Shown here: positions 1-64,000 of the stretch, piece by piece
How the letters are laid out: every line of letters begins with the position of its first letter
How positions within the stretch are numbered: position 1 is the first letter of the stretch
Assembly (NCBI GenBank): GCA_043801745.1
Contig: JAZDLR010000022.1
Coordinates: forward strand, 65,960-129,959
DNA from: Candidatus Komeilibacteria bacterium
Lineage (GTDB): Bacteria > Patescibacteriota > Patescibacteriia > UBA1558 > 2-01-FULL-52-15
Direction: 5' to 3'
DNA length: 64,000 bases
The notes under the pieces: model-generated
Told to the model about the DNA's origin: nothing
The model's input: the letters and a program-made list of their open reading frames with translations, nothing else
The model's database searches: none
Position numbers and translations under genes: made by a program

Positions 1-777
1 CAGCAGCCAGAATTGTGGCCAAAACCATAAGAGTAAAAGATACAGGTTTCCCAGCACTGGCCACAGGGGTCCACTCTGTGCCTGCCCATAAGCACAAACC
101 TCACCAATTATCAGTATTACGTCAGTTAAAGCAAACAGCCACAAAAGTACTGTCATCTGTCTTAGCCGGGAATTAAAGGCTAGATAGAGACCAAGAAAAA
201 ATGTCAGCGCCTGCCAAAAGCCGTAATAACTGACGTTGCCGAAAGTACTGGAAGCCCGTGAACCGCCGGCAGTATCAATTAATAGAGGGTGATGTAAATA
301 TTGACTAACAGCTACCAACGCTGTCAGTGAAGAAACAAAAAATATTATTTGAAACACCTTCTGCCATTCAGTCAGATTGCGGAACAGTCGAGAAACTACT
401 AAAGCAAATATTATGTAGGTGGCCCAGGTAAATAGACCATCCATGCGTAAATAGTTGCCCCAGAAACTGGACAAAAGAGTATTGTTCAAAACTGCCGACA
501 GACAATAAACTAAAAATAAGGCCAACAAAACCAACTTAGAACTATTAAACCGTGGCCGGTAGGAACGATTAAGACTAAATAAACTAACGTAAATCAGGCA
601 TAATAAAGTCGTAATAATGCGGAAGATGATATTACGCAGGAATGAAAAGGAAAAAAGAAAATCAGTCGAGAAAGTCAGAAAAAGCAAAAAACACCCGGCG
701 GTTAACCATTGAGCGGAAAAAACTAAAACTTTTTCCCAGGTCAATGTCTGAAACCAGGCAACCAAATAATTACGCAT
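1..777 (-). CDS. O-antigen ligase-like polytopic membrane protein, N-terminal ~259 codons only (C-terminal part beyond window edge); paralog of 793..3294
   Basis: Absent from ORF track because it is open at the window edge. Minus-strand ATG at 775-777; translation MRNYLVAWFQTLTWEKVLVFSAQWL... is multi-TM. Motifs FWGNYLRMDGLFTWATY and GGSRASSTFGNVSYYG parallel FWGNYERMDGLLNAYH and GGDRVSSTLGNAAYVG of the neighbouring 833-aa protein. Confidence 0.55.
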   Translation of the reverse strand, partial: MRNYLVAWFQTLTWEKVLVFSAQWLTAGCFLLFLTFSTDFLFSFSFLRNIIFRIITTLLCLIYVSLFSLNRSYRPRFNSSKLVLLALFLVYCLSAVLNNTLLSSFWGNYLRMDGLFTWATYIIFALVVSRLFRNLTEWQKVFQIIFFVSSLTALVAVSQYLHHPLLIDTAGGSRASSTFGNVSYYGFWQALTFFLGLYLAFNSRLRQMTVLLWLFALTDVILIIGEVCAYGQAQSGPLWPVLGNLYLLLLWFWPQFWLL

Positions 778-792
778 GAGAGATAACTTTTA

Positions 793-3294
793 TTACTGAA
801 CGGCCTTACCAGCTTTTAACTCGTCAACTAAAGCTGAATATTGCGGATCTAAAGTCGCTGCCTGTTGGGCGTATTCCAGAGCCTTTGCCTCATTGTTAAG
901 CGCGTAATAGACGCCCGACAATTCGCCATACAGACCAGCCTCTGACTGATACTTACTAACCCCATCCAACAGCACGGCAATAGCCGCATCATTATAACCA
1001 CCAGCTCTTAGCACTCGGCTAAAAGTCACGTAGTTATCCACCGAAAAATTTACCGGCAAGTCACGTATGACCTTGATTTCTTGCACTGCTTCAGCATCCT
1101 TCTTAGCAGTTATATAAGCTGCCAGCAGGTTTAAATGAGCATCGGGCACTTTGGGTGACAACTCGACGCCTTTTTTAAAAGCCTCGATCGCCTGATCATA
1201 CAGTTTCAGCACAATATAGACACGGCCCAGAGAATAATAAAACGGTGTGCGGGTGGGACTAAGACTAATGCCCTTTTCAATAATTTTCAGATTTTTTTGC
1301 GCGTAGCTAGAATCGATATTGGCAGCCGTCAAATATAAATTCGTTAAAAAGGCGTAATGACGAGCATCATCGGGCTCCAGGGCGATACTTTTTTCCAGCT
1401 GTGCCGCTGCCTGATCAATAATATTGCGGCGAATTTCCAACGGCGCCGTGGCAGACATGGCCACATCATTGGCAAACTCGGAAAAAGATTGCCTCAATTC
1501 TAAGGTACCGAGAAATACGGAATTATCAATAACTTTAATCGTATCCGCTACTCCCTGGTTAAAATCCTGAACGGTCTGCGCCGCCCGCAATTTATTATAA
1601 TTTTTAACGTATTGTTGGTTTTTCTGCAGCTGGGGAATGTTCAGCAAACTGACAGCGGCCAAAACTAAAATTATTATAACGACACCAATAAAGGTCCGAG
1701 CGCCGGAACGCAGATTCTGAATAAACCAGACGCGACTGCCCTGACGATGATCCTCAGCAATCAAAATAACAGCGGCCAAAGTGAGGATCAAAAGAATATA
1801 AGTATTAATACTGTCAAAAACAAAAGCATTCTGAATACCATAAGCGACAAACAAGCCGGTAAAAACCAGAAAGGCCGCCGGTTGCCCGGACTTACGGTAA
1901 TGGCGCCACAAAATCCACAAGGCATAGATAAATATCGCCAAGTAGAGAGCTAAGCCAATGACTCCACCCTGAACCAAATATTCCACGTAGATATTGTGCG
2001 CGCGGTCGTACCAGACGCGGGAATTGGCATGATGGTAAATAGCCGCCGGAAAATATTGATTAAACACCACGTAAAACCGTTCAGCGCCCCAGCCAAAAAT
2101 GGGTTTTTCCGCCGCGCCTTTCAAGCCTGTCTGCCAAGTCAGCAACCGAGCTTCTGACGACGTATCAGTCAAAGAAATACCTACGACGCGGCTTAATGTC
2201 TCGTTATTTTGCACCCAAGCGCTTTGCCGGTTAAAAAATACCAAACCTATAGACAACACTATTACTACCAAAATTATTCCGCCGCTGATCCGCAAAAAAT
2301 TGGGTACTGACTTCATAAATAAAGCCATAACAGCCATCAGGATCAGTCCGGCGACCAAACCAATCAAAGCGCCGCGGGTTTGGGTATTAAAAAGCGCTAT
2401 AGCGTTAAGCAAAATAATACTAAGATAATAGCCGTAAGCTCCATAGTGACGGAATTTTTTAGTCCAGACATTTAGATTCAAAAATAGCTGCGGCAGAATA
2501 AAAGCCCAGAAGATGGCCGCATTGGTAAAAATTAAGGTCAGCGTCCCGGCGTTACCTCGGCCGCGGGCCATTGCTTCAAAAATAACCACCATGACATCCA
2601 ATAAATACCAAGCAATCAACTCCCAACGTAAGCGTTGACCGGCAGGTTGTGCGGGTACTGGGATTTTCCACAGGCCAAATAATTTGAAACTATCGGTCGC
2701 GTGACGATAACGGGCCAGCAAGAAGAAACCAAAAAAGATGTTAAACAGTGTATAGGTGCCGACATAGGCGGCATTACCCAAAGTTGATGACACGCGGTCT
2801 CCGCCCGAGGACTCAATAAATAAATTTAAATTAGAATGTTGGCCCAGAGCGATAAAACTAACTATAAAGGAAACAAAAAAAGTGACGTGAAACAACTGAA
2901 TCCAATTATCTTTGTGGCGATAGAAACCAACTAAAATGATCAAAAATGCCAATAAATGGTAGGCATTAAGCAAACCATCCATACGTTCATAATTGCCCCA
3001 GAAGCCGATCCAAAAATCAAAGTTAAGAATGCTGGCCAGAGTCAACCAGACAAAAAAAACCGCCATCAGGCCAATGATCTTACTCTTACCAACAGAATAT
3101 TTCTTCCAGTCAGTCAGCAATAAAATAAGATATAGGCCAAACAAAATTTCTACAATAATACGAAAGGCAAAATTGCGCGGAGTGATAAAAGGAAAATAAA
3201 AAGAGCTATTGAGATACAGCGGCAGAAAGAAAATTGCTAAAACGCCAACGTGTATTACGCGGCCAATAATAGGCTCCAATCTTTTGATAAACAT
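793..3294 (-). CDS. O-antigen ligase (Wzy_C/RfaL-like) family membrane protein with C-terminal TPR repeats
   Basis: 833 aa; about 12 predicted TM helices in the N-terminal 550 aa; C-terminal soluble region with TPR-like repeats (AEAFKKGVELSPKVPDAHLNLLAAYITAKKDAEAV, ALEYAQQAATLDPQYSALV). ATG start at 3292-3294. Confidence 0.65.
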   Translation of the reverse strand: MFIKRLEPIIGRVIHVGVLAIFFLPLYLNSSFYFPFITPRNFAFRIIVEILFGLYLILLLTDWKKYSVGKSKIIGLMAVFFVWLTLASILNFDFWIGFWGNYERMDGLLNAYHLLAFLIILVGFYRHKDNWIQLFHVTFFVSFIVSFIALGQHSNLNLFIESSGGDRVSSTLGNAAYVGTYTLFNIFFGFFLLARYRHATDSFKLFGLWKIPVPAQPAGQRLRWELIAWYLLDVMVVIFEAMARGRGNAGTLTLIFTNAAIFWAFILPQLFLNLNVWTKKFRHYGAYGYYLSIILLNAIALFNTQTRGALIGLVAGLILMAVMALFMKSVPNFLRISGGIILVVIVLSIGLVFFNRQSAWVQNNETLSRVVGISLTDTSSEARLLTWQTGLKGAAEKPIFGWGAERFYVVFNQYFPAAIYHHANSRVWYDRAHNIYVEYLVQGGVIGLALYLAIFIYALWILWRHYRKSGQPAAFLVFTGLFVAYGIQNAFVFDSINTYILLILTLAAVILIAEDHRQGSRVWFIQNLRSGARTFIGVVIIILVLAAVSLLNIPQLQKNQQYVKNYNKLRAAQTVQDFNQGVADTIKVIDNSVFLGTLELRQSFSEFANDVAMSATAPLEIRRNIIDQAAAQLEKSIALEPDDARHYAFLTNLYLTAANIDSSYAQKNLKIIEKGISLSPTRTPFYYSLGRVYIVLKLYDQAIEAFKKGVELSPKVPDAHLNLLAAYITAKKDAEAVQEIKVIRDLPVNFSVDNYVTFSRVLRAGGYNDAAIAVLLDGVSKYQSEAGLYGELSGVYYALNNEAKALEYAQQAATLDPQYSALVDELKAGKAVQ

Positions 3295-3305
3295 AGATAA
3301 ATAAA

Positions 3306-4064
3306 TTATAAGTTTTCTAACGCCCGCTTACTGACTTCATCATTGGGGTCAAGACGCAACGCCTGCTCATAATACTTGCGGGCTTCGGCAATATTACCGA
3401 CAGATCTATAATAATCGCCGGCTATACGCTGCAACTGCGGACTATCCGGTATCACAGTGGTCGCCTGAGTTAATAAAGCCTGAACTTTGGCCGGGTCTTT
3501 AAAACCATCATGATATAAATCATACATCTCCGTAAAATAGACGTAGAGATTGCCCTTCTCCGCCGTGGCCATAGCCTTCTGATAAAACTCTTCGGCCTTG
3601 GGATAATTCTTCAAATAATACGTGTACAAGTGGCCCAAATTACCATTTAAAATATAACTATTGGGTTCCAACTTATAAGTATAGAGATAAATTTGCTCGG
3701 CTCCGGTATAATCTCCGGCCATCTGTTTGATCAGACCCATTTTTAGTAGCGCGTCAAAAGCTATAAGATTATTCTGATTGGCTAAGAAAAACTTGGTGCT
3801 GGTAGCAAAAGCCGAAGCGTATTTATCTTGAACATCCTGAGGTAAACTTTTATCTTTAATCTCAAAAGTCGTCATCTGTGTTACTTGTTGCCCAGCCTGA
3901 TTTTTCTGTGCTGCAGGTAAGTAAAACCAAAAATAGTAACCAACTCCTAAAGCTATAATCAAAGCTAAAAGAGCACCAAACCAAATCCATTTATATTGAC
4001 TAATCCAAGTAATAATTAGCTTCATAATAGGCATATTGTATATGCTGACGGCATTTTCTGTCAA
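3306..4064 (-). CDS. TPR repeat protein with N-terminal membrane anchor
   Basis: 252 aa; TM helix WIWFGALLALIIALGVGYYFWFYL; TPR-like repeats (AEEFYQKAMATAEKGNLYVY, AEARKYYEQALRLDPNDEVSKRALENL). Immediately upstream of the ligase-like gene, probably same operon. Confidence 0.6.
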   Translation of the reverse strand: MTENAVSIYNMPIMKLIITWISQYKWIWFGALLALIIALGVGYYFWFYLPAAQKNQAGQQVTQMTTFEIKDKSLPQDVQDKYASAFATSTKFFLANQNNLIAFDALLKMGLIKQMAGDYTGAEQIYLYTYKLEPNSYILNGNLGHLYTYYLKNYPKAEEFYQKAMATAEKGNLYVYFTEMYDLYHDGFKDPAKVQALLTQATTVIPDSPQLQRIAGDYYRSVGNIAEARKYYEQALRLDPNDEVSKRALENL

Positions 4065-4079
4065 TCCGCGTCAAGCCTG

Positions 4080-5801
4080 TCACTTAATATTTATTTTCCT
4101 GACTGCAAAACGCCGGATCCCATCCGGGGTCGCGATTTCCTTTGTATCAATTACCAGATCAACGCTGCCGTCTGGAATATTTAAATCAATTTTAGCAATT
4201 TGCTGCGGGTCAAATAAGGTATTCTGACCCTCAATAAGGTAGATGGTTTGAAAACCCATTGAATGCCAATATTCTATATTACCACCACTCTCCTGCAAAA
4301 AATTCATTGCCGGAATCACTGGCCAGCCCTCATACACAAGGCGTCGGTGCAAATACCACAAAGATGCCAGCTGATCTAAACGTTGGTCATAGACTAATAA
4401 AATCGGTGCTGGCTGCCCCTGGCCGGCTAATGCTTTGCGACGCAGAACTTCCAGCCAGGTATACCGAGTAGGAAAGGTCAGACTGGGCTTTTTTCCGCTC
4501 AATTCCTCATTTAAATAGCTGTCCAGCTGGTTATAACCCCACTGGGCGCTATTAACCCGCAATGACGAGCTGAAAACCGAAGAAGTGACAATAGGCTGAT
4601 TGAACCAAAAAGAATTAATACTCCCAAAGGCCGAAATTAGCATTACCAGCGTCAAAGACAGCCAAAGCCACTTCTTAGTGAGCCAGGGCTCTAAAACTAG
4701 GGCCAGGGCCAAAACCAGCCAGGGTATCAGTATGGCAGTAAAGCGTTCTGTGCCGCCTATAAAGGCCAACGTAACAATTTGCCAGATCAGGGCCAAAACA
4801 ACATAGAGTCCCAAAGTCTCGGCTTTTTTCCGCCACCATATTTCCCTGGCCATAATAGCGATCAGGAGCAAACTGGCCGCTACCATAACTATAGCCAAAA
4901 TTGCACTCTCTCCAGTAAATAGGTTGGCGTTCAAAAGACTTAATTTATCAGCTACTGTTCCCAGATCCTTACCTTTGTGAGTTGACCAGGCATCAGGCTG
5001 CTGACCCAAAAGAAAAGAAAACTGAAAGTCAAAATGTCCGAACTTAATAAGCAGGGCTAAATTATAAATTATGACTGGCGAAAAAAGCGCCAAGGCAACC
5101 AGACCGGCCCTAATCAATTGAAGCCATCTAAATTTAAATTGTCCCACCAGTAACTGATGACTGATAATAATAGGCGCCATGATAAACCCGGTAAATTTAG
5201 TTAACCACAGAAAACCCCAAGCCAATCCCCAACTCTTCAAGCCCAACCCATTTTGTGTCCAGCGCAGATAATAGTAAGTAGTCAACAGGAAAAAGAAAAT
5301 CACCGGCGACTCCTGCAAACCAATACGGGAAATCCAGACGTGATAAGCAGAAACAGCCAAAAGCAAGGAAGCTATAATTGCCACCTGCCTATTTTTTAAA
5401 CTGCCTATCAAATAGACAACTAGCACCGAGCCAATTCCTGCCAAGAATGCCGGCAAACGAATAACCCACGTAGAAACGCCACCCAATTTCAAGCAAATAT
5501 AATTAATCAAAAAAATTAGGGGCGGATGATCATGGAATGACAACCAGCTCCACCAGGGACGGGCATCCAGCCATTGGATCGGACTGGTCTGGGTCAAACC
5601 AACGTCATAATCCAAATAACCTAAACCACGAAAAGCGTAAAACACTTCATCAGTAATAACGTCAGCTGCTCCCAGCTGCCACAAACGTAAAACAGCAGCC
5701 AGAAATATTATCCAGGTCAAGGGATGTTTAACAATACGCTTCAAAGTCGACATAAGCATATTATAGCAACCAAACCCTGTGATTGAATACCTCACCCCCA
5801 C
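4080..5801 (-). CDS. GT-C fold membrane glycosyltransferase, ArnT/PMT (GT39/GT83)-like
   Basis: 573 aa polytopic membrane protein. N-terminus LWQLGAADVITDEVFYAFRGLGYLDYD resembles ArnT/PMT loop-1 region. ORF-track start is a GTG (5799-5801); the real start is more likely an ATG around 5756-5762 (MLMSTLKRIV). Confidence 0.7.
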   Translation of the reverse strand: MGVRYSITGFGCYNMLMSTLKRIVKHPLTWIIFLAAVLRLWQLGAADVITDEVFYAFRGLGYLDYDVGLTQTSPIQWLDARPWWSWLSFHDHPPLIFLINYICLKLGGVSTWVIRLPAFLAGIGSVLVVYLIGSLKNRQVAIIASLLLAVSAYHVWISRIGLQESPVIFFFLLTTYYYLRWTQNGLGLKSWGLAWGFLWLTKFTGFIMAPIIISHQLLVGQFKFRWLQLIRAGLVALALFSPVIIYNLALLIKFGHFDFQFSFLLGQQPDAWSTHKGKDLGTVADKLSLLNANLFTGESAILAIVMVAASLLLIAIMAREIWWRKKAETLGLYVVLALIWQIVTLAFIGGTERFTAILIPWLVLALALVLEPWLTKKWLWLSLTLVMLISAFGSINSFWFNQPIVTSSVFSSSLRVNSAQWGYNQLDSYLNEELSGKKPSLTFPTRYTWLEVLRRKALAGQGQPAPILLVYDQRLDQLASLWYLHRRLVYEGWPVIPAMNFLQESGGNIEYWHSMGFQTIYLIEGQNTLFDPQQIAKIDLNIPDGSVDLVIDTKEIATPDGIRRFAVRKINIK

Positions 5802-5940
5802 CCGACTCGCTGCGCTTCGCAGGCGGGCGGGCCAACCCTCTCCCCCTCGGCCTCGATCGGGGCGGGCTTAGAAAAGGAGAGAGAGGATGCACACATAGAA
5901 TACGTTCCTCTCCTTTACAAGGAGAGGACAGGTGAGGTAT
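5788..5940. repeat. MITE-like palindromic repeat element, copy A (~153 bp)
   Basis: Terminal inverted repeats ATACCTCACC...GGTGAGGTAT. Internal perfect hairpins TCCTCTCCTTtacaaGGAGAGGA and CTCTCC..ttagaaaaGGAGAG. A second copy in inverted orientation lies at 29744-29848. Confidence 0.5.
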
Positions 5941-6017
5941 TTAATAATAAACGACCAAAAAGTCCTCCCCCTGAACCAGAGGGAGGACTTTGTCAAATAT
6001 AGGAATCGTTATTAAAT

Positions 6018-7949
6018 TTAAATCTTCACATACCCCAGGATGCGAACCGCCGCCCAATCAGCTGGGGTGGACGGAGTGGTTTTGAAGATAGACTTAAACT
6101 TAGTAATACCACTGGCTTCTTTAGCTAAATCGCGCGTAAAACGAATGCGGTACATAATCGTATTCCAAGCCACATCTTCGGTCGCGTTCTGGAAATTCGG
6201 GTTATGGCCAAAGATACGGACAAAAGTCTTCAGTGCTGCCGGCACTTTGCTCTGTTCCAACTTAAGATTCCTATTTACCGGCTTAGCGCCATCAGCCAAC
6301 CGGGCAACGTCATCCCATTTAATATCAGAAAACTTGGTAGTTTCCAAATAATCCCGCAGTACCGCGCGGCGCTCGCCGGATCCCAGATCCTTAGTAGCAT
6401 CCGAGATGCCATAAGTCACAAAATTGGCAGCATCCGTTGCTTCAGTCGCCGACAAAATGACTCCAAATTGCTTGCCGTCTGACTTAACTAATTTTTCGTT
6501 CTTAGCTACTTCAGTCGGATTGGCAGTCTCGCCCATAACTTGTAGTAGGGTGACCGGATCAGACGGATCATAATAAAGATTTGTTTTCACTGATGTCGGA
6601 TTCGGAATAAATGAATCTGGCGCCCCGATAGGAGTTGTTACCGGCGGTATAACTGGAGGTATTGGAGTGGTTGGTGGTATTACTGGTGGCGTAGAAGATC
6701 CGGAAGAACCAGAACTGCTGCCACCATTACCGGCGCTGCCGGTGGCTGTAGTCATATGGAAGGTTAGGGCTCCTTGGGCATCAGTAGCAGCTGTCCGGTC
6801 AGTATAGTTTAGTGATTGCGTACCATAACCATCCTTGATCACACGGGCATAAGTTGCTGTATTAGCTAAAGGTATGGCGCAATAATAAACTCCCGTGCTC
6901 TCACTGCAAACAGTGGCCAGACTATCACCGGCTTCTACCGTGGCACTTTCTAACGGAGTCGTACCAGTAGCGCCGTCATAAGCAGTAACTTTTAAGGCAT
7001 ATTGTAATGAGGTTACTGTGTCACTTACTTGACTGGAGTCACTAGCAGTCCTGGTAGTACCGGTTACTAAAGAATAATTCGTGGTCACATAACCGTCCAG
7101 AGCAATTTCCGCCACCAGTGTACCGTTACTATTAGCCAGAACAGTCGGACAATACCACGTTGTCGAATTAAGTGTACAAGTAGTCAATCCGGTACTATCC
7201 CCAACTTTCACTGAAGTGACTGAAGCTCTTTTTTCTGTAGCCAAGGCCTCTGTCTTAATACTGGTAAGCTTATAAGCATACTGCACAGATGTAACGGTAC
7301 CGGTATTTTGTGCTGCAGTGGCGTCAGTACGTGTACCACCACCAGTGGCAAAAGCGTAATCAGTCTTAGTTACATAACCATCCAGAGTCACTGATACTGT
7401 TGGTGCGGCATCGCTATTCGCCGCAACCACCGCACAATACCACGCTCCGCTGGACAAGACACAAGTATTTTGCCCTGTACCGTCGCCAACTTTCACTTCA
7501 GTAGCTGTAGCTGTAATGTCCGTTCCTATGGTTTCCGTAGAAATAGCCGTAACTTTATAAGCGTACTGAACTCCGGTGATTGTAATGGTATTAAGCGAGC
7601 CCGATCTCCAGCCACCAGCAACAGCAGTAACAGTCTTAGTCACGTAGCCATCTTTAATTACTTTATAATCCATCTGTTCTTCATCAACATCACAATTAGA
7701 ACCACCAGCCGGGGTAGTCGCGGCCAAAGTACCACCAGCAGCAGTTGTAGCCAGAGCTGTATAATCTCCACCAGCGCACTTAATCTGGATTTGTGCTGTT
7801 CCGACAGCAGCAGAAGCTTCGCTAAGCGTACTCGCCACAGCCACATCACCGTTAGCCGCGCGCGCCACATGAGCCGATACTAAAAAACCGACCACTAATA
7901 ACAGGGTCAGCAGACTATATCTACTCACTTGGATGAGAGTTTTTGTCAT
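6018..7949 (-). CDS. secreted surface protein with four tandem ~95-aa Thr/Gly-rich repeat domains, Pro-rich linker and C-terminal globular domain
   Basis: 643 aa. Signal peptide MTKTLIQVSRYSLLTLLLVVGFLVSAHVARA. Repeat unit DGYVTKT...VQYAYKVTA...VKVGD.TG..TC.L.S..WYC seen four times, each with two Cys. Linker PPVIPPTTPIPPVIPPVTTP. No recognisable catalytic motif. Confidence 0.55.
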   Translation of the reverse strand: MTKTLIQVSRYSLLTLLLVVGFLVSAHVARAANGDVAVASTLSEASAAVGTAQIQIKCAGGDYTALATTAAGGTLAATTPAGGSNCDVDEEQMDYKVIKDGYVTKTVTAVAGGWRSGSLNTITITGVQYAYKVTAISTETIGTDITATATEVKVGDGTGQNTCVLSSGAWYCAVVAANSDAAPTVSVTLDGYVTKTDYAFATGGGTRTDATAAQNTGTVTSVQYAYKLTSIKTEALATEKRASVTSVKVGDSTGLTTCTLNSTTWYCPTVLANSNGTLVAEIALDGYVTTNYSLVTGTTRTASDSSQVSDTVTSLQYALKVTAYDGATGTTPLESATVEAGDSLATVCSESTGVYYCAIPLANTATYARVIKDGYGTQSLNYTDRTAATDAQGALTFHMTTATGSAGNGGSSSGSSGSSTPPVIPPTTPIPPVIPPVTTPIGAPDSFIPNPTSVKTNLYYDPSDPVTLLQVMGETANPTEVAKNEKLVKSDGKQFGVILSATEATDAANFVTYGISDATKDLGSGERRAVLRDYLETTKFSDIKWDDVARLADGAKPVNRNLKLEQSKVPAALKTFVRIFGHNPNFQNATEDVAWNTIMYRIRFTRDLAKEASGITKFKSIFKTTPSTPADWAAVRILGYVKI

Positions 7950-7983
7950 ATTTATAATTTAAGCTGAAATTATATTAAATTTG

Positions 7984-8005
7984 TTGACTATTTATAAATA
8001 GTCAA
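7984..8005. promoter_or_regulatory. perfect 22-bp palindrome TTGACTATTTA|TAAATAGTCAA, candidate operator in the leader of 6018..7949
   Basis: Read directly from the sequence. It lies 9-30 nt downstream of the predicted minus-strand transcription start (the extended -10 at 8023-8031). Confidence 0.4.
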
Positions 8006-8022
8006 AGTTTTCAGCTTGTTGA

Positions 8023-8031
8023 ATTATACCA
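8023..8031 (-). promoter_or_regulatory. extended -10 element (TGGTATAAT on minus strand) of promoter for 6018..7949
   Basis: Minus-strand sequence TGGTATAAT is an exact TGnTATAAT match; it sits ~75 nt upstream of the ATG at 7949. Confidence 0.35.
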
Positions 8032-8102
8032 TATTTCAAAGCCCTAAACTAAGGCTGTGGATAACTCGCCCACTGTTACTACATGACAATCAAACAGAAA
8101 AA

Positions 8103-8136
8103 TCCCCCTTAGCCGAAGCTTTGGGGGATTTTTCCT
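8103..8136 (-). terminator. intrinsic terminator downstream of 8184..11927
   Basis: Minus-strand RNA AAAUCCCCC-AAAGCUUCGGCUAA-GGGGGAUUU followed by UUUUCUGUUUG. Confidence 0.55.
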
Positions 8137-8183
8137 ACCCTATTCTAATCTTTACAGACTAGTTTAGGACTACTACTTCATGC

Positions 8184-11100
8184 TTAGTCGCCAACGACTT
8201 GAGCAGTTGAAGAAGTGGTGTCTAAACCTGGGACACGGAAGCCATTGTACCAACCAACGTTGTTAGTAGCAGTGGTTGTGCTGTACAGATCAAAGTTCAG
8301 ATCTGACCAGATAAAGTCACCCAAATCCGTAGTAGTGTAGACGCCCTGGGCATGCTTCTGCGAAGTAGCCGCGTAAGCATGGTCGCCAGCCATTACAACT
8401 GAAATGCTTTCATTGTCAGCTGTACCATCATGACCAGAACTGACCGTACCACGTAGAGTGAAGTAGCGGGTAGTTCCAGCTCCGATGACAATGTGTTCTC
8501 CGACAGTAGGATCACTGTCATCATTCACGTCAAAGTAAGAACGCATAGTTATGGTACCAGCACCCGTATTAGTCACTAGAGAGAAGTCAGCACCTTTGCT
8601 AACCAGATCACCCAGTGAACTAGACGAACTTGATTCATACAGGTAGTAACCCGTAGTGCTCAAGTAGACAGTCGTGGTGCTAACACCGAAGGTAAACCGA
8701 TAGAGACCAACTGGACCAGCGCTATCGGCAGCCACAGAGAACTTATACAAGTTAATTGTGTCATTGCCAGTGATAGTTCCGGAACCAGCAAAGTCAATCT
8801 TGGTAACAGTCGGCAAACTCTTGAAGATAGCTACGTCATTAAACGTAGTACCTATACCAGAAACAGTTAACGCCGAGGAACCAGCTGAAGTGCCGTTAGC
8901 GTCAATGTTAGTCAAGCTAACTTTGACACCTTCGCCAGAAGCCGCAGCCGACGGGCTACCAACTCCGGTAAAGGTGGCTTTCACCACATAGGTCTTTTCT
9001 TCGTTAACAGCCTGCTTCATGTTAGTCGGGGTAATAGTAGCATTAGCGCTGCTAAGTGATACTTCGCCCAACTTCGTGGAGCCATCCCACAGCGACAAGC
9101 TGGAGATATCCTCGTAATTACCGGCAATACCACCAGACGGACTGGCTAAGGTAAAGCCTAAGTAATTATAGGTAACACCTTCGTACTTCGGCTGAATCGT
9201 GACACGGCCGATTTCTACCGTACTACCAGCAATATAGTTGGAAGCTTTCGGATCGCTGGCAATAGACACGTTCAAGGTACCGCCAGTGGTAAGCTGCATA
9301 GCCTGACCATTAGCGTTCGTCACAGTCGGAGTGATAGCTTGCGCTTCACTGTCAACAGCAGCGATAGAACCAACAACCGAAGCACTGGTATTGTTCAAGG
9401 CCACCAAGAATGTACCAGAGGTAGCACCCGTACCAATATCGGCTTTCAACGTAACAACCTTGGAGGTTCCCTTAGGAATAATCAAGGCATTATCATTCAA
9501 AGTCAGAGTAGTGGTAGCGTTTGTTGCGGCAGTGCTACAGGTAGCACCACTGCAAGTAGTACTATCAGAATTGATACCAATCTCAGTTGCGCCAGACCAC
9601 AGGGTGAAGCCAGACAGAATGTTCGGATAAGCAGCACCAGTAGTCTTATAGGTCGGGGAAATAGAAGTAACTTCAATATCCGTACCGGAATTAACGGCAC
9701 TTAAGACATATTGAGCCACTGTGAAATCCTGCGAACCAGCTACGACAGTTTGAGCAGCCGGAGTGGTGTCAGTAGTGACAGCCAAGCTGGCGGCCTTAAC
9801 AGTCATAGTTGAAGACTGAACATTGGTAGCTGCCGGTAACACAGAAATAGTATTACCGGTTGTTTCACCTTTATTAACAATGGCACCGGCTTCTACACCG
9901 ACCTTAATGGTGTCACTAGCTGTAAAGTCAGAGCTTAAGTCAGCTTTGACAGTATAGGTACTTTCACCAACCGGAACAGAAATAGTATCAGTCGTAGTAG
10001 CGGTATTCTTCATACCAGCACCAGTGTAGGTAATAGCCGTAAAGTCTTTCGGACCAGCCACAACAGCGCCAGAAGGACCATAGACAGTTACATTAGTAAT
10101 GTCAGTAAAGTCCGCGCTGGCAGAAGTAGTTGTCAGGACGAAATTCCAACCAATGCTGGTAATATTCATCGGTTCACCCTTAGCAACAAACTTGAAGGAA
10201 CCCAAGGCTACTTGAGTCAAACCTTCAGAAATATTGGTTGGGCTGATAGCTAGTGATTCTACGCGCAATGTACCATTACCAACCGTGGTCTGGGCAGCAT
10301 TGAAGTAGGGGCTAGAACTTACTCCGGTAAAGGTTGGCAAGATGTTGGTATTGTAACTATTACCGGAAACCACTAAGTCACCCTGCATGTCAATATCCAT
10401 AGATATATCGCGACCAGAACCGCTGTCAATATCTAAACGTACATCAAAGGTAACGTTTTTACCTTTACCCAAGGTGTAGTTGATATTGCTGAAGGTAACT
10501 TTCTTTGTCGCGACTGTAGCCATAGTAGCTATAGTAGCGTTGGTATTGGCATTAACCAGCTTAAGATTCTTGATATCAGAAGCTGAAGTAGAGCCATTAT
10601 TGGTCAACGTCACGCTCTTGATAGTCAAATCTTCTTGACCACCAGCCGTAACCTTAAAGGAAGATACGATGTAATTGGTCGTACCAACTTCCTTGGTAGC
10701 AGCTGAAGGATTCTGACCACCGGCAACCACAGTAGCAGTACCTATAAGGATCGTGCCATTGAGATTCTGATAGTTACCACTAATTGGTAATGAACCAGTT
10801 AAGGTAGCGCCACCTTTTAAGGTAACTGACTGAAGAGCCAATACTGGCACTTCACCGGCGTAACTGGCTAAGCCAGAAGCAGAAGACGTATTGGCTGCCA
10901 TATTACCGGCAATAATAACACCTAAGGTGCTATTAGCCGGAATGGTCCAATCATCATTGAAAGTAGCAGTATGCTCTGAACCCAGAGACTTACTGTAATC
11001 ATTCAAAGGCTGACTATCAGAGGCTCGGAGTAAATCCAAGTCAGTGAAAGCGCCATCAGAAGCTATGCCAAGCCGTTTCACTACCGCTTGATCAACTGTC

Positions 11101-11927
11101 ACGTCAACACTGCTGTTGTTAGTGAAGTTAACCTTGGTAAAAGGATAACGGGCAGCAGAACCAAGCACCATACCAGTAGCAGGTGTATCGCTAGCCAAAG
11201 ACACGGTGACAGAGCCACCGATCTGAGGCACGTTAGAAGAGGCATTGATAGAACTCAAAGCACTCTCCTGACCGGTAATAGAACTACCGGTAGAGTAACC
11301 AGTCAGACTAGCGACCTTCACAACAAAGGCATAGTCAAAACTGTTAACAGTGAAGGCGTCACCAGAAGCAAACGGACGGATGGTCGTACCATCTACGTAG
11401 TAGATAGTAGAATCACCAGTCTTCTGAATCAGAGAACCAGTGGGGAAAGTGGAACCAAGGTCAGCGCCAACTGTATAGGTGGCAAAGAAATAACCCGGGA
11501 TCACATCATTAACCCGCTTGGCCCAGTCATTACCCCAGAGGGCTTTGGCTGCGTCTTCGGTCTTGATCCAATTCATCACACCGCCAGGACTAACGGCATA
11601 GACTTTGTTGCTATCAACGGTCTTTACCATTTTAGTACCAGGACGATAGGTTACGGCACCGCCAGCGGCATATAAATCCAAATCATTGACGGTTACCTTT
11701 TTGATACCATTGAAATTCTTGTACCAGGTGAAGTAGGTTTTGGCATCAGGAAAAACATACTTCTTGTTGTCCGCGCCGATGTAGTAAACTGCCTCGGAGT
11801 TCGGACCTTTGATCAAGTCACCAGCAGCCAAAGCATGAGCCGTCGGTACCATTACCGGAGCCATGTATAACATGGTAGTGACAAACATCAAAGAGACGAC
11901 GAAGAACTTCTTAACTAAATTAGACAT
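8184..11927 (-). CDS. giant secreted Thr/Ser/Gly-rich surface protein (1247 aa), putative S-layer/adhesin-like
   Basis: Signal peptide MSNLVKKFFVVSLMFVTTMLYMAPVMVPTAHA. Very low-complexity T/S/G/V-rich composition consistent with stacked beta/Ig-like domains. RBS GGAGATAG 7 nt upstream of the ATG. Confidence 0.55.
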   Translation of the reverse strand: MSNLVKKFFVVSLMFVTTMLYMAPVMVPTAHALAAGDLIKGPNSEAVYYIGADNKKYVFPDAKTYFTWYKNFNGIKKVTVNDLDLYAAGGAVTYRPGTKMVKTVDSNKVYAVSPGGVMNWIKTEDAAKALWGNDWAKRVNDVIPGYFFATYTVGADLGSTFPTGSLIQKTGDSTIYYVDGTTIRPFASGDAFTVNSFDYAFVVKVASLTGYSTGSSITGQESALSSINASSNVPQIGGSVTVSLASDTPATGMVLGSAARYPFTKVNFTNNSSVDVTVDQAVVKRLGIASDGAFTDLDLLRASDSQPLNDYSKSLGSEHTATFNDDWTIPANSTLGVIIAGNMAANTSSASGLASYAGEVPVLALQSVTLKGGATLTGSLPISGNYQNLNGTILIGTATVVAGGQNPSAATKEVGTTNYIVSSFKVTAGGQEDLTIKSVTLTNNGSTSASDIKNLKLVNANTNATIATMATVATKKVTFSNINYTLGKGKNVTFDVRLDIDSGSGRDISMDIDMQGDLVVSGNSYNTNILPTFTGVSSSPYFNAAQTTVGNGTLRVESLAISPTNISEGLTQVALGSFKFVAKGEPMNITSIGWNFVLTTTSASADFTDITNVTVYGPSGAVVAGPKDFTAITYTGAGMKNTATTTDTISVPVGESTYTVKADLSSDFTASDTIKVGVEAGAIVNKGETTGNTISVLPAATNVQSSTMTVKAASLAVTTDTTPAAQTVVAGSQDFTVAQYVLSAVNSGTDIEVTSISPTYKTTGAAYPNILSGFTLWSGATEIGINSDSTTCSGATCSTAATNATTTLTLNDNALIIPKGTSKVVTLKADIGTGATSGTFLVALNNTSASVVGSIAAVDSEAQAITPTVTNANGQAMQLTTGGTLNVSIASDPKASNYIAGSTVEIGRVTIQPKYEGVTYNYLGFTLASPSGGIAGNYEDISSLSLWDGSTKLGEVSLSSANATITPTNMKQAVNEEKTYVVKATFTGVGSPSAAASGEGVKVSLTNIDANGTSAGSSALTVSGIGTTFNDVAIFKSLPTVTKIDFAGSGTITGNDTINLYKFSVAADSAGPVGLYRFTFGVSTTTVYLSTTGYYLYESSSSSSLGDLVSKGADFSLVTNTGAGTITMRSYFDVNDDSDPTVGEHIVIGAGTTRYFTLRGTVSSGHDGTADNESISVVMAGDHAYAATSQKHAQGVYTTTDLGDFIWSDLNFDLYSTTTATNNVGWYNGFRVPGLDTTSSTAQVVGD

Positions 11928-12544
11928 TTAGAATCTATCTCCTTACGTTCTATTACCAGCGCTTTCATTATCGTCTTGCTCTTAATCACTTGTGTTAACT
12001 TCCACCCCTCAACCTTTCGGCTGAGTTCGACCTTGCTGGCCGGAAGCCAAGTGGAGCAGAGCGATAACTTATCGAAAGCGGAACAGTATTAGAACGAGTT
12101 ATTAGAGTTGCGTTCAATAGGCCAGAGGCCCACAAACACAACGGCCCGCTCGATCGTAAGATACGAGTGGGTGCAAACGTTCCCTTAATGCGCGCGCAAT
12201 AAGCACACTCTTCGACTCGTCACGCCAAAGGCGAGACTCGCTCAGAGCCACCAACCTGCACGTTTTACAGGCTGATTAGTTAAGGGACCTAGTTCCCAAC
12301 CGTGACAAAGCACCATGTAGGAACTAGAACCTTAACCAACATACTTCTTTAGCCACCCAAAGGTGACCGAGGAGGTATTTGCGCGTTAGTTATGGGAAAA
12401 CGTTTGCTGTCCCGTTTGACGGGGACGGTTTGTTAATAAACGAACATTCGCTATCCTTGATCAGTCAAGCTTTACTCGACGAACCAGAGGTTTAACGACC
12501 AATTTAAATAGGTGTTCAACCAGACCAACCGTACTGTGAAAGAA
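11928..12544 (-). other. 617-bp GC-rich ORF-free region upstream of the giant surface-protein gene: long structured 5' leader or unclassified ncRNA
   Basis: No ORF of 60 aa or more in any frame; clearly GC-richer than flanks (e.g. ggcccgctcgatcgtaag...gcgcgcgcaataagcacac); many short hairpins such as GTCCCG-ucaaa-CGGGAC. Strand assignment is by context only. Confidence 0.3.
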
Positions 12545-13825
12545 CTACTGACCTCGTGTCTCCGTAGAGGTTGCCCCTTTACTCACTGTCTCTATCTTGA
12601 TACTACCGGTGGTAGCGGCGGCGTTAGCGTCTTTTTCTACCCGTGCATCCTTCTCTTCTTGTTTAGTGCCAATAATATTCACTTGAGCCAAAATACTGGT
12701 AATTGAATCAATCAATGTCTTGCTGGCTTCTAATTTCTTACCAGCCCCATCTTCCTTGCCCTCGGTCAGAAGCTTAGCGGCTGCGGCTAAATCAGTTTCT
12801 GCCTCTTTTACCTGACCAGCTAACTTGATATATTGGGGATACAGAACGCTCTTAGTAGTATCCTCTAAAATCAGCTTGCGGACCGACTGTTCATCAATAC
12901 TAGCCATAACCTTTTTAATGTCATCTAGTTTAGACTGTTGCGAAGCAATTCTATTAGTCATTAGATCGTTAACTTCTGATTGAGCTACTGCATTATTATC
13001 CTGATCCTTCATTTCCAATACTGTATTGTCCGCGTTAGTAGAAACTCCTTCATGCAATTTAATGGCTTCAGTAAAAGCAGTGACCACGTCCTTACCGCGA
13101 ACTTCCTCGCTCTTAATATCTACACCGCTCTGTTTATTGACTTTAACTTGCTTGTAAATCTTCTGATTACTGGCAATCACGCGTCCATCAACTACCACCA
13201 CACCGGCAATAGCTTTGGCTTGCTGTTCCAGGGTCTTGGCAGTACTTTCAGCCCGACGGGATAAATTGCGGGCCAGATTAAGAGTCTTATTAACACGGTT
13301 GGCATCACCACTGGATTTGGCAATTTTCAAACTGCTGTCAGCTGCCACAATATTTTTCTCCATACGTCGCACTAATTCTGCCATAGCCTGATCTTTAACT
13401 TGAGGGTCAATATTTTCTTTGGAAGAAATCACTGCCAGCTCCCGTAAACGGTTATCCGCGTGCTTCATGGAAATTTCCGCTTCAGACACCGGGTCATTAG
13501 CAAAAGTTAATTCGGCTTTTTCTAGAGAAATCTTAATAGTATAGAGTAAATCTCCCGGAACAGCCGCCTGAGCCATAAAACCAGTAGAAGAAATCGTCAG
13601 AACCATGACAGCAAAAACTACCAACTTGACCGTAGACGGTACGAAGCGGCGGGTAATGCGTAAAGAAACTAATTCGGCCTGCTGACCCAAGGACAGATTT
13701 TCAGCTTGGCGTTGTTTCTGAATTAAAGAAATCTCTGACAACAAAGCAGCTTTATCCACACGTAACCAATCCTTATCAGGAATTAGGTCGGACTGCTGTT
13801 TAATTTTGTTGATTTGATGGATCAT
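12545..13825 (-). CDS. putative anti-sigma factor (single-TM, DUF5667-like extracytoplasmic coiled-coil domain)
   Basis: 426 aa. ~65-aa cytoplasmic N-terminus, TM VKLVVFAVMVLTISSTGFMAQAA, then PGDLLYTIKISLEKAE and long coiled-coil. Overlaps upstream ECF sigma gene by 26 nt, suggesting translational coupling. Confidence 0.45.
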   Translation of the reverse strand: MIHQINKIKQQSDLIPDKDWLRVDKAALLSEISLIQKQRQAENLSLGQQAELVSLRITRRFVPSTVKLVVFAVMVLTISSTGFMAQAAVPGDLLYTIKISLEKAELTFANDPVSEAEISMKHADNRLRELAVISSKENIDPQVKDQAMAELVRRMEKNIVAADSSLKIAKSSGDANRVNKTLNLARNLSRRAESTAKTLEQQAKAIAGVVVVDGRVIASNQKIYKQVKVNKQSGVDIKSEEVRGKDVVTAFTEAIKLHEGVSTNADNTVLEMKDQDNNAVAQSEVNDLMTNRIASQQSKLDDIKKVMASIDEQSVRKLILEDTTKSVLYPQYIKLAGQVKEAETDLAAAAKLLTEGKEDGAGKKLEASKTLIDSITSILAQVNIIGTKQEEKDARVEKDANAAATTGSIKIETVSKGATSTETRGQ

Positions 13826-14363
13826 GGGGAATCTCTTGATATAAATCTTTCAATTTGGTCAAAGCCCGGTGCAGAGTAACACGCACATTATTTTTATCCT
13901 TACCCAGAACCGTACTTATCTCTTCAATGCTCAATCCTTCTAAATGGCGCAGGGTGATAACTTCCTGATATTCATCCTTGAGTAAAGCTATCCTCTGACG
14001 CAAGATATCCAGATCATAGCCGCTGCCAGATTGAGCCGGAACAACAGTGGCTACTGTTTCATCCAAAAGTGTCGGCGTTTGCTCCTTGGCCCGGTAGAAA
14101 TCCACAATCTTGTTGCGGGCTATCTGGTAGAGTAGGGCCCGGAAGTTACGGATTGTCTTCTTATCTATAATGTACTGCCAAGCTCGCAAAAATACATCGT
14201 GGGTAATGTCCTGGGCTATTTCCTTGTCAGAAGTCCGGAATAAAACGTAAGTATAAATCTTAGCGGCATACTGGTCATAGAAAAAGCCGAAAGCATCAGT
14301 ATCACCGGCTAACAGCCGCAAATAGGCAATACGCTCCTTTAAACTTTTACGAACACCTTTCAT
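13800..14363 (-). CDS. ECF-type sigma-70 family RNA polymerase sigma factor
   Basis: 187 aa; region 2 (DAFGFFYDQYAAKIYTYVLFRTSDKEIAQDITHDVFLRAW) and region 4 HTH (LSIEEISTVLGKDKNNVRVTLHRALTKLK). Confidence 0.8.
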   Translation of the reverse strand: MKGVRKSLKERIAYLRLLAGDTDAFGFFYDQYAAKIYTYVLFRTSDKEIAQDITHDVFLRAWQYIIDKKTIRNFRALLYQIARNKIVDFYRAKEQTPTLLDETVATVVPAQSGSGYDLDILRQRIALLKDEYQEVITLRHLEGLSIEEISTVLGKDKNNVRVTLHRALTKLKDLYQEIPHDPSNQQN

Positions 14364-14495
14364 TTAAGTAGTCGAAAAAATAGCTAAATAATTACACTAG
14401 CGGCTGCGAAATAGACACAATACACAAAAAAGCCCCTTAAAAGGCCCAAGACAAACAATGTACTCTGACGCCTTCATCATCAGATTGAAAAAATC

Positions 14496-14524
14496 ATAAC
14501 AAAATCACCTTTTTTTGTAAACTT
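14496..14524 (-). promoter_or_regulatory. sigma70-like promoter of the sigma/anti-sigma operon (-35 TTTACA, 17-nt spacer, -10 TATGAT on minus strand)
   Basis: Minus-strand reads agTTTACAaaaaaaggtgattttgtTATGATt about 130 nt upstream of the ATG at 14363. Confidence 0.4.
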
Positions 14525-14535
14525 GACAGGTTAAC

Positions 14536-14559
14536 AGGAATTAGGCGTTAGGAATTAGG
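14536..14559. promoter_or_regulatory. TTAGG-rich upstream motif AGGAATTAGGCGTTAGGAATTAGG (copy 1 of a dispersed family)
   Basis: Lies just upstream (-40 to -70) of the minus-strand promoter above. Related copies at 14687-14716 (inverted), 18338-18363, 28751-28778, 19338-19373. Confidence 0.35.
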
Positions 14560-14686
14560 TTCTTAGCAAGAGGGCCCAAAAAAATATCAATAGCATCAAC
14601 AAATGACATGTAGTTAAACAGTGGAAGATATCAATAACTTTGAAACAAATCATCCACGCATGCCCTACCAGCCTAAGAAGCTAATG

Positions 14687-14716
14687 CCTACAACCTAATT
14701 CCTAACGCCTACAACC
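14687..14716. promoter_or_regulatory. inverted copy of the TTAGG-rich motif (CCTACAACCTAATTCCTAACGCCTACAACC)
   Basis: Reverse complement GGTTGTAGGCGTTAGGAATTAGGTTGTAGG matches copy 1. The two copies bracket a ~130-bp divergent promoter region between the sigma operon and the HTH gene. Confidence 0.35.
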
Positions 14717-14791
14717 TGGTTAAGTGTAGAATAGTGTATACTTTGTTAGTTAGAAGTTGTAAGATTATAGTTGTAAGTATATTTTCTGCTG

Positions 14792-14850
14792 ACAACCTAC
14801 CGACTATCTCGGCCACAGGCCGATCGCCCTGCTGGGCGAAACCTACAACT
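14792..14850. repeat. direct repeat R1 (~55 bp) containing two short hairpins (CGGCC-acag-GCCG and CGCCC-tgct-GGGCG)
   Basis: ACAACCTACCGACTATCTCGGCCACAGGCCGATCGCCCTGCTGGGCGAAACCTACAACT. Near-identical to R2 at 15216-15270. Confidence 0.5.
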
Positions 14851-14853
14851 AAT

Positions 14854-15189
14854 ATGGACATCCGTGTATCAATATCAGAAGCAGCCAGATTATTCGGGGT
14901 TTCCACTAAAACGATCAGGCAGGCCATATATAATGGCGAAATCCGCTATATTATTGTTAATGGCCGATATAAGCTAAATTTTGACAGCTTAGTACACTGG
15001 AGCCAGCTTAGTACACGCCGTAAAAATTTGCTGTCCCGAGCTGGATTAGGTCAGTATGTGGATAAGTGGAAGATATCCAACATTAAATATAGTCCTGGCG
15101 CTCCCAAACCGGAAGCCTCTGAAATTAAAAAAAAGCGGCCAGAGCCGCCAACCAAGTATATCCCCATTAAACCAGGGGATCAGTTGTAA
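14854..15189 (+). CDS. small HTH (excisionase/MerR-like, HTH_17-type) DNA-binding protein
   Basis: ORF-track frame 14734..15189, but the first ATG is at 14854 (MDIRVSISEAARLFGVSTKTIRQAIYNGEIRYIIVNGRYKLNFDSLVHW). Basic Lys/Pro-rich tail. Confidence 0.55.
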   Translation: MDIRVSISEAARLFGVSTKTIRQAIYNGEIRYIIVNGRYKLNFDSLVHWSQLSTRRKNLLSRAGLGQYVDKWKISNIKYSPGAPKPEASEIKKKRPEPPTKYIPIKPGDQL

Positions 15190-15215
15190 GTTGTCAATTG
15201 AAGGACATCTTTTCT

Positions 15216-15270
15216 TACCTACAACTATCTCGGCCACAGGCCGATCGCCCCAGTGGGCGAAACTTTCAAC
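15216..15270. repeat. direct repeat R2, partner of R1
   Basis: TACCTACAACTATCTCGGCCACAGGCCGATCGCCCCAGTGGGCGAAACTTTCAACT. Abuts the stop codon of 15271..16356. Confidence 0.5.
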
Positions 15271-16356
15271 TTAAAACTGCACAGTTATTTCCTGCTGCTT
15301 AGAAGCGCGGATTACGGTTAATTTTGTACTATCGCCAGCTTTATAACCCAGCAATAGTTTACCCAGGCTATTATTGTTTGTCAGGCTAATAGCTGTACCG
15401 CCAACAGCAGTAATGATGTCTCCCGGCTTAATACCGGCTTTAGAAGCAGGGGAATTGACGACAACTGCCGCCTTGGCAGGATTATAAACCAGAACTCCTT
15501 CATCCTCCTTATGTCCGGGTAAACGATACAGATCTAAATAATACAATCCGACAGAGACATAGGAACTTTTAGCTAAAAACTTATCCACAGCTGCATTCAA
15601 ATAATAGGCCGGCAACATCTTACCGTTCTGACCCAAACCAACCACTGAACCAGATAAACCAAAGAAAAACATCGGGTCACTGCTGACATACTCAGTTAAA
15701 GTCGTCTGATCAACCAGGCTAGGGCCATGAACCTGACTGGCTTTGCTAGTTGAATCAATCGCATTGACCTGACGAACTATTGTGCGGTCAAATAAATAAC
15801 CGGCCACCAGATGGGCCTGTTCAAAAACTAAGGTTGAGCCTTGATATAATTCATCATCACGGGCAAAGCGGATAGGAGATAAATTACTAGCATCAATTTT
15901 AATAAATCGCACTCCGGCTACAGAATCAATAGATTGTTCGCTGGGCCGATAAACTTTATTATTTACGACAATGTCAATCTGAGCCGGTAAAACTGCACCG
16001 GCCGGGAATATTAACCAGCCGTCAGAAGTAGCTATCAGAGCAGTACCAATATATTCCTTGTCGCTATATAGCTGATTAATTGCTTGTCCGGATTGTTCCA
16101 CATGAGTATAAACGGCGGCCAAATGCTGATCTAATTGATTAGCCACAACTGTTAAAGGCTCGTCAAACTTGATCTTAATGTTGGTAGTATCGTTACCAGA
16201 ACCAGTAATGATCGTATCCGCGGGATAAATAGCTCGCATTAAACTGAACCCGGCCGCACCCGTAACTAAACCGACTAAAGCACTAACAATAGTAACACTG
16301 ACCAGAGACGGTGGCCTCTCGGCTGTAGGACGAATAAAATGCTGAAAATTAGCCAT
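15271..16356 (-). CDS. PDZ-domain trypsin-fold (HtrA/S1C-like) membrane-anchored protein; catalytic His/Ser motifs not recognisable
   Basis: 361 aa. N-terminal TM; GTALIATSDGWLIF resembles the start of the trypsin fold, but TNNHV and GNSGG equivalents are missing (FFFGLSGSVVGL). C-terminal PDZ (GIKPGDIITAVGGTAISL...KLTVIR). Confidence 0.45.
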   Translation of the reverse strand: MANFQHFIRPTAERPPSLVSVTIVSALVGLVTGAAGFSLMRAIYPADTIITGSGNDTTNIKIKFDEPLTVVANQLDQHLAAVYTHVEQSGQAINQLYSDKEYIGTALIATSDGWLIFPAGAVLPAQIDIVVNNKVYRPSEQSIDSVAGVRFIKIDASNLSPIRFARDDELYQGSTLVFEQAHLVAGYLFDRTIVRQVNAIDSTSKASQVHGPSLVDQTTLTEYVSSDPMFFFGLSGSVVGLGQNGKMLPAYYLNAAVDKFLAKSSYVSVGLYYLDLYRLPGHKEDEGVLVYNPAKAAVVVNSPASKAGIKPGDIITAVGGTAISLTNNNSLGKLLLGYKAGDSTKLTVIRASKQQEITVQF

Positions 16357-16357
16357 A

Positions 16358-17113
16358 TTATAAGCGCGTTAGAACCAAAACCATAGCAGCGACCAGAATT
16401 AAAATCAAGGTTCGTAAAAAGAGTTTCCGCCGGCTGGACAAATCCTGACCCATGATTGTCAGGAAAGTAACAAAGAAAAACCACAACGTTAACAACACCG
16501 ACTGCATATAATAACTGATCGGCAGAAGATTAATGGCCACGAAAAGCTCTACCGTAGTACCGGTTACTGCGGTCAAAATTAGCCACAAAGAACCCTTTTT
16601 CTGGCCATGGGCCTTAACTAACTGCCAACACGCCAAAAAGGTAAATAAACCGTTAATCACCAGAGCCAGCCAAAAAGGAAAGTTCAAATTAACCAAAGAA
16701 AAATATAACAGATTACTAATTTGCCAAAAACTTACCAACTGAATAAACTGATTAACCTCCAGATACTGCTGAGCGGAAAAAATTTTGCTACTGCTGTAAT
16801 ATTGAGCCAGAGAAAATAATAACCACCACCACAGAAAAACCACGAGTATGGCATACAACCAGGCAATTGCCGGCGTTTCCGCATCAGCGAACTGAAGAAA
16901 CTGCGGATAGGCAAAGACCACTAATAAACTATAAGAAACCCAGAGCCAGCCATCAGTGCGCCACGCTTTACGGCTAAACCAATGAAACAGCCAAACCGCC
17001 AGAATAAACTCGGCCGCCATAATATAAAACAACCAATGCCACCAACTAACAGTGGCAAAAAAACCCAAAAAAACCCACACCAGCGAACTATAATAGACTA
17101 GGCGTCGAGCCAT
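16358..17113 (-). CDS. polytopic membrane protein, hypothetical
   Basis: 251 aa, 7-8 hydrophobic helices, Trp-rich. Confidence 0.45.
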   Translation of the reverse strand: MARRLVYYSSLVWVFLGFFATVSWWHWLFYIMAAEFILAVWLFHWFSRKAWRTDGWLWVSYSLLVVFAYPQFLQFADAETPAIAWLYAILVVFLWWWLLFSLAQYYSSSKIFSAQQYLEVNQFIQLVSFWQISNLLYFSLVNLNFPFWLALVINGLFTFLACWQLVKAHGQKKGSLWLILTAVTGTTVELFVAINLLPISYYMQSVLLTLWFFFVTFLTIMGQDLSSRRKLFLRTLILILVAAMVLVLTRL

Positions 17114-17116
17114 AGT

Positions 17117-17542
17117 TTAGGAACTCGGCAATTTAGCCAACAAAGATTGAATCGACTCCGCCGACCAAGTCTGGTTCTTAGCAAAAGTCTGTAATTTAGT
17201 CTTAATTAAGGCAATTTGCGGCGGATTCTGTTTGGCCCAAAGATCAAAAGCAGTGAATAAGGTTAAGTGATCGTATTTGACCTGATCATTAACAATTAAT
17301 GACTGCAAATGCGTCACGGCTGTATTTAAGGCCGCTGGCAAAGAATCGGAGGGCGCAGCTGCCACCTGACTCAAAACTTCGGCCACTTGTTGCCGATACT
17401 GCTCGACAGACAATTTCTGACTAACTTGAGTTGACCCTTGGCCAGCTGGCGGTATCGCATGCCAGCGCAAATACCAAGTAATGGCAGCGCCGATCACAAC
17501 TAAAACAGCAATAAATAAAATGATGCGAAAACGATGAAACAT
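17117..17542 (-). CDS. membrane-anchored hypothetical protein
   Basis: 141 aa; single N-terminal TM IILFIAVLVVIGAAITWYL. Confidence 0.4.
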   Translation of the reverse strand: MFHRFRIILFIAVLVVIGAAITWYLRWHAIPPAGQGSTQVSQKLSVEQYRQQVAEVLSQVAAAPSDSLPAALNTAVTHLQSLIVNDQVKYDHLTLFTAFDLWAKQNPPQIALIKTKLQTFAKNQTWSAESIQSLLAKLPSS

Positions 17543-17545
17543 AGA

Positions 17546-17980
17546 TTATTTTTTAGACGGTTGATACATCCAACCAATCAGTATACCAAATACAACATTA
17601 GCGACCAGCCAGGTAATCATCCAGGAAATAGTTAACTCCAACGGCAAAGCTAAAGCTGATAGGCACAGAAAGAAAGTCGGCAGAGTACCAATCATCCAAA
17701 TCCAGAAACCGTATTGAACACCCTTATGAAGGCCTTTTCCGGGAATACCGTTGTAAAACAGGGTGTAACCCAAGACAAACAACAATGATTCCACGAAATA
17801 ACTGCCTAACTTCCAGCCGGCTGACGGTTCAAACCAAATGCTGGCATCCAGCGACTGATATAGCGGACTTAAATAATAGGTCATTACGATCGAAGCAACA
17901 TACAAAATGACCGTAAAGGCCACAGCAATTTCCAAAACTTTCAATTGTTCCGATAATTTCACAAAGTCACCTCCTTTCAC
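17546..17980 (-). CDS. small polytopic membrane protein, hypothetical
   Basis: 144 aa, four hydrophobic helices. Confidence 0.45.
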   Translation of the reverse strand: MKGGDFVKLSEQLKVLEIAVAFTVILYVASIVMTYYLSPLYQSLDASIWFEPSAGWKLGSYFVESLLFVLGYTLFYNGIPGKGLHKGVQYGFWIWMIGTLPTFFLCLSALALPLELTISWMITWLVANVVFGILIGWMYQPSKK

Positions 17981-18004
17981 TGAATGAAATTATACCACAA
18001 ATCG

Positions 18005-18328
18005 TCAAGCTAGTGGTAATGCTTCGGCCGACATTTCCTGCCAAATGCCCGACGCCTCATTCAAAAGAAAAACCTCTAAATGAGAAGTTGTTTCATTGGG
18101 GTCAAAAACATAGGAAACTTGGGTTTCGCCGCCGGACCGGTGAGTATAATTGGTTTTTTTGGTCAAAACTTTCGGCTGCTGAACAAAACAAACTTTTAAT
18201 TGACCAGCGGGGGAAGTAAATTCTAAACAGTGAGCCACGCCAGGATCCAGCTGCTCTTCGTACTCATCAGTAACAGCATACTGGCCGCGGATTAATTGTT
18301 TTACTTGTTCCCAGCGTTCTGGCGTCAT
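18005..18328 (-). CDS. hypothetical protein
   Basis: 107 aa ORF. TTAGG motif directly abuts the start codon, so the start is uncertain. Confidence 0.35.
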   Translation of the reverse strand: MTPERWEQVKQLIRGQYAVTDEYEEQLDPGVAHCLEFTSPAGQLKVCFVQQPKVLTKKTNYTHRSGGETQVSYVFDPNETTSHLEVFLLNEASGIWQEMSAEALPLA

Positions 18329-18337
18329 AAAATAATA

Positions 18338-18363
18338 GGTTGTAGAAATGAGGCGTTAGGTAG
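18338..18363. promoter_or_regulatory. TTAGG-rich motif copy (GGTTGTAGAAATGAGGCGTTAGGTAG)
   Basis: Shares GTTGTAG and AGGCGTTAGG core with other copies. Confidence 0.3.
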
Positions 18364-18371
18364 TAGCCGGA

Positions 18372-19100
18372 TTAATTTCCACCAAACGTGCGTTTGCGGT
18401 TGGCGAAATCTTCCAAGGCCAGACGTAAATCAGCCGGAGAAAAATCCGGCCAAAACTTGTCGCTAAAATACAATTCACTATAAATGCCCTGCCAGGGCAT
18501 AAAGCCGGATAATCTCCTCTCCCCTGCCGTGCGAATAATTAAATCCAGATCCGGTAATTGATGGTATAAATGCTGAGATAAATCTTCGGCCGAAATATTA
18601 GTTTTGCCCTCTTTAATTAATTGATTGACAGCGTCAACCAATTCTTTGCGGCCGCCATAATTCAAACAAATATTGATCACTCCCCTACTATTACCGGCCG
18701 TCAGTTGTTCAGCTTGCTCAATGGCTTGAACTAATTCCGTACTTAATTCAGTGCGTGAGCCGCTGATCAACAACTTAATATTCTTTTTATTCAAACCTTC
18801 AGCTTCTTGATTTAAATAACGCACAAAAAAATCCATTAAATAGGACACTTCTTCGGCTGCGCGGTGCCAATTTTCCGTAGAAAAACCCCAAGCGGACAAA
18901 ACCTTGACTCCGGCGTCAAAAGCAGCCTCGGCCACAGGCTGGAAGGCCTTAAAACCCGCCTCGTGGCCTTTTAGCGCGGGCAGACCCTTAGCTTTGGCCC
19001 AGCGGCGGTTGCCGTCAGGTATAATGCCGATATGAAGAGGAATTTGTGTAGTTTCAGCCATAAAGTTAGCTATACAAAGCTTATCATAGCAATTAATCAC
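18372..19100 (-). CDS. uppS: undecaprenyl diphosphate synthase (cis-isoprenyl transferase)
   Basis: HIGIIPDGNRRWA motif plus WGFSTENW and the RTAGERRLSGF region, all diagnostic. Confidence 0.9.
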   Translation of the reverse strand: MINCYDKLCIANFMAETTQIPLHIGIIPDGNRRWAKAKGLPALKGHEAGFKAFQPVAEAAFDAGVKVLSAWGFSTENWHRAAEEVSYLMDFFVRYLNQEAEGLNKKNIKLLISGSRTELSTELVQAIEQAEQLTAGNSRGVINICLNYGGRKELVDAVNQLIKEGKTNISAEDLSQHLYHQLPDLDLIIRTAGERRLSGFMPWQGIYSELYFSDKFWPDFSPADLRLALEDFANRKRTFGGN

Positions 19101-19255
19101 GTGGTTATCAATTATTTTGGGGCTGGGGACTTGGGGCTTGGAGCTTGGGATCTAGTACAAAAAACCCTTGCGGGCGAAAATGGTGACCCCACCCAACTTC
19201 GTCCACCAGGGGCGGACTTCGTTGGGCGCAGCCGGGAATCTCACTAATTATTTTC

Positions 19256-19330
19256 TGGTACCGCTACGGAGAATCGGACTCCGATTTTAGCGTTGAGAAC
19301 GCCACGTCCTGACCATTAGACGATAGCGGC
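19256..19330 (-). tRNA. tRNA-Glu (anticodon CUC), CCA encoded
   Basis: Minus strand: GCCGCTATCGTCTAATGGTCAGGACGTGGCGTTCTCAACGCTAAAATCGGAGTCCGATTCTCCGTAGCGGTACCA. Cloverleaf: acceptor 7 bp (G1-U71), D-stem GTCT/GGAC, anticodon stem TGGCG/CGCTA with loop TT-CTC-AA, 4-nt variable loop, T-stem CGGAG/CTCCG. T-loop is TCCGATT (C at position 55, unusual). Confidence 0.55.
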
Positions 19331-19537
19331 ATATCTGCCTACCTAATAAGCTACAACCTACCATCCTACAAGCTAACTCGTTTGACATTACCTTATTTTG
19401 CTGTTGTTATCAAGGTTAGCTAAATCCAAATAAGTTCGTTTTTCTATTAGTGAGCCAAGTCCGAAAGGGCTGTCTTTTTTTCTTCCATAAACCAACGTAA
19501 ACCCCCAGATTTTTTGGTCTGGGGGCTAGCGCAATAC

Positions 19538-20011
19538 TTACGCTCTCCTTTCCTTACAGCCGACACTCCACATCATTACTATTGGCTTTGGCCAGGAATC
19601 AACTACCGGACGCAGACGGTAAGGTAGCCGATTCTGCTTCATGATGCTATTTACGCTTTCGTAACGGGTTTTGTAATCCACTATAAGTGGTGAATTACCG
19701 CCGTTCTTCAACTGCTGCAGAAAATTCACGGCTCCGGAAGTTAAACCGCTAGCCGAAAAGATGGCGCGCCAGTCATCTTCCGATAAACAGTGGGTTAATT
19801 TGCATGAATGCGGACCTCCCCGTTTCTTATCAAGCTCAACGGCCGGTAGCTGTGTGCACAAAGAAATCAGGAGCTTGCCGCGGCTCGTGTATCTATGGGT
19901 GGCAATTAGTTCGTGAGTTGGTTGCAGAATACCCGCGTCTATCAACTTTTGCGTTGCGTCTGCAGCAACGCTAGTTACGATAGACTCTACCACTGTCTTG
20001 GGGTTTGACAT
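19538..20011 (-). CDS. hypothetical protein
   Basis: 157 aa; strong SD AAGGAGG 6 nt upstream of the ATG and its own promoter; no recognisable motifs. Confidence 0.5.
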   Translation of the reverse strand: MSNPKTVVESIVTSVAADATQKLIDAGILQPTHELIATHRYTSRGKLLISLCTQLPAVELDKKRGGPHSCKLTHCLSEDDWRAIFSASGLTSGAVNFLQQLKNGGNSPLIVDYKTRYESVNSIMKQNRLPYRLRPVVDSWPKPIVMMWSVGCKERRA

Positions 20012-20056
20012 TTCCCGCCTCCTTTTGACAATAGCCCCTTGAATGTACGATCGCCA

Positions 20057-20088
20057 TATCTTTACAATACCCGCATGTTAAAGTCAAC
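20057..20088 (-). promoter_or_regulatory. promoter for 19538..20011 (-35 TTGACT, 17-nt spacer, -10 TAAAGAT, minus strand)
   Basis: Minus strand: gagTTGACTttaacatgcgggtattgTAAAGATatgg. Confidence 0.4.
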
Positions 20089-20111
20089 TCTTTTCGGTAG
20101 AACTTTGTGAG

Positions 20112-20152
20112 TATAAAAAAACTCCCGCCCTAGGCGAACCTATTGCGGGAGT
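20112..20152 (-). terminator. intrinsic terminator (minus strand)
   Basis: Minus-strand RNA CACUCCCGC-AAUAGGUUCGCCUAGG-GCGGGAG followed by UUUUUUUAU. Confidence 0.55.
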
Positions 20153-20473
20153 GTTAGTCGTGAGGATATCCACATCCTTTCCTTGGCGGGATGTCTGCCA
20201 GCAAATCCCCTTCACCTCGGGTAGTTGGGCTCTGGACCAGATCTTGATCTAATCCTGGGTAACGAGTCACCCCTGACTCGTAAGCACCTCGTGATGCTTA
20301 GATTAGACCCTTCCCCTTGTCCGCCCCAGCATGCCGGTCTGGCGAGCTACCACTGTCCGGACGTGTCCCGGACCTCACGACAAAATTGTTTCATGAACGA
20401 ATACAGATGATAGGTTAGCAAATCAGTAAATTACTGTAAATATTGACAAATCTTTGATAATATTCCGTTACAT

Positions 20474-22180
20474 TTATTTCAAAATCCAAAACTTCACATC
20501 CCCATTATCACGCACTAAGTTAAAATCTTGGGGATGTTGCTGAATAAATTGCAGCTCAAAAGACGGATATTTGGTAACTAAGTAGTCAACTTTCGCGGCC
20601 TCTAATGACGCACGCCATTTTTCATAAGGAATAGCAGCTGCTGAAACAAAAATAACTGTATTGGATAAATTTATATTCCACAAAGGAAAAAGTATCTGCA
20701 AACGGCCATCATAGGCAACCACACTCCCCGGCTGCTGAATTGCCTCCAAACCCACAAATTCCGGAAAACGGTCAGTAATCTGTGTTGGCTGCCACATATT
20801 ACTAGTGATCAAACAACTATTAATTATTAACAATAGAGTCCAAGTGATTACTAACCAGCGCCACTGACCATGGAGACAATTAATAATCCCAGTCAAGGCC
20901 AGGCTGCCGGCAGCCGTGACAAAAATACTATAACGTAACCACCAGTTGGCCGGCATAATAAGAAAACCCAGAACCAAAACAATAATCAAGCTATAAAATT
21001 TCCACTGCCTTTGCTTCCAACCCCAGACCAAAAAAAATATTAACGCTGGTAGTAACACGCCGAGCCACAACCAGCCAAAGCCTCCGGGATTCATCTGATA
21101 ACTATAATCTCCATTAACAGTGGAAAAATTGATCCACAGCTGTTCCCAATAATTATGACCCTTAAGTACGGCTGCCTGCGAATTACCCAGAAGCTGATCT
21201 AGCGAGATCAATCCCGGACCCACCGGATACAGTGGCGTGCCATGAGCCCACCAGTTACGGATGTAGAAGAAGCTACCAAAGCTTAAGATCATTAACACGT
21301 ACCAAGGCCACTTATAGGGCCACGGCCGGCCCATTACTAATTTCCATATTGTTGCCAAGATGACCAAGGGAATCATCGTGGCTTTGCTGCCGATTAGAAT
21401 GCCGGCCGTGATGGACCAAAGCCACCAGGACTCATCATATTTTTTTATGGACCAATACAACAGTAATAGAAACACAGCCGATAGCGCTAAATCAATATAA
21501 TTAGTACGGAGTTGTAATAAATTCACAGGAACCAGCGCGTAAGTCAGTCCGGCAAGAAAAGCTAAACCTTGGGAAATTTTAAACTCCCGAGCTAAGGCGT
21601 AAACTGTCAAAGCTCCGAGCAACCAAAAAAGTAGGTTCGTTGTCTGCAGTAATGACTGATTATGCCAAAAAGCTAAATGCCAGGCTTGCCAGGCTTCAAT
21701 CGCTTTGGGATAAACATTTATCCAGGGAATCAACGTAATAAAATACTCAATTTTTCCTTGCTGCAATAAGTAAGCAGCCCAAGGCAAATGGTAATTCAAG
21801 CTGTCAAAAGAAATATCCCGGGAATTAAAGGATAGAGCAATAACTAATAAGCCTAGCAAAAAAACTAAGCCGACAACGATATATTCCGCTGCCTGACGGC
21901 CAATAAGCACTTTCCAGGCTGATCTGATAGTCCGGCGGCTAAACCAGCCAACAATAAATATAACAATAATTTGCCACAGCCAAATTGAGGCAGTTGAAAA
22001 TAAACCGAGCCAACCCAAAAGAAACACGCCGGCAATTGTCTGCGCCACAACTAACAATAAAGCGGCCAGAAGGCTATCCAGACTGGTCCAGCGACGCTGT
22101 TGCCAATAACTAAACCAAACATAGCCAGCGGCTAAGTGAAAAACCAGGTAAACCAGCCCTGAGACTAACGCTTGAGCCAT
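20474..22180 (-). CDS. polytopic membrane protein, possible GT-C fold glycosyltransferase
   Basis: 568 aa, about 14 hydrophobic helices, Trp-rich loops (YIRNWWAHGTPLYP). Family not resolved from sequence alone. Confidence 0.45.
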   Translation of the reverse strand: MAQALVSGLVYLVFHLAAGYVWFSYWQQRRWTSLDSLLAALLLVVAQTIAGVFLLGWLGLFSTASIWLWQIIVIFIVGWFSRRTIRSAWKVLIGRQAAEYIVVGLVFLLGLLVIALSFNSRDISFDSLNYHLPWAAYLLQQGKIEYFITLIPWINVYPKAIEAWQAWHLAFWHNQSLLQTTNLLFWLLGALTVYALAREFKISQGLAFLAGLTYALVPVNLLQLRTNYIDLALSAVFLLLLYWSIKKYDESWWLWSITAGILIGSKATMIPLVILATIWKLVMGRPWPYKWPWYVLMILSFGSFFYIRNWWAHGTPLYPVGPGLISLDQLLGNSQAAVLKGHNYWEQLWINFSTVNGDYSYQMNPGGFGWLWLGVLLPALIFFLVWGWKQRQWKFYSLIIVLVLGFLIMPANWWLRYSIFVTAAGSLALTGIINCLHGQWRWLVITWTLLLIINSCLITSNMWQPTQITDRFPEFVGLEAIQQPGSVVAYDGRLQILFPLWNINLSNTVIFVSAAAIPYEKWRASLEAAKVDYLVTKYPSFELQFIQQHPQDFNLVRDNGDVKFWILK

Positions 22181-23460
22181 GAAGGCGATTGTCTGACTAA
22201 TAATTCTTCCGCCCGACTCTGATCTGCCATCAAACCACGGACAATACGTTCGGTGCGCGTTCCTTGCGAACCTTTAACCAATAATAAGGTCCCGGCCAAG
22301 TTCTTTTTTTGTAAATATTCCAGAGCAGCTATTGAAGTCGGAACAGTTACGATTCTATCAGCCGGTAATCCGGCTTCTGCAGCGCCTTGGCGGATAACTT
22401 CGGCGTGCTCCCCTACTGCCACCAGAAAGCCAACATTTATTTCTCCTGCCACCCGGCCAATTTCCTGATGCGCGCTGACAGTATAATCACCCAGCTCCAG
22501 CATCTCACCCAAAACCGCGCCGGTAGTGGCGTTCATTTCTTTGGCTAACCGCTGTAAAGTCGTCAGAGCTGCTTTGGTTGATTGCGGCGAAGCATTGTAA
22601 GTATCATCAATCAGCAGTAAACCATTCAAACCTCCAATCAAGCGTCCACGTCCGGCCGGCGGCTGAAAGTGCCGTAAAGCTTGTGCTACTTCCACTAAAT
22701 TCATTCCCTGATGTAAACCAACAGCGGCAGCAGCCAGAGCCGCTGATACACTGGCTTTAGTAATAGATAGCGGCAGAAAAGCCGGCACAGTATTTCCCTG
22801 ATAGTTAATTTTGAAAGCAATACCCCAGCCATTGTTTTGGTTACTCAAGGTATCATCGCTGGCACGCACATCAGCCTGTTCATTAAAACCGTAAGTCAAT
22901 AACTTACTGTGTACTTTGCCGGTCAGCGTAGCAATTAATGGGTCATCGATATTTAGCACCGCCAAACCGTCGGCCGGCAAGTTACGGAAAATATCGCTTT
23001 TTTCTTTCACCACAGCATCAATAGTTTTAAAAAATTCCAAGTGCGACGGTCCGATTGTTGTCAGCACGCCAACATTGAGCGGCGCCAGGCCAGTCAACTG
23101 CTGAATATTTCCCTGACGGTCAGCGCCCATTTCCAGGATTAGCAGCTCCGGATAATCCGGCTGCTTCTTCAGCAAAGACAACGACTTGGTCAGAATACCC
23201 CACCAAGCTCCCAAGTCGCGTCCGGGCTCTTCCACGCCAATTACCGTAAAAGGCAAACCCAGCTCATTATTAAAACTTTTGGCTGATGCGCGTAAGCGGT
23301 AGCGCTGCCGTAAAACCGTGGCAATAGCTTCCTTAGTTGACGTTTTACCCACGCTGCCGGTAATACCAATAATAAAGGGCTTCTGGACCCTAATAATCCT
23401 GCGCGTGAACCAAAACAGTACTTTAATCAGGAGATTTCTCATATGGTTATTATACACCAC
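22165..23460 (-). CDS. murF: UDP-N-acetylmuramoyl-tripeptide--D-alanyl-D-alanine ligase
   Basis: Mur ligase P-loop IIGITGSVGKTSTKE. MurF-type DDTYNASP motif. Confidence 0.8.
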   Translation of the reverse strand: MVYNNHMRNLLIKVLFWFTRRIIRVQKPFIIGITGSVGKTSTKEAIATVLRQRYRLRASAKSFNNELGLPFTVIGVEEPGRDLGAWWGILTKSLSLLKKQPDYPELLILEMGADRQGNIQQLTGLAPLNVGVLTTIGPSHLEFFKTIDAVVKEKSDIFRNLPADGLAVLNIDDPLIATLTGKVHSKLLTYGFNEQADVRASDDTLSNQNNGWGIAFKINYQGNTVPAFLPLSITKASVSAALAAAAVGLHQGMNLVEVAQALRHFQPPAGRGRLIGGLNGLLLIDDTYNASPQSTKAALTTLQRLAKEMNATTGAVLGEMLELGDYTVSAHQEIGRVAGEINVGFLVAVGEHAEVIRQGAAEAGLPADRIVTVPTSIAALEYLQKKNLAGTLLLVKGSQGTRTERIVRGLMADQSRAEELLVRQSPSWLKR

Positions 23461-25193
23461 TACCGTTCCGGCGGTATCTGATAATAATTCAGCAAAAATT
23501 TGGCAATTTCTCCGAATAGCGGCGTGGCGCTACTTTCCGCCCAAGCGGCGCCGGAAGGATTAGTCAATTTCGTTACCATGGTAAAGCGCGGGCTGCTGAC
23601 CGGTCCAAAACCGACGAAAGTCTGAATCGTCTTATCGCTGTATTTACCGTTCTCCACTACTTGAGCTGTTCCGGTCTTACCGGCTATGTAGTAGCCGGGA
23701 ACACCCGCTTTCTTACCAAAACCATTTTCCACTACGCTGACCATCATGGCTGTGACTTTGCTGGCGGTATCGGAGGTAATCACCTGACGCAAAACTTTGG
23801 GTTGACGGTTTTCCACCATCCCCTTGTCATTTTTTACTTCCTCAACAATATAGGGCTGCATCAGCTGACCGCGATTAGCAATAGCATTAACGGCATTGAC
23901 TAATTGCAGACCAGTGACGGTAATTCCCTGTCCGTAGGACGCCGTGGCTTTATGAATCTGACCCTGCTTGGACAAAGAACTGATGTCGCCGCTGACTTCC
24001 TGATCCAGTTCCAAATTATATTTCTGGCCAAAACCGTAATTGCTCAAATAATTCTTAAAAACATTATTAGGAACATTTTCGGTGGCAAAAATCATACCCG
24101 TATTAAGCGACTGCTCTAATACTTGCGTCATAGTCACGACACCGTGCGCCTTACGGTCAGAATTATGAATCTCAAATCCGGCCAGTTTGACTACGCCCTT
24201 GTCTTCATAGGTGGTAGCCGGCGTTACTTTGCCGCTATCAATCGCCACTGACATAGCCAACACTTTGAAAACCGAACCCGGCTCATAAGCATCAAAAACC
24301 ACATTATTATTAAACCGGCCGATGTCCTGCACCTCGTTGTAAACATTAGGATCAAAGCTAGGACTATTGCACAAAGCCAGAATGCGCCCGGTAGTTGTTT
24401 CTTCAATAATAACAGTTCCATCCGATGCACCCAGGTCTTTCACGGCTCGATCCAAGGCTTTGCAGGCCTGATATTGAATTGTGCGGTCAATGGTTAAAAT
24501 CAAATCAGCGCCATTAACCGCCTTATCTCCTCCACTCTGGCCGCCAATAGCGATTCCCGCCGGAGATTTAAACCAACTGCCGATCCAATCTACGCCGGCC
24601 AATTGTTTGTCCCAATAACTTTCTAAACCGTACTTACCCACCTTATCATCATTAAGATAACCGTAAAAACCTAAAAGCTGAGCGCCAATTTCTTTGTCAG
24701 GATAATAACGCCAAATTTCCTCGCGGCTAAGAATACCCGGAAGCTGCAGCGCTTCAATTTGTTTCTTCTGCTCAACCGGAACCTTGTGTTTAATCAATTC
24801 ATACTGATCGTCGGTTTTTTCCAAGCGCGGCAGTAAATCTTCTTTTTTCAGATCAAGAATCGTGGCCAGAGCCTCGGCGCTATTATCGGGACGGGTCACC
24901 TTGGAAGGAGCGGCAAATATTTCGTAGAAAATTTTGTTGGCGGCCAAAGGATATAAATCGCTGCCGCCAACATTAGTATGATCGCGGGCAAAAATTTGAC
25001 CTCTGGTGGCGGACACGGTTGATATGGTCTGCTGCTGACGCAGTCCCTGATCCGCGTACTGCTCGTGGCGGATGACCTGCAACCAGAATAGGCGCGCGAT
25101 AATGGCTAAGAAAAAAAGCAAAATAACGACACTAAGTATCGTTATTCGTTTATTGATACGACCGGAATCTCCCCAGTCCAGACTCCGCATCAT
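23460..25193 (-). CDS. ftsI: penicillin-binding protein transpeptidase (FtsI/PBP2-like)
   Basis: N-terminal TM; SxxK (GSVFKV), SxN (HNSDR region) and KTGTA motifs. Sits in the dcw cluster. Confidence 0.8.
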   Translation of the reverse strand: MMRSLDWGDSGRINKRITILSVVILLFFLAIIARLFWLQVIRHEQYADQGLRQQQTISTVSATRGQIFARDHTNVGGSDLYPLAANKIFYEIFAAPSKVTRPDNSAEALATILDLKKEDLLPRLEKTDDQYELIKHKVPVEQKKQIEALQLPGILSREEIWRYYPDKEIGAQLLGFYGYLNDDKVGKYGLESYWDKQLAGVDWIGSWFKSPAGIAIGGQSGGDKAVNGADLILTIDRTIQYQACKALDRAVKDLGASDGTVIIEETTTGRILALCNSPSFDPNVYNEVQDIGRFNNNVVFDAYEPGSVFKVLAMSVAIDSGKVTPATTYEDKGVVKLAGFEIHNSDRKAHGVVTMTQVLEQSLNTGMIFATENVPNNVFKNYLSNYGFGQKYNLELDQEVSGDISSLSKQGQIHKATASYGQGITVTGLQLVNAVNAIANRGQLMQPYIVEEVKNDKGMVENRQPKVLRQVITSDTASKVTAMMVSVVENGFGKKAGVPGYYIAGKTGTAQVVENGKYSDKTIQTFVGFGPVSSPRFTMVTKLTNPSGAAWAESSATPLFGEIAKFLLNYYQIPPER

Positions 25194-25198
25194 CAGAG

Positions 25199-25504
25199 TT
25201 AGTGGTTAAAGGCCACAGAGCCGCGTGGCTGGAGATAAATTACTTTCTCACTGCGGACCAGGCTTAAAGCGATACTGACCTGATTCAACCGTTCAATTGA
25301 GCGCAATTCCGCTACCGATAACTGTAACTGCTCATTCTCCAGACTCAACTGTTTGGCCTGATTCAGCTGATTGGCGGTGTCATTAGTTTGCGCCGCCGCC
25401 ACATTGGCAAAAATTAAACGCAATAAAAACGTAGCCACCACCAGCGCTACGAGAGCAACGTTGATTCTGACCAAAGGGATTGTTGTTTTTGTTTTTGTTA
25501 TCAT
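25199..25504 (-). CDS. ftsL: FtsL-like cell division protein
   Basis: 101 aa, one TM plus a leucine-rich coiled coil; lies between rsmH and ftsI as expected for ftsL. Confidence 0.5.
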   Translation of the reverse strand: MITKTKTTIPLVRINVALVALVVATFLLRLIFANVAAAQTNDTANQLNQAKQLSLENEQLQLSVAELRSIERLNQVSIALSLVRSEKVIYLQPRGSVAFNH

Positions 25505-25535
25505 TTTTTTATCGCCCTGTGGGCGAGACCTTTTT

Positions 25536-26549
25536 TTAAATTTTTTCCACCGCGCGCAGCACTGCGCTGCGGCTGCGGTGATTATTGCTAATTTCCTCCG
25601 GACCGGGCCGGATAGCTTTCTTGGTTAAAATTTTTAAAGATGCCTTATGGCTGCAAGTACAGATCGGCTGACTGGCCGGACAGATACAATCCCGGGCCTG
25701 CGAACGGAACCAGTGCTTCACGATCCGGTCTTCGGCTGAATGAAAAGCAATAATCACTAAGCGAGCACCGCTGGGCAATAACTCAATAATCCGCGGCAAA
25801 GCTTGTTGGATATTGTCCAACTCCTGATTAATGGCAATGCGCAAGGCTTGAAAAGTCTTAGTGGCCGGATGAATCTTGGTAATCCTAGGTGGCAAGACTT
25901 TCGTAATAGCCTCAACTATCTGGGGTACTAACAGCCTATTATCAAACTGCCTACTGACCTGTTTCAAAGAACGCGCAATTTTGCGCCACTGCCGTTCATC
26001 ACCGTAATCCCGGATAATCTGTCCCAACTCGTCTTCCGGAACTCTGGCGATTAACTGAGCGGCGGTCTGTCCTGTTTCCGGATCAAAGCGCATATCCAAC
26101 GGGCCCTGATCCGTAAAGGAAAAACCCCGACCAGCGGTATCTAATTGATCCGATGAAACACCAAGGTCAAGTAGAAAACCGCTAATTGGAGTAATTGAGC
26201 TGACAGCATCGAATTTTTTTGTTATTTGTTTGTAATTTTCACGGCGCACTATCGCTCGTGCGCCAAACCGGCGTAACCGACTCGTGGCCGCGGCAATGGC
26301 TCGAGGGTCAAGATCTAATCCCAGTACTCGTCCGTGGGGTCCGTTTTTTTTTAAAATTGCTTCCGCGTGTCCTCCGCCTCCGACTGTGCCATCAATGTAA
26401 TTCTTATTGGGTCCAACCTGTAAATACTGCAGCACCTCTGCAACCATTACTGACTCATGACTGTAGGCAGACATTAGACACCTAAACTTCCTAAATTCTC
26501 GGCAATCTCCGTGCTGTCTCTCTCGGTTTCTGTCTGATACTTGCGCCAC
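25536..26549 (-). CDS. rsmH: 16S rRNA (cytosine1402-N4)-methyltransferase
   Basis: HESVMV, DGTVGGGGHAEAIL and other MraW-family motifs. Confidence 0.9.
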   Translation of the reverse strand: MAQVSDRNRERQHGDCREFRKFRCLMSAYSHESVMVAEVLQYLQVGPNKNYIDGTVGGGGHAEAILKKNGPHGRVLGLDLDPRAIAAATSRLRRFGARAIVRRENYKQITKKFDAVSSITPISGFLLDLGVSSDQLDTAGRGFSFTDQGPLDMRFDPETGQTAAQLIARVPEDELGQIIRDYGDERQWRKIARSLKQVSRQFDNRLLVPQIVEAITKVLPPRITKIHPATKTFQALRIAINQELDNIQQALPRIIELLPSGARLVIIAFHSAEDRIVKHWFRSQARDCICPASQPICTCSHKASLKILTKKAIRPGPEEISNNHRSRSAVLRAVEKI

Positions 26550-26905
26550 TTCACCTGATCCCAGATTTCTAAACGGTTCATCAGTCCGGCAACGACAACG
26601 GATTTTTTTAATCCGGCAAAACTTTTTAAATACTCCGGCAGAGTTATGCGCCCCTGACTGTCAAATTCCACCTCCATGGCGCCAGAAAGCATCAAACGGG
26701 CAAAAGCTCTGGACTTAGCTTGTCCAATAGGCAGATCAGAAATCTTGCCTGACAGTTTCAACCATTCAGCCTGAGGGTAAATAAATAAACAATTATCCAG
26801 TCCTCTAGTAACAACTGCACCTTTGCCTAACTTGGCGCGGAATTTGGCTGGTACTAGCAAACGGTTCTTATCGTCCAAATTATATTGATATTCGCCGATA
26901 AACAT
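26474..26905 (-). CDS. mraZ: transcriptional regulator MraZ
   Basis: MFIGEYQYNLDDKNRLLVPAKFR plus a second DxxxR repeat half. Confidence 0.85.
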   Translation of the reverse strand: MFIGEYQYNLDDKNRLLVPAKFRAKLGKGAVVTRGLDNCLFIYPQAEWLKLSGKISDLPIGQAKSRAFARLMLSGAMEVEFDSQGRITLPEYLKSFAGLKKSVVVAGLMNRLEIWDQVKWRKYQTETERDSTEIAENLGSLGV

Positions 26906-26910
26906 TGGAA

Positions 26911-26975
26911 TTAGAAGTAAGAAGTAAGAAGTAAGGAGTAAGGAGTAAGGAGTAAGGAGGAAGAAGTAAGGGAAG
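26911..26975. repeat. tandem heptamer repeat G(A/G)AGTAA x ~9
   Basis: gaagtaa gaagtaa gaagtaa ggagtaa ggagtaa ggagtaa ggaggaa gaagtaa gggaag, directly upstream of mraZ. Confidence 0.7.
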
Positions 26976-27120
26976 ATAATAGTTATACACAGAGGTACCT
27001 AGTTATCCCCACTTTCTCCCACTACACTCCATTATATACCACTTGGGCTAAAATTTCAACCACTGATATCCACTTATTTACGACATATTGATGAAATTTT
27101 GGCAAACTGCCAAATATAAA

Positions 27121-27177
27121 ACCGCACCCCCAGCAACTAGGTCATAGTTGCATGCGAGGGTGCGGGTAAACCAGCGA
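27121..27177 (-). terminator. intrinsic terminator (minus strand) ending the GC-rich island transcript
   Basis: Minus-strand RNA CCGCACCC-ucgcaugcaacuaugaccuaguugcug-GGGGUGCGG followed by UUUUAUAUUU. Confidence 0.5.
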
Positions 27178-27181
27178 CCAT

Positions 27182-27688
27182 TTAGATCCCAATACAGTGA
27201 GACAAGGCCGCCCGTGCCGCCTGAACTTCACCCTCCGGCTTTCCCTGGGTCAGGATATTCATGATCTTTATGACCTCATCGCCAGTCAGGACATGTTCCC
27301 TGGCACCAACGGCTACCATCAGGGTATGGTCAAGGTCCTCCCGTAATCCCGAGAAGGACAGGAGTCCCTTCTCTGTCCTGATAGCGCCGCCGTACTCATC
27401 AAACCTCGGCCGCCGACTCTGCCAGCTGGAAACATGGTCCGGATGAGTGAGCAGCCGAGCCGATTTTTCGGTTGAATAGAACAGGTATTTGGGCAGCTTG
27501 TCTTCCCAGACGTCCCCAATGCCGTAAACCAGTTCCAACAAACCACTTTCGTGATTCCGGAGACTGAAGAAGCCCCCATGAGAATCACGATCGTGAAGGT
27601 GCCGGACCTTGGGAAAGATCTCCTCCAGGGCTGCGACGAGCCGCACGTGAAGCGGAGAGCTATGGATAGTAGGGTGGACCCATGACAA
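27182..27688 (-). CDS. hypothetical protein (GC-rich island gene 3)
   Basis: 168 aa; GC-rich codon usage; strong SD GAGGAGG 5 nt upstream; no confident family assignment. Confidence 0.5.
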   Translation of the reverse strand: MSWVHPTIHSSPLHVRLVAALEEIFPKVRHLHDRDSHGGFFSLRNHESGLLELVYGIGDVWEDKLPKYLFYSTEKSARLLTHPDHVSSWQSRRPRFDEYGGAIRTEKGLLSFSGLREDLDHTLMVAVGAREHVLTGDEVIKIMNILTQGKPEGEVQAARAALSHCIGI

Positions 27689-27740
27689 CCTCCTCAGTTA
27701 GAGACAGCAGTGTCCAGAAACTAAATCAATGAAGCCAAGC

Positions 27741-28169
27741 TTAGATGACAACCTGACTATCCTGCTCCTCCACCGCAGCCACCCAGTAGATTAGGTGGCC
27801 GGAGCCGGAACGATGTGTGATGGTCACCTGGCCCGGCGCAAACCTGATGTGTGGATTGTCGGACCGCGGGTCGTAGCCGCTGTCTTCCAGCAAATCGGTC
27901 CACAGATCCCAAACTCCACTGGAATCTGAGACGATCAGACCAGCACGCTTCCTGTCTGCTCCATAGTGAACCTGAACTGGATCACCGGTCGAATCCGACG
28001 CAAGCTGCTGACCGGGCAAAACCTTCGGCCTATAGTGGGAAGATTCGTGCGCGGTCACAAAAGTGAAGCGCCGACCCACAAGTAGTGTGCGTAACAAGGC
28101 GGCCACCCGTTCAATATTCCTGACAGTGAGCATGCCGCCCCAATTCAAATCCATCATCTTCTCTGACAT
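27741..28169 (-). CDS. hypothetical protein (GC-rich island gene 2)
   Basis: 142 aa; SD GGAAGGAG upstream; no confident family assignment. Confidence 0.5.
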   Translation of the reverse strand: MSEKMMDLNWGGMLTVRNIERVAALLRTLLVGRRFTFVTAHESSHYRPKVLPGQQLASDSTGDPVQVHYGADRKRAGLIVSDSSGVWDLWTDLLEDSGYDPRSDNPHIRFAPGQVTITHRSGSGHLIYWVAAVEEQDSQVVI

Positions 28170-28200
28170 TATCCTACTCCTTCCACTCGTAGCGGGAATA

Positions 28201-28662
28201 TCATGCTAACAACGAAATGTCAGAACTTCTGACCAGTATTGCCCGAGAATCTTCTTCCCAGCGGCTCGCCATGGCCATCATTGCTGACCATTCAACCTGA
28301 TGCTGGTTGCGGTCGTGGAAAACAGCCATATCTTCAAACGAGCCGTGCTCCATCTCAACAATGATCACCCGATAACCCCGGGCTTGGGCTTCCTGAAAAT
28401 AATGCTCATACTCCCAGAGCTGTGATGCGGTATTATCCACGATCACGGACTGACCACTTGCCAAGGCGCCTGAGAAGGTGGCATGACAAGCCGCGTGAGC
28501 CTGGGACAGTTGGGCCGGATCAAAGCAATATCTGCCAGCCTGCCAGAAGTAATCATCGGCGCTGGCAATAACTGCCTGAAATTTCCTGGCCAGCCAGCTG
28601 GCTACATGCGACTTTCCGGAACCCGGCAAGCCGCGCATGATGATGCAGACCGGTTCCATCAA
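28201..28662 (-). CDS. small P-loop NTPase, AAA_33/predicted-kinase-like (GC-rich island gene 1)
   Basis: 153 aa. Walker A GLPGSGKS at residues 11-18; Walker-B-like VIVDNT. SD AAAGGAG upstream. Confidence 0.6.
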   Translation of the reverse strand: MMEPVCIIMRGLPGSGKSHVASWLARKFQAVIASADDYFWQAGRYCFDPAQLSQAHAACHATFSGALASGQSVIVDNTASQLWEYEHYFQEAQARGYRVIIVEMEHGSFEDMAVFHDRNQHQVEWSAMMAMASRWEEDSRAILVRSSDISLLA

Positions 28663-28750
28663 TCAGCTCCTTTGTGAAAGTACGGTTCGAAAAAATCGGA
28701 ATATAACAGAATAACATAGTTTGATAACTATGTCAATAATTTTCATTAGA

Positions 28751-28778
28751 TTGTAGGATTTAGGCGTTAGGACTTAGG
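28751..28778. promoter_or_regulatory. TTAGG-rich motif copy (TTGTAGGATTTAGGCGTTAGGACTTAGG)
   Basis: Located upstream of a minus-strand -35 TTGACA / -10 TATTCT-like promoter for the island operon. Confidence 0.3.
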
Positions 28779-28867
28779 CTGAAAAAATAGCCCATTCATA
28801 ATAATTATTAAGTATTTAGGCATAACCAGCACATAGCCGCGTAGCCAAATTCTTGGTATAATTTACT

Positions 28868-29147
28868 CAATAACAAATGTTCACCCACGAACTAAATAGG
28901 GGTAAATAAAGAAAGAAGCTAATTTTAGCGTCTTTTAACGTCTCTATTTGACAAGTCTGTGGATAAGTGCAAGGCTGAAAGTCCTTTCAAACTAAAAGAC
29001 CACCTATACCGACGAGAGATATTTTCAAAATTGGTGGACCGCACGGGCTATGATCCCGTAATGAAGAGTTAGAAGCTCTTCGTGATGCCAATTTCACTAG
29101 CGGCCCACGCAATCTCTCGCCGATACAGGCGGTTTTTTATTACTCAA
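28868..29147 (+). ncRNA. candidate small RNA (weak call)
   Basis: Extended -10 TGGTATAAT at 28852-28860 (+); downstream hairpin CGCC-gatacag-GCGG followed by TTTTTTAT at 29122-29147. No ORF of 60 aa or more in the 1.2-kb intergenic stretch 28663-29850. Confidence 0.2.
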
Positions 29148-29743
29148 AAAAGCCACTAAAGGCAACCGCCCCGCCGATAACTAGTAAACTAGTCGCGGCA
29201 GTGTTCAAGCACCCAACGACCTTTCGGTCGGCGGGGAAGCTACCTTTAATGGCTTTAACAGCTATCTATTCGGTTGCCTTACCTCGGCTTGAAACGAGGT
29301 TAAATATCTATGAACAAATATATTTTATTGCTGAATCATTATAGCACACTTTTAAGAAAACAACAACTAACAATGACTAAAAAATCGTCCATCTTTCTAA
29401 TCTCCAGACCGATTAGCTAAAAATTGGTGGATACTAAATCATATCCTGACGATAATTATGGCATATAGCTATAATAAACGCACCTACATCTATAAGATCT
29501 CTCAATATTATTTTTCTGACCAATAAACTAACAAAAACAAAATACCAATATAACTAATGGATGCAAGAATTAAGGCTACAATTGGACTGGCTTTAAACCC
29601 TTCGATTATGCCATATACTAAGAGCGGTCCAATGACGAACATCCATAATAACGTCAATAGACCTTTTATTGTACTCATCATATATACAGACTATCAAACA
29701 TATTACCTGCAGTTAAGGGATAATAACCTTTAGATACCTCACC

Positions 29744-29848
29744 TGTCCTCTCCTTGTAAAGGAGAGGAACGCTACTAAAGAGGCTAATCGCTATGGCCAT
29801 CCATACATCCTCCCTCTCCTTTTCTAAGGAGAGGGTTGGGGTGAGGTT
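29744..29848. repeat. MITE-like palindromic repeat element, copy B (inverted relative to copy A; ~105 bp)
   Basis: ATACCTCACCTGTCCTCTCCTTGTAAAGGAGAGGAACG ... CCCTCTCCTTTTCTAAGGAGAGGGTTGGGGTGAGGTT. Shares both hairpins and the terminal inverted repeats with copy A; lacks A's ~65-bp GC-rich internal insertion. Confidence 0.5.
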
Positions 29849-29850
29849 GT

Positions 29851-30249
29851 TTAACTAGAGTTTTTACTTTTCCCTATCCTCGGCTTTGAGCTATACTCTG
29901 CTTTAATAAATACTTTTCTAGCTTTCTTTAAGCTTTTATTTATAGCGGCAACCGTAACAACGCCGTGATGGGCAAATACCGGCACACCCCAAGCCCAACC
30001 CAGAGAATTAACAACTGACACAGCCAGACGCTGTGAGGCTAGGCTCATGGGCGATTGTACTAAACCGATGGCTGACAAATGAATAGGTTTCACCTTGTTC
30101 CGTTTCAAAACTTTATCAATCAAGGGCAATAGAGCCTGATCTAACTTGGACGCCGCCACGCGAAGACAATGAAGTTTATTCCCACGTAACAAATAAACCG
30201 ACAAATAATTATCGCTTGTCGGCTCAATGACTAATACAACCGCGGACAT
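29851..30249 (-). CDS. tsaB: TsaB/YeaZ-like tRNA t6A37 biosynthesis protein, short form
   Basis: 132 aa. Pattern VVLVIEPTSDNYLSVYLL...LLPLIDKVL...LSAIGLVQSPMSLASQRLAVSVVNSLGWAWGVPVF matches the inactive Kae1-paralog N-domain (GPGSFTGLRIG equivalent present but degenerate). Confidence 0.55.
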   Translation of the reverse strand: MSAVVLVIEPTSDNYLSVYLLRGNKLHCLRVAASKLDQALLPLIDKVLKRNKVKPIHLSAIGLVQSPMSLASQRLAVSVVNSLGWAWGVPVFAHHGVVTVAAINKSLKKARKVFIKAEYSSKPRIGKSKNSS

Positions 30250-30828
30250 TTATTTGTTCAACTTATTGACCACAATAATAGGATTCAGATTCAACACCTG
30301 ATAGACAAACTTATCAGTCATGCTGCGGCGGTAGACGTATTCCTGTTTGCTAAAAATCGTGAAACGCAGATTGTCCTGAAATTCACCGGCGATTTTATTA
30401 ATAGCCCGCTGTACCACGGCCTTATCAACTGAACCGACCAAGAAAATATCGGTCGGCACATCAGTACCGTTAAAAATACCGGTTAAAATCAACAGCTGGA
30501 CGCCTTTAATCGTGGCCAGAGAAGAAGCCAGATTCTTCTCCATTAACATCAAAGACTTATAAATCAACGACTTGAATTCAGGCAATAATGTGAAGTCACG
30601 ATTTAATACCCAAGTTTTCTTACCATCGACCAAAGTCCTCTCAATAAAACCCATGGTCTCCAAAGAAGCCAGTTCAGTGACAATTTTTTTGCTGGTGCTA
30701 CGAAAACGGCGGGCCAACACTTCCGGTGCCACCGGTCCAGGGTTTTCCTGGACAAAATACTGTATTAGGCCAGCTCGCAAAGCAGAACCAAAAAGTAATT
30801 TCAACATAGAATGAAAATATTGTACCAT
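30250..30828 (-). CDS. hypothetical protein, possible winged-helix N-terminal domain
   Basis: 192 aa; no recognised motifs. Abuts tsaB (stop/start adjacent). Confidence 0.4.
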   Translation of the reverse strand: MVQYFHSMLKLLFGSALRAGLIQYFVQENPGPVAPEVLARRFRSTSKKIVTELASLETMGFIERTLVDGKKTWVLNRDFTLLPEFKSLIYKSLMLMEKNLASSLATIKGVQLLILTGIFNGTDVPTDIFLVGSVDKAVVQRAINKIAGEFQDNLRFTIFSKQEYVYRRSMTDKFVYQVLNLNPIIVVNKLNK

Positions 30829-30893
30829 TTTCTGGCTGTTATAGCCAGTATTTACTAGGCGAAAATCGTTAAAAATGATAAAATAGGCATAAT

Positions 30894-32990
30894 ATGATAG
30901 TCCCTATTTCTCTAGCAAAATTGTTTATCCACGATACTGGCTCCAGCCGCAGCCATACTGATATCACGCTGGCTCACAGCGATCCGCATTGGCAACGGCG
31001 TTTGGTGGTAATTGTTGATTTTCCCCGTTTGCCGCGTTTCGATCAGAGTTATCTCCTGGAGGCCATTACCAAAGAATGCGCTGACTGGTTTCAGAAAACG
31101 ATCCAACTAGAATCCGAGCAATCTTTAGAAAAAATTCTGGAACAGCTTAATTATTTGCTGCCCAACATTATTCCCAAGAAAAATTCCCGCTGGTTGGAAC
31201 AACTTAACATTTTAATTGCCATTATTGACGGCCGGGAAACGCATTTTGCTCATCTGGGACAAATGGCAGCCTGGATTCTTCATGATAATGCCTTTACCCT
31301 AGTTTCTCCATCCAGCAAAGTTATCAATCCCCTGAAGCTGTTCTCCAGCTGTACCAGCGGCGATCTGGATGAAGATGAAACATTAATTTTTACCACTTCT
31401 TCCCTAACTGACTATGTTTCCGAAGTCAAAATCCGACAAATTATTAGTTCCGGTACTACAGCGGAAGCGGTAGAAAAATTTGAATTGCTCTTGGAGCAGG
31501 TCCCCCGCTTTGTCAGTTTTGCGGCCGTGATACTAAAGGGTCAGGAAGAAGAAGCTTTACCGCAGCCGCCAAAAATCGTTAAGTCGCCACGAACAGCCGT
31601 ATCGGCAACAACCGGCCTAGGACGTATTCCCGGCCGCACCACTAATCGTCCCCGACCGGCCAAGTCTGATCAACCATCAATTTCCACCAACATACTTCAG
31701 GGTATGGGCTGGGCTTTAAAATTCTTCTTTGTGCACGCCTGGTTATACTTAAAATTATTAGGACGTTTTTTCGTGGGGCTGTTCCAGACCGTGGTACAGA
31801 CCGGCAAATTTATCATTCATCCCGATATCCGGACGGAAGCCAGTCACCGTCAGTGGAACCGTCTGGAATCATCAGTCGATAAATTACATCACAGCTTCCG
31901 CTCTAAACATTGGACGCACCGCTGGTTAATTGTCGCTTGTCTAATTCTAGTCTTAATCATTCTTAACGTCATTATTTACCGCGGCCAGGATTTGCAGCTA
32001 AATAAACAGTACCGGGTTTATAGCGAGACCTTAGCGCAATTAGGCAGCATGCAGTCGGATGTGGACGCCAGTCGGGTATATAATGATGACAAAAAAGCCG
32101 AGAGCATCTTGGCCAGTATGCTGGGCCGGATTAATCAGCTGACACCACAAGATAGTAATCAAAAAAAACAACTAAACGATTTACGGGAAAGAATCGACCG
32201 CCAACTCAATGAAGTGCGGCATATTAATTCGCTGGACACTCCTCTGCTCTACCGCGACCTCACAAGTCTGAACCAAGAATTCCATCATTTAGCCGTTATC
32301 AACAATATTGGCTATGTCTCCGGGGCTCAAGGCATATACCGCTTAGATGAAACACCCAAACAAATTGTCGCCCAAACTCTAAACTCCGGTTATTTGTTTA
32401 ACACCAGTAATAATACTTTAGTTTTGCTCAATGACCGGCAGCTGGCAACTATCAGCGGTTCCAACGCTAACCCGGCACAAATTACCTGGAATGCCGGCCT
32501 GCAGACCATTGATCAGGCACTGCTTTATGGCGACAATCTTTATATTGTTGATAAAACCAGTGGAACGATTTATAAACACAGCGGCGATGCCTCCGGTACA
32601 AAATACGGTAACGGCACAGTTTGGCTCAAAGATCAGCCACTAATTAATGCCACACAGAGTATCGCCATTGACGGTAACATCTGGCTCATTGATAGCCAGG
32701 GGGCAATAGTGAAACTATTCAAAGGCCAAAGGCAACAATTTGACTACCAGCGTCCCCTGCCGGCTTTTGGCAACGGTAGCCAGATTATGACAACAAAAAA
32801 TTCCGACTGGCTCTATATTCTGGATCCGGCTAATAAACGCGTAGCGATTATGGACAAGAAGGGCTCGATCAAGGATCAGTTCACCTCACCAAAATTTGAT
32901 AATCTGAAAAGTTTCGCCGTTGATGCCGCGGAAAAAATTATTTACCTGCTAAACGGCGATAAAATCTATCAGCTGGCGATAAAAAAATAA
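30894..32990 (+). CDS. membrane protein with cytoplasmic N-terminal domain, single TM and C-terminal beta-propeller-like repeat domain
   Basis: 698 aa. TM WLIVACLILVLIILNVIIY around residue 340. C-terminal repeated blades (LYIVDKTSGTIYKH, IWLIDSQGAIVKLFKG, LYILDPANKRVAIMDKKG, IIYLLNGDKIYQL). One of few plus-strand genes. Confidence 0.45.
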   Translation: MIVPISLAKLFIHDTGSSRSHTDITLAHSDPHWQRRLVVIVDFPRLPRFDQSYLLEAITKECADWFQKTIQLESEQSLEKILEQLNYLLPNIIPKKNSRWLEQLNILIAIIDGRETHFAHLGQMAAWILHDNAFTLVSPSSKVINPLKLFSSCTSGDLDEDETLIFTTSSLTDYVSEVKIRQIISSGTTAEAVEKFELLLEQVPRFVSFAAVILKGQEEEALPQPPKIVKSPRTAVSATTGLGRIPGRTTNRPRPAKSDQPSISTNILQGMGWALKFFFVHAWLYLKLLGRFFVGLFQTVVQTGKFIIHPDIRTEASHRQWNRLESSVDKLHHSFRSKHWTHRWLIVACLILVLIILNVIIYRGQDLQLNKQYRVYSETLAQLGSMQSDVDASRVYNDDKKAESILASMLGRINQLTPQDSNQKKQLNDLRERIDRQLNEVRHINSLDTPLLYRDLTSLNQEFHHLAVINNIGYVSGAQGIYRLDETPKQIVAQTLNSGYLFNTSNNTLVLLNDRQLATISGSNANPAQITWNAGLQTIDQALLYGDNLYIVDKTSGTIYKHSGDASGTKYGNGTVWLKDQPLINATQSIAIDGNIWLIDSQGAIVKLFKGQRQQFDYQRPLPAFGNGSQIMTTKNSDWLYILDPANKRVAIMDKKGSIKDQFTSPKFDNLKSFAVDAAEKIIYLLNGDKIYQLAIKK

Positions 32991-32996
32991 CTGACA

Positions 32997-33030
32997 AAAA
33001 AGCGTCCATGAAGACGTTTTTTATTTTTCA
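32997..33030 (+). terminator. intrinsic terminator after 30894..32990
   Basis: AAAAAGCGTC-catgaa-GACGTTTTTTATTTTT. Confidence 0.55.
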
Positions 33031-33428
33031 GCTAAACCATACTGTCTCGGCTATATTTGTAAAATTATTGCCTTTGGCACGACAGTTTGATGTTAGTAGG
33101 ATAATGTTTGAATAATAAAGCTTTTTGTCATATTTTGGGATATCTATTATGCCCTCGCCGGGCGGGCCCTACTTTTGTAACCAAAAGTAGGCAAAAGTTT
33201 TGGCCCGCTTCGCCAAAGCGTTAGCGAGGCGAGGGTCGCGTAAGTCGCGTGAGTCTTTTTGACTTTATTTTTTCTTGCCTTGGCTATTAGTACGCGACCC
33301 CAAACCCCCTAAAGACAGAACTAGTCGGCGCCAATTAAGCAGAAGCGCTCTTACCGTTAATGTATTAACTTAGGTTGATGCCATAGGCAGTCAGAACAGA
33401 AACTCCCAGAGTTAAAGCTGAATAATGC

Positions 33429-34016
33429 CTATTTTAACCAAATTCCAATTACGCAGAGGATAATTATTTGCCAAATAATCCCCGGGATTACTCCTATGCG
33501 TATTTTCCAGTGATGAGTTAAATACTGATGAAAACTAAAATGAAGCTTATTTATTGCTGCGGCCAGCTGAGGCAGCGCTAACACTGTTATAAACTCAGAC
33601 GAACGGCGCTTCTGAGCTTCAGCCAGCATAGTCAGGCCGGCAATAAAATCCGGCAATACCGCACCGCCAATACCGACCCAATAAACAAATGGTATGGGTC
33701 GGCCCAGTAAATCTGGTCGAACTAAAGATAAATAGAGAATAAAAGCCGATAAATCCAACAATAAAATCAGCGCTAATCTACCCATATGCCCGTGATACCA
33801 ATCATAAACTTCCTCGTCACCGTGCGGAATAAAATCTAAAATAAAATGCGAAACAAAGCCCCCGACAAAAGCCACCAGCGGGCTATTGGTCTGGCTGGCG
33901 ATCAAGGTTCCGACAGCGGCATGAACAGTTAAATACATAAAGTGACCTAAGTTTATCACACGACCCAGATTATCCTCAAATGACAGAGCCCCTTGTCCAA
34001 CGGACAAGGGGCCCAA
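33429..34016 (-). CDS. membrane-bound metal-dependent hydrolase, YdjM/DUF457 family
   Basis: 195 aa. Motifs HAAVGTLIA and FVSHFILDFIPHGDEE are typical of DUF457. Confidence 0.55.
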   Translation of the reverse strand: MGPLSVGQGALSFEDNLGRVINLGHFMYLTVHAAVGTLIASQTNSPLVAFVGGFVSHFILDFIPHGDEEVYDWYHGHMGRLALILLLDLSAFILYLSLVRPDLLGRPIPFVYWVGIGGAVLPDFIAGLTMLAEAQKRRSSEFITVLALPQLAAAINKLHFSFHQYLTHHWKIRIGVIPGIIWQIIILCVIGIWLK

Positions 34017-34030
34017 AACAACGGAAGTGA

Positions 34031-34390
34031 TCAGTCAGCGACAGTAGCCGAATCGGAAACAGAGCCGTGCATCAAAATATCCTGAAGATGTTGACTGCGC
34101 AACCGTACCAAGCCGCGACCCAGATAATTCCGCACCTGGGTAACAGTCAGATCCAGCTCCGAAGCCACCAGCTGGATTGCCTGCTCTTCGGAACGCGACT
34201 TGCCGCGCCAGAAGTAAACCATGGCAACAGCCGCGGCCTGTCGGTTACTCAAAGTGTTAAAGGCCACCCTGAGGTTCTCAGCGCGCAATACTCGCTGCGG
34301 ATCATGCCGCGGTACCAAATCCGTTTGCAGCACTTCCCAACCACGCTGATCCAAAACCAATCCTCCTTGATTGATGAACACTGCCACCAA
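34031..34390 (-). CDS. sigma-70 region-4 (HTH) domain protein; possibly a truncated sigma-factor remnant
   Basis: 119 aa. LSNRQAAAVAMVYFWRGKSRSEEQAIQLVASELDLTVTQVRNYLGRGLVRLR is a canonical sigma region 4.2, but there is no region 2. TTG start, no SD, and GC-rich relative to neighbours. Confidence 0.4.
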   Translation of the reverse strand: MVAVFINQGGLVLDQRGWEVLQTDLVPRHDPQRVLRAENLRVAFNTLSNRQAAAVAMVYFWRGKSRSEEQAIQLVASELDLTVTQVRNYLGRGLVRLRSQHLQDILMHGSVSDSATVAD

Positions 34391-34545
34391 CCCGGTGGCG
34401 GGGTAGAACGATAATCAGGGTTTATATCAATAACTATATTATCTGTCAACCCGCCGGCATATTTCACTTAAATCTAGTATTAAGTCTGCAAATGAAAACA
34501 AAAACCCCCGGACAACAATCCAGGGGATTTCTGCAAAATTCTAAT

Positions 34546-34953
34546 TTATTTCAGCGTAACTTTAGCACCAGCAGTTTCCAAGGTTTTCTTCATAGCCTCA
34601 GCATCAGCCTTGGCTACACCTTCCTTGATAACTTTCGGAGCACCATCGACAATGTCTTTGGCTTCCTTCAGACCAAGCTGGGTGACTTCACGGACAGCCT
34701 TGATGACACCGATTTTGTTATCACCGGTAGCGGTTAACTCCACAGTGAAAGAGGTTTTTTCCTCGGCAGCTTCAGCCACAGCTCCGGCACCGGCGTTTGA
34801 CGCAGACATCATTACTGGGGCAGCAGCGGAAACTCCAAACTTATCTTCTAGAACTTTCACTAATTCAGAAAGGTCTAGAACCGACATTTTTTCAATCTCG
34901 CTGACAATAGATTGAAACTTGGCCGGAACTTCAATGACTTTTTCTTCAGACAT
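34546..34953 (-). CDS. rplL: 50S ribosomal protein L7/L12
   Basis: [41 protein letters not shown] ... [32 protein letters not shown]. Confidence 0.95.
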
Positions 34954-35014
34954 AATATTGTTAATTATTTAATGAATAATCCGCCCAAAGGGCGGTCGCC
35001 CTGTGGGCGAAAAA

Positions 35015-35536
35015 TTAAGCGGTTTTTCTGTCTTTGACCGAATTAAGAACATTAACCAACCCCCGCAAATTTCCGGCCAGAACATTGACGAAACCGGATA
35101 CCGGAGCCTGAATGGTACGGACCGTAGCGGCCAGTAGTTCTAGTCTGCTAGGCAAAGCCGCCAAGGCCAATACTTTATCTTTGGAAATAAAGTTGCCTTC
35201 CAGCATTCCGCCCAGAATTACTAACTTCTCATTGGCTTTGGAAGCAGCGCGCACCAAACGGGCCGGAGCAACCGCGTCAGTATCAGAATAAGCCACTGCT
35301 ACATTACCCTTAGCTTCCAGAGTCGCGTCAATTTTAGCTTCAGCCAAGGCTTTCTGTAACAGAGTTTTCTTAATACCCTGATAACCAGCTTGCTCACTAC
35401 GCAATTTTTTACGCAAATCCTGGCTTTCCTTCACAGTCAAACCCTGATCGGAAGTAAACACTACTCCCTGACTGGAAGCTAATTTACTCTGAACTAGGTC
35501 TAACTCCTCTTTTTTTCGGGCTTTACTTTTTGGCAT
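35015..35536 (-). CDS. rplJ: 50S ribosomal protein L10
   Basis: 173 aa, L10 family; immediately upstream of rplL. Confidence 0.95.
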   Translation of the reverse strand: MPKSKARKKEELDLVQSKLASSQGVVFTSDQGLTVKESQDLRKKLRSEQAGYQGIKKTLLQKALAEAKIDATLEAKGNVAVAYSDTDAVAPARLVRAASKANEKLVILGGMLEGNFISKDKVLALAALPSRLELLAATVRTIQAPVSGFVNVLAGNLRGLVNVLNSVKDRKTA

Positions 35537-35854
35537 AATTTTGAATAGCTCATCCCCCTTCGCTAAAGCTTTGGGGGATTATTTCGCTAAAGCGAAATAA
35601 AATAATCTGTGAGTAACCACAGACATTAAGGTTTCCAGTCATAACTGGATGCGGCCTCGGTAGGAAATTAAGTCCTTCGACTCCTGCGTCTGACGCAGTC
35701 GCTCAGGACACCCACTGTCTGTGGCATTTGATTTGTGATCAGAGTGTATCAAAGTGATGACTTTTAGTCAACTGCCGCAGTTTCAAGTTGAAAGTTGGAA
35801 GTTGTCAGCAAGACGCTTTAAACATTCAACTTTCAACTGAAAACTATTAGCTAA

Positions 35855-35952
35855 CCCCGTTAGAGAAAGCCTAATTCAATAAAATTCCTCATTAAGAACA
35901 TGAGACTGGTAAAAAACCACATTTATTAAAACAATTTACATCTCTAACGGGG
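35855..35952. promoter_or_regulatory. 12-bp inverted repeat pair CCCCGTTAGAGA ...(74 nt)... TCTCTAACGGGG, 42 bp upstream of the ncRNA promoter -35
   Basis: Read directly from the sequence. The same IR pair with a different 52-nt interior recurs at 47515-47590. Confidence 0.35.
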
Positions 35953-35993
35953 CTAATATTAGCCAAATATACAGAATATTTGCATTTCAAGTC

Positions 35994-36023
35994 TTGACAA
36001 AAATTTAAGTATATGCTAGAGTG
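35994..36023 (+). promoter_or_regulatory. strong sigma70-type promoter: -35 TTGACA (35994-35999), 18-nt spacer, extended -10 TGcTAGAGT (36015-36023)
   Basis: gtcTTGACAaaaatttaagtatatgcTAGAGTg with an AT-rich upstream tract. Drives rightward transcription into the ORF-free GC-rich region. Confidence 0.6.
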
Positions 36024-36029
36024 CCCACA

Positions 36030-37251
36030 TTGCTTCTGGCACCCTGCTGGAAAGCAACTAGGCGCCTCAAGCGGCATCGCGTCCGCGAAGAGGATTTGAA
36101 CAAGTCTGGAGGGACCAAAAAACATGATCCATTCGACCTGCTACGCCTACATTTACGGCAACATCATCGCCTGAACCGGCCCCGGCCGGCGGGCCCAGGA
36201 GTACTGAACAGACGGACAAGCGACCTTCCAAAATGAGGATAACCCTCGGAGTCGCGATCCACTGACCCGGTTCCTGGCCCACACATCCACGCGAGCCGGT
36301 ACTGCGTTTGAAGCGGTAGCCGTTCGCTCTCCCCTGAGGGAGATTCCGGAAACCTAAACATACGCCGGAAAGGATAACCAGCAATGATGCAATGACCGCG
36401 CGTAGAGGTGCGCTCCCGAGATGCTCGCTGGTACTTAGAGAAGTACCCAACCCCAGCGACATCGAACTTTTCACGGACGCTCCACACGGGAGGAGCATCC
36501 AAACGGCGGGAGGGTCACCGCCGAAAACAAAGACTCTTGCCACAGCAGTCACTGCCAAAGCGGCAACTGACTGTGGGCATCACCATCCTGAATACCGGCC
36601 ACGAGGCCAGTACCGGAGGACGAGTGATCGGCATTATCCGCGCGTAGAGGAGCGCACCCGTTTCGATAGCCCCGGGAAAGAATTTAGTAACACCAACCCA
36701 ACCCGGCAGCTATCATGCTCCATACGGGAGGAGCAACCAGTAAACGGCGGAACGGTCACCGCCAAAAAAACGACCGCGTACATTCAAAAGCAGGTGGCGC
36801 CGCTTGCGGCCGGGCAGTTCCTGCTCGACTAGCAGGCGCACACGCGCCCCTTTTCTGTAAAAAAGACACACTGGTCGTGTCCGTCAGCCCACCGTTCCCC
36901 GCAATTGCCGGGAACATTGAACAACCATTTCGGGCCCGGACAACGCCAGTGTAACGTACGGCCGTGCCCACGGGTATTCCAAGCCCATTGTGCCGGCCGG
37001 CAAATCGCGCTGACTCTCTCGGGATACCGAGCAGCCGACCACAGGACCCCGGACTCACACCGCATTGAAAGGCTTCGGCTAAGGCGGGCTAGTGACTCTG
37101 GGCACATCCACAGGTCAAAGGCGCGATAGAACGACCCGGGATATGCAAGGGAGTAGAGAGGGTTCCGAACCAAATGGAACCACTCCCCCAAATATACCCG
37201 GCCAGTGCCCCAATCAATACATCGATTGGGGCACTATTTTTTTCGCCACAT
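36030..37251 (+). ncRNA. large (~1.2 kb) GC-rich structured ncRNA candidate of unknown class
   Basis: Bounded by the promoter above and a canonical intrinsic terminator at 37207-37251. Much more GC-rich than flanking sequence in an AT-rich genome. Every reading frame is broken into short overlapping ORFs (70-160 aa, all six frames), the typical signature of non-coding GC-rich sequence. Contains two homologous ~135-nt modules (36398-36532 and 36640-36772) and many hairpins. Confidence 0.5.
37207..37251 (+). terminator. intrinsic terminator of the candidate ncRNA
   Basis: GCCCCAATC-aatacatc-GATTGGGGC followed by ACTATTTTTTT; 8-bp perfect stem plus T7 run. Confidence 0.7.
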
Positions 37252-37470
37252 ATAAAAACCTACCGAGCACAGCTCGGTTGAGATCAAATGATGCGAACCC
37301 GCCGAAGCCCCGAGCTCGGTGAGGGGCAAATGGCGGGTAACTACCTTAAATTTAATCAGGTCTAATCCGACGGAAATAAACAAAAGCCAACCCGCCGACT
37401 CGGCCTCCGTAGCCGCTTCGGCGAAGGGGGCAGCGTCTGCGCGTAGGCGGTTATTTCCTACAAACTATTA

Positions 37471-38526
37471 CTAATTCAAATACAACTCTCTATTTTTCTT
37501 ATGTTCTTCCAGCGTCCTAGCATAGTGCACTCCGCCGTCTTTATCAGTCAGAAAATAATAATACGGATTGGCCGTAGGATATAAAGCCGCTTGTATACTG
37601 GCAAGACCCGGATTGGAAATCGGCCCAGGAGGCAAACCTTTATATTTATAAGTATTATAAGGTGAATCAATTTTCAAATCAGCTAGTGACGGCCGCGTCG
37701 TGCCTTTACCGGTAATATAATTTACCGTGGCATCAGACTGCAAACCAATCCCAGCCTTAATACGTTTCCAGAAAATATCAGCAATCATTTTCTTGTCGGC
37801 GTGCAAGGGCACTTCTTTCTCAATAATTGAAGCCATAATAATTACTTCATATAAGGTATGACCCGACTGCCTAATATCACTAATCATTGGACCAGAAATT
37901 TTAGCTTCAAAATTCTGCAGTTGCTTCTGAACAATACTCGCCATTTTAGTTGACTGAGTAATCTGATAAGTATCAGGGAACAAGAATCCCTCTAATGAAT
38001 TCCCATCAGGTATGGCCTGAGTCAGAGGAAAATCGTCGCGGTAGGCTACGTTGGAAAGAGTCAAATCTACATAATCCTTGGCAGCAAAACCGCGCGTAGC
38101 CAGATAGGCAGCGTTTTCTTTCCGGTTCCAGCCTTCGATAAACGTTAAATTGTCTTTTTGACCAGAAGCTCCTCGCATCAGCTCCTTTACCAGGACGTGA
38201 ATACTCATACCAGTATTTAAACTGTATCTGGCGGCAATCAGCTTATCTTCCGCCCCAATCAGCCAGACGTAACTTTCAAAAATAAATTTGCTACCAATCA
38301 AGCCATTCCGGTGCAAATTATCGCTGATAGTATTGACTCCCTGACCGGATTCAACGTTAAAAATAATCTCCCGGCCCGGCAGCTGCGTTGGCCGAAATAA
38401 TTCAATCGTCACCCAAGCCGCGACTATTAACACAGCCGCAATCAGACACAGAAAAAATGCTTTAATTATTGGCCCCACCATAATAAAATAATGCCTAAAA
38501 TAATTGTGTAAATGGAAAAAACCCAC
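37471..38526 (-). CDS. mltG: endolytic murein transglycosylase (YceG/MltG family)
   Basis: 351 aa; N-terminal TM plus YceG-like domain (pattern GLQSDATVNYITGKGTT..L...DSPYNTYKYKGLPPGPISNPG). Confidence 0.8.
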   Translation of the reverse strand: MGFFHLHNYFRHYFIMVGPIIKAFFLCLIAAVLIVAAWVTIELFRPTQLPGREIIFNVESGQGVNTISDNLHRNGLIGSKFIFESYVWLIGAEDKLIAARYSLNTGMSIHVLVKELMRGASGQKDNLTFIEGWNRKENAAYLATRGFAAKDYVDLTLSNVAYRDDFPLTQAIPDGNSLEGFLFPDTYQITQSTKMASIVQKQLQNFEAKISGPMISDIRQSGHTLYEVIIMASIIEKEVPLHADKKMIADIFWKRIKAGIGLQSDATVNYITGKGTTRPSLADLKIDSPYNTYKYKGLPPGPISNPGLASIQAALYPTANPYYYFLTDKDGGVHYARTLEEHKKNRELYLN

Positions 38527-39221
38527 AAGCGATCACGTTTGATGATCAACTCTAAAGCCATCAATGATAGATACCCGACAATCATGGTAACAATAAATCC
38601 CACCCAATAGATCGGCTGAATCTGCAGCTGACGGACTTCAAATAAAAAGGCTGCGGCAATAGCCGGAATAGCAGCCAGGAAAGTAAAGCGGAAAGCCTCT
38701 TCCTTCTTAATACCCAAAACCAAACCCCAGCCCAGCATCGAGCCACTGCGCGATAACCCGGGCAAGACAGCTAAACCTTGAGCCAAACCCAGGATAACAG
38801 ACTTACCCCAGGTTATAGGACCAGCTTTAGCCCGGACAAATTTATGCAGGCCAACAAAAATACCCGTGACAATAAAAAAAATGGCCGTGATTCTTATTGT
38901 TTGCCAGCGTTCAATATAAGGATTAAGCAGCCAAGCTACAGCGACAGTAAAAATCGTAGCCACAATAATCCGACCGATCAACTTACGCTCAGCTACTTCA
39001 CTGGGCCGGCCCAGGGCTCTAATCAGACGCCAGATATCATCCCGGAAATAAACAATAATAACAATCAAGCTGCCTAGGTGCAAAAATACATCAAAAGCTA
39101 GATTGGCCGGCACTCCCAGCCACTGATGGGCAATAACCAAATGGCCATCGCTGGAAATTGGCAGCCACTCGGTAATTCCCTGCACCAAACCGAGTAAAAC
39201 ATACTGAAAAAAAGCTGACAT
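38466..39221 (-). CDS. uppP: undecaprenyl-diphosphatase
   Basis: LLGLVQGITEWLPISSDGHL and the GLSRSGSM region, both diagnostic BacA/UppP motifs. Confidence 0.9.
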   Translation of the reverse strand: MSAFFQYVLLGLVQGITEWLPISSDGHLVIAHQWLGVPANLAFDVFLHLGSLIVIIVYFRDDIWRLIRALGRPSEVAERKLIGRIIVATIFTVAVAWLLNPYIERWQTIRITAIFFIVTGIFVGLHKFVRAKAGPITWGKSVILGLAQGLAVLPGLSRSGSMLGWGLVLGIKKEEAFRFTFLAAIPAIAAAFLFEVRQLQIQPIYWVGFIVTMIVGYLSLMALELIIKRDRLWVFSIYTIILGIILLWWGQ

Positions 39222-39272
39222 GATATATATGGTATAATTAAACGGCTTAAATATTATACTCCAACCTAATTT

Positions 39273-39704
39273 ATGCGTCTATTACTTATTCCTTTCGGCG
39301 TCATGGTAATTGTCCAGATCGGAAAATTAGTGTTTGAACTGCTGCGCGGCAATTTTAGCTGGGAACATCTGAATGAATACGGCGGCATGCCTTCGGCTCA
39401 TTCAGCTTTGGCCGCTTCTTTAGTAACACTCCTCTACTTGGATCAGGGCATGGGCGATGCGGCTCTGGCAGTAGCTTTTGTGCTATTCATTGTTATTATC
39501 CGCGATGCCAGCGGCTTCCGCCGCCAACTGGGCGTGCACGCGCAAATGATAAACCGCCTAATCAAAGAACTGCCCGAGGCTGAAGAATATAAATATCCGG
39601 TTTTGAACGAACGGCTCGGCCACACACCAGCTCAGGTCATTGTCGGCACAGTGGCCGGAATTATCCTGACCTATCTGGTTATCTATTTATTGCCCTACTT
39701 CTGA
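39273..39704 (+). CDS. divergent PAP2 (DUF212) family membrane protein
   Basis: GGMPSAHSALAASLV is characteristic of DUF212 (acid phosphatase / vanadium haloperoxidase-related). Confidence 0.65.
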   Translation: MRLLLIPFGVMVIVQIGKLVFELLRGNFSWEHLNEYGGMPSAHSALAASLVTLLYLDQGMGDAALAVAFVLFIVIIRDASGFRRQLGVHAQMINRLIKELPEAEEYKYPVLNERLGHTPAQVIVGTVAGIILTYLVIYLLPYF

Positions 39705-40567
39705 CACTGGGGACAATAATGCGTTCCCCGGCCAACTAGGCGCGTCTTAATGATGCGTCCTTTTTTGCAACGCTGACATAATTGTCCCTGACGGCCATAA
39801 ACCTTAAGTAGTTTACTGAAATTACCCGGCAGTCCCTGGGCTTGAACGTAATTATTAAAACTGGTACCGCCGTGTTTTATTGACTGCCGCAGGACGCGGC
39901 GGATATTGACCAATAACTGCAGACGCTGCTGGGGTGAAATAGTCCGAATCGTCCGTTGCGGCCGGATTTTAGTTAGGAAGCAGGCCTCATCAGCGTAAAT
40001 ATTTCCCAAGCCGGCAATTACTGACTGATCCAGCAAAAACTTTTTTATTTTCCAAGCCGACTTGTGCTGCAATAAATCCAACCAGATTTCTTTGGTCAAC
40101 GAACGCTCCAAAGGTTCAGGACCGTAATCCGAAATAATGGCCGACAAATCCTGCGGCCGGATCAGACGCCAATAACCAAAGCGCCTGACATCATTATAAA
40201 ATAATTTAGAACCATTGCTAAAAGATACAATAATGTGAGTGAATTTGTTCGGCACAGTCACGACATTATCAATCGGATGCCCACCGACAACTAACTTCCC
40301 GCCGGCCGGCCGATAAACTAATTGGCCGGTCATTTTCAAATGAATCAATAAAATGGACTGATTGGAAAGATGCGCTATCAATAATTTACCGCGGCGTTCC
40401 AGCCGCGTAATTGAGTGTCCAACTAATAAAGACGCCAGACCTTTAGGCTTGGCGATTTTAGGGGCCAGCACTTGCACCTGCTTGATGCGCTTATGGCGGA
40501 TGATTTGCAGACCGCGGCGGATAGTCTCTACTTCGGGTAATTCAGGCATAAGGCGGAAAATAATCAA
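39695..40567 (-). CDS. mutM: formamidopyrimidine-DNA glycosylase
   Basis: N-terminal MPELPEVETIRRGL (catalytic Pro2/Glu3). C-terminal zinc finger CQRCKKGRIIKTRLVGRGTHYCPQCQ. Confidence 0.85.
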   Translation of the reverse strand: MIIFRLMPELPEVETIRRGLQIIRHKRIKQVQVLAPKIAKPKGLASLLVGHSITRLERRGKLLIAHLSNQSILLIHLKMTGQLVYRPAGGKLVVGGHPIDNVVTVPNKFTHIIVSFSNGSKLFYNDVRRFGYWRLIRPQDLSAIISDYGPEPLERSLTKEIWLDLLQHKSAWKIKKFLLDQSVIAGLGNIYADEACFLTKIRPQRTIRTISPQQRLQLLVNIRRVLRQSIKHGGTSFNNYVQAQGLPGNFSKLLKVYGRQGQLCQRCKKGRIIKTRLVGRGTHYCPQCQK

Positions 40568-40654
40568 TATTCAAGTATCAATAATCAAACAAGTCTGAAT
40601 ATTTAATATTTATAATTAAATATTGTTTGAAACTTGATTATTGATGATTGAATA

Positions 40655-42241
40655 TTATATCAAAGACGTTCCCGTCATCTCCGGAGGTTTTTTCAAACCT
40701 AAAATTTTTATGATCGTCAGGCCAACATCGGATAAAACACCAGAGGAAATCATACTGGAAAGATCGGTGCCCGTTACTCCTCCGGCCACATTTTTGCCTT
40801 CCCACTGACGTCCGACAAAAATACAAGGCACCGGAGTGTTGCTGTGCTCCTTATCAATTTCACCGGTCTGTAGATTAAATAAGGCTTCAGCATTGCCGTG
40901 ATCAGCCGTGATAATAATGGCGCCGTCATAAGACAACACCACATCAACAATCTTGCCGATACAGTCATCGGCAATTTCGCAGGCCTCAATAGTTGCCTGC
41001 AGATTTCCCGTATGCGCCACCATGTCCGGGTTGGCAAAATTCGCTACAATAAAATCATATTTAACTTCGCGGATCTCCTGAATCACGCGGTTGGTAATTT
41101 CCCGTGTACTCATGGCCGGTTTCTGGTCATAGGAGGCAACCTTCAAAGAAGGGATTAGAACGTGATCCTCATCCGGATACATTTTCTCCTGGCCGCCGTT
41201 GAAAAAATAAGTCACGTGGGCATATTTTTCTGTTTCGGCAATATGCAGCTGCTTCAAGCCGGCATCGCTGATGACTTTGGCCACTGGCGTTTGCACTTTC
41301 TCCGGAGCAAAAGCGATCTGCAGCGGCAAATCTTTTTCATATTCCGTCATACTGACGTAGAAGAGATTACGCATATACTCGCGGGGAAATTTATCAAAAC
41401 CCGGCAAAATTAAAGCTTTGGTGATTTCCCGCATCCGGTCGGCCCGGAAGTTGAAACAGATTATGGCATCGCCGTCCTGAATTTTGGCCAGAGGCTGCTT
41501 AGCCTCGTTAGTAATAACTGTTGGCTCCAACTGTTCATCGTAAATTTGCTTGGAATAAGAAGCTTCAATCGCTTGCACCGCATCAGTGGCGTAATTTTTA
41601 GCTTCGCCATTAACCAGAGCTTTATAAGCCTCGACTATGCGCTCCCAGTGATTATCACGGTCCATAGCGTAAAACCGACCGACCAGAGTCGCGATTTGAC
41701 CCACACCGATCTGTTTGATCTTATCCTTCAGCTTGGCCATAAAATTACTGCCGCTGTTATAAGGAGTATCACGGCCATCCAGAAAAGCGTGAATATAAAC
41801 CTGGTCAATCTTCTGCTCGGCCGCTAATTCCAACAAGGCGTACAAATGCTCATTGAAACTATGAACTCCACCGGAACTGACTAAGCCCAGCAAATGCAAT
41901 TTAGATTTATTCTTTTTGACGTGTTCACAGGCTGCCAGAAAGGCCGGATTGGCAAAAAAAGATTTATCAAAAATTGCCCTAGTGATACGCGGTAGGCTTT
42001 GATATAAAATCCGTCCCGAGCCAATGCTCAAATGCCCGACTTCCGAATTACCCATTTCGCCCCAGGCTAATCCCACAGACTCACCGCCAGCTTGTAATGA
42101 CATCGTCGGATACTTATTCATATAAGCGTCCAAGTTCGGTGTCTTGGCTAAAGATATGGCATTGGCACGCGACGGCGGAGCAATACCCCAGCCGTCTAAA
42201 ATAATGAGCACTAATGGTTTGGGTCGTGGAGTTGATTCCAT
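40655..42241 (-). CDS. gpmI: 2,3-bisphosphoglycerate-independent phosphoglycerate mutase
   Basis: LVLIILDGWGIAP and GNSEVGHLSIGSGR plus alkaline-phosphatase-superfamily metal ligands. Confidence 0.9.
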   Translation of the reverse strand: MESTPRPKPLVLIILDGWGIAPPSRANAISLAKTPNLDAYMNKYPTMSLQAGGESVGLAWGEMGNSEVGHLSIGSGRILYQSLPRITRAIFDKSFFANPAFLAACEHVKKNKSKLHLLGLVSSGGVHSFNEHLYALLELAAEQKIDQVYIHAFLDGRDTPYNSGSNFMAKLKDKIKQIGVGQIATLVGRFYAMDRDNHWERIVEAYKALVNGEAKNYATDAVQAIEASYSKQIYDEQLEPTVITNEAKQPLAKIQDGDAIICFNFRADRMREITKALILPGFDKFPREYMRNLFYVSMTEYEKDLPLQIAFAPEKVQTPVAKVISDAGLKQLHIAETEKYAHVTYFFNGGQEKMYPDEDHVLIPSLKVASYDQKPAMSTREITNRVIQEIREVKYDFIVANFANPDMVAHTGNLQATIEACEIADDCIGKIVDVVLSYDGAIIITADHGNAEALFNLQTGEIDKEHSNTPVPCIFVGRQWEGKNVAGGVTGTDLSSMISSGVLSDVGLTIIKILGLKKPPEMTGTSLI

Positions 42242-42242
42242 A

Positions 42243-43817
42243 CTAATGAATAATTAAGCTTTTACCAGTCATATCATGAGGCTGCTCTAACTTCAATAGA
42301 TCTAAAACTGTCGGGGCAATATCGCCCAAAATACCGTTAGCCCGCAACTTCAGACGGCTTCCGGCTTTCACAATAATAAACGGCACCGGATTGGTAGAAT
42401 GCTCGGTTTCCGGCTCGCCGGTCTTGGGATCAATCACGCCTTCGGCGTTGCCATGGTCAGCAGTAATAAGACAAATGCCTTTTTTATCCAGCACTGCTTT
42501 GGTAATTTTACCCAGGGCATCATCAGTATATTCGCAAGCTTTGACCGTGGCCCAGAATTTACCTGTATGAGCAATCATATCAGCATTGGCGATATTCATG
42601 ACAATAAAATCAAACTCTCTATTGCGAATGGCGGAAAGCACCCGCGCAGATGTTTGGGCTAGACTCATCTGCGGTTGATCTTCGTAATGCTTCACATCCG
42701 GCGACATTATCATCTCCCTGACCTCGCCATTAACCGGATGATCATAACCGCCATTAAAAAAATAGGTCACATGGGCAAACTTCTCGCTTTCCGCCACAAC
42801 CAATTGGCGGTAGCCTGATAAGGCCATGGGCAAAGTATCCACGATCTCGCGGCCAGGATAAGCCGTCATCAGCTTGGGCATATCTGGTCCAAAATCCGTC
42901 ATAGCCACTAAAAATAAATTCCTAGGTTTATTCTTGGGCTTAAAAGAACCCTTATTGGCCCGCAGAAAATCGTCCTGGGCAAAGGGTTTACATAATTGAC
43001 GGGCGCGGTCAGAACGCAAATTAAAAAATACTACGGCGTCATTATTTTTTATCAGCCCTTTTGGTTGATTATCGGCAGCGACAATAACCGTGGGTTTAAT
43101 AAATTCATCACTCTCACCGCGGGCATAGGCGTGTAGCACTGCGTCTTCGGGTGTCGGCTCTTTCAATCCTCGGCCCAAGACCATAGTGTTATAGGCCATT
43201 TCTGTCCGCGACCATTCTTTCTTACGGTCCATGCCATAGAATCGACCCATGACCGTGGCCACAGTGGCGTAATTACTAAAGATGCCGTGAAAAGATTTAA
43301 ATAATTTTTGCGCGTAATAGGGCGGCGCGTCACGGCCGTCAGTAAATAAATGCAAGAAAATATTACGTACTTTCTTGCGGTTAAATAAAGTAATTAAAGA
43401 AATTAAATGATCCGGATCCGAATGAGCGCTCTGATTACCGGTAATCATACCGACTAAATGCACATCAGAATGATATTTCTGCGTCTGAGCCACTGCTCCC
43501 ATAAAGGCCGGGTTACGGAAAAAAGTGCCATTATTTATGCTCTTAGAAATCACCACCGCATCTTGCTCAACAATACGCCCGGCGCCGATATTCATGTGGC
43601 CAGCTTCAGAATTGCCTTCTTGCCCGGGCGGCAATCCGACATACTTAGAAGAAGCCCGCAAAGCCGTGTGTGAATATTTTTTTACCAGCTGATTATAATA
43701 AGGCAATTTTGCCGTAGTAATGGCATTACCTTTAATGGCCGGACCAATGCCCCAGCCATCCATGATGATCAAAACACACAACTGTTTATCCCTGCTGACC
43801 ATAAAGTTCTTTCTCAA
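42243..43817 (-). CDS. gpmI: 2,3-bisphosphoglycerate-independent phosphoglycerate mutase, divergent tandem paralog
   Basis: CVLIIMDGWGIGP and GNSEAGHMNIGAGR. Same family as the neighbour but clearly diverged. Confidence 0.85.
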   Translation of the reverse strand: MRKNFMVSRDKQLCVLIIMDGWGIGPAIKGNAITTAKLPYYNQLVKKYSHTALRASSKYVGLPPGQEGNSEAGHMNIGAGRIVEQDAVVISKSINNGTFFRNPAFMGAVAQTQKYHSDVHLVGMITGNQSAHSDPDHLISLITLFNRKKVRNIFLHLFTDGRDAPPYYAQKLFKSFHGIFSNYATVATVMGRFYGMDRKKEWSRTEMAYNTMVLGRGLKEPTPEDAVLHAYARGESDEFIKPTVIVAADNQPKGLIKNNDAVVFFNLRSDRARQLCKPFAQDDFLRANKGSFKPKNKPRNLFLVAMTDFGPDMPKLMTAYPGREIVDTLPMALSGYRQLVVAESEKFAHVTYFFNGGYDHPVNGEVREMIMSPDVKHYEDQPQMSLAQTSARVLSAIRNREFDFIVMNIANADMIAHTGKFWATVKACEYTDDALGKITKAVLDKKGICLITADHGNAEGVIDPKTGEPETEHSTNPVPFIIVKAGSRLKLRANGILGDIAPTVLDLLKLEQPHDMTGKSLIIH

Positions 43818-45063
43818 TTGCTAACAGCCGGTTATATTTAGCCGAACGTTCACCGCGGGCTACAGAACCAGTTTTGATAAATTCTGACGCCACAGCCACC
43901 GACAAATCGGCAATAAAACTGTCAATCGTTTCACCACTGCGGTGAGAAATAGCCGTCTGATAACCATGCCGTTTGGCTAGTTTAATGCAGTCCAGAGTTT
44001 CACTTAAACTGCCGATCTGATTCGGCTTGATTAAAATAGCGTTGGCCACGCCCAGATCAATACCTTTTTGTAAACGCGTAACGTTGGTCGTAAAAATATC
44101 ATCACCAATAAGTTGCAGCTGTGGAAATTCCTTTTTCACCTGTTTGGTCAGTACTTGCCAGGCTGTCCAGTCCTCCTCTGCCAACGGATCCTCCACTGCC
44201 AGCATAGGATAAGTCCGCAATAAATTCATAAGGTAATCCAACCATTCATCATGGGTATATTCGCTGTTCTCCAGCTGCAAATTATAAGTTGATTTAGCCG
44301 AGTTAAAGAAAACCGACGCCCCGGCATCCATACCCAGATAACAATCCCGGCCTAACTGATAACCTGCTTCGGATGCGGCCTGGCGCAGATAATCAAACGC
44401 CTGCTGATGGCTGTCAAAGTTGGGAGAGTAGCCGCCTTCATTACCCACATCGGTATCACGGCCGGCCTGCTTCAGGATGCTGCCCAGCTTCATAAATATT
44501 TCATCAGCGCAGCGCAAACGGTCACTGAAGCTAACCTGCTGAACCGGTATTATCCAGAACTCCTGGATATTCAAATTCGTATCAGCGTGCAAACCGCCAT
44601 TAATAACATTTACCAGCGGCAGCGGCAAAGTAAATTTCTTATTGCCGTAAAGATCGCCCAGATATTGATACAAGGGAACGGCTAATGATTTGCTAGCAGC
44701 CCGGGCACAAGCCAAGGAAACTCCTAAAATGGCATTAGCTCCTAATCGCGATTTATTCGGCGTATTATCCAGCTCACGCATCAAGTCATCAATCTGACGC
44801 TGCTCGGTCACTCGGATGCCAACTAAAGCGCGGTTAATCTCCGTGTCCACATTTTGACAGGCCTTCAGCACGCCCTTACCGCCGTAACGATGAGGGTCGT
44901 TGTCGCGCAGTTCCAGAGCTTCAGCCGAACCAGTAGAAGCCCCTGAGGGCACGGAGGCTTTGGCCCCCAAACCGCCCTGGAGCTCTACAGTGACTTCAAT
45001 AGTAGGATTACCGCGTGAGTCCAGTATTTCGCTGGCACTGACGCGCTTAATAGTGTCCGGCAT
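43786..45063 (-). CDS. eno: enolase
   Basis: SRGNPTIEV and SHRSGETIDSFIADLSVA motifs. Confidence 0.95.
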   Translation of the reverse strand: MPDTIKRVSASEILDSRGNPTIEVTVELQGGLGAKASVPSGASTGSAEALELRDNDPHRYGGKGVLKACQNVDTEINRALVGIRVTEQRQIDDLMRELDNTPNKSRLGANAILGVSLACARAASKSLAVPLYQYLGDLYGNKKFTLPLPLVNVINGGLHADTNLNIQEFWIIPVQQVSFSDRLRCADEIFMKLGSILKQAGRDTDVGNEGGYSPNFDSHQQAFDYLRQAASEAGYQLGRDCYLGMDAGASVFFNSAKSTYNLQLENSEYTHDEWLDYLMNLLRTYPMLAVEDPLAEEDWTAWQVLTKQVKKEFPQLQLIGDDIFTTNVTRLQKGIDLGVANAILIKPNQIGSLSETLDCIKLAKRHGYQTAISHRSGETIDSFIADLSVAVASEFIKTGSVARGERSAKYNRLLAIEKELYGQQG

Positions 45064-45072
45064 CCGTTATTA

Positions 45073-45882
45073 TTATTTGATCTCGTAATTTAAGCTAACC
45101 TGCACATAGACTTCGTTGGTACCCGGTTCAATCGTGGGAGCAGGAACTGCCACGCCGCCACCCATACCAGTGGCTTTGTCCATGGCATACATCGGCTGGT
45201 TAGTATAAGGCTGAGTGTTTTCGTAATAGCTCATCAAACGGCCCAATTTGAACCCCGCATTATCGGCAATAGCTTTAGCGTTATCTTTCGCTTGCTTGAG
45301 AGCAATTTTCCTGGCATCGGCTAAAAAATTCTGGGGATTATCCACGGTAAATTGCAGATTACCAACCTGGTTTAAACCATTATCACCGGCTAACTGAATA
45401 ATTGCCTGGGCCTTAGAGGTGTCTCGCAACGTCACGTCAATATTTTGACTAACTGTGAATCCGCGTGGCACTTGCCGGCCATCAACATAATCATAAGTCG
45501 GGTTAACACTAAAATTGGAGGTCTTAATATCCTTGGCGTCAACCTTTTCTTTCTTAACCGCGGCAATAAAAGTATTCATCTTATCGGTGTTATCCTTTTG
45601 CGCTTCGGCTACCGTGTTCTTGGTCACAGTATAACCAAAGGAAACTTTGGCCACATCAGGCACGGCCTGCACTTTCCCTTCACCTGTCACGCTAATCGTG
45701 GGCTGGTAATCCGGCGATTTACCCACGTAATTTAATTCGCGTAGCTTAACAATTCCGCCCATGAGCAGAAAGAAAGAGGCTGTGATAATCAGCAGCGCCT
45801 TTTGCCAATGAGACATATGACAACAATTTTCCATAATTTTTTTGTTAATAGTAATTAAAAGTTGTAAATTGTCCCGCCACAT
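45073..45882 (-). CDS. SIMPL (DUF541) domain periplasmic protein
   Basis: ISVTGEGKVQAVPDVAKVSFGYT matches the SIMPL signature. Real start probably the internal Met (MSHWQKALLII) giving a signal anchor. Confidence 0.65.
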   Translation of the reverse strand: MWRDNLQLLITINKKIMENCCHMSHWQKALLIITASFFLLMGGIVKLRELNYVGKSPDYQPTISVTGEGKVQAVPDVAKVSFGYTVTKNTVAEAQKDNTDKMNTFIAAVKKEKVDAKDIKTSNFSVNPTYDYVDGRQVPRGFTVSQNIDVTLRDTSKAQAIIQLAGDNGLNQVGNLQFTVDNPQNFLADARKIALKQAKDNAKAIADNAGFKLGRLMSYYENTQPYTNQPMYAMDKATGMGGGVAVPAPTIEPGTNEVYVQVSLNYEIK

Positions 45883-45955
45883 CTATTCATTCTAATGAAG
45901 GCGGGATCCCGCCAAAGGCGGTGAAAAGTTGTAAGTTGTAAGTTATTTAACCTTC

Positions 45956-47116
45956 CTATTTCATTAAAGCCTTCAGAGCTGGCCAGTCGGACTTTTCCAA
46001 CAAACTTAGCATGGCTCCGCCGCCGGTGGAAACAAAGTGCAAAGTATCTTCCAGACGCGATTGTAATACGGCCTTAACCGTCTCTCCTCCACCGACATAA
46101 GCTTGAGCCTGCGACTGTGACAAAATCTGGATCAGATCGCGTGTGCTGGCACCATAGCGCCGGTCTTCGAAATAGCCCAAGGGTCCGTTCCAGATCACTG
46201 TCTTGGCCTGACGGATTACTTTAGCAAACAGCTCTACCGTATCAGGTCCAATATCATAAATGATCTCATTACTGTGAACCTGTGCCACCGCGGTTAAACG
46301 GCTCTTATCAGCCAGTGATGTAGCTACACGTACATCAACCGGAAGTTTTAATTTATTGCTGTAAATGTACTGATGTAATAACTTAACATCCTTATCCACC
46401 AAAGATTTACCAACTTCAAAATCCCGCGCTTGCAAAACATTATTAGCCAAAGCGCCGCCTAATAAAATGTAATCAACTTTGGACAGTAAAATCTTCAATA
46501 AACCCAATTTGGAACTTATCTTGGCTCCGCCCAAGACTGCCACCACCGGCCGCTTACTGCGGGACAAAACCTTATACAGAACCTTGACTTCATATTCCAA
46601 CAAAAATCCGGCATAGCTGGGTAAATATTTGGTCACGCCAACAGTTGAAGCGTGCGTGCGCTGAATAACGCCAAAGGCATCGTTGACATAGATATCTGCC
46701 AGCTTGGCTAAAATCTTGGCAAATTTCGGATCATTCTTCTCCTCACCCGGATACCAGCGGATATTTTCCAGAGCTACTATCTGTCCCTCTTCCAACTTCT
46801 TACTTCTAACTTCTAACTTCCCCGGTTTTTCAGGCCATAATTCAATCTTCCGGCCCACCATTTGGCTGAATTTACAGACAATGGGCTTCAGGCTGGTTGC
46901 CGCTACCTTCTTGCCGTTTGGACGGCCAAAATGTGACACAATAATAACTTTGGCTCCGTGCTCGGCTAAATGCTCTACTGTATGAATAGAGGCCCGTAGT
47001 TTCCATAAATCCGAGGCCTCCAGATGGCCTTGCTGCACCGGAGCATTAAGATCCAGCCGGATCAATACCCGCTTACCGCGTACTGCTTTTAAATCTTGTA
47101 AAGTCCGTAATTTCAT
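45956..47116 (-). CDS. pgk: phosphoglycerate kinase
   Basis: Full-length Pgk; RLDLNAPV, FGVIQRTHASTVGV and GGGAML.. region. Confidence 0.95.
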   Translation of the reverse strand: MKLRTLQDLKAVRGKRVLIRLDLNAPVQQGHLEASDLWKLRASIHTVEHLAEHGAKVIIVSHFGRPNGKKVAATSLKPIVCKFSQMVGRKIELWPEKPGKLEVRSKKLEEGQIVALENIRWYPGEEKNDPKFAKILAKLADIYVNDAFGVIQRTHASTVGVTKYLPSYAGFLLEYEVKVLYKVLSRSKRPVVAVLGGAKISSKLGLLKILLSKVDYILLGGALANNVLQARDFEVGKSLVDKDVKLLHQYIYSNKLKLPVDVRVATSLADKSRLTAVAQVHSNEIIYDIGPDTVELFAKVIRQAKTVIWNGPLGYFEDRRYGASTRDLIQILSQSQAQAYVGGGETVKAVLQSRLEDTLHFVSTGGGAMLSLLEKSDWPALKALMK

Positions 47117-47595
47117 AAATTTGCTAAATCAACATAAGTAACTGCCGGATCAGATAAAATATCACACAACGGCTGATAAGACGATTCGCCAATCAGATAA
47201 TCAAAAAGCCAGGAATCAGGATACAAAATAACACCTTTGGCCGCGTAAGCCGCGACCTGTTCAGCTGTCGGCTGGCTGCGGAAACTAATGACTAATTTCA
47301 GCTTATCAGCCTGGGATAATTGAGCCTGGCGCAGACCAGGACTGGCCTTACCGGTATGACAGCGTAAATTATCGCCCAACTCGGCTTGGGCTGAGGGTTT
47401 CAGGCTGGCCGGGAAAAAATAGGTAGTTAAGCCCGAAGCAATTAAAATCAATAGAAAAAATGTAAATACTTGCTGCCGTAAAAGCGAAAGAAAAAACCGC
47501 TTCACCCCGTTAGAGATGCCTTGCGGGTGATTTTGTAAAGATTTTTTTGGGGTAGAATAAATATAACCGCCTTTGACCTCTCTAACGGGGTTCAT
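47113..47595 (-). CDS. hypothetical membrane-anchored protein (start uncertain)
   Basis: 160 aa ORF. Its first ~25 codons are made from an IR repeat element (47515-47590), so translation probably begins later. TM VFTFFLLILIASGLTTYFF. Confidence 0.35.
   Translation of the reverse strand: MNPVREVKGGYIYSTPKKSLQNHPQGISNGVKRFFLSLLRQQVFTFFLLILIASGLTTYFFPASLKPSAQAELGDNLRCHTGKASPGLRQAQLSQADKLKLVISFRSQPTAEQVAAYAAKGVILYPDSWLFDYLIGESSYQPLCDILSDPAVTYVDLANL
47515..47590. promoter_or_regulatory. second copy of the CCCCGTTAGAGA ... TCTCTAACGGGG inverted-repeat pair (52-nt interior)
   Basis: 47515-47526 and 47579-47590. Interior sequence is unrelated to the copy at 35855-35952. Confidence 0.35.
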
Positions 47596-47659
47596 ATGTG
47601 GTTATTATAACAGAAAAAATCAGATACGACTACTTATAATTCCAACCTCCGATTTAGAG

Positions 47660-47890
47660 ACTGGAACAACAATATCTCCTTCTTCCGGCACCGGACATTC
47701 CTCGTGAGATGGATCACAAGGATCTCCTCCAGGAGGCGGTGTTTAGACTATAGTATGTTTCTTCACTCTCTGATTCGTATGATCGTAGACGTATTCAGTA
47801 TGGTCAAGTGAGCCATCCTGCTGGCCACGGGTTCGATTAATGATGGTACCGGGTCAATGGAAATTATTGGTAGCTCTAAAGGTGCGAGCT
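47660..47890 (-). pseudogene. degenerate, scrambled remnant of an Rhs C-terminal cassette (handle plus linker fragments)
   Basis: 47675-47840 aligns to the cassette handle (encodes ...DHTEYVYDHTNQRVKKHTIV*TPPPGGDPCDPSHEECP with in-frame stop and decayed 5' part). 47845-47890 matches the cassette-1 linker (compare 54270-54320). Order is reversed relative to intact cassettes. Confidence 0.5.
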
Positions 47891-48108
47891 TATATAATAT
47901 CAGCATTCTCTACTAAATCCTTCGGTAATTTTTTACTAGCACCAATAATCTCCAACCCAACTAAAATGCCGCAATCATCAAAATCTAAATTGATCATGCC
48001 ATCAATTTCTTTTGGATCACATGGATAAGTTTTTGATACTTTACCACCCGGATCCTGAAAATATATGTACGCCGCATCGACGCTCTTGTCATAACTTACT
48101 TTTATCAT
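47890..48108 (-). CDS. DUF2283 family small protein (possible immunity/antitoxin-like partner of cassette 3)
   Basis: 72 aa. MIKVSYDKSVDAAYIYFQDP...GMINLDFDDCGILVGLEI fits the DUF2283 pattern (KIxYDxEADALYIxL). Confidence 0.55.
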   Translation of the reverse strand: MIKVSYDKSVDAAYIYFQDPGGKVSKTYPCDPKEIDGMINLDFDDCGILVGLEIIGASKKLPKDLVENADII

Positions 48109-48111
48109 AAA

Positions 48112-49818
48112 TTATTTTGTTAAACTATTAATATATTTACTGGTTACATCGGTAATAACAGTTATAACGTTGCCAGTTGCTTTTTCTTGACCTATAAATA
48201 TTTTGGTCGTAGCATCATAATAACCAAGCTTTACAATGCCTTCGTGAATATACTCAAAGGGTTTAATGTTGTTTAACACATTAATTACTTTACTCTCATT
48301 ACCGATTCCAATCTTCTGAGCAATTCTAGCTACAGAATGGGTCGAAAAGTTATAATCACTCGACCTCAAATTCTGCGCCACCTGGTTCATCTTTTGACCA
48401 AGCGCCGAACCGTATTGTTGGGTATAATCGATTACATTTTTTGCATCTGCGGCTGCTGACCCACAAAATCCCAAACAACCAGTACCGGCACCTCCTAAGA
48501 ATTCAATACTCAGGTATGTTAATCCGGCAGCAGCTCCATAAGCCACTGCTCCACTCGCAACCCCAACCACTACACCAGTAGCTACCGGGTGATCCATGGC
48601 ATTCTTCCAAACACCACTAGTATCATACATCTGCTGTGCAGCTTGACCCAACTCAACCTGAAAGTCATTGAAAGATTGTCTGCCAGTAAATATTTCCTTC
48701 CACCAGTGACCATCAGGATCAACAATAATAACCGGATTATTGCGAGAGTAGGCGTAACTATTTAGAGCTTGGGGATCTGAAAGAAGTTGCTTTAGTTTAG
48801 ATCCCGTTTTCTCCTGAACTCTTTGGTCACTAGCAATTTGAAGCATGAAAGGGTCTATGCTCGCGAACCTTCCAATGGAATTGTCATAATACCTGGCTCC
48901 GAAGTACTGTAGATTAGTCTCATTATCCAACTCCTTCCCCGTAAACTTATAGTTATTGCCTATATCAGTAGTGACATTTGTGAAAGCTTCACTGCCATAA
49001 GGGTAATAATCACTTACTTCGGTTATTGTGCCGGAGCTGTCAGTTATCAAAGAACTAGAACCTAAATGATCTCCCAGAACATAGAAAATACCAATAGGTG
49101 ATCCAGAGAGATTATCCGTGGCCAGCTTTATATTACCAAGAAAGTAGTGATTCTTGGAAGAGCCATTAAACTGCGTCTCATAGTACTTATCTATGTAGTA
49201 AGTAGCTGCATCTTGTGCAGCAGGCATTGATTCAGGTTCAATGGGGGCTTGAATCCTATCGGGTGTAGATGTCGCAGTTTCTGGGGTACTGGTTGCTATT
49301 GGCTCAATAACTACAGGTAATGGTTCAATTATGGGATCAGTAATGACAGGATCGGTAGAAGTGGCAACAGAAGGAGCAAGGAGTAAGGAGTCAGCCGCCT
49401 TGTCGAGTACGACAAGTCGCGGCAAGGAAGTAAGGGAATTGTCCACGGTTTGAATGGTAACATCGGAGCTTAGAGAATCTACTGTCTCGTCCACCCCTAC
49501 TCCATTCTCCATACTATTTACTCCTAACTGATCATCAAGACTACCATCTACTGGAGTAAGCAACTTCGGCTCTGGCTTAGTAACAACCGGCTCTAACGGC
49601 ACTACAATACTCTGCTGTTCCGGAACCGGACATTCCTCGTGAGAAGGGTCACAAGGATCGCCTCCAGGAGGAGCTTCATAGATTATGGTGTGTTTCTTGA
49701 CTCTTTGATTCGTATGATCATAGACATATTCGGTGTGATCGGCTGATCCGTCCAGAGTACTTCCAGTCATGCGATCTCGCCAGTCGTAGTTTAGAGTATC
49801 GGAATTGATAAACCTCAC
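48112..49818 (-). CDS. orphan Rhs C-terminal cassette 3 (handle, linker, Rhs-core C-terminal ~170 aa, DPDG, toxin tip 3)
   Basis: Starts inside the conserved handle (MRFINSDTLNYDWRDRMTGSTLDGSADHTEYVYDHTNQRVKKHTIIYEAPPGGDPCDPSHEECPVPEQQ). Core end YFGARYYDNSIGRFASIDP...NPVIIVDPDGHW, followed by a ~200-aa tip unrelated to the other tips. Confidence 0.75.
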   Translation of the reverse strand: MRFINSDTLNYDWRDRMTGSTLDGSADHTEYVYDHTNQRVKKHTIIYEAPPGGDPCDPSHEECPVPEQQSIVVPLEPVVTKPEPKLLTPVDGSLDDQLGVNSMENGVGVDETVDSLSSDVTIQTVDNSLTSLPRLVVLDKAADSLLLAPSVATSTDPVITDPIIEPLPVVIEPIATSTPETATSTPDRIQAPIEPESMPAAQDAATYYIDKYYETQFNGSSKNHYFLGNIKLATDNLSGSPIGIFYVLGDHLGSSSLITDSSGTITEVSDYYPYGSEAFTNVTTDIGNNYKFTGKELDNETNLQYFGARYYDNSIGRFASIDPFMLQIASDQRVQEKTGSKLKQLLSDPQALNSYAYSRNNPVIIVDPDGHWWKEIFTGRQSFNDFQVELGQAAQQMYDTSGVWKNAMDHPVATGVVVGVASGAVAYGAAAGLTYLSIEFLGGAGTGCLGFCGSAAADAKNVIDYTQQYGSALGQKMNQVAQNLRSSDYNFSTHSVARIAQKIGIGNESKVINVLNNIKPFEYIHEGIVKLGYYDATTKIFIGQEKATGNVITVITDVTSKYINSLTK

Positions 49819-49889
49819 ATTACCGTTATTATCGTAGGATAAGGTGTCGGAACCGGCTGTGCGGGCTTGGTGGGGGTTATGTCAAAGAG

Positions 49890-50579
49890 CTAGTGTTTCC
49901 TTAACTTCACAAAGAACCAGATTGCTATACCTAGAATAACAAGATTAACGGTCAGTTGACCCGTTACAAATCCCAGAGAATAATCATTATTACTAGTCTG
50001 TATTTGATAAATCAGTTTCGTGAATTGCAAAATAGTGCTGGGCAAAATAGCTACAGCTACGACAATGCAAATGAATCGCCAAAATTTAGTTCCAAAGGAT
50101 TTTCTTCTATTTCTTAATCCCTTTTGTAAATTTGAGATCGCTATATCCTTTAAATCAAAAGTACTTGTACCTGATAGGAATCCCCTGAGATCAATCTTTT
50201 GAGAAAGGGCATCAATAAATCGATCTTTTGTTTCAAAATACTTATTTAGGTCTACGTCTCGACTAATTAAATCCTGTAGCTTCTTCCTTCTAACGCTAAA
50301 CTCATTTTCTCCTAAAGGAGAGCTAAGTAATAGAATATCCGCCAGTATACTTGAATCCCCCCTAAGAAACCTAACCGCCTCATCTCTACTCTTTGCGACT
50401 GCAAAAGTTTGATTATTATTTTCAATAAAATCTTCTTGGATACGAATCGTGACATCTCTAAATTCGTTTGGCCACCCAGACAATATTTGCCAGAAGGTTT
50501 TTTTATCAATATTCGGTTCTTTATCCAAAATATCAATAATTATCTTGAGACATTCCGCTTTTGCATTATCAAAGGTCAT
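49890..50579 (-). CDS. putative immunity protein for tip 2 (C-terminal membrane anchor)
   Basis: 229 aa. C-terminal 70 aa (FGTKFWRFICIVVAVAILPSTILQFTKLIYQIQTSNNDYSLGFVTGQLTVNLVILGIAIWFFVKLRKH) homologous to the C-terminus of 52384..52995. Position immediately downstream of cassette 2. Confidence 0.55.
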   Translation of the reverse strand: MTFDNAKAECLKIIIDILDKEPNIDKKTFWQILSGWPNEFRDVTIRIQEDFIENNNQTFAVAKSRDEAVRFLRGDSSILADILLLSSPLGENEFSVRRKKLQDLISRDVDLNKYFETKDRFIDALSQKIDLRGFLSGTSTFDLKDIAISNLQKGLRNRRKSFGTKFWRFICIVVAVAILPSTILQFTKLIYQIQTSNNDYSLGFVTGQLTVNLVILGIAIWFFVKLRKH

Positions 50580-50581
50580 AT

Positions 50582-52264
50582 CTATTTACCTTTAAGCTTA
50601 TTAAACAAATCACTTAATGTAAAATGATGGAGATTCACTGGTATATTTTTGCCAAGAATATTCATGCTAAAATCTGCATCGACATGGAATGTTTTGGCGC
50701 CACCATCAGTAAACGCATGGCGGTCAAGACTAATTACTCGCTGTTTAGCTAAATTGCCCGGCTTCTCAAGATCACGCAAGATCAAACCGCCACCGCCACC
50801 CTTATAGGGATCTGCCGCCAGCTGATACCTTTCTCCTGTAAACTTTAAACCTTGACTGTCAAGTTGGGTAGTAATCTTACTAGATTTCGATACTCCTTCA
50901 GCGATAAGGAAAGTGTCAAACGCAGCACCGCCTACCGCCTGTCCCTGGGTGTAGTCGTCAGCCGCAAGAAATTCTTTAGCTTGCATAGCGAGACCGGTGC
51001 GTATCTCTCCAATAGTCTGGTTCGGATTCTGAGCGATATCGTGCGATAATTGGCTACCCTGCTTATAACCTTCTGCCACTAAATTACCTATTGACTTTGC
51101 CGTATCAATAGGATGAGTAATGGCGACACCAGTCTGATATGCTCTAACTGCGGCTCCGACTAATAATCCCTTGCCAAAATCCACGTCTGTATTCCCATCC
51201 GGATCCACCAATACTATCGGGTTTCCTCTACTATAAAGATAGCTATGTAATCTCTGCGGATCAGACAGAACTTTGGTCAGTTTATTTACATTGAGATTGT
51301 AAGGATCAATACTGGTAAAATAACCAGCGGTTTGATTATAATACCTGGCGCCAAAATAGGAAAGGTTGGTTTCGGTATCTAGTTCTTTACCGGTATACTT
51401 ATGATTATCACCAATGTTGGTCGTGGTATTGCTATAGGATATCGTTCCATACGGATAATAATCAGTTGTATCAATAATCTGACCACTGGTGTCAGTAGTT
51501 ATAGAGCTCGATCCCAAATGATCCGAGAGATCATAATAAATACCTGTATTAGAGCCATTTAGGACATCTGTGGCAAGTTTAATATTACCCAGGAAGTAGA
51601 AATTACGAGCAGCTCCGCTATATTCTTTTTCATAATACTTATCAATATAATAGGTGGCACTATCTTCGCTGGCAGGAATAGAGTTTAATTCAATAGGAAT
51701 CTGTAGTCTATCCGGAGTTGAGGTGGCTTCAGTATCATCTAATGGAGGTAATACTATATCGTCAGTACTAGTAGCAATAATCTCGGGCGTTGAGGTGGCT
51801 AGCGGATCGGGCAAGATAATAATATCTGGGGTAGTAGTAGCTAACGGCTCAACTAACGGTGTTACTGGGTCAATAGTAATTAGTGGAACTTCAATACGCT
51901 GCTCGTCAGAAGGCAAATCTGATGCCTCGTCCCCATCTGATACTGCTTCGGTTTTAATACTTTGCGCCACAACCTCTCCAACCCCTAACTCCTTACTTCC
52001 AACTTCTAACTCCTGATTTATCCCATCATCAAGACTACCGTCGATTGGAATCGGTAGCTTGGGATCAGGCGTTTCAACAATCGGCTCAACCGGTACAACA
52101 ATACTCTGCTGCTCTGGCACCGGACATTCTTCGTGAGACGGATCACAAGGGTCACCTCCCGGAGGCGGTGTATAGACAATCGTGTGTTTCTTAACTCTCT
52201 GATTCGTATGATCATAGACGTATTCGGTATGATCGGCCGAGCCGTCCAGAGTACTGCCAGTCAT
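50582..52264 (-). CDS. orphan Rhs C-terminal cassette 2
   Basis: Begins MTGSTLDGSADHTEYVYDHTNQRVKKHTIVYTPPPGGDPCDPSHEECPVPEQQ. Core end NPIVLVDPDGNT. Tip (HPIDTAKSIGNLVAEGYKQG...NPNQTIGEIRTGL...) is homologous to tip 1. Confidence 0.75.
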   Translation of the reverse strand: MTGSTLDGSADHTEYVYDHTNQRVKKHTIVYTPPPGGDPCDPSHEECPVPEQQSIVVPVEPIVETPDPKLPIPIDGSLDDGINQELEVGSKELGVGEVVAQSIKTEAVSDGDEASDLPSDEQRIEVPLITIDPVTPLVEPLATTTPDIIILPDPLATSTPEIIATSTDDIVLPPLDDTEATSTPDRLQIPIELNSIPASEDSATYYIDKYYEKEYSGAARNFYFLGNIKLATDVLNGSNTGIYYDLSDHLGSSSITTDTSGQIIDTTDYYPYGTISYSNTTTNIGDNHKYTGKELDTETNLSYFGARYYNQTAGYFTSIDPYNLNVNKLTKVLSDPQRLHSYLYSRGNPIVLVDPDGNTDVDFGKGLLVGAAVRAYQTGVAITHPIDTAKSIGNLVAEGYKQGSQLSHDIAQNPNQTIGEIRTGLAMQAKEFLAADDYTQGQAVGGAAFDTFLIAEGVSKSSKITTQLDSQGLKFTGERYQLAADPYKGGGGGLILRDLEKPGNLAKQRVISLDRHAFTDGGAKTFHVDADFSMNILGKNIPVNLHHFTLSDLFNKLKGK

Positions 52265-52383
52265 CAGGTCGCGCCAGTCGTAATTTAAGGTATCGGAATT
52301 GATAAACCGAACGTTACCGTTATTATCATAAGATAAGGTGTCAGAACCGGCTGTGCGGGCTTGGTGGGGGTTATGTCAAAAAA

Positions 52384-52995
52384 CTAGTGTTTCTTTAATT
52401 TCACAAAGAACCAGATTGCTAATCCAATAATAACCAGATTAACGGAAAGTTGACCCGTTGCAAATCCGAGGGAATAATCATTATCGCTTTTCTGAATTAA
52501 ATATGTCAGTTTAAATAATTGCAAAATTGTACTAGGCAATATAGCTACAACTACAACAACACAAATAAATCGCCAAAATTTAATTCCAAAAGATTTCCCT
52601 TTCGATTTTAACAAATGGTCCGTGTTATTTGCTAATTCAGGATCCTCAAGAGCTTGTTTAAGTAACGTTTTGAACTCATCGTATGAGTCAAATAATTGAT
52701 CAAAAAAATTAGATCCATTGATTATCCTGATGATTTTTTTTCTAAGTTTAAGATATTGACTCCTGTCAAGCTGGTCGGATTCATCCAATATAAAATATTC
52801 AGCTAAAATTTCCGGGGTTTTTCCCAATAGATTGATATCCTGAAGCTCGACTTGATTGATCAATTCGGTCAAATCTGCTTTTACTGAATTATCAATATCC
52901 AATCTAAATAAATCCTCAAATAAATTTGCAGAATTAATATCTCTTGATTTAATTACAGAAAGAAGCCATTCTTTAAATTTTTTCACATCACTCAT
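52384..52995 (-). CDS. putative immunity protein for tip 1 (C-terminal membrane anchor)
   Basis: 203 aa; C-terminal FGIKFWRFICVVVVVAILPSTILQLFKLTYLIQKSDNDYSLGFATGQLSVNLVIIGLAIWFFVKLKKH. Confidence 0.55.
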   Translation of the reverse strand: MSDVKKFKEWLLSVIKSRDINSANLFEDLFRLDIDNSVKADLTELINQVELQDINLLGKTPEILAEYFILDESDQLDRSQYLKLRKKIIRIINGSNFFDQLFDSYDEFKTLLKQALEDPELANNTDHLLKSKGKSFGIKFWRFICVVVVVAILPSTILQLFKLTYLIQKSDNDYSLGFATGQLSVNLVIIGLAIWFFVKLKKH

Positions 52996-52996
52996 A

Positions 52997-54739
52997 TTAT
53001 TTTTTTAACAATTTATCAATCACTCCCCAAGGAAAGTGGTTAACAATTTTGTTGCCATTTAATAATAGGTCAAGATGAGGCAAAGGCAGCTGAATACTTC
53101 CAACGGGAACATTATGGACATCAGCTCCTAAAACTCTAGTCTTATAATAATTACCTTTTACCTCAAAATCTCTGAGCGATACCCCTGCTCCCTTTGCCCC
53201 TTTAAATAAATCTCCACTCACTCCAAATCTTTCACCCTTTAAACCGACGGAGGCTCCTTGCTTATAAGCCTGAATGTCTCCCGATTTTTCGATTCCTTTT
53301 GCCATTAGGGCTGCATTACCGACAACATTTCCAACAGCCAACCCTTTCTCATAATCCGATTTATCCATGAATTCGTTATAATTCATGTTTAAGCCCGCCC
53401 TTATCTCTCCGAATGTCTGGCTGGGATTCGCAGCTATGTCACGTCCAAGAGAAACAGCACCCTCAACTCCGGCTTTAAGAGTATTACCGACGGATTTTGC
53501 TGTATTAATTGGATGCACTATTGATTCAACCGTTCCAACTCCAAAATTAACTACAGCCTGTCCGACACCTATTGAATATCCACCTAGGTATTCCACAGGG
53601 GTATTTCCATCCGGATCCACCAATACTACTGGATTCCCCCTGCTATAAAGATAACTATGTAATCTCTGGGGATCAGACAGAACCTTGGTCAGTTTATCCA
53701 CATTGAGATTGTAAGAATCAATACTGGTAAAATAACCAGCGGTTTGATTATAATACCTGGCGCCGAAATAGGAAAGGTTAGTCTCACCATCGAGCTCTTT
53801 ACCGGTATATTTATGATTATCACCAATGTTGGTCGTGGTATTGCTATAGGATATCGTCCCATACGGATAATAATCAGTTGTACCAGTAATCTGGCCACTA
53901 GTGTCAGTGGTTAGAGAACTCGATCCTAGGTGATCCGAGAGATCATAATAAATACCTGTATTAGAGCCATTTAGTACGTCCGTGGCTAGTTTAATATTCC
54001 CCAAGAAGTAAAAGTTTCGAGAAGCTCCGTTATATTCCTTTTCATAGTACTTATCTATGTAGTAAGTAGCCGTATCCTGCACGGCTGGCATTGAATTCAG
54101 CTCAATAGGAGTTTGAATTCTGTCTGTCGTAGATGTGGCTTCCGTATCATCTAATGGAGGTAATACTATATCATCAGTACTGGTAGCTATATCCTCTATT
54201 GGGGATTCTATTATTTCTGGGGTAGTCGTAGTAATGGTATCTGGAGTGGAACTAGCCACAGGCTCAATCAATGATGGTACTGGGTCAATGAAAATTGTAG
54301 GTAGCTCTAAAGGCGCAGGATCCTCAATAGTACCTACCTCATCTCCGGACTCATCTACAGCATCCGCCACCTGAACAGTCTGTGCTTCAACACTTTCTCC
54401 TTGCTCCATACTTCCTACTCCTGACTGATCATCAAGACTACCATCTACCGGAGTAAGTAACTTCGGTTCTGGCTTAGTAACAACCGGCTCTAACGGCACT
54501 ATAATAGTCTGCTGTTCAGGTACTGGACACTCTTCATGAGATGGGTCACAAGGGTCACCTCCCGGAGGCGGTGTATAGACAATCGTGTGTTTCTTAACTC
54601 TCTGATTCGTATGATCATAGACATATTCTGTGTGATCGGCCGAGCCGTCCAGAGTACTGCCAGTCATCCGGTCGCGCCAGTCGTAATTTAGAGTATCGGA
54701 ATTGATAAACCTTACGTTACCGTTATTATCATATGACAA
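52997..54739 (-). CDS. orphan Rhs C-terminal cassette 1
   Basis: Begins MSYDNNGNVRFINSDTLNYDWRDRMTGSTLDGSADHTEYVYDHTNQRVKKHTIVYTPPPGGDPCDPSHEECPVPEQQ. Core end NPVVLVDPDGNT. Tip HPINTAKSVGNTLKAGVEGAVSLGRDIAANPSQTFGEIRAGL... Confidence 0.75.
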   Translation of the reverse strand: MSYDNNGNVRFINSDTLNYDWRDRMTGSTLDGSADHTEYVYDHTNQRVKKHTIVYTPPPGGDPCDPSHEECPVPEQQTIIVPLEPVVTKPEPKLLTPVDGSLDDQSGVGSMEQGESVEAQTVQVADAVDESGDEVGTIEDPAPLELPTIFIDPVPSLIEPVASSTPDTITTTTPEIIESPIEDIATSTDDIVLPPLDDTEATSTTDRIQTPIELNSMPAVQDTATYYIDKYYEKEYNGASRNFYFLGNIKLATDVLNGSNTGIYYDLSDHLGSSSLTTDTSGQITGTTDYYPYGTISYSNTTTNIGDNHKYTGKELDGETNLSYFGARYYNQTAGYFTSIDSYNLNVDKLTKVLSDPQRLHSYLYSRGNPVVLVDPDGNTPVEYLGGYSIGVGQAVVNFGVGTVESIVHPINTAKSVGNTLKAGVEGAVSLGRDIAANPSQTFGEIRAGLNMNYNEFMDKSDYEKGLAVGNVVGNAALMAKGIEKSGDIQAYKQGASVGLKGERFGVSGDLFKGAKGAGVSLRDFEVKGNYYKTRVLGADVHNVPVGSIQLPLPHLDLLLNGNKIVNHFPWGVIDKLLKK

Positions 54740-54784
54740 GGTGTCAGAACCGGCTGTGCGGGCTTGGTGGGGGTTATGTCAAAG

Positions 54785-54884
54785 AACTAGCGTTTCCTTA
54801 ACTTCACAAAGAACCAAATTGCTAATCCAATGATCACAACATTGACTGTAAATTCGCCAATTATTAATCCCGGTACTGAATCGG
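54785..54884 (-). pseudogene. remnant of the TM-anchored immunity gene C-terminus
   Basis: Minus strand encodes ...GLIIGEFTVNVVIIGLAIWFFVKLRK*, matching the last ~25 aa of the 203/229-aa immunity proteins, followed by the handle sequence. No upstream ORF body. Confidence 0.4.
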
Positions 54885-55184
54885 TCAATTTTGATAGACC
54901 AAAACTCCATAATCTCTATCAGATTTCATACTATCAATAATCTGGTTGACAACAAAACTATCATTTTCTTCAAACTCAACCTCTGATTCAACATGGGTCA
55001 GAACCTCAGTTTGAGTAACATATAAATCCTCCAGTTCTTCTTCGCTCAGAGTCTCAGTTACAATAACATTATATGTAAGTGTTTTATCCTTATAGGTAAA
55101 ATAAATTTTTAGAATCTTCAAACTTAATCTAGAAGATGTAAAGACATATTCAATGGCGCCTTTCAGTCTAGTGATTGGGTTCAT
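54885..55184 (-). CDS. putative cognate immunity protein of the main Rhs toxin tip
   Basis: 99 aa, acidic (EEELEDLYVTQTEVLTHVESEVEFEEND); starts 5 nt after the Rhs stop. Assignment is by position only. Confidence 0.45.
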   Translation of the reverse strand: MNPITRLKGAIEYVFTSSRLSLKILKIYFTYKDKTLTYNVIVTETLSEEELEDLYVTQTEVLTHVESEVEFEENDSFVVNQIIDSMKSDRDYGVLVYQN

Positions 55185-55189
55185 ATTAA

Positions 55190-58100
55190 TTACTTAAGAA
55201 GTTTAAATGGCTTAGATGGCACAAGGTGCGTCCCTGTTTTACTGAAATGAATAGTACCTCTGGTTGTATCGAATAATTTTCCCGTTTTATCGTCGATGTA
55301 CTTACCAATAGTTTCACCGAAATCAATCGTTTCTTTCCATAGCTTTCCCTGATTAAATATTTTTTGACCCTTACCGGCGAATTCATTAATTAGTTTTTGT
55401 GGGTTAGTGTGGGTCACAATACTTTTGCCAACCTCATATGATTCCCCAAGTGCATGCTTAGCTTGCTTTGTAGCATCTATCGTCAGATTCAGTCCCTTAG
55501 TAGCCCCCTTAGCTAGGTCGTCAGCGTGTTTAGCTACAAACCCCGCCCCCTCTTTACTTCCTTTCCCATATCCACCTCCAGGTAGTGCTAATCCTAGGGC
55601 TACGCCACCAACAGACAACGCCTTGTCTGAATTTGATGAATTGGGATTGGCTAATGTGTTAGCAGTATCGTAATAATCATACATTGTTAATCCAACCTCG
55701 ACAACTCCCCAGGCAATTAGAATTAATGGGATAATTTTTCCATCGGGATCTACGTATCGGATAGGATTATTGACCGAATAAGCATAAGAGTTGAGATTCT
55801 GGGGATTCTGGAGATGAATCGCTAACGGTCTACCTGCGCTTTCCTTAAATTGCGCCTCATTACCCAACTCAAATAAGATCGTATCAATACTATTAAATCG
55901 TCCTATTTCCTGATTATAGTAACGTGCTCCAAAGTAAGATAGGTTAGTCTCACCATCGAGCTCTTTACCGGTATATTTATGATTATCACCAATGTTGATC
56001 GTGGTATTACTATAGGATATGGTTCCGTAGGGATAATAATCAGTTGTATCAATAATCTGGCCACTAGTGTCAGTAGTTAAAGAGCTTGATCCTAAATGAT
56101 CCGAGAGATCATAATAAATCCCAGTATTAGGGTCATTTAGGACATCTGTGGCTAATTTAATATTGCCCAGAAAGTAGAAATTACGAGCAGCTCCGCTATA
56201 TTCTTTTTCATAGTACTTATCTATATAGTAGGTAGCACTATCCTCGCTAGCCGGAATAGAGTTTAATTCAATAGGAATCTGGAGTCTATCTGAAGTAGAG
56301 GTAGCTTCGGTATCATCAATAGGTGGCAATACAATATCATCAGTACTGGTAGCGATAATCTCGGGCGTTGAGGTGGCCAGGGGCTCGGGTAAGATAATAA
56401 TATCTGGGGTCGTAGTAGCTAACGGCTCAAATTCGGGTAAGACAGGATCGGTAGTAACTAGTAGCACATCAAGCCGCTGATCATCAACAGTAATATTTGC
56501 GTCTGATTCAGCTGAACCGTCTTCAACCTTTATACTTTGCGCAGCAACCTCCCCACCCAAGGTATCTATATTAGGATCTATTAACTCTACATCAGGCACT
56601 TTAGGATTATTCACTTCCTCCTCTGATGTTGGTTCTAAAGGTACTACGATACTCTGTTGTTCGGGTAAGGGACATTCTTCGTGAGACGGATCACAGGGGT
56701 CGCCTCCTGGAGGAGCTTCGTAGATAATAGTGTGTTTCTTGACTCTTTGATTCGTGTGATCATAGACATATTCCGTGTGATCAGCTGATCCGTCCAGAGT
56801 ACTGCCAGTCATACGGTCGCGCCAGTCGTAGTTTAAAGTATCGGAATTGATAAACCTCACATTACCGTTATTATCATAGGATAAGGTTTTATCTCCGGCT
56901 GTGCGGGCTTGGTGGGGGTTGTTTAAAGTATAAGTGTAGTCCCCGACTCCGGTCTGCGATAAGATATTGCCAATGCTGTCATAAGTGAAACTACGGGTGT
57001 AATTAGTATTACTGGCGGAATTAGTAACAGTTACTGAAAGCAAACGATTCAAATCGTCATAACTATAACTGACATTTTTCGCCAACTGCGTGGCCGAAGT
57101 ATCGATCAAAGTTAAAATATTTCCATTCGGATCATAGATGTAAGCAATATCCTGTAAAACTCGGGAGCCCTTCACACTATGAATACGGGTCAGACGATAA
57201 TTCTGGCTCGCGTCATAAGTATAATCAGTAACAATTCCATTGCCGCGCTCCAAGTGCGCCACCTGACCCATCGGAGAATAAGTAACATTCTGCGCTAAAA
57301 CAGTGGTCTGACTATTTTTAACTTTATTCACCTGACTAACCTGTCCAGCCGAATTGTAAAGATAATCAACGCGCTCGCCTTCAGGATAAGTAATTGATGT
57401 CACGTTGCCGTTCCAGTCGTAGGTATAAGTTAAGACATAACTATTGCCGTCAATCATTCGGGTAACTGTCAGCGGCTTGCCCTGCGGATCATAAGTATAG
57501 ACCGTAGTTAAACCGTCACTGCCAACCACGCGGGTCAATCGACCCAGCTGTCCACTACCCTGATCATAAGTCAGCGTATACTCTGTTCCTGTCTGAGCAG
57601 TGAAGTTCTCGGTTAATAGCCGGTTCAGAGCGTCATAAGTATAATTCGTGGTCTGATACTTCGGATCTCGTTTGTTTAGAACGTTGCCGTTCTTATCATA
57701 AGTATAGGTCCAGTGCATCGGATTACTGACGCTGGCTTTATGCACCATATCCTGTTGCGTCAGATTATCCAAAGCGTCATAAGTAAAGTTACGGATGTTT
57801 CCTTGGCTGTCAGTAATTTTCCTCAGCTTATTGGTTAAAGTATATTCATAATTAGTCGTGTAGATCGAACTGCTGTTAAACTCCTCCACTTTCACCAAAT
57901 TGCCAAACGCATCGTTGGTCAATTTCTTGATCTTGCCCCGCGGATCAGTAATCGTAGTGGTCAAACCATCATAAGCATAACTAGTAGTGCCAGTTAAGAT
58001 GACTTCGGATAATTTACGGTTTAGACTGTCATAAGTGGTGACTTTCGCGTTCGTGAAGCTGGGACTGGAATTATAGGCATTTGAAGATGTAAACACTGGC

Positions 58101-61100
58101 AAGGATTCGCGGTTGACGCGGTCCTGACTGTCATAAGCGGTATAGGAAGTAACATATTGCCCGCTGACATCAGAACGCGAACTTTGGATCACCCGGCCTA
58201 AACCGTCATAGTATTCGCGGGAAGTAACATAATGACCCGTGCTAAAATAATCTTTAACTTCTTTATAGTTCGGAAAATTGGCGTCCTGATAAATTATCTC
58301 CTGTTTTGTAATCAAATTAGCCGCGTTAGCCGGATCAGACACCTCTTTCTTGATCAACCGGCTAAAAGCATCATAAGTATTTTTCTCCTGATAACCATTA
58401 GGATCACGGGAATATAATAATTGTCCGCTTACTGGGTCGTATTCAGTGACAGTCACGCGGCCCAAAGCATCAGTGGTCGTGGACACGAATAAATGCAGGG
58501 GTTCATAAGCTAAAGTTACCGCGGTATTTTCTTTCGGATCTTTCTTAGTCAACGGCAAGCCAAAACTGTCGTAAGTGGTTTCAATGTCAACGGTATTGAC
58601 TTTCAAATCTTCTTTCGTGACATTAGCGCGGTCGATCTGTCCTAAAGCTAACTGGTCGTAATACAGATCCTGATCTTTGGTCTCACCAATACCGGAAACT
58701 ACTTTTGTTTTAGGTGCACCAACAATATACTTTTGACTGTTAGTAGCATAAGCGTAAGTAGTAGTTTTCTCATCGCCAGTCAGCTGATCAATAATATCAC
58801 CACTACCGGTATTAGCAGTAACCTGACCAAGATTTTGTTCTTCCGTGACATTACCCAGAGCGTCATATTCGTAAGTTGTGGCCTGTGATTTGGCTGCTGT
58901 TCCGAAAATAGTTTGCGTGCCGCGCTCAACGAAAGAAAAAATTCTGTTGTCTGGCAAATTCACCGCATTAACCTTACTAACATTTTGCTGTAATAATTGT
59001 CCGCTAGCATTACGAATCTCCTGTCTGAACGGCTGACCTATTTTGGCATAGCTATCCTGATATTCTCCCATAGCCGACCCGTCCAATCCTCCACCCTGAT
59101 GATAATAAGTCGTTATCAGGCTGTCGCTTTCAGCTTTGGTAACCTTACCAAAACCCACAAACCTATTCTGTTTAATATTACTACCGACATAGTAACTACC
59201 GTCCTCATAGCTATAATTTACTGTTTGCTGGTTACCCAATCCATCGTTATAGTCAATTTCCGACACAACCGGCACATTAACGATTGACCGCGGATTCAAA
59301 AGTTGCTGATTCTCATCTTTCAATTGAGCCGAGGCAGCATAGTCAGCGCTAACAATGGTCTGATCCAGCCGTTTAATACTTCGCAGCTTTTGCCAATCAG
59401 CCGGTTGATTAAGAGTACGAACCGAATTTTCCTGCTCTTCATAAACATACTCAGTTTTATAGGAGGTATTATAGCTTGGCATCAGGCTACCGGTAGCATC
59501 AAATAAACGGAATCTGGAATTATAATCTAAACGTTTATTATCTCCCGTGTATTCACCAAAAATAAACGGTATTTGGTAACTGGTATCAATATTCCATTGC
59601 CCATTTCCGCTGTTAATATAAACATTTTTTATGTCTGAATTATTTTGCCAATAATCATGGTAGGACTCAACAAAGTCCGCCAAACCATCAGCGTTTATAT
59701 CCAAAATTTTGAATCTAAAACCATAATCATTCAATACTTGTGTAGTGGTATAATAGGAAAAATCCAGCGGAATGATCCAGGAAGTATCCAAATCCCAACC
59801 ACTCTTACCATTATTAATATAAACAGCCTTCTGATGGGTATTAATCGCCTGATCATACTGTGAATACATTAAATCTGGTAAACCATCACCATTAACATCG
59901 GCCACTCTATATTCGCTCTGACGGTCACTAATTTCATTACTGGAAGCGTGATAAGTAGCAAAATATACAGGTACGGTCCAATTAGTATCAAGGTTCCAAC
60001 CATTAATCCCGTTATTCAAATAGACATGCTGAATATGAGTAGCGGCATTATCATCACGGTATGATTCCACAAAATCAGCCAAGCCATCACCATTAATATC
60101 GGTAAAAATAAACTCCGGTGTATAAACCATCTGTTCACTACCACTAGAAGCATAATTGGCAAAATTTAAAGGTACAATCCAGCCAGTTGCCAATGTCCAG
60201 CCGTTAATACCATTATTCAAATAAACCTGTTGTACTGGAACATTTTCCACGGAATATGACACGACAAAATCTTCCCGCGAATCACCATTAACGTCACCAA
60301 CAACAAATCTGCTTTGATAATTCCAAATCGGCCAGCTACAAGTATCATAACGAAAGGCAAAATCAAATGGTAACTGCCAATCAGAAGTTGTTGCCCAGCC
60401 ATTAACGCCATTATTTATGTATGTTTTCTGATAAATATTTTCCGGACAATCTTGATTACTATGCAACAAGTCGGTCAATGAATCGCCATTAACATCCAAG
60501 GGCAAAAAGGCAAAAGTACCGCGTTGTGAAACATTTGAAACGTCTATAGACTCAAACCTAAAAGGCAGCTGATAATTACCATCAGTGATCCACTCTTTAG
60601 ACGAAGTACCATAATCAAAATCCGTAGCCGGCAGATATTCCCAGCCACTACCATTATTGCCCGCTTCTTTGACACGGCTAATCATTGTCTGGCCTGCTTC
60701 ACCAGCTATAGTCTCTAAATCATATTTCTTCTTAGCCACACCGTTTACCAAAACTTGAATAGTATTAATGGCATATTTGGTAGTCACAGAAAAACCCGCC
60801 TCCTGACTATTGGATATATCCGGTCGTGTACTAATGGGACCAGAATAAATCGGATCAAATATAATTCTATACGGCCCGTCAACGGTGCCATTACCAGTAT
60901 AATATATCGCTTTCGGATAAATAGCGCCGGAATCTTTCCAATACTCGTAGCGCAAAAAATTATCATTGGTGTCACGGATTTCGGCTAAATACCAGCGGTA
61001 AATTTTGCCGGCATCAGCCTGGTCGTTTTGACGGCTGGCACTATCGGAACCAAAAGTATATACAGTACCGGTCTTATCTGTAACTTTCCAAGTCTTGTCA

Positions 61101-61798
61101 GTAAGCCACTCAATTTTATAAAACTGACTTTCCACTTCAACTCCATAAGTACCGTAGCCATCTTGGTCAACAGATAGCGGCAGCAAATTGCCGCCACCCG
61201 GTAAACTTAAAACAAAATCAAAATTGGTATAACGTTTTTCCGTTCCTTGCCGACCCGAACGCTCAATAAAAGGGCTATCTAAGTCCCAACCCAAACCATA
61301 AAACGAATCCTTATTATTACGCTGACTATTATAGGTCAAGGCCAAAGAAGGCTGTAAGCCATTACGGCCCTTAGGAATGTCTAGAGAGTAGTTATAACTA
61401 AAAGCGCCAGTGGATTCAACAACTTGCGCTTGATCATTTTTCCCGATTGCGAATTTATTTGGGTTCTTGGCGGCAAAAAAATCATTACCAGCATTTGGCA
61501 CTTCACTGCCGTCACCACTCGCCTGCTCACTGGTTTCCGGAACAATCGGCGGTAAAGAGCTTTCAATAGTCTGCTTCTGGTCCTGACTAATGTTACTGTC
61601 AGACGCGTCAGTCGCTGTGTCAGCTAACAAAAAAGCACTCTTATTTTCTGGAGTGCCGGCATTAGTGACATTTACTTTACTGGCTGCCAAAACTGGCATC
61701 AATGGCATGCCAACCGTAGTGACGATTAAAAATATAATAACTATTCTGCCAAGCCCGAGATTAGCTCTCAACATATATTTATCATGATTTATAAACAA
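55190..61798 (-). CDS. Rhs/YD-repeat polymorphic toxin (2202 aa) with N-terminal FG-GAP-like repeats and C-terminal variable toxin domain
   Basis: Signal peptide (likely true start Met at 61772-61774: MLRANLGLGRIVIIFLIVTTVGMPLMPVLAA; ORF-track start is TTG). FG-GAP-like DINGDGLADFV, DVNGDGLPDL, DINADGLADFV. Many YD repeats (YTYDALGNV, YDAFSRL, YYDGLGRV, YTAYDSQDRV, YAYDGLTTTITDPRGK). Rhs core ...YFGARYYNQEIGRFNSIDT...NPIRYVDPDGK, then a ~190-aa tip. Confidence 0.9.
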   Translation of the reverse strand: MFINHDKYMLRANLGLGRIVIIFLIVTTVGMPLMPVLAASKVNVTNAGTPENKSAFLLADTATDASDSNISQDQKQTIESSLPPIVPETSEQASGDGSEVPNAGNDFFAAKNPNKFAIGKNDQAQVVESTGAFSYNYSLDIPKGRNGLQPSLALTYNSQRNNKDSFYGLGWDLDSPFIERSGRQGTEKRYTNFDFVLSLPGGGNLLPLSVDQDGYGTYGVEVESQFYKIEWLTDKTWKVTDKTGTVYTFGSDSASRQNDQADAGKIYRWYLAEIRDTNDNFLRYEYWKDSGAIYPKAIYYTGNGTVDGPYRIIFDPIYSGPISTRPDISNSQEAGFSVTTKYAINTIQVLVNGVAKKKYDLETIAGEAGQTMISRVKEAGNNGSGWEYLPATDFDYGTSSKEWITDGNYQLPFRFESIDVSNVSQRGTFAFLPLDVNGDSLTDLLHSNQDCPENIYQKTYINNGVNGWATTSDWQLPFDFAFRYDTCSWPIWNYQSRFVVGDVNGDSREDFVVSYSVENVPVQQVYLNNGINGWTLATGWIVPLNFANYASSGSEQMVYTPEFIFTDINGDGLADFVESYRDDNAATHIQHVYLNNGINGWNLDTNWTVPVYFATYHASSNEISDRQSEYRVADVNGDGLPDLMYSQYDQAINTHQKAVYINNGKSGWDLDTSWIIPLDFSYYTTTQVLNDYGFRFKILDINADGLADFVESYHDYWQNNSDIKNVYINSGNGQWNIDTSYQIPFIFGEYTGDNKRLDYNSRFRLFDATGSLMPSYNTSYKTEYVYEEQENSVRTLNQPADWQKLRSIKRLDQTIVSADYAASAQLKDENQQLLNPRSIVNVPVVSEIDYNDGLGNQQTVNYSYEDGSYYVGSNIKQNRFVGFGKVTKAESDSLITTYYHQGGGLDGSAMGEYQDSYAKIGQPFRQEIRNASGQLLQQNVSKVNAVNLPDNRIFSFVERGTQTIFGTAAKSQATTYEYDALGNVTEEQNLGQVTANTGSGDIIDQLTGDEKTTTYAYATNSQKYIVGAPKTKVVSGIGETKDQDLYYDQLALGQIDRANVTKEDLKVNTVDIETTYDSFGLPLTKKDPKENTAVTLAYEPLHLFVSTTTDALGRVTVTEYDPVSGQLLYSRDPNGYQEKNTYDAFSRLIKKEVSDPANAANLITKQEIIYQDANFPNYKEVKDYFSTGHYVTSREYYDGLGRVIQSSRSDVSGQYVTSYTAYDSQDRVNRESLPVFTSSNAYNSSPSFTNAKVTTYDSLNRKLSEVILTGTTSYAYDGLTTTITDPRGKIKKLTNDAFGNLVKVEEFNSSSIYTTNYEYTLTNKLRKITDSQGNIRNFTYDALDNLTQQDMVHKASVSNPMHWTYTYDKNGNVLNKRDPKYQTTNYTYDALNRLLTENFTAQTGTEYTLTYDQGSGQLGRLTRVVGSDGLTTVYTYDPQGKPLTVTRMIDGNSYVLTYTYDWNGNVTSITYPEGERVDYLYNSAGQVSQVNKVKNSQTTVLAQNVTYSPMGQVAHLERGNGIVTDYTYDASQNYRLTRIHSVKGSRVLQDIAYIYDPNGNILTLIDTSATQLAKNVSYSYDDLNRLLSVTVTNSASNTNYTRSFTYDSIGNILSQTGVGDYTYTLNNPHQARTAGDKTLSYDNNGNVRFINSDTLNYDWRDRMTGSTLDGSADHTEYVYDHTNQRVKKHTIIYEAPPGGDPCDPSHEECPLPEQQSIVVPLEPTSEEEVNNPKVPDVELIDPNIDTLGGEVAAQSIKVEDGSAESDANITVDDQRLDVLLVTTDPVLPEFEPLATTTPDIIILPEPLATSTPEIIATSTDDIVLPPIDDTEATSTSDRLQIPIELNSIPASEDSATYYIDKYYEKEYSGAARNFYFLGNIKLATDVLNDPNTGIYYDLSDHLGSSSLTTDTSGQIIDTTDYYPYGTISYSNTTINIGDNHKYTGKELDGETNLSYFGARYYNQEIGRFNSIDTILFELGNEAQFKESAGRPLAIHLQNPQNLNSYAYSVNNPIRYVDPDGKIIPLILIAWGVVEVGLTMYDYYDTANTLANPNSSNSDKALSVGGVALGLALPGGGYGKGSKEGAGFVAKHADDLAKGATKGLNLTIDATKQAKHALGESYEVGKSIVTHTNPQKLINEFAGKGQKIFNQGKLWKETIDFGETIGKYIDDKTGKLFDTTRGTIHFSKTGTHLVPSKPFKLLK

Positions 61799-62082
61799 AA
61801 TTAGTGTCGGCTATGAAAACCGACGGCTGTTTTATTTTGGCTAACTTTATGTTTGTTTGACCGTTGAAGGTAAAACTTAGGGTGAAAAGCGACGGCTGTT
61901 ATTTCAATGGACGGCCTTTATTAACTTGATTTTAGCAAACTGTAGCGCCATGTCAAACCTATTTGAAGTCCTTTGCTTCTAACAGGGTCAATCCCGTCAA
62001 ATGACCGCAACGGTGCGAATGATATGGTCAATAATAGACAATTGAAGTTGTTATTTTTTAAATAGACATATATCCTATATAT

Positions 62083-63357
62083 ATGCTCCCCACTTCTGTT
62101 GCTGATAATAATCCGAATATGACGGCAAAAAAATTCCGTGATTTGTGGTTAGTGTTCCGGGCTTTAACCTTTATCAATTCTTTTTTCGTCGGCATTACCG
62201 GTCCGCTGGAAGTAATATTTTTTCTGGCCATTGGGTTTAATCCAGCCCAAATTGGCGTTCTAATGGCTGCTCAGGCTATTGGCGTTTTAGTTAGCGATAT
62301 TCCCACAGGGGCTTTTGCCGATCGCTATGGCCGTAAAAAATCTCTGCTTATTTCCTTTGGCTTATTGACTTTAATTTTTTGTCTCTGGACCGCGACCAGC
62401 AGCTACTCAATTTTTTTACTTTTATCGTTCTTCTGGGGAGTCGGATTCGCCTTTCAGAGCGGGACCAAAGTTTCGCTGCTAATGGATCACTTGCCCCTGA
62501 ATGATGATAAACAAAGAACCCGTGTGTTCTCCCGTTTGGCTATATATGGCAATGTTGGTTTATTAGTCGGCGGTGTTGCTGCCACGTTATTGGTGGCTTT
62601 TTCCTTGCGGTCAATTTGGGCCGCAGCCGCCATGTTGCACGTATGTCTGTTCTTAATCACTTTATTCGGAATCCGGAATGATATCAGACAACCCGCGAAT
62701 GAACAGCCTGCCAAAATTCCAATCATCTTTTCTGATGCTTTGAAGGGCGTCCGGTCTTATTTTACTGTCATGCCCTTCCCCCTTCTGCTACTACTGGAAA
62801 CAGTCACTGCCATTATTTTGTCGGGGTATGGAATCATTATTCCAATTTTTTTGCGCCTTAATTGGCATATTCAGGATGCGGATTTTGGTTTACTTGGCAG
62901 TTTAGCTGCCGCCATGGGTATTATCGGAGCACTAATCGGTGAACGGCTAAACCGGCGTTGGGGTTTCCTAGCCACCGCCAGTCTATTTGCTATCATTCTG
63001 GTGTTACTTTTTACGGGCTTGGCGTCAGCATCGCTAATTATTGTGGCCCTGACTTGCTACGCTCTGATAGAGCTATTACTGTTTGGCTGGGATCCCATTC
63101 AACAATCGCTGATTAATCACTTTCTGCCTGACGACACCAGAACCCTTATGCTTTCCGTCAGCTCCTCAACAAGTCTAATCGTAGGTTCCCTGGCTCAAAT
63201 TGCTATCGGAGCATTACTGATAATAATTCAGCCACAACCATTAATTATCGCGTTAGGGGTATTGTTCTTACTCTGGCCATTAGTTATCAGTTTACTAATG
63301 GGCTACAAGAAGATCCCATCACTAACTGAAAATAAAGAACCGCCCGGCAACCACTAA
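62083..63357 (+). CDS. MFS transporter
   Basis: About 12 TM helices; MFS motif GAFADRYGRKK between TM2 and TM3. Confidence 0.8.
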   Translation: MLPTSVADNNPNMTAKKFRDLWLVFRALTFINSFFVGITGPLEVIFFLAIGFNPAQIGVLMAAQAIGVLVSDIPTGAFADRYGRKKSLLISFGLLTLIFCLWTATSSYSIFLLLSFFWGVGFAFQSGTKVSLLMDHLPLNDDKQRTRVFSRLAIYGNVGLLVGGVAATLLVAFSLRSIWAAAAMLHVCLFLITLFGIRNDIRQPANEQPAKIPIIFSDALKGVRSYFTVMPFPLLLLLETVTAIILSGYGIIIPIFLRLNWHIQDADFGLLGSLAAAMGIIGALIGERLNRRWGFLATASLFAIILVLLFTGLASASLIIVALTCYALIELLLFGWDPIQQSLINHFLPDDTRTLMLSVSSSTSLIVGSLAQIAIGALLIIIQPQPLIIALGVLFLLWPLVISLLMGYKKIPSLTENKEPPGNH

Positions 63358-63409
63358 GGTCACCGGGCTCCTAGTAACGTTTCTCCAGCGTCAGCCTAAG
63401 CTAATCTCA

Positions 63410-63862
63410 TCAATCCTCGCCCTCCCAGCCGTATTCGTAAAACTTGACGCCACTTAAAACCTTGGTAATAGCATCGCGCGTAAAAGGAATTGTATTTGAC
63501 GGGAGAGACTCTAAGGAAAAAAATTTTACTTCAGAACATTTATCAGGTTCATTATTTTTAATTTCTCCGCTCCACTTCCTGCAAATAGCGTAAAATTGAA
63601 TTAGCTCTGATTTCGTCCTATTAACATAGCTGTGGCACACTGTGCTAATTTCCAGATCCTCCGGCAAAATTTTTACCCCAGTTTCTTCATTAGCTTCCCG
63701 TATCATCGCCTGAGTTACTGTTTCCATGCCGTCAAGATGACCGGCCACTAAACCGTAAAATCCATCTGAACTAATACCCTTTCTCAGCAACAATAGTATT
63801 TCTTTATCCTTCAAAAAAAGAATATGAACTGATATTGGAGCTTGGAAGTGGTCTGCTGTCAC
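63410..63862 (-). CDS. NUDIX hydrolase
   Basis: Nudix box GHLDGMETVTQAMIREANEETGV (G(x5)E(x7)REUxEExGU). Confidence 0.8.
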   Translation of the reverse strand: MTADHFQAPISVHILFLKDKEILLLLRKGISSDGFYGLVAGHLDGMETVTQAMIREANEETGVKILPEDLEISTVCHSYVNRTKSELIQFYAICRKWSGEIKNNEPDKCSEVKFFSLESLPSNTIPFTRDAITKVLSGVKFYEYGWEGED

Positions 63863-64000
63863 AGAATAATTAAACTTAACTAAAAAAATTTAATAGCTCC
63901 CCAGACAACGCCAACAATTACCAAACAAACGAGCATTACTCTCGCCCACTGAGCGTCAGCTTCAAGTAACCAAAATATATTTTTCATGATTTATACAACT

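Follow-up and report, generated by a model that had tools for sequence, protein, structure and literature searches.

Organisation of the Rhs locus

The window analysed here, a continuous stretch of 64 kb, carried an Rhs locus on its minus strand. It consisted of a main gene encoding a protein of 2202 aa and of three orphan cassettes of 580, 560 and 568 aa, an arsenal of about 14 kb that took up roughly a fifth of the window. All eight open reading frames listed in an earlier sequence-only reading were recovered on the minus strand, and its central proposal, an Rhs/YD polymorphic toxin locus in which a full-length gene for a putatively secreted protein is accompanied by three orphan C-terminal cassettes with a small gene behind each, was supported. 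The CPR-type host suggested at that time was borne out by the exact-match NCBI proteins MFH0874183-195, which are labelled Candidatus Komeilibacteria (CPR). This host is described as a tiny-genome, groundwater-type bacterium. The elements of the main gene and its surroundings were as follows.

61929..61956, minus strand, promoter-like site (TTGACA-16-TAAAAT with TG), about 130 nt upstream of the main gene
55190..61798, minus strand, main rhs gene, 2202 aa from a TTG start
60929..61414, minus strand, SpvB/TcB-N-like domain, residues 129-290 (Pfam PF03534, E=8.5e-16)
59519..60541, minus strand, FG-GAP beta-propeller region, about residues 420-760 (PF01839, PF13517), boundaries approximate
56726..58501, minus strand, YD/RHS-repeat shell, about residues 1100-1691 (PF05593, E=6e-33; TIGR01643, E=1.9e-19)
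56726..56920, minus strand, 5' recombination anchor comprising the last YD repeats (NPHQARTAG...YDNNGNV...RVKKHTI)
56231..56725, minus strand, acidic P/E/D/T-rich insert of 165 aa between the last YD repeat and the Rhs core
55739..56230, minus strand, Rhs-associated core, YYIDKYYE...VDPDG (TIGR03696; local core HMM, E=4e-94)
55481..55738, minus strand, N-module of the main tip, 86 aa, hydrophobic and Gly-rich
55217..55480, minus strand, Ntox50 toxin domain (PF15542, E=4e-23, 82.4 bits), of a BECR-fold RNase family
54885..55184, minus strand, acidic 99-aa protein (pI 4.4), candidate Ntox50 immunity gene

The ATG at codon 9 is a likelier start of the main gene than the TTG. It gives the N-terminus MLRANLGLGRIVIIFLIV...VLAAS, which resembles a signal peptide, and a hydrophobic segment covered residues 8-40. 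The promoter-like site, a consensus match only, was the best sigma70-like match in the 15-kb region scanned, and no comparable site was found upstream of any cassette in this region. Profiles for the RHS repeat, the Rhs core and FG-GAP matched the main protein far beyond chance, with six stretches for PF05593 (RHS_repeat), a match of Rhs_assc_core to residues 1921-2020 (E=5e-17) and FG-GAP matches at E=1.4e-9. The FG-GAP region contained repeated D-x-N-G-D-x-x-x-D motifs in direct repeats (D5) whose DxNGD columns were invariant. TIGR03696 scored above its cutoff in the main gene and in all three cassettes (E=1e-14 to 1e-19 in the cassettes), and both Asp motifs of the core autoprotease (GRFxSID and VDPDG) were kept in all four copies. 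In a PDB search the best solved relatives of the main protein were TcdB2-TccC3 fusions (E=1.7e-19). No Pfam match to a PAAR/VgrG-linked or LXG/WXG N-terminus was found on the main protein, and there were no TcA, T6SS or T7SS genes among the neighbours scanned within the 64-kb window.

Toxin domains and partner genes

Downstream of the main gene and its 99-aa neighbour lay the orphan cassettes.

52997..54778, minus strand, orphan cassette 1, open from 54778, called as 580 aa from TTG 54739 (52997..54739)
53606-54064, minus strand, core of cassette 1
53000-53605, minus strand, tip of cassette 1 (N-module 53282-53605, toxin domain 53000-53281)
52384..52995, minus strand, 203-aa immunity candidate of cassette 1, an acidic soluble domain with a C-terminal TM hairpin
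50582..52375, minus strand, orphan cassette 2, open from 52375, called ORF of 560 aa (50582..52264)
51194-51652, minus strand, core of cassette 2
50585-51193, minus strand, tip of cassette 2, paralogous to the cassette-1 tip
49890..50579, minus strand, 229-aa immunity candidate of cassette 2, paralogue of the 203-aa gene
48112..49881, minus strand, orphan cassette 3, open from 49881, called ORF of 568 aa (48112..49818)
48709-49200, minus strand, core of cassette 3
48448-48708, minus strand, N-module of the cassette-3 tip
48115-48447, minus strand, toxin domain of cassette 3, BECR-fold and DUF4258-like
47890..48108, minus strand, 72-aa DUF2283 protein (PF10049, E=1.2e-11)

In the PGAP annotation cassette 1 was called as 556 aa from an internal ATG. 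The sequence-only reading had counted four distinct tips and recognised no motif in any of them. Because the tips of cassettes 1 and 2 are paralogues (41% identity over 164 aa), there are three tip families, not four. Two of these could be placed: the resident tip belongs to Pfam Ntox50 and the cassette-3 toxin to DUF4258-like BECR-fold domains. The idea of uncharacterised toxin families therefore stands for cassettes 1 and 2 only. Each tip is bipartite, being composed of a delivery-type N-module and a toxin domain which shuffle independently of one another. An N-module of the main type precedes a cassette-3-type toxin in P0044, the N-module of cassette 3 is joined to other C-terminal domains in P0006-P0008, and that of cassettes 1 and 2 is elsewhere fused to barnase-type Ribonuclease, Colicin-DNase, WHH, HNH and DUF4258 domains. 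Toxin domains and partner proteins also contrasted in charge (pI 9.1-9.6 versus 4.4-5.1).

The resident tip measured 182 aa after DPDG instead of the 190 aa first given. Its match to Ntox50 spanned the full profile (1-92), the Pfam gathering threshold being 22.2 bits, and it contained THLVP, the C-terminal HxVP motif of Ntox50 (motif list of PMC3482391). Its toxin domain had PDB relatives in YxiD-CTD (E=2.5e-12) and MafB2 (E=2.6e-9). YxiD-CTD is a BECR-fold, metal-dependent tRNase with a broad substrate range (PMC12700104). Judged by these similarities the resident tip is probably an Ntox50 BECR RNase acting on tRNA. The 99-aa protein matched no Pfam family and no PDB chain; its position, the 3-nt spacing and its charge make it a candidate for the presumed Ntox50 immunity protein.

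The tips of cassettes 1 and 2 represent a rare, unassigned toxin family, probably a nuclease acting in the cytoplasm. Profile and PDB searches gave no Pfam family or fold match for the toxin domain, and neither the PDB profile search nor PADLOC matched the unassigned tips and small genes. A word-indexed homology search with the cassette-1 tip found no relatives; they were recovered by an exhaustive profile search. Members of this family also terminate the full-length Rhs proteins P0011, P0021 and P0024. The predicted structure was weak, with a pLDDT of 53.5 overall. A His-Me (beta-beta-alpha) C-terminus, raised by the predicted secondary structure and conserved His residues, was dropped when no supporting match appeared. 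The 203-aa and 229-aa proteins, which share 45% identity, may be membrane-tethered by their predicted C-terminal TM hairpin. Homologues of their soluble domain were located downstream of a cassette-1/2-type tip at two other loci (L001, E=3e-13; L088, E=1e-12), so the pairing holds in the window, L001 and L088. At L087 the genes 3' of a distant tip of this type had no detectable relationship to the 203/229 family.

The cassette-3 toxin appears to be a divergent DUF4258/Ntox49-like BECR-fold domain. Both a BECR fold and a DUF2283 partner were found. The DUF4258 model (PF14076) gave no match to the tip even at E≤10, and the link is only transitive, via P0047 (24.4 bits, E=3.6e-5), P0046 and P0049; P0047, the best intermediate, falls just short of the DUF4258 cutoff of 25 bits. 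A DUF2283 gene was situated directly 3' of cassette-3-type toxins in four of four independent loci, and such an arrangement was seen in L002-L004, L005 and L006. No match was obtained in a PDB search with the DUF2283 protein. This co-occurrence supports a role of the DUF2283 protein as cognate immunity or antitoxin partner of the toxin. The small genes had been taken as cognate partners from the outset, and for cassettes 1, 2 and 3 the recurrent pairings agree with that view.

In L001 a DUF2283 gene lies behind an EndoU orphan and two small genes, and DUF2283 might have been regarded as a mere conserved gene at the end of such loci. This was ruled out by three further contexts directly behind cassette-3-type toxins; the copy in L001 is more plausibly an immunity gene left as an orphan.

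Footprints of recombination

Two degenerate elements accompanied the intact genes.

54788..54884, minus strand, immunity-gene scar, the final ~100 nt including the stop codon of a 203/229-family gene (VNVVIIGLAIWFFVKLRKR and stop)
47663..47885, minus strand, degenerate remnant of a fourth cassette, an anchor piece and a linker piece with in-frame stops

The scar was located after the 99-aa gene. The remnant contains a fifth, degenerate copy of the anchor, which is why the sequence-only reading had let the locus begin at 47660. That reading had also described a shared segment of about 60 aa in which each cassette restarts. This segment is real and present in all four copies, but homology begins upstream of the called starts: similarity of the cassettes to the main gene opens straight after a stop codon, with HNPHQARTAGSDTLSYDNNGNV. 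The anchor DNA was 85-95% identical among all four copies. Cassettes 1 and 2 were 86-98% identical through the core, the core reached 93% identity between cassettes and main gene, and the acidic insert was a mosaic among the copies. The main gene tracked cassette 2 at 80-93% identity up to an abrupt break near 55925 (GARYYNQ), where its core diverged sharply from those of cassettes 1 and 2. In L001 the orthologous main gene (product P0011) bears a cassette-1/2-type tip. The remnant, the immunity scar, the mosaic breakpoint and the tip of P0011 together point to past tip replacement at the locus. The orphans possessed no signal peptide; they share anchor and core with the main gene while lacking export signals or a strong promoter-like site of their own.

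Proposed mechanism

Taken together, these features make it likely that the locus is a Sec-exported, TcB/TcC-like Rhs polymorphic toxin system with orphan tips in a CPR genome, the tip being switchable by recombination. The main protein would be exported through Sec by means of its signal peptide, and its YD-repeat shell would be closed by the Rhs core. The aspartyl-protease motifs of the core (GRFxSID... and VDPDG) would cleave off the C-terminal tip, which would stay encapsulated in the shell until delivery into a neighbouring cell. The hydrophobic or helical N-module may mediate delivery or entry, the small basic domain acting as the toxin. The tip expressed at present would be the Ntox50 BECR RNase, with immunity provided by the 99-aa protein. 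An orphan unit comprises anchor, acidic linker, complete Rhs core, tip and immunity gene, promoterless and leaderless; the reserve warhead of cassette 3 would be a DUF4258/Ntox49-like BECR RNase with DUF2283 as its partner. An orphan tip could be fused to the expressed gene by homologous recombination, with the left crossover in the shared anchor or core and the right crossover at the 3' end of the immunity gene, which is conserved. Such a switch, which may be ongoing, would change the toxin while the retained immunity genes still protect the cell. Switching to orphan tips is an established process in Rhs systems (PMC3967940, PMC3150448).

It might be thought that the main protein is chiefly a teneurin-like surface adhesin or attachment device of an episymbiont, or that the toxins are aimed at a host bacterium for its nutrients and not at rival cells of the same kind. 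The organism belongs to the CPR, whose cultivated members are epibionts (PMC13622651). Export of the main protein is predicted with no injection machinery nearby in the 64-kb window, BECR RNases strike targets that are universally conserved, and the tRNase YxiD accepts a wide range of substrates (PMC12700104). Against this, immunity genes together with orphan arrays are characteristic of conflict among closely related bacteria (PMC3482391, PMC3967940), no sequence feature identifies a target organism, and the architecture is widespread in free-living phyla. We therefore regard this explanation as unlikely.

Slightly harder to accept is that the orphans are expressed from internal starts, for instance the conserved ATG at MTGSTLDG, as intracellular toxin-antitoxin modules for growth control or phage defence. 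All cassettes have intact reading frames with possible starts and were annotated as genes by PGAP, the cassette-3 toxin and DUF2283 are related to a family of type II toxin-antitoxin pairs, DUF4258 (PMC11980606), and such a role has been proposed for a Salmonella orphan Rhs (PMC7043789). Against this, no good promoter-like site precedes any cassette, and homology to the main gene reaches back beyond the possible starts to a point right behind a stop codon. Every cassette also keeps a complete Rhs core together with a delivery-type N-module, parts that would be useful only if fused to a shell, and the scars and mosaicism speak for exchange between cassettes and main gene.

That the tandem array is an assembly artefact, with strain variants of one rhs 3' end concatenated in a MAG contig whose repeats (85-98% identical over hundreds of bases) are just the situation in which short-read assemblers err, is very improbable, since every unit has its own tip and immunity sequence, the junction of immunity-gene 3' end, stop codon and anchor is specific, consistent and seen three times, the scar and degenerate remnant are unlike products of collapse or concatenation, the same arrangement (main gene, immunity gene, orphan, DUF2283) recurs on the independent contig L001, and 11 of 56 related loci have at least two cores.

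Comparison with known systems

The switchable toxin system preferred here is of a well-known kind; one of its toxin families is uncharacterised, and it bears clear scars of earlier tip swapping. [quoted passage not shown] Their orphan rhs-CT/rhsI modules share the core, differ in the tips and have an immunity gene behind each of them; they are activated by recombination, and mosaicism and scars are found. In contrast to the T6SS PAAR/VgrG-linked N-terminus of the enterobacterial proteins, the present one has apparent Sec export, with a signal peptide and SpvB/FG-GAP regions. Moreover, the orphans keep a complete core, the upstream YD anchor and an acidic insert of 160-175 aa, the right-hand homology is the conserved 3' end of the immunity gene, and the host is a CPR bacterium.

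The TcB-TcC cocoon of TcdB2-TccC3 (PDB 4o9x, 6h6e) has, in the same order, an SpvB-like N-terminus, FG-GAP propeller, RHS shell, core protease and encapsulated variable C-terminal domain. Here these parts form a single polypeptide with no TcA translocator within 64 kb, and the tips are antibacterial-type RNases with immunity genes, whereas Tc tips are ADP-ribosyltransferases aimed at eukaryotes. YxiD (B. subtilis, LXG/T7SS) and MafB2 (Neisseria) share the resident toxin family PF15542 but carry it on LXG or MafB-N scaffolds instead of an Rhs shell, and the 99-aa protein matched no solved chain. As in the DUF4258 (Ntox49-like)/DUF2283 type II toxin-antitoxin pairs, cassette 3 combines a BECR fold, relatives touching DUF4258 and a constant DUF2283 partner; unlike them, its toxin is an Rhs tip behind a delivery module and too divergent for direct Pfam detection.

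The concept of Rhs function is unchanged by these findings. The locus does show a reduced CPR genome equipped with a complete polymorphic-toxin arsenal that is evolving, with sequence footprints of cassette exchange. Three leads follow: the rare cassette-1/2 toxin family with its apparently membrane-tethered partner; a type II toxin-antitoxin-like pair (DUF4258-like/DUF2283) that may have been recruited as an Rhs warhead, supporting DUF2283 as the neutralising partner; and three pre-toxin N-modules, shuffling independently of the toxin, as candidate entry domains in organisms lacking an outer membrane.

The acidic insert of 160-175 aa is Cys-clamped and lineage-specific, breaks up the shell immediately ahead of the core and is part of the module that is swapped. 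As a long shot, it could be an exchangeable surface element matched to the toxin, so that one recombination would change display (targeting or gating) and payload together; the same speculation would have the cassette-1/2 toxin as a new fold, neutralised by a membrane-tethered immunity protein and used by an episymbiotic CPR bacterium without TcA, T6SS or T7SS.

Distribution

A scan of genome representatives did not recover the genome of the window or any close relative (best identity 33-35%), and a metagenome scan likewise gave no close relatives (at most 35% identity). The genome-representative scan did reveal the SpvB-FG-GAP-Rhs architecture in MAGs of Saccharibacteria, Staskawiczbacteria and Peregrinibacteria, besides its wide occurrence in free-living phyla. 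The sequence-only reading had called the locus conspicuous in a streamlined genome, which is fair but has to be qualified by this architecture in other CPR MAGs and by an earlier CPR example, a 2487-aa Rhs/YD polymorphic toxin of Saccharibacteria with a neighbouring immunity gene (PMC6031116). Both CPR systems combine a large, putatively secreted Rhs/YD toxin with an immunity gene; the saccharibacterial protein differs in its PA14 and galactose-binding domains, and its published description mentions no orphan array.

Organisation of the locus

The Rhs polymorphic toxin locus proposed in the sequence-only reading is genuine. It comprises a main gene, three orphan cassettes and the remains of one decayed cassette, and it resides in a CPR bacterium. 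Loci of this kind are already known; an earlier study noted an Rhs/YD toxin together with an immunity gene in a CPR bacterium (PMC6031116). Eight consecutive ORFs were present on the minus strand:

55190..61798 (-): main gene, 2202 aa
54885..55184 (-): 99-aa ORF
52997..54739 (-): cassette 1, 580 aa
52384..52995 (-): 203-aa ORF
50582..52264 (-): cassette 2, 560 aa
49890..50579 (-): 229-aa ORF
48112..49818 (-): cassette 3, 568 aa
47890..48108 (-): 72-aa ORF

Profile searches bore out the expected domains. The main protein matched RHS_repeat (E=6e-33), YD_repeat_2x (1.9e-19), SpvB (8.5e-16) and FG-GAP/FG-GAP_3, and the Rhs-associated core TIGR03696 was found at residues 1921-2020 (5e-17) and once in each cassette ORF (3/3, E=1e-14 to 1e-19). 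The main tip, i.e. the C-terminal segment after DPDG, measures 182 aa and not 190 aa as had been read from the sequence. The N-terminus of the main gene is signal-peptide-like, with the ATG at codon 9 as the more plausible start, and the best sigma70-like site of the 15-kb region lies ~130 nt upstream of this gene (a consensus match only).

A metagenome scan found no close relatives in the metagenome collection. A moderately related orthologous locus is located on L001, an ENA metagenome contig encoding the Rhs protein P0011 (identity to the window 39% for NUDIX and 45-70% for the Rhs shell). Its main gene ends in a cassette-1/2-type tip and is followed by the immunity gene, here split, by an orphan cassette that carries an EndoU tip and has two small genes behind it, and by a DUF2283 gene.

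Junctions, scars and inferred tip exchange

The conserved segment from which each cassette had been seen to restart is a true DNA repeat with four good copies (families D1-D3; 85-95% identity between copies). This anchor is the last YD-repeat segment, located at 56726..56920 in the main gene. The reading frame of each cassette extends upstream beyond the called start, and homology to the main gene sets in immediately behind a stop codon (stop-HNPHQARTAGSDTLSYDNNGNV versus NNPHQARTAGDKTLSYDNNGNV in the main gene). A fifth, degenerate anchor copy with a piece of linker and in-frame stops follows the 72-aa gene at 47663-47885; this is a decayed fourth cassette.

The 203- and 229-aa genes are paralogous (45% identity) and share a near-identical C-terminal transmembrane hairpin, which leads straight into the anchor of the cassette that follows. 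A scar at ~54788-54884, between the 99-aa gene and cassette 1, preserves the final ~100 nt of a member of this family, stop included (VNVVIIGLAIWFFVKLRKR-stop). With it, each cassette has the same junction in front of it, in which an immunity-gene 3' end leads through a stop codon into the anchor. The hairpin segments at 52384-52560, 49890-50060 and 54788-54884 are near-identical between copies. The hairpin may reflect gene conversion that keeps a right-hand recombination anchor, rather than immunity function.

The main gene tracks cassette 2 at 80-93% identity from ~56459 to ~55930 and then falls abruptly to background at 'GARYYNQ', within the Rhs core. The Ntox50 and 99-aa segment which follows is unique in the window, and the immunity-gene scar lies directly behind it. 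As a historical reconstruction, a double crossover would leave this pattern of cassette-2 likeness, unique segment and scar: crossovers in the Rhs core (left) and in an immunity-gene 3' end (right) would have replaced an older pair of cassette-1/2-type tip and immunity gene by Ntox50 and the 99-aa gene. Between cassettes 1 and 2, identity is 86-98% across the core as far as DPDG and falls to 40-60% in the tips; cassettes 1 and 3 are 89-92% identical over the initial part of the linker. Tip exchange has been established experimentally in Salmonella (PMC3967940) and orphan modules are well described (PMC3150448); of interest to specialists is that the recombination scars are unusually legible here.

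The acidic shell insert

The one structural oddity of the locus is the linker, an acidic insert (pI 4.1) of 161-175 aa that separates the last YD repeat from the core and has a high content of P, E, D, T and I. It occupies 56231-56725 in the main gene and has equivalents in cassettes 1-3. The same stretch measures 3-12 aa in reliably aligned relatives and 46-71 aa in L001; estimates from loci with a late-starting core alignment were unreliable and were left out. The insert sits inside the Rhs shell and carries degenerate ATSTP(E/D)II-like repeats with a Cys pair at its base. Long antisense ORFs at 51654-52016 and 54135-54374 are by-products of its low-complexity sequence.

The main tip

The main tip matched Pfam Ntox50 over the full length of the profile (82 bits; cutoff 22), as well as two solved toxins, the C-terminal domain of YxiD (E=2.5e-12) and MafB2 (2.6e-9). 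The YxiD domain is a metal-dependent tRNase of BECR fold (PMC12700104). The HxVP signature of Ntox50 (PMC3482391) reads THLVP in the main tip. No family or solved relative was found for the 99-aa gene, which from its position and charge is a candidate for the Ntox50 immunity gene. The toxin domains of the locus lie at 55217-55480 (main tip), 53000-53281 (cassette 1), 50585-~50878 (cassette 2) and 48115-48447 (cassette 3). Basic toxin domains (pI 9.1-9.6) are matched by acidic partner domains (pI 4.4-5.1) in all four cases, as is usual for nuclease toxins and their inhibitors.

Tips of cassettes 1 and 2

The tips of cassettes 1 and 2 are paralogous (41% identity over 164 aa). A word-indexed search for relatives gave no matches; an exhaustive profile search gave 34 proteins. 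Few of these, including the full-length Rhs proteins P0011, P0021 and P0024 (2,000-2,400 aa), have the whole tip in common, and most match only its first ~100 aa. This N-module occurs in fusions with barnase-type Ribonuclease (three proteins), Colicin-DNase, WHH, HNH and DUF4258 domains and thus behaves like a general-purpose pre-toxin or delivery module for cytoplasm-acting nucleases. In one protein, P0044, a main-type N-module is joined to a cassette-3-type toxin, so that N-modules and toxin domains recombine independently. Such shuffling, like the shell insert, will be of specialist interest.

The toxin domain (~95 aa) has invariant G139, G141, R145, R157, D162 and H164 and the motifs LPH[IL][DH] and H[FI]PW. 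It had no match in Pfam, PDB sequences or folds, and its structure model was weak; we infer that it is another cytoplasm-acting nuclease. Homologues of the soluble N-terminal domain of the 203- and 229-aa proteins follow cassette-1/2-type tips in L001 (121 aa, E=3e-13) and in the metagenome locus L088 (133 aa, E=1e-12), and none was detectable in L087, the most distant cassette-1/2-type case. The transmembrane hairpin is accessory, since L001 encodes it as its own 76-aa ORF and L088 lacks it. A toxin family that lacks a family assignment and has a membrane-tethered partner may interest specialists. Positions 1-2619 of L088 hold a cassette-2-like tip, the 133-aa 229-type soluble homologue, a Barstar gene and a further piece of Rhs core, which together form a small array of mixed immunity and orphan elements in an unrelated metagenome.

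The cassette-3 tip and DUF2283

The tip of cassette 3 belongs to a rare family. Among 5.8 billion clusters, a search with the whole tip gave only 8 relatives; the toxin-domain profile gave 9 matches, mostly new members, and none of these proteins has a Pfam domain. Alignments showed a bipartite tip, with a Gly-rich hydrophobic N-module of ~87 aa, which P0006-P0008 combine with different C-terminal domains, followed by a toxin domain of 111 aa. The AlphaFold model of the latter is confident (pLDDT 92.8, pTM 0.83). P0047, a distant member, reached 24.4 bits against DUF4258 (cutoff 25; E=3.6e-5), and P0046 and P0049 likewise matched DUF4258 just below threshold. DUF4258 has been placed in the BECR/RelE-ParE superfamily (PMC11980606) and according to a preprint overlaps Ntox49 in the colicin-like branch (bioRxiv 10.64898/2026.08.28.747851).

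The 72-aa gene encodes a DUF2283 protein (E=1.2e-11). Since DUF2283 lies directly downstream of cassette-3-type toxins in the window, L002-L004, L005 and L006 (4/4 independent contexts), it is probably the cognate partner of these toxins. A further point of specialist interest is that a DUF4258-like/DUF2283 pair has been recruited as an Rhs warhead. The DUF2283 genes of the window (47890-48108) and L001 (11896-12123) are 79% identical, against 39% for the neighbouring NUDIX genes and 45-70% for the Rhs shells. In L001 no cassette-3-type toxin stands in front of this gene, which looks like an orphan immunity gene or like the outcome of cassette content being exchanged between lineages.

Host genome and distribution

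By exact-sequence look-up, seven proteins of the window correspond to NCBI MFH0874183-195 from a 131-kb contig of a MAG labelled 'Candidatus Komeilibacteria bacterium', a label that supports the CPR affiliation deduced from the sequence. The record already annotates cassette 1 as an RHS repeat-associated core domain-containing protein. Housekeeping genes surround the locus, namely PGK, enolase, two iPGM genes, SIMPL, MFS and NUDIX as well as a dcw-like cluster and envelope glycosyltransferases; no TcA, T6SS or T7SS genes were found among the genes scanned in the 64-kb window. The G+C content of the locus (48001-62000) is 0.39-0.43 versus 0.43-0.52 in most of the window, consistent with an accessory or exchanged region. 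The two 2,3-bisphosphoglycerate-independent phosphoglycerate mutase genes (40655-42241 and 42243-43817, minus strand) are tandem paralogues adjoining enolase and PGK, a duplication unexpected in a reduced genome. Three large ORFs had no Pfam match at E<=0.001: 8184-11927 (-, 1247 aa), 30894-32990 (+, 698 aa) and 6018-7949 (-, 643 aa).

A scan of representative genomes showed that the SpvB-FG-GAP-Rhs architecture is widespread. The best relatives (33-35% identity) include MAGs of Saccharibacteria, Staskawiczbacteria and Peregrinibacteria and several archaea (Methanoperedens, Pacearchaeota), followed by Myxococcota, Bacteroidota, Verrucomicrobiota and others. Full-length homologues (27-35% identity) in archaeal MAGs, at loci L008, L017, L023 and L024 (Methanoperedens, Pacearchaeota, Methanosarcinales, Micrarchaeota), are among the closest relatives of the CPR protein. 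Two or more cores were present in 11 of the 56 core-bearing loci fetched, for example four in a Sorangium locus and three on a groundwater contig.

Follow-up and report, generated by a model that had tools for sequence, protein, structure and literature searches.

A probable orphan rhs toxin and immunity array behind a full-length rhs gene in a Candidatus Komeilibacteria genome

Organization of the main rhs gene

We analyzed a window of 64,000 nucleotides from a MAG of Candidatus Komeilibacteria (Patescibacteria/CPR), a groundwater-type candidate-phyla bacterium. It contains one full-length rhs gene (the main gene), followed downstream by three intact orphan modules, each a toxin tip with an immunity gene, and by one decayed scar. 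The features of the main gene are as follows:

55190..61798, minus strand: full-length main rhs gene, 2202 aa counted from a TTG (Pfam and NCBIfam matches)
56631..56927, minus strand: copy of the handle within the main gene, comprising the last YD-repeat strands (NNPHQARTAG...VVPLEP), with ungapped homology to the three orphans
56237..56630, minus strand: hypervariable P/T/E-rich linker between handle and core (protein alignment; 50-71% nucleotide identity with indels)
55739..56236, minus strand: core end (TIGR03696 match)
55910-56236, minus strand: C1 block of the core, from ATYYIDKYY to RYYNQ
55739-55909, minus strand: C2 block of the core, from the end of C1 through to DPDG
55193..55738, minus strand: expressed toxin tip, Ntox50 (PF15542; Pfam and PDB sequence matches)
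54885..55184, minus strand: imm0, 99 aa, putative immunity gene of the Ntox50 tip, assigned by its position 5 nt past the rhs stop codon

The true start of the gene is probably an ATG giving MLRANLGLGRIVIIFLIV... rather than the TTG, and the N-terminus, read by eye from the translation, looks like a signal peptide. The domain order is SpvB, FG-GAP repeats, RHS/YD repeats, Rhs-associated core and Ntox50 tip, with Pfam matches to RHS_repeat (PF05593; 6e-33, six stretches), SpvB (8.5e-16), FG-GAP and Ntox50 (6e-22) and NCBIfam matches to TIGR03696 at aa 1921-2020 (5e-17) and TIGR01643 (1.9e-19). Having a YD-repeat shell, a TIGR03696 core ending in DPxG (DPDG at aa 2017) and a variable C-terminal toxin domain, the protein belongs to the Rhs/YD-repeat polymorphic toxins. 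It does not have the N-terminus of a T6SS-delivered Rhs effector, since a signal-peptide-like segment and SpvB are found there and no PAAR/VgrG-binding domain; among the window ORFs searched, which were a part of all ORFs, none matched PAAR, VgrG or Hcp. PDB sequence matches of the tip are YxiD-CTD (2.5e-12) and the MafB2 toxin (2.6e-9). The GC content of imm0 is 0.32, and no family match was found for it.

Orphan modules and scars

Each orphan module consists of a 297-nt handle, a variable P/T-rich linker, a complete Rhs-associated core ending in DPDG, a tip and an immunity gene. Downstream of imm0 the following features are found:

54787..54882, minus strand: remnant of a TM-type immunity gene, its last 31 codons and TAG, starting 2 nt past the imm0 stop
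54486..54782, minus strand: orph3 handle, with an in-frame TGA at 54779-54781
52997..54778, minus strand: orph3, 593 open codons after the TGA (handle, linker, complete core and tip)
53000-53605, minus strand: orph3 tip, 202 aa
52384..52995, minus strand: imm3, putative immunity protein of 203 aa, N-terminal domain variable and C-terminal segment conserved
52083..52379, minus strand: orph2 handle, TGA at 52376-52378
50582..52375, minus strand: orph2, 597 open codons
50585-51193, minus strand: orph2 tip, 39% amino acid identity to the orph3 tip
49890..50579, minus strand: imm2, TM-type putative immunity protein of 229 aa
49589..49885, minus strand: orph1 handle, TGA at 49882-49884
48112..49881, minus strand: orph1, 589 open codons
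48115-48708, minus strand: orph1 tip, of a family distinct from the other tips
47890..48108, minus strand: DUF2283 gene, 72 aa (Pfam PF10049, 1.2e-11)
47660..47885, minus strand: frag0, decayed scar of an older module, a linker piece and then a partial handle

The downstream fragments, three orphans and one scar, keep core sequence homologous to the main gene. The TIGR03696 core is complete in every orphan (1e-14 to 1e-19), DPDG lying at aa 375, 354 and 367, and about 370 core codons are retained per orphan. The tips fall into three unrelated families: main (Ntox50), orph1 and orph3/orph2. A small low-GC gene, the putative immunity gene, begins 1-5 nt past each tip. The orphan toxin/immunity pairs had no Pfam, PADLOC or PDB matches except for DUF2283 in the partner of orph1, and position and homologues suggest the toxin and immunity roles of all three pairs. 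The DUF2283 gene likely encodes the cognate partner, immunity protein or antitoxin, of the orph1 tip. The conserved C-terminal segment of imm3 is apparently transmembrane, judging from its hydrophobic sequence; the final 228 nt of imm3 are 81% identical to imm2, and the 31-codon remnant aligns with the C-termini of both imm2 and imm3 (59% amino acid identity by tblastn).

The 5' junction is the same in all three orphans and runs from the 3' end of a TM-immunity gene through TAG, 5 nt and TGA CAT into the handle. The in-frame stop that the original prediction had placed in the orphan handles is thus present in each of them (reading *HNPHQARTAGSDTLSYDNNGNV). The handles had also been described as abutting the 3' end of the preceding small gene; they do start 5 nt past its TAG, but before orph3 this gene is the remnant and not intact. 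Similarly, a cassette does follow the handle copy in the three orphans, but there is a fifth, partial copy with none behind it: frag0 comprises a 65-nt linker piece (47821-47885) and then, interrupted by a TAA, codons 43-95 of the handle (47660-47818).

Divergence of the handle and pattern of selection

The main handle (56927-56631) aligns with 54782-54486, 52379-52083 and 49885-49589 without gaps over 297 nt (BLAST E 1e-82 to 1e-101). The four collinear copies, one of them inside the main gene, had therefore been located correctly to within 10-60 nt, while their length had been underestimated at about 250 bp. Their supposed near-identity is not borne out: nucleotide identity is 84-88% between main and orphan handles and 86-92% between orphans, the differences lie mostly at third codon positions, and dS is 0.39-0.91 overall and 0.67-0.88 for main against orphans. 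Identity does drop sharply at the linker boundary, the check proposed in the original prediction, from 85-92% in the handle to 50-71% with indels in the linker. The homology does not end there, however, but continues past the hypervariable linker into the complete Rhs-associated core, C1 being 87-88% identical among main, orph2 and orph3. The handle is the most upstream core fragment kept by the modules.

We calculated dN/dS for the handle and obtained 0.03-0.06. For the 36 codons between the TGA and the first ATG the ratio is 0-0.04 among orphan pairs. These low values, including those for codons upstream of the first ATG, indicate that the divergence accrued while the sequences were translated in full-length genes.

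The orphans could instead be genes in their own right, starting at the internal ATG (MTGSTLDG...) and acting either within the cell in the manner of toxin-antitoxin modules, which has been reported for rhs orphans of Salmonella, or as short toxins exported separately. They carry a TGA in frame at the 5' edge and yet have this conserved ATG, from which intact frames of 552-560 codons run and from which NCBI annotates them (orph3 as MFH0874194.1); moreover, a stand-alone relative of 409 aa at another locus (L007), where no main rhs lies close by, has a signal-peptide-like N-terminus, linker, core end and Ntox44. Nevertheless, the 36 codons before the ATG are under equally strong purifying selection, the same Met is internal in the main gene and in its syntenic relative (L001) and hence not start-specific, the sequence before the ATG is GC-rich in contrast to the A/T-rich leaders of real starts in the window, and the orphans have no signal peptide. 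Shine-Dalgarno sequences, which could help to assess the internal ATG, are not clearly recognizable in this genome. We consider stand-alone function unlikely; it would also be compatible with the orphan-array explanation, the two not being exclusive.

Homologs of the modules in other genomes

At the syntenic locus L001 the rhs gene is followed by one immunity gene and then by ORF149 and pgk, with no orphan. Locus L006, 89% identical to L001 at the nucleotide level, has at least one orphan, and this orphan shows 88% nucleotide identity to the linker end and C1 of the gene expressed in L001. The numbers of orphans are thus zero in L001, at least one in L006 and three in the window.

Tips of the orph3/orph2 type recur on full-length rhs genes elsewhere, and relatives differ in array content. 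The tip3/tip2 family is found at the C-terminus of the full-length SpvB/FG-GAP/RHS proteins P0122, P0132 and P0135 (2006-2409 aa), P0122 (E 2e-48) being 49% identical to the main protein; P0139 matches only a part of the tip3/tip2 profile. In L008 a homologue of the TM-immunity protein imm3 is encoded behind a tip of the orph3/orph2 type, and in three CPR contigs (L009, L010 and L011) homologues of the orph1 tip are directly followed by a DUF2283 gene. Pairings of tip3-type with TM-immunity and of tip1-type with DUF2283 therefore recur in other genomes, neutralisation being putative.

Comparable arrays occur in the independent assemblies L006, L008 and L010, which bears on whether the assembler simply strung strain alleles of one rhs 3' end in tandem. 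In favour of this are the MAG origin of the sequence and exact matches of up to 77 nt between repeats. However, the copies differ by 8-16%, sufficient to assemble them apart, every unit comes with coherent junctions and an immunity gene of its own, and stacking of alleles would not yield scars such as the remnant and frag0. We regard an artefact as highly improbable.

Origin of the array

In our interpretation, the region is probably where an Rhs/YD-repeat polymorphic-toxin locus has its 3' end, with an orphan rhs-CT/immunity array of the C-terminal displacement type. In the displacement model, homologous recombination takes place in retained core and leaves core fragments of variable length (Jackson 2009, PMC2935791). 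The array has the classical Rhs orphan layout of an already known kind (Jackson 2009; Koskiniemi 2014), and the accepted model is unchanged.

Since the 5' junction is identical, the three orphans are not independent truncation events. The junction between an immunity 3' end and the handle appears to have arisen once, by an illegitimate event, and then to have travelled with the modules. Homologous recombination in the handle or the core with DNA from diverged relatives would subsequently have brought in further modules or swapped existing ones, which would explain why the copies differ mostly at synonymous sites; module gain would follow the circular-intermediate model of Jackson et al. 2009. 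The orph2 and orph3 units are alike from end to end (handle 92%, C1 88%, C2 90%, tips 39% at the amino acid level, immunity C-termini 81% at the nucleotide level). Between orph1 and the other copies, identity is 86-88% in the handle and only about 64% in the downstream core (C1/core end), the pattern that crossovers in or near the handle should leave. The main gene is mosaic: its handle is nearest to orph1 and its C1 to orph2 and orph3.

The same junction and the end-to-end homology of orph3-imm3 and orph2-imm2 could also result from tandem duplication in place, by unequal crossing-over of one unit from handle to immunity gene, followed by divergence with no import. Silent copies, however, should show dN/dS near one and broken frames, whereas the observed 0.03-0.06 at dS of 0.39-0.91 holds even for the pre-start codons and all frames are open; all three would stay open with a probability of 0.11 if neutral divergence were 1% and of 0.012 if it were 2%. 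In addition, the orph1 core end is synonymously saturated relative to the others while its handle is not, and the three unrelated tip families each have relatives in other genomes. An origin in place is therefore quite unlikely.

Returning to displacement with import, the newest event seems to have been a replacement, in which C2, the Ntox50 tip and imm0 would have overwritten an older tip together with its immunity gene, of which only the 31-codon remnant is left. Its left edge would lie in the core at about 55883, where homology of the main gene to orph2 and orph3 stops, outside the handle. The longest exact matches of main to orph2 and orph3 (57 and 41 nt) are in C1, compared with a handle maximum of 26 nt. 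The general idea of tip displacement by recombination, put forward in the original prediction, agrees with the L001/L006 series, with the orph3/orph2 tip type on full-length Rhs proteins elsewhere and with the contrast between the orph1 handle and core. Its more specific form, successive insertion at the handle, does not fit the single shared junction, a replacement with its edge in the core, or the position of the longest matches, and the high synonymous divergence, the outcome that the prediction itself had named as refuting, contradicts recent recombination between these copies.

The orphan tips may constitute a silent reserve and the orphan immunity genes may protect against toxins of neighbours. 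If main gene and orphan crossed over in frame, within the handle or C1, the loss of 2.1, 4.5 or 7.0 kb would join a new tip to the delivery shell. Activation of orphans through such recombination has been described (PMC3967940), and in S. Typhimurium LT2, where it was proven by experiment, main and orphan are 95% identical over 522 bp (PMC3967940), as opposed to 84-88% over 297 nt here. With this identity and exact runs of 26-39 nt within the handle, activation here may be rare. The very high identity of main and orphan core that Jackson's model calls for is not found (84-88%, dS 0.67-0.88), which weakens the case for recent or efficient recombination in this genome and not the classification as an orphan array.

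Comparison with known systems

Enterobacterial rhs orphan loci (Jackson et al. 2009; Poole et al. 2011; Koskiniemi et al. 2014) likewise have a full-length gene and then tandem fragments, which keep some core, a DPxG-delimited tip and an immunity gene and lack export signals; their tips also occur on full-length genes in other genomes, and core homology permits in-frame recombination. The present locus differs in having no T6SS, PAAR or VgrG context among the window ORFs searched, in belonging to a Patescibacteria genome and encoding an SpvB/FG-GAP protein that likely bears a signal peptide, in retaining about 370 core codons interrupted by a hypervariable P/T-rich linker, and in having one 5' boundary in all three orphans where fragments of variable length are the rule.

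The main protein resembles the Tc-toxin TcB/TcC cocoon in its SpvB N-terminal domain, FG-GAP beta-propeller and RHS shell (Pfam) and in the Rhs-associated core, by whose cleavage activity a hypervariable C-terminal toxin is released. In contrast to TcB/TcC, it is a single fused polypeptide, no window ORF scanned matched a TcA-like partner, and TcdB_toxin_midN was not detected in it, although present in the relatives P0132 and L010. The immunity genes imply a bacterial target, unlike that of the Tc toxin.

WapA of Bacillus subtilis and Streptococcus suis is a Sec-exported YD-repeat toxin of Gram-positives. It shares with our locus a YD/RHS carrier bearing a signal peptide, here a likely one, a polymorphic C-terminal tip, an immunity gene located downstream and a cell without an outer membrane, and differs by cell-wall-binding repeats in place of SpvB/FG-GAP. 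We know of no long orphan arrays with retained core for WapA.

In Neisseria mafB, CDI cdiA-CT orphan arrays and pilE/pilS, too, silent 3' cassettes with conserved flanks permitting recombination lie behind an expressed gene, and the main tip of our locus is homologous to the solved MafB2 toxin; mafB and the analogy to antigenic variation are discussed by Jackson et al. (PMC2935791). The carrier proteins are different, and high-frequency programmed switching is not evidenced here.

Orphan toxin arrays, well understood in Enterobacteria, have received hardly any description in Patescibacteria. Members of this group live attached to other cells and their genomes are tiny, but this genome devotes about 14 kb to the rhs locus. 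The natural series of zero, at least one and three orphans at one chromosomal site beside pgk makes gain, replacement and decay traceable. The handle also illustrates that look-alike repeats can be near synonymous saturation, a caution for reading from sequence only. The uniform junction and the purifying selection on handle codons that are untranslatable in situ may mean that the array is an actively cycling cassette-exchange system, with two-sided homologous recombination between expressed and silent positions and between cells. We consider this doubtful. The selection could also stem from very recent arrival and not from a cycling reserve. If true, such an array would resemble a pilE/pilS silent-cassette library in a small-genome CPR episymbiont, and the target of its toxins may be the host of the episymbiont or rival epibionts.

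Structure of the rhs locus

The locus carries an Rhs orphan toxin/immunity array, a kind of system that is already known. All relevant genes of the array lie on the minus strand and are listed from high to low coordinates, with the linker copies of main and the three orphans in the last line.

Features of the rhs locus
61798-55190, minus, full-length rhs gene (main), 2202 aa
55184-54885, minus, imm0, putative immunity gene after main, 99 aa
54778-52997, minus, orph3, orphan module, open frame
52995-52384, minus, imm3, putative immunity gene after orph3, 203 aa
52375-50582, minus, orph2, orphan module
50579-49890, minus, imm2, putative immunity gene after orph2, 229 aa
49881-48112, minus, orph1, orphan module
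48108-47890, minus, DUF2283 gene, 72 aa
47885-47660, minus, frag0, short distal scar
beyond frag0 in gene order, ORF160, then pgk
56237-56630, 54070-54485, 51659-52082 and 49207-49588, minus, P/T/E-rich linker copies

The main protein contains SpvB, FG-GAP, RHS repeats, the Rhs-associated core and an Ntox50 tip (C-terminal toxin domain) with matches to YxiD-CTD and MafB2, toxins of solved structure; its N-terminus resembles a signal peptide, as read from the translation rather than predicted by a tool. The three orphan products are NCBI proteins of a Candidatus Komeilibacteria MAG (Patescibacteria/Parcubacteria group), encoded on a contig of 131 kb. Each orphan retains, after the linker, a complete Rhs-associated core (TIGR03696, 1e-14 to 1e-19) ending in DPDG, which is followed by a tip of about 200 aa. 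The four tips span 55193-55738 (main), 53000-53605 (orph3), 50585-51193 (orph2) and 48115-48708 (orph1).

In a promoter/terminator scan of the region the counts were close to those in shuffled sequence, with the exception of one strong site upstream of main. This top promoter-like site (61929-61956, minus; TTGACA, 16 nt, TG-TAAAAT; 11/12 matches) is located about 130 nt before main begins, and none of the orphans is preceded by a comparable site in the same scan. Downstream of the array, the glycolytic cluster encodes cofactor-independent phosphoglycerate mutase twice, as tandem paralogues of 528 and 524 aa (40655-43817, minus), and the related contig L012 also has this pair. Large ORFs of 568-1247 aa at 6018-7949, 8184-11927, 20474-22180 and 30894-32990 had no Pfam match at E <= 1e-5.

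Exact-sequence look-ups with pgk, orph3 (P0001) and imm3 returned no contigs on record. A word-indexed search with the orph3 tip alone gave zero matches, itself included, unlike an exhaustive profile search with this tip, which did find relatives. The DUF2283 partner of orph1 apart, the orphan tips and immunity proteins had no credible match in relaxed-threshold Pfam, PADLOC or PDB sequences. An AlphaFold2 model of the orph3 tip was discarded (pLDDT 34), as was a DUF4258-like identity of the orph1 tip, suspected from its DUF2283 partner and without Pfam support.

Handle copies

A segment of the main gene comprising the last YD repeats (the handle) recurs at the 5' end of each orphan. Self-BLAST and a repeat finder both recovered all four predicted copies: the main copy (56927-56631) aligns without gaps to those at 54782-54486, 52379-52083 and 49885-49589, 297 nt each (E 1e-82 to 1e-101). 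As the original prediction had stated, the handle carries an in-frame stop in all three orphans (TGA, reading *HNPHQARTAGSDTLSYDNNGNV) and abuts the preceding small gene, the TGA being located 5 nt past the TAG of that gene; identity also drops sharply at the handle 3' end, where the P/T/E-rich linker starts (50-71% nucleotide identity with indels). The copies are not, however, the near-identical DNA that had been claimed: main is 84-88% identical to the orphans, and the orphans are 86-92% identical to one another. Third codon positions account for 29-34 of the 36-47 differences in main-orphan pairs, and for handle pairs dS is 0.39-0.91, dN 0.02-0.05 and dN/dS 0.03-0.06.

A fifth, partial copy was found at 47660-47818 (handle codons 43-95, with an internal TAA). 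It belongs to frag0 (47660-47885), which is permuted compared to a regular unit in that handle codons 43-95 come after a 65-nt piece of linker; it looks as though a deletion had joined one unit's linker to the middle of the following unit's handle. The handle boundary of frag0 (codon ~43) is similar to that of an orphan in the related contig L008 (~46-50).

A 26-nt block invariant in all four handles was considered as a recombination site and rejected, since it varies synonymously in the orthologue in contig L001; by a rough estimate its conservation is also within chance. No recombinase genes, tandem repeats or site-like inverted repeats were found near the array, so site-specific recombination is not favoured.

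The linker, inserted within the Rhs core where the last YD repeats give way to the Rhs-associated core domain, is hypervariable and of low complexity, with a recurrent ATSTP[DE] motif, and its length is ~35 aa in L008, ~160 aa in the window and ~200 aa in L001. In C1, the first block of the core end (ATYYIDKYY to RYYNQ), main, orph2 and orph3 are 87-88% identical at the nucleotide level and only ~64% identical to orph1. The longest exact matches of main to orph3 and orph2 (57 and 41 nt, respectively) both lie in C1, whereas in the handle the longest exact matches to main are 26 nt (orph3 and orph2) and 39 nt (orph1). The handle is therefore neither the sole nor the best recombination substrate.

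Pattern of selection

Thirty six handle codons lie between the TGA and the first ATG and are not translatable in their present position. Over these codons the orphan pairs differ by 6-12 synonymous and 0-1 non-synonymous changes (dN/dS 0-0.04). All three orphan frames are open over 589-597 codons; with about 4% of possible substitutions creating a stop, all three would remain open with a probability of 0.11 at 1% neutral divergence, falling to 0.012 at 2%. The low dN/dS and the open frames together indicate that nearly all of the divergence among copies arose within translated full-length genes, and we infer that these belonged to different lineages. The orphans would then either have spent a very short time as unselected DNA or still be under selection.

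The divergence of the handle copies represents the distance between donor and recipient, not the age of insertion. With dS this high, the handle copies are not products of recent duplication or gene conversion, but the value gives no date for the displacement events. The same substitution pattern disfavours an array that arose by duplication in place followed by drift, which we consider quite unlikely for the array as a whole, while the orph3/orph2 pair alone may have arisen in this way.

The orphans could also be expressed independently from a conserved internal ATG, as Salmonella orphans are expressed internally, and a short stand-alone relative with a signal-peptide-like N-terminus exists in contig L007. 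Selection in the window is, however, as strong upstream of this ATG, its Met is an internal residue in main and L001, and its sequence context differs from that of real starts in the window, all of which makes such expression unlikely.

Shared junction and a probable latest replacement

Upstream of the handle the orphans are still homologous to one another and no longer to main. Imm3 and imm2 share 81% identity over their final 228 nt, and the homology continues across the stop and on into the handle (83.6% over 572 nt). Upstream of orph3 an immunity gene of the same type (TM-immunity) is reduced to its last 31 codons (DSVPGLIIGEFTVNVVIIGLAIWFFVKLRKR*), which begin 2 nt past the imm0 stop. Homology through this common immunity-handle junction indicates that the orphan 5' boundary was made once and then inherited, one event rather than three independent truncations.

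The surviving 31-codon remnant indicates that the newest event was a replacement, in which a segment of about 1 kb comprising C2 (the block following C1), the Ntox50 tip and imm0 (roughly 55883-54885) would have taken the place of part of an earlier module. The left edge of the replacement lies in the core after RYYNQ and the right edge is non-homologous; the earlier tip and most of its TM-type immunity gene appear to have been overwritten, and the new module now resides within the same flanking frame as the others.

The main handle is nearest to that of orph1, while orph2 and orph3 are the nearest to main C1. In orph1 itself a handle of the local type (86-88% identity to the others) is combined with a core end saturated at synonymous sites. 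This mosaicism supports past crossovers, probably near the handle.

Related loci

Handle-peptide scans of genome and metagenome collections yielded one informative relative (L001), the other four matches being distant. L001 (CAZIOU010000001.1) is syntenic with the window and ~75% identical at the nucleotide level across rhs, pgk, SIMPL, enolase and beyond; its order is rhs, a 122-aa putative immunity gene, a 91-aa ORF, an ORF160 homologue, pgk, SIMPL and enolase, with one handle, one C1 and zero orphans. According to its title the record is an uncultured Gammaproteobacteria MAG; given the synteny and identity with a Komeilibacteria sequence, this label is probably wrong.

Contig L006, whose flanking genes are 89% identical to L001, has a different gene end and an 86-aa gene, followed by an orphan. 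This orphan starts within the linker; the end of that linker and C1 are 88% identical to the expressed end of L001, while the segment duplicated inside L006 is 172 nt with 77% identity. Displacement within this clade can be seen directly in L006, with another 5' boundary and a diverged overlap. Scaffold gaps of 100 N occur within rhs in both contigs (L006 9798-9897, L001 6501-6600); the one in the L006 linker, not a frameshift, is why gene callers split its rhs.

In L008 the full-length relative P0122 (1733 aa aligned with the main protein at 49% identity) ends in a tip of the orph3/orph2 type (E 2e-48), followed by a TM-immunity homologue, so that one orphan tip family is present on full-length genes. 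Next comes an EndoU orphan whose start is at about handle codon 46-50. A DUF2283 gene farther along L008 is 80.6% identical to that of the window at the nucleotide and 79% at the amino acid level (window 47890-48115 vs L008 11889-12110), despite 49% for the main Rhs proteins. It comes after two small genes, not a toxin tip, which may make it an orphan immunity gene in L008. In L009, L010 and L011 a DUF2283 gene directly follows a homologue of the orph1 tip.

L010, a Hainich groundwater contig, contains a main rhs and at least four core-retaining fragments with variable 5' boundaries. Its main rhs and first orphan are 100% identical over 548 nt (1384-1931 vs 2818-3365), so that displacement there would be very recent, unless the assembly duplicated the segment. 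Arrays of this kind in other, independent assemblies, along with the distinct scars, make it extremely improbable that the array in the window is an assembly artefact.

In L012 (26-6088, Parcubacteria-group MAG) an orph1-tip homologue and a 101-aa gene adjoin a serine resolvase and an IS3-type transposase, just upstream of the cluster of ORF160-like, pgk, enolase, iPGM and iPGM genes that the window also has. In this clade the position ahead of pgk may be a hotspot. The stand-alone protein of L007 (10001-11230, 409 aa) consists of a signal-peptide-like N-terminus, a P/T linker, an Rhs core end and Ntox44; cysS lies upstream of it, and its vicinity has no full-length rhs. The linker-core-tip unit may work without the shell in some CPR bacteria.

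Mechanism and implications

In the model of Jackson et al. 2009 (PMC2935791), core fragments recombine homologously with one another and release circles made up of core fragment, tip and immunity gene. The circles integrate by homology into the main-gene core and push older tips downstream. Later, in-frame recombination between main and an orphan can bring the tip of that orphan to expression (Koskiniemi et al. 2014, PMC3967940). The architecture of the locus fits this displacement model, and an in-frame main-orphan crossover here would delete 2145, 4548 or 7042 nt. The observation behind the original prediction is partly confirmed, and its interpretation, displacement of tips by recombination in the handle, is partly supported: the orphan-array architecture agrees with it, while the near-identity of the DNA does not hold. 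Beyond the observed structure, homology, common junction, selection pattern and comparative series, we infer that the modules are of horizontal origin and have a present-day capacity to recombine, and that the tips are probably toxic and the downstream genes protective.

The host lineage is unusual for such a system, and the carrier is of the SpvB/FG-GAP type with a likely signal peptide. Two details are unusual as well, the uniform module junction and the handles that differ heavily at synonymous sites yet are under selection.
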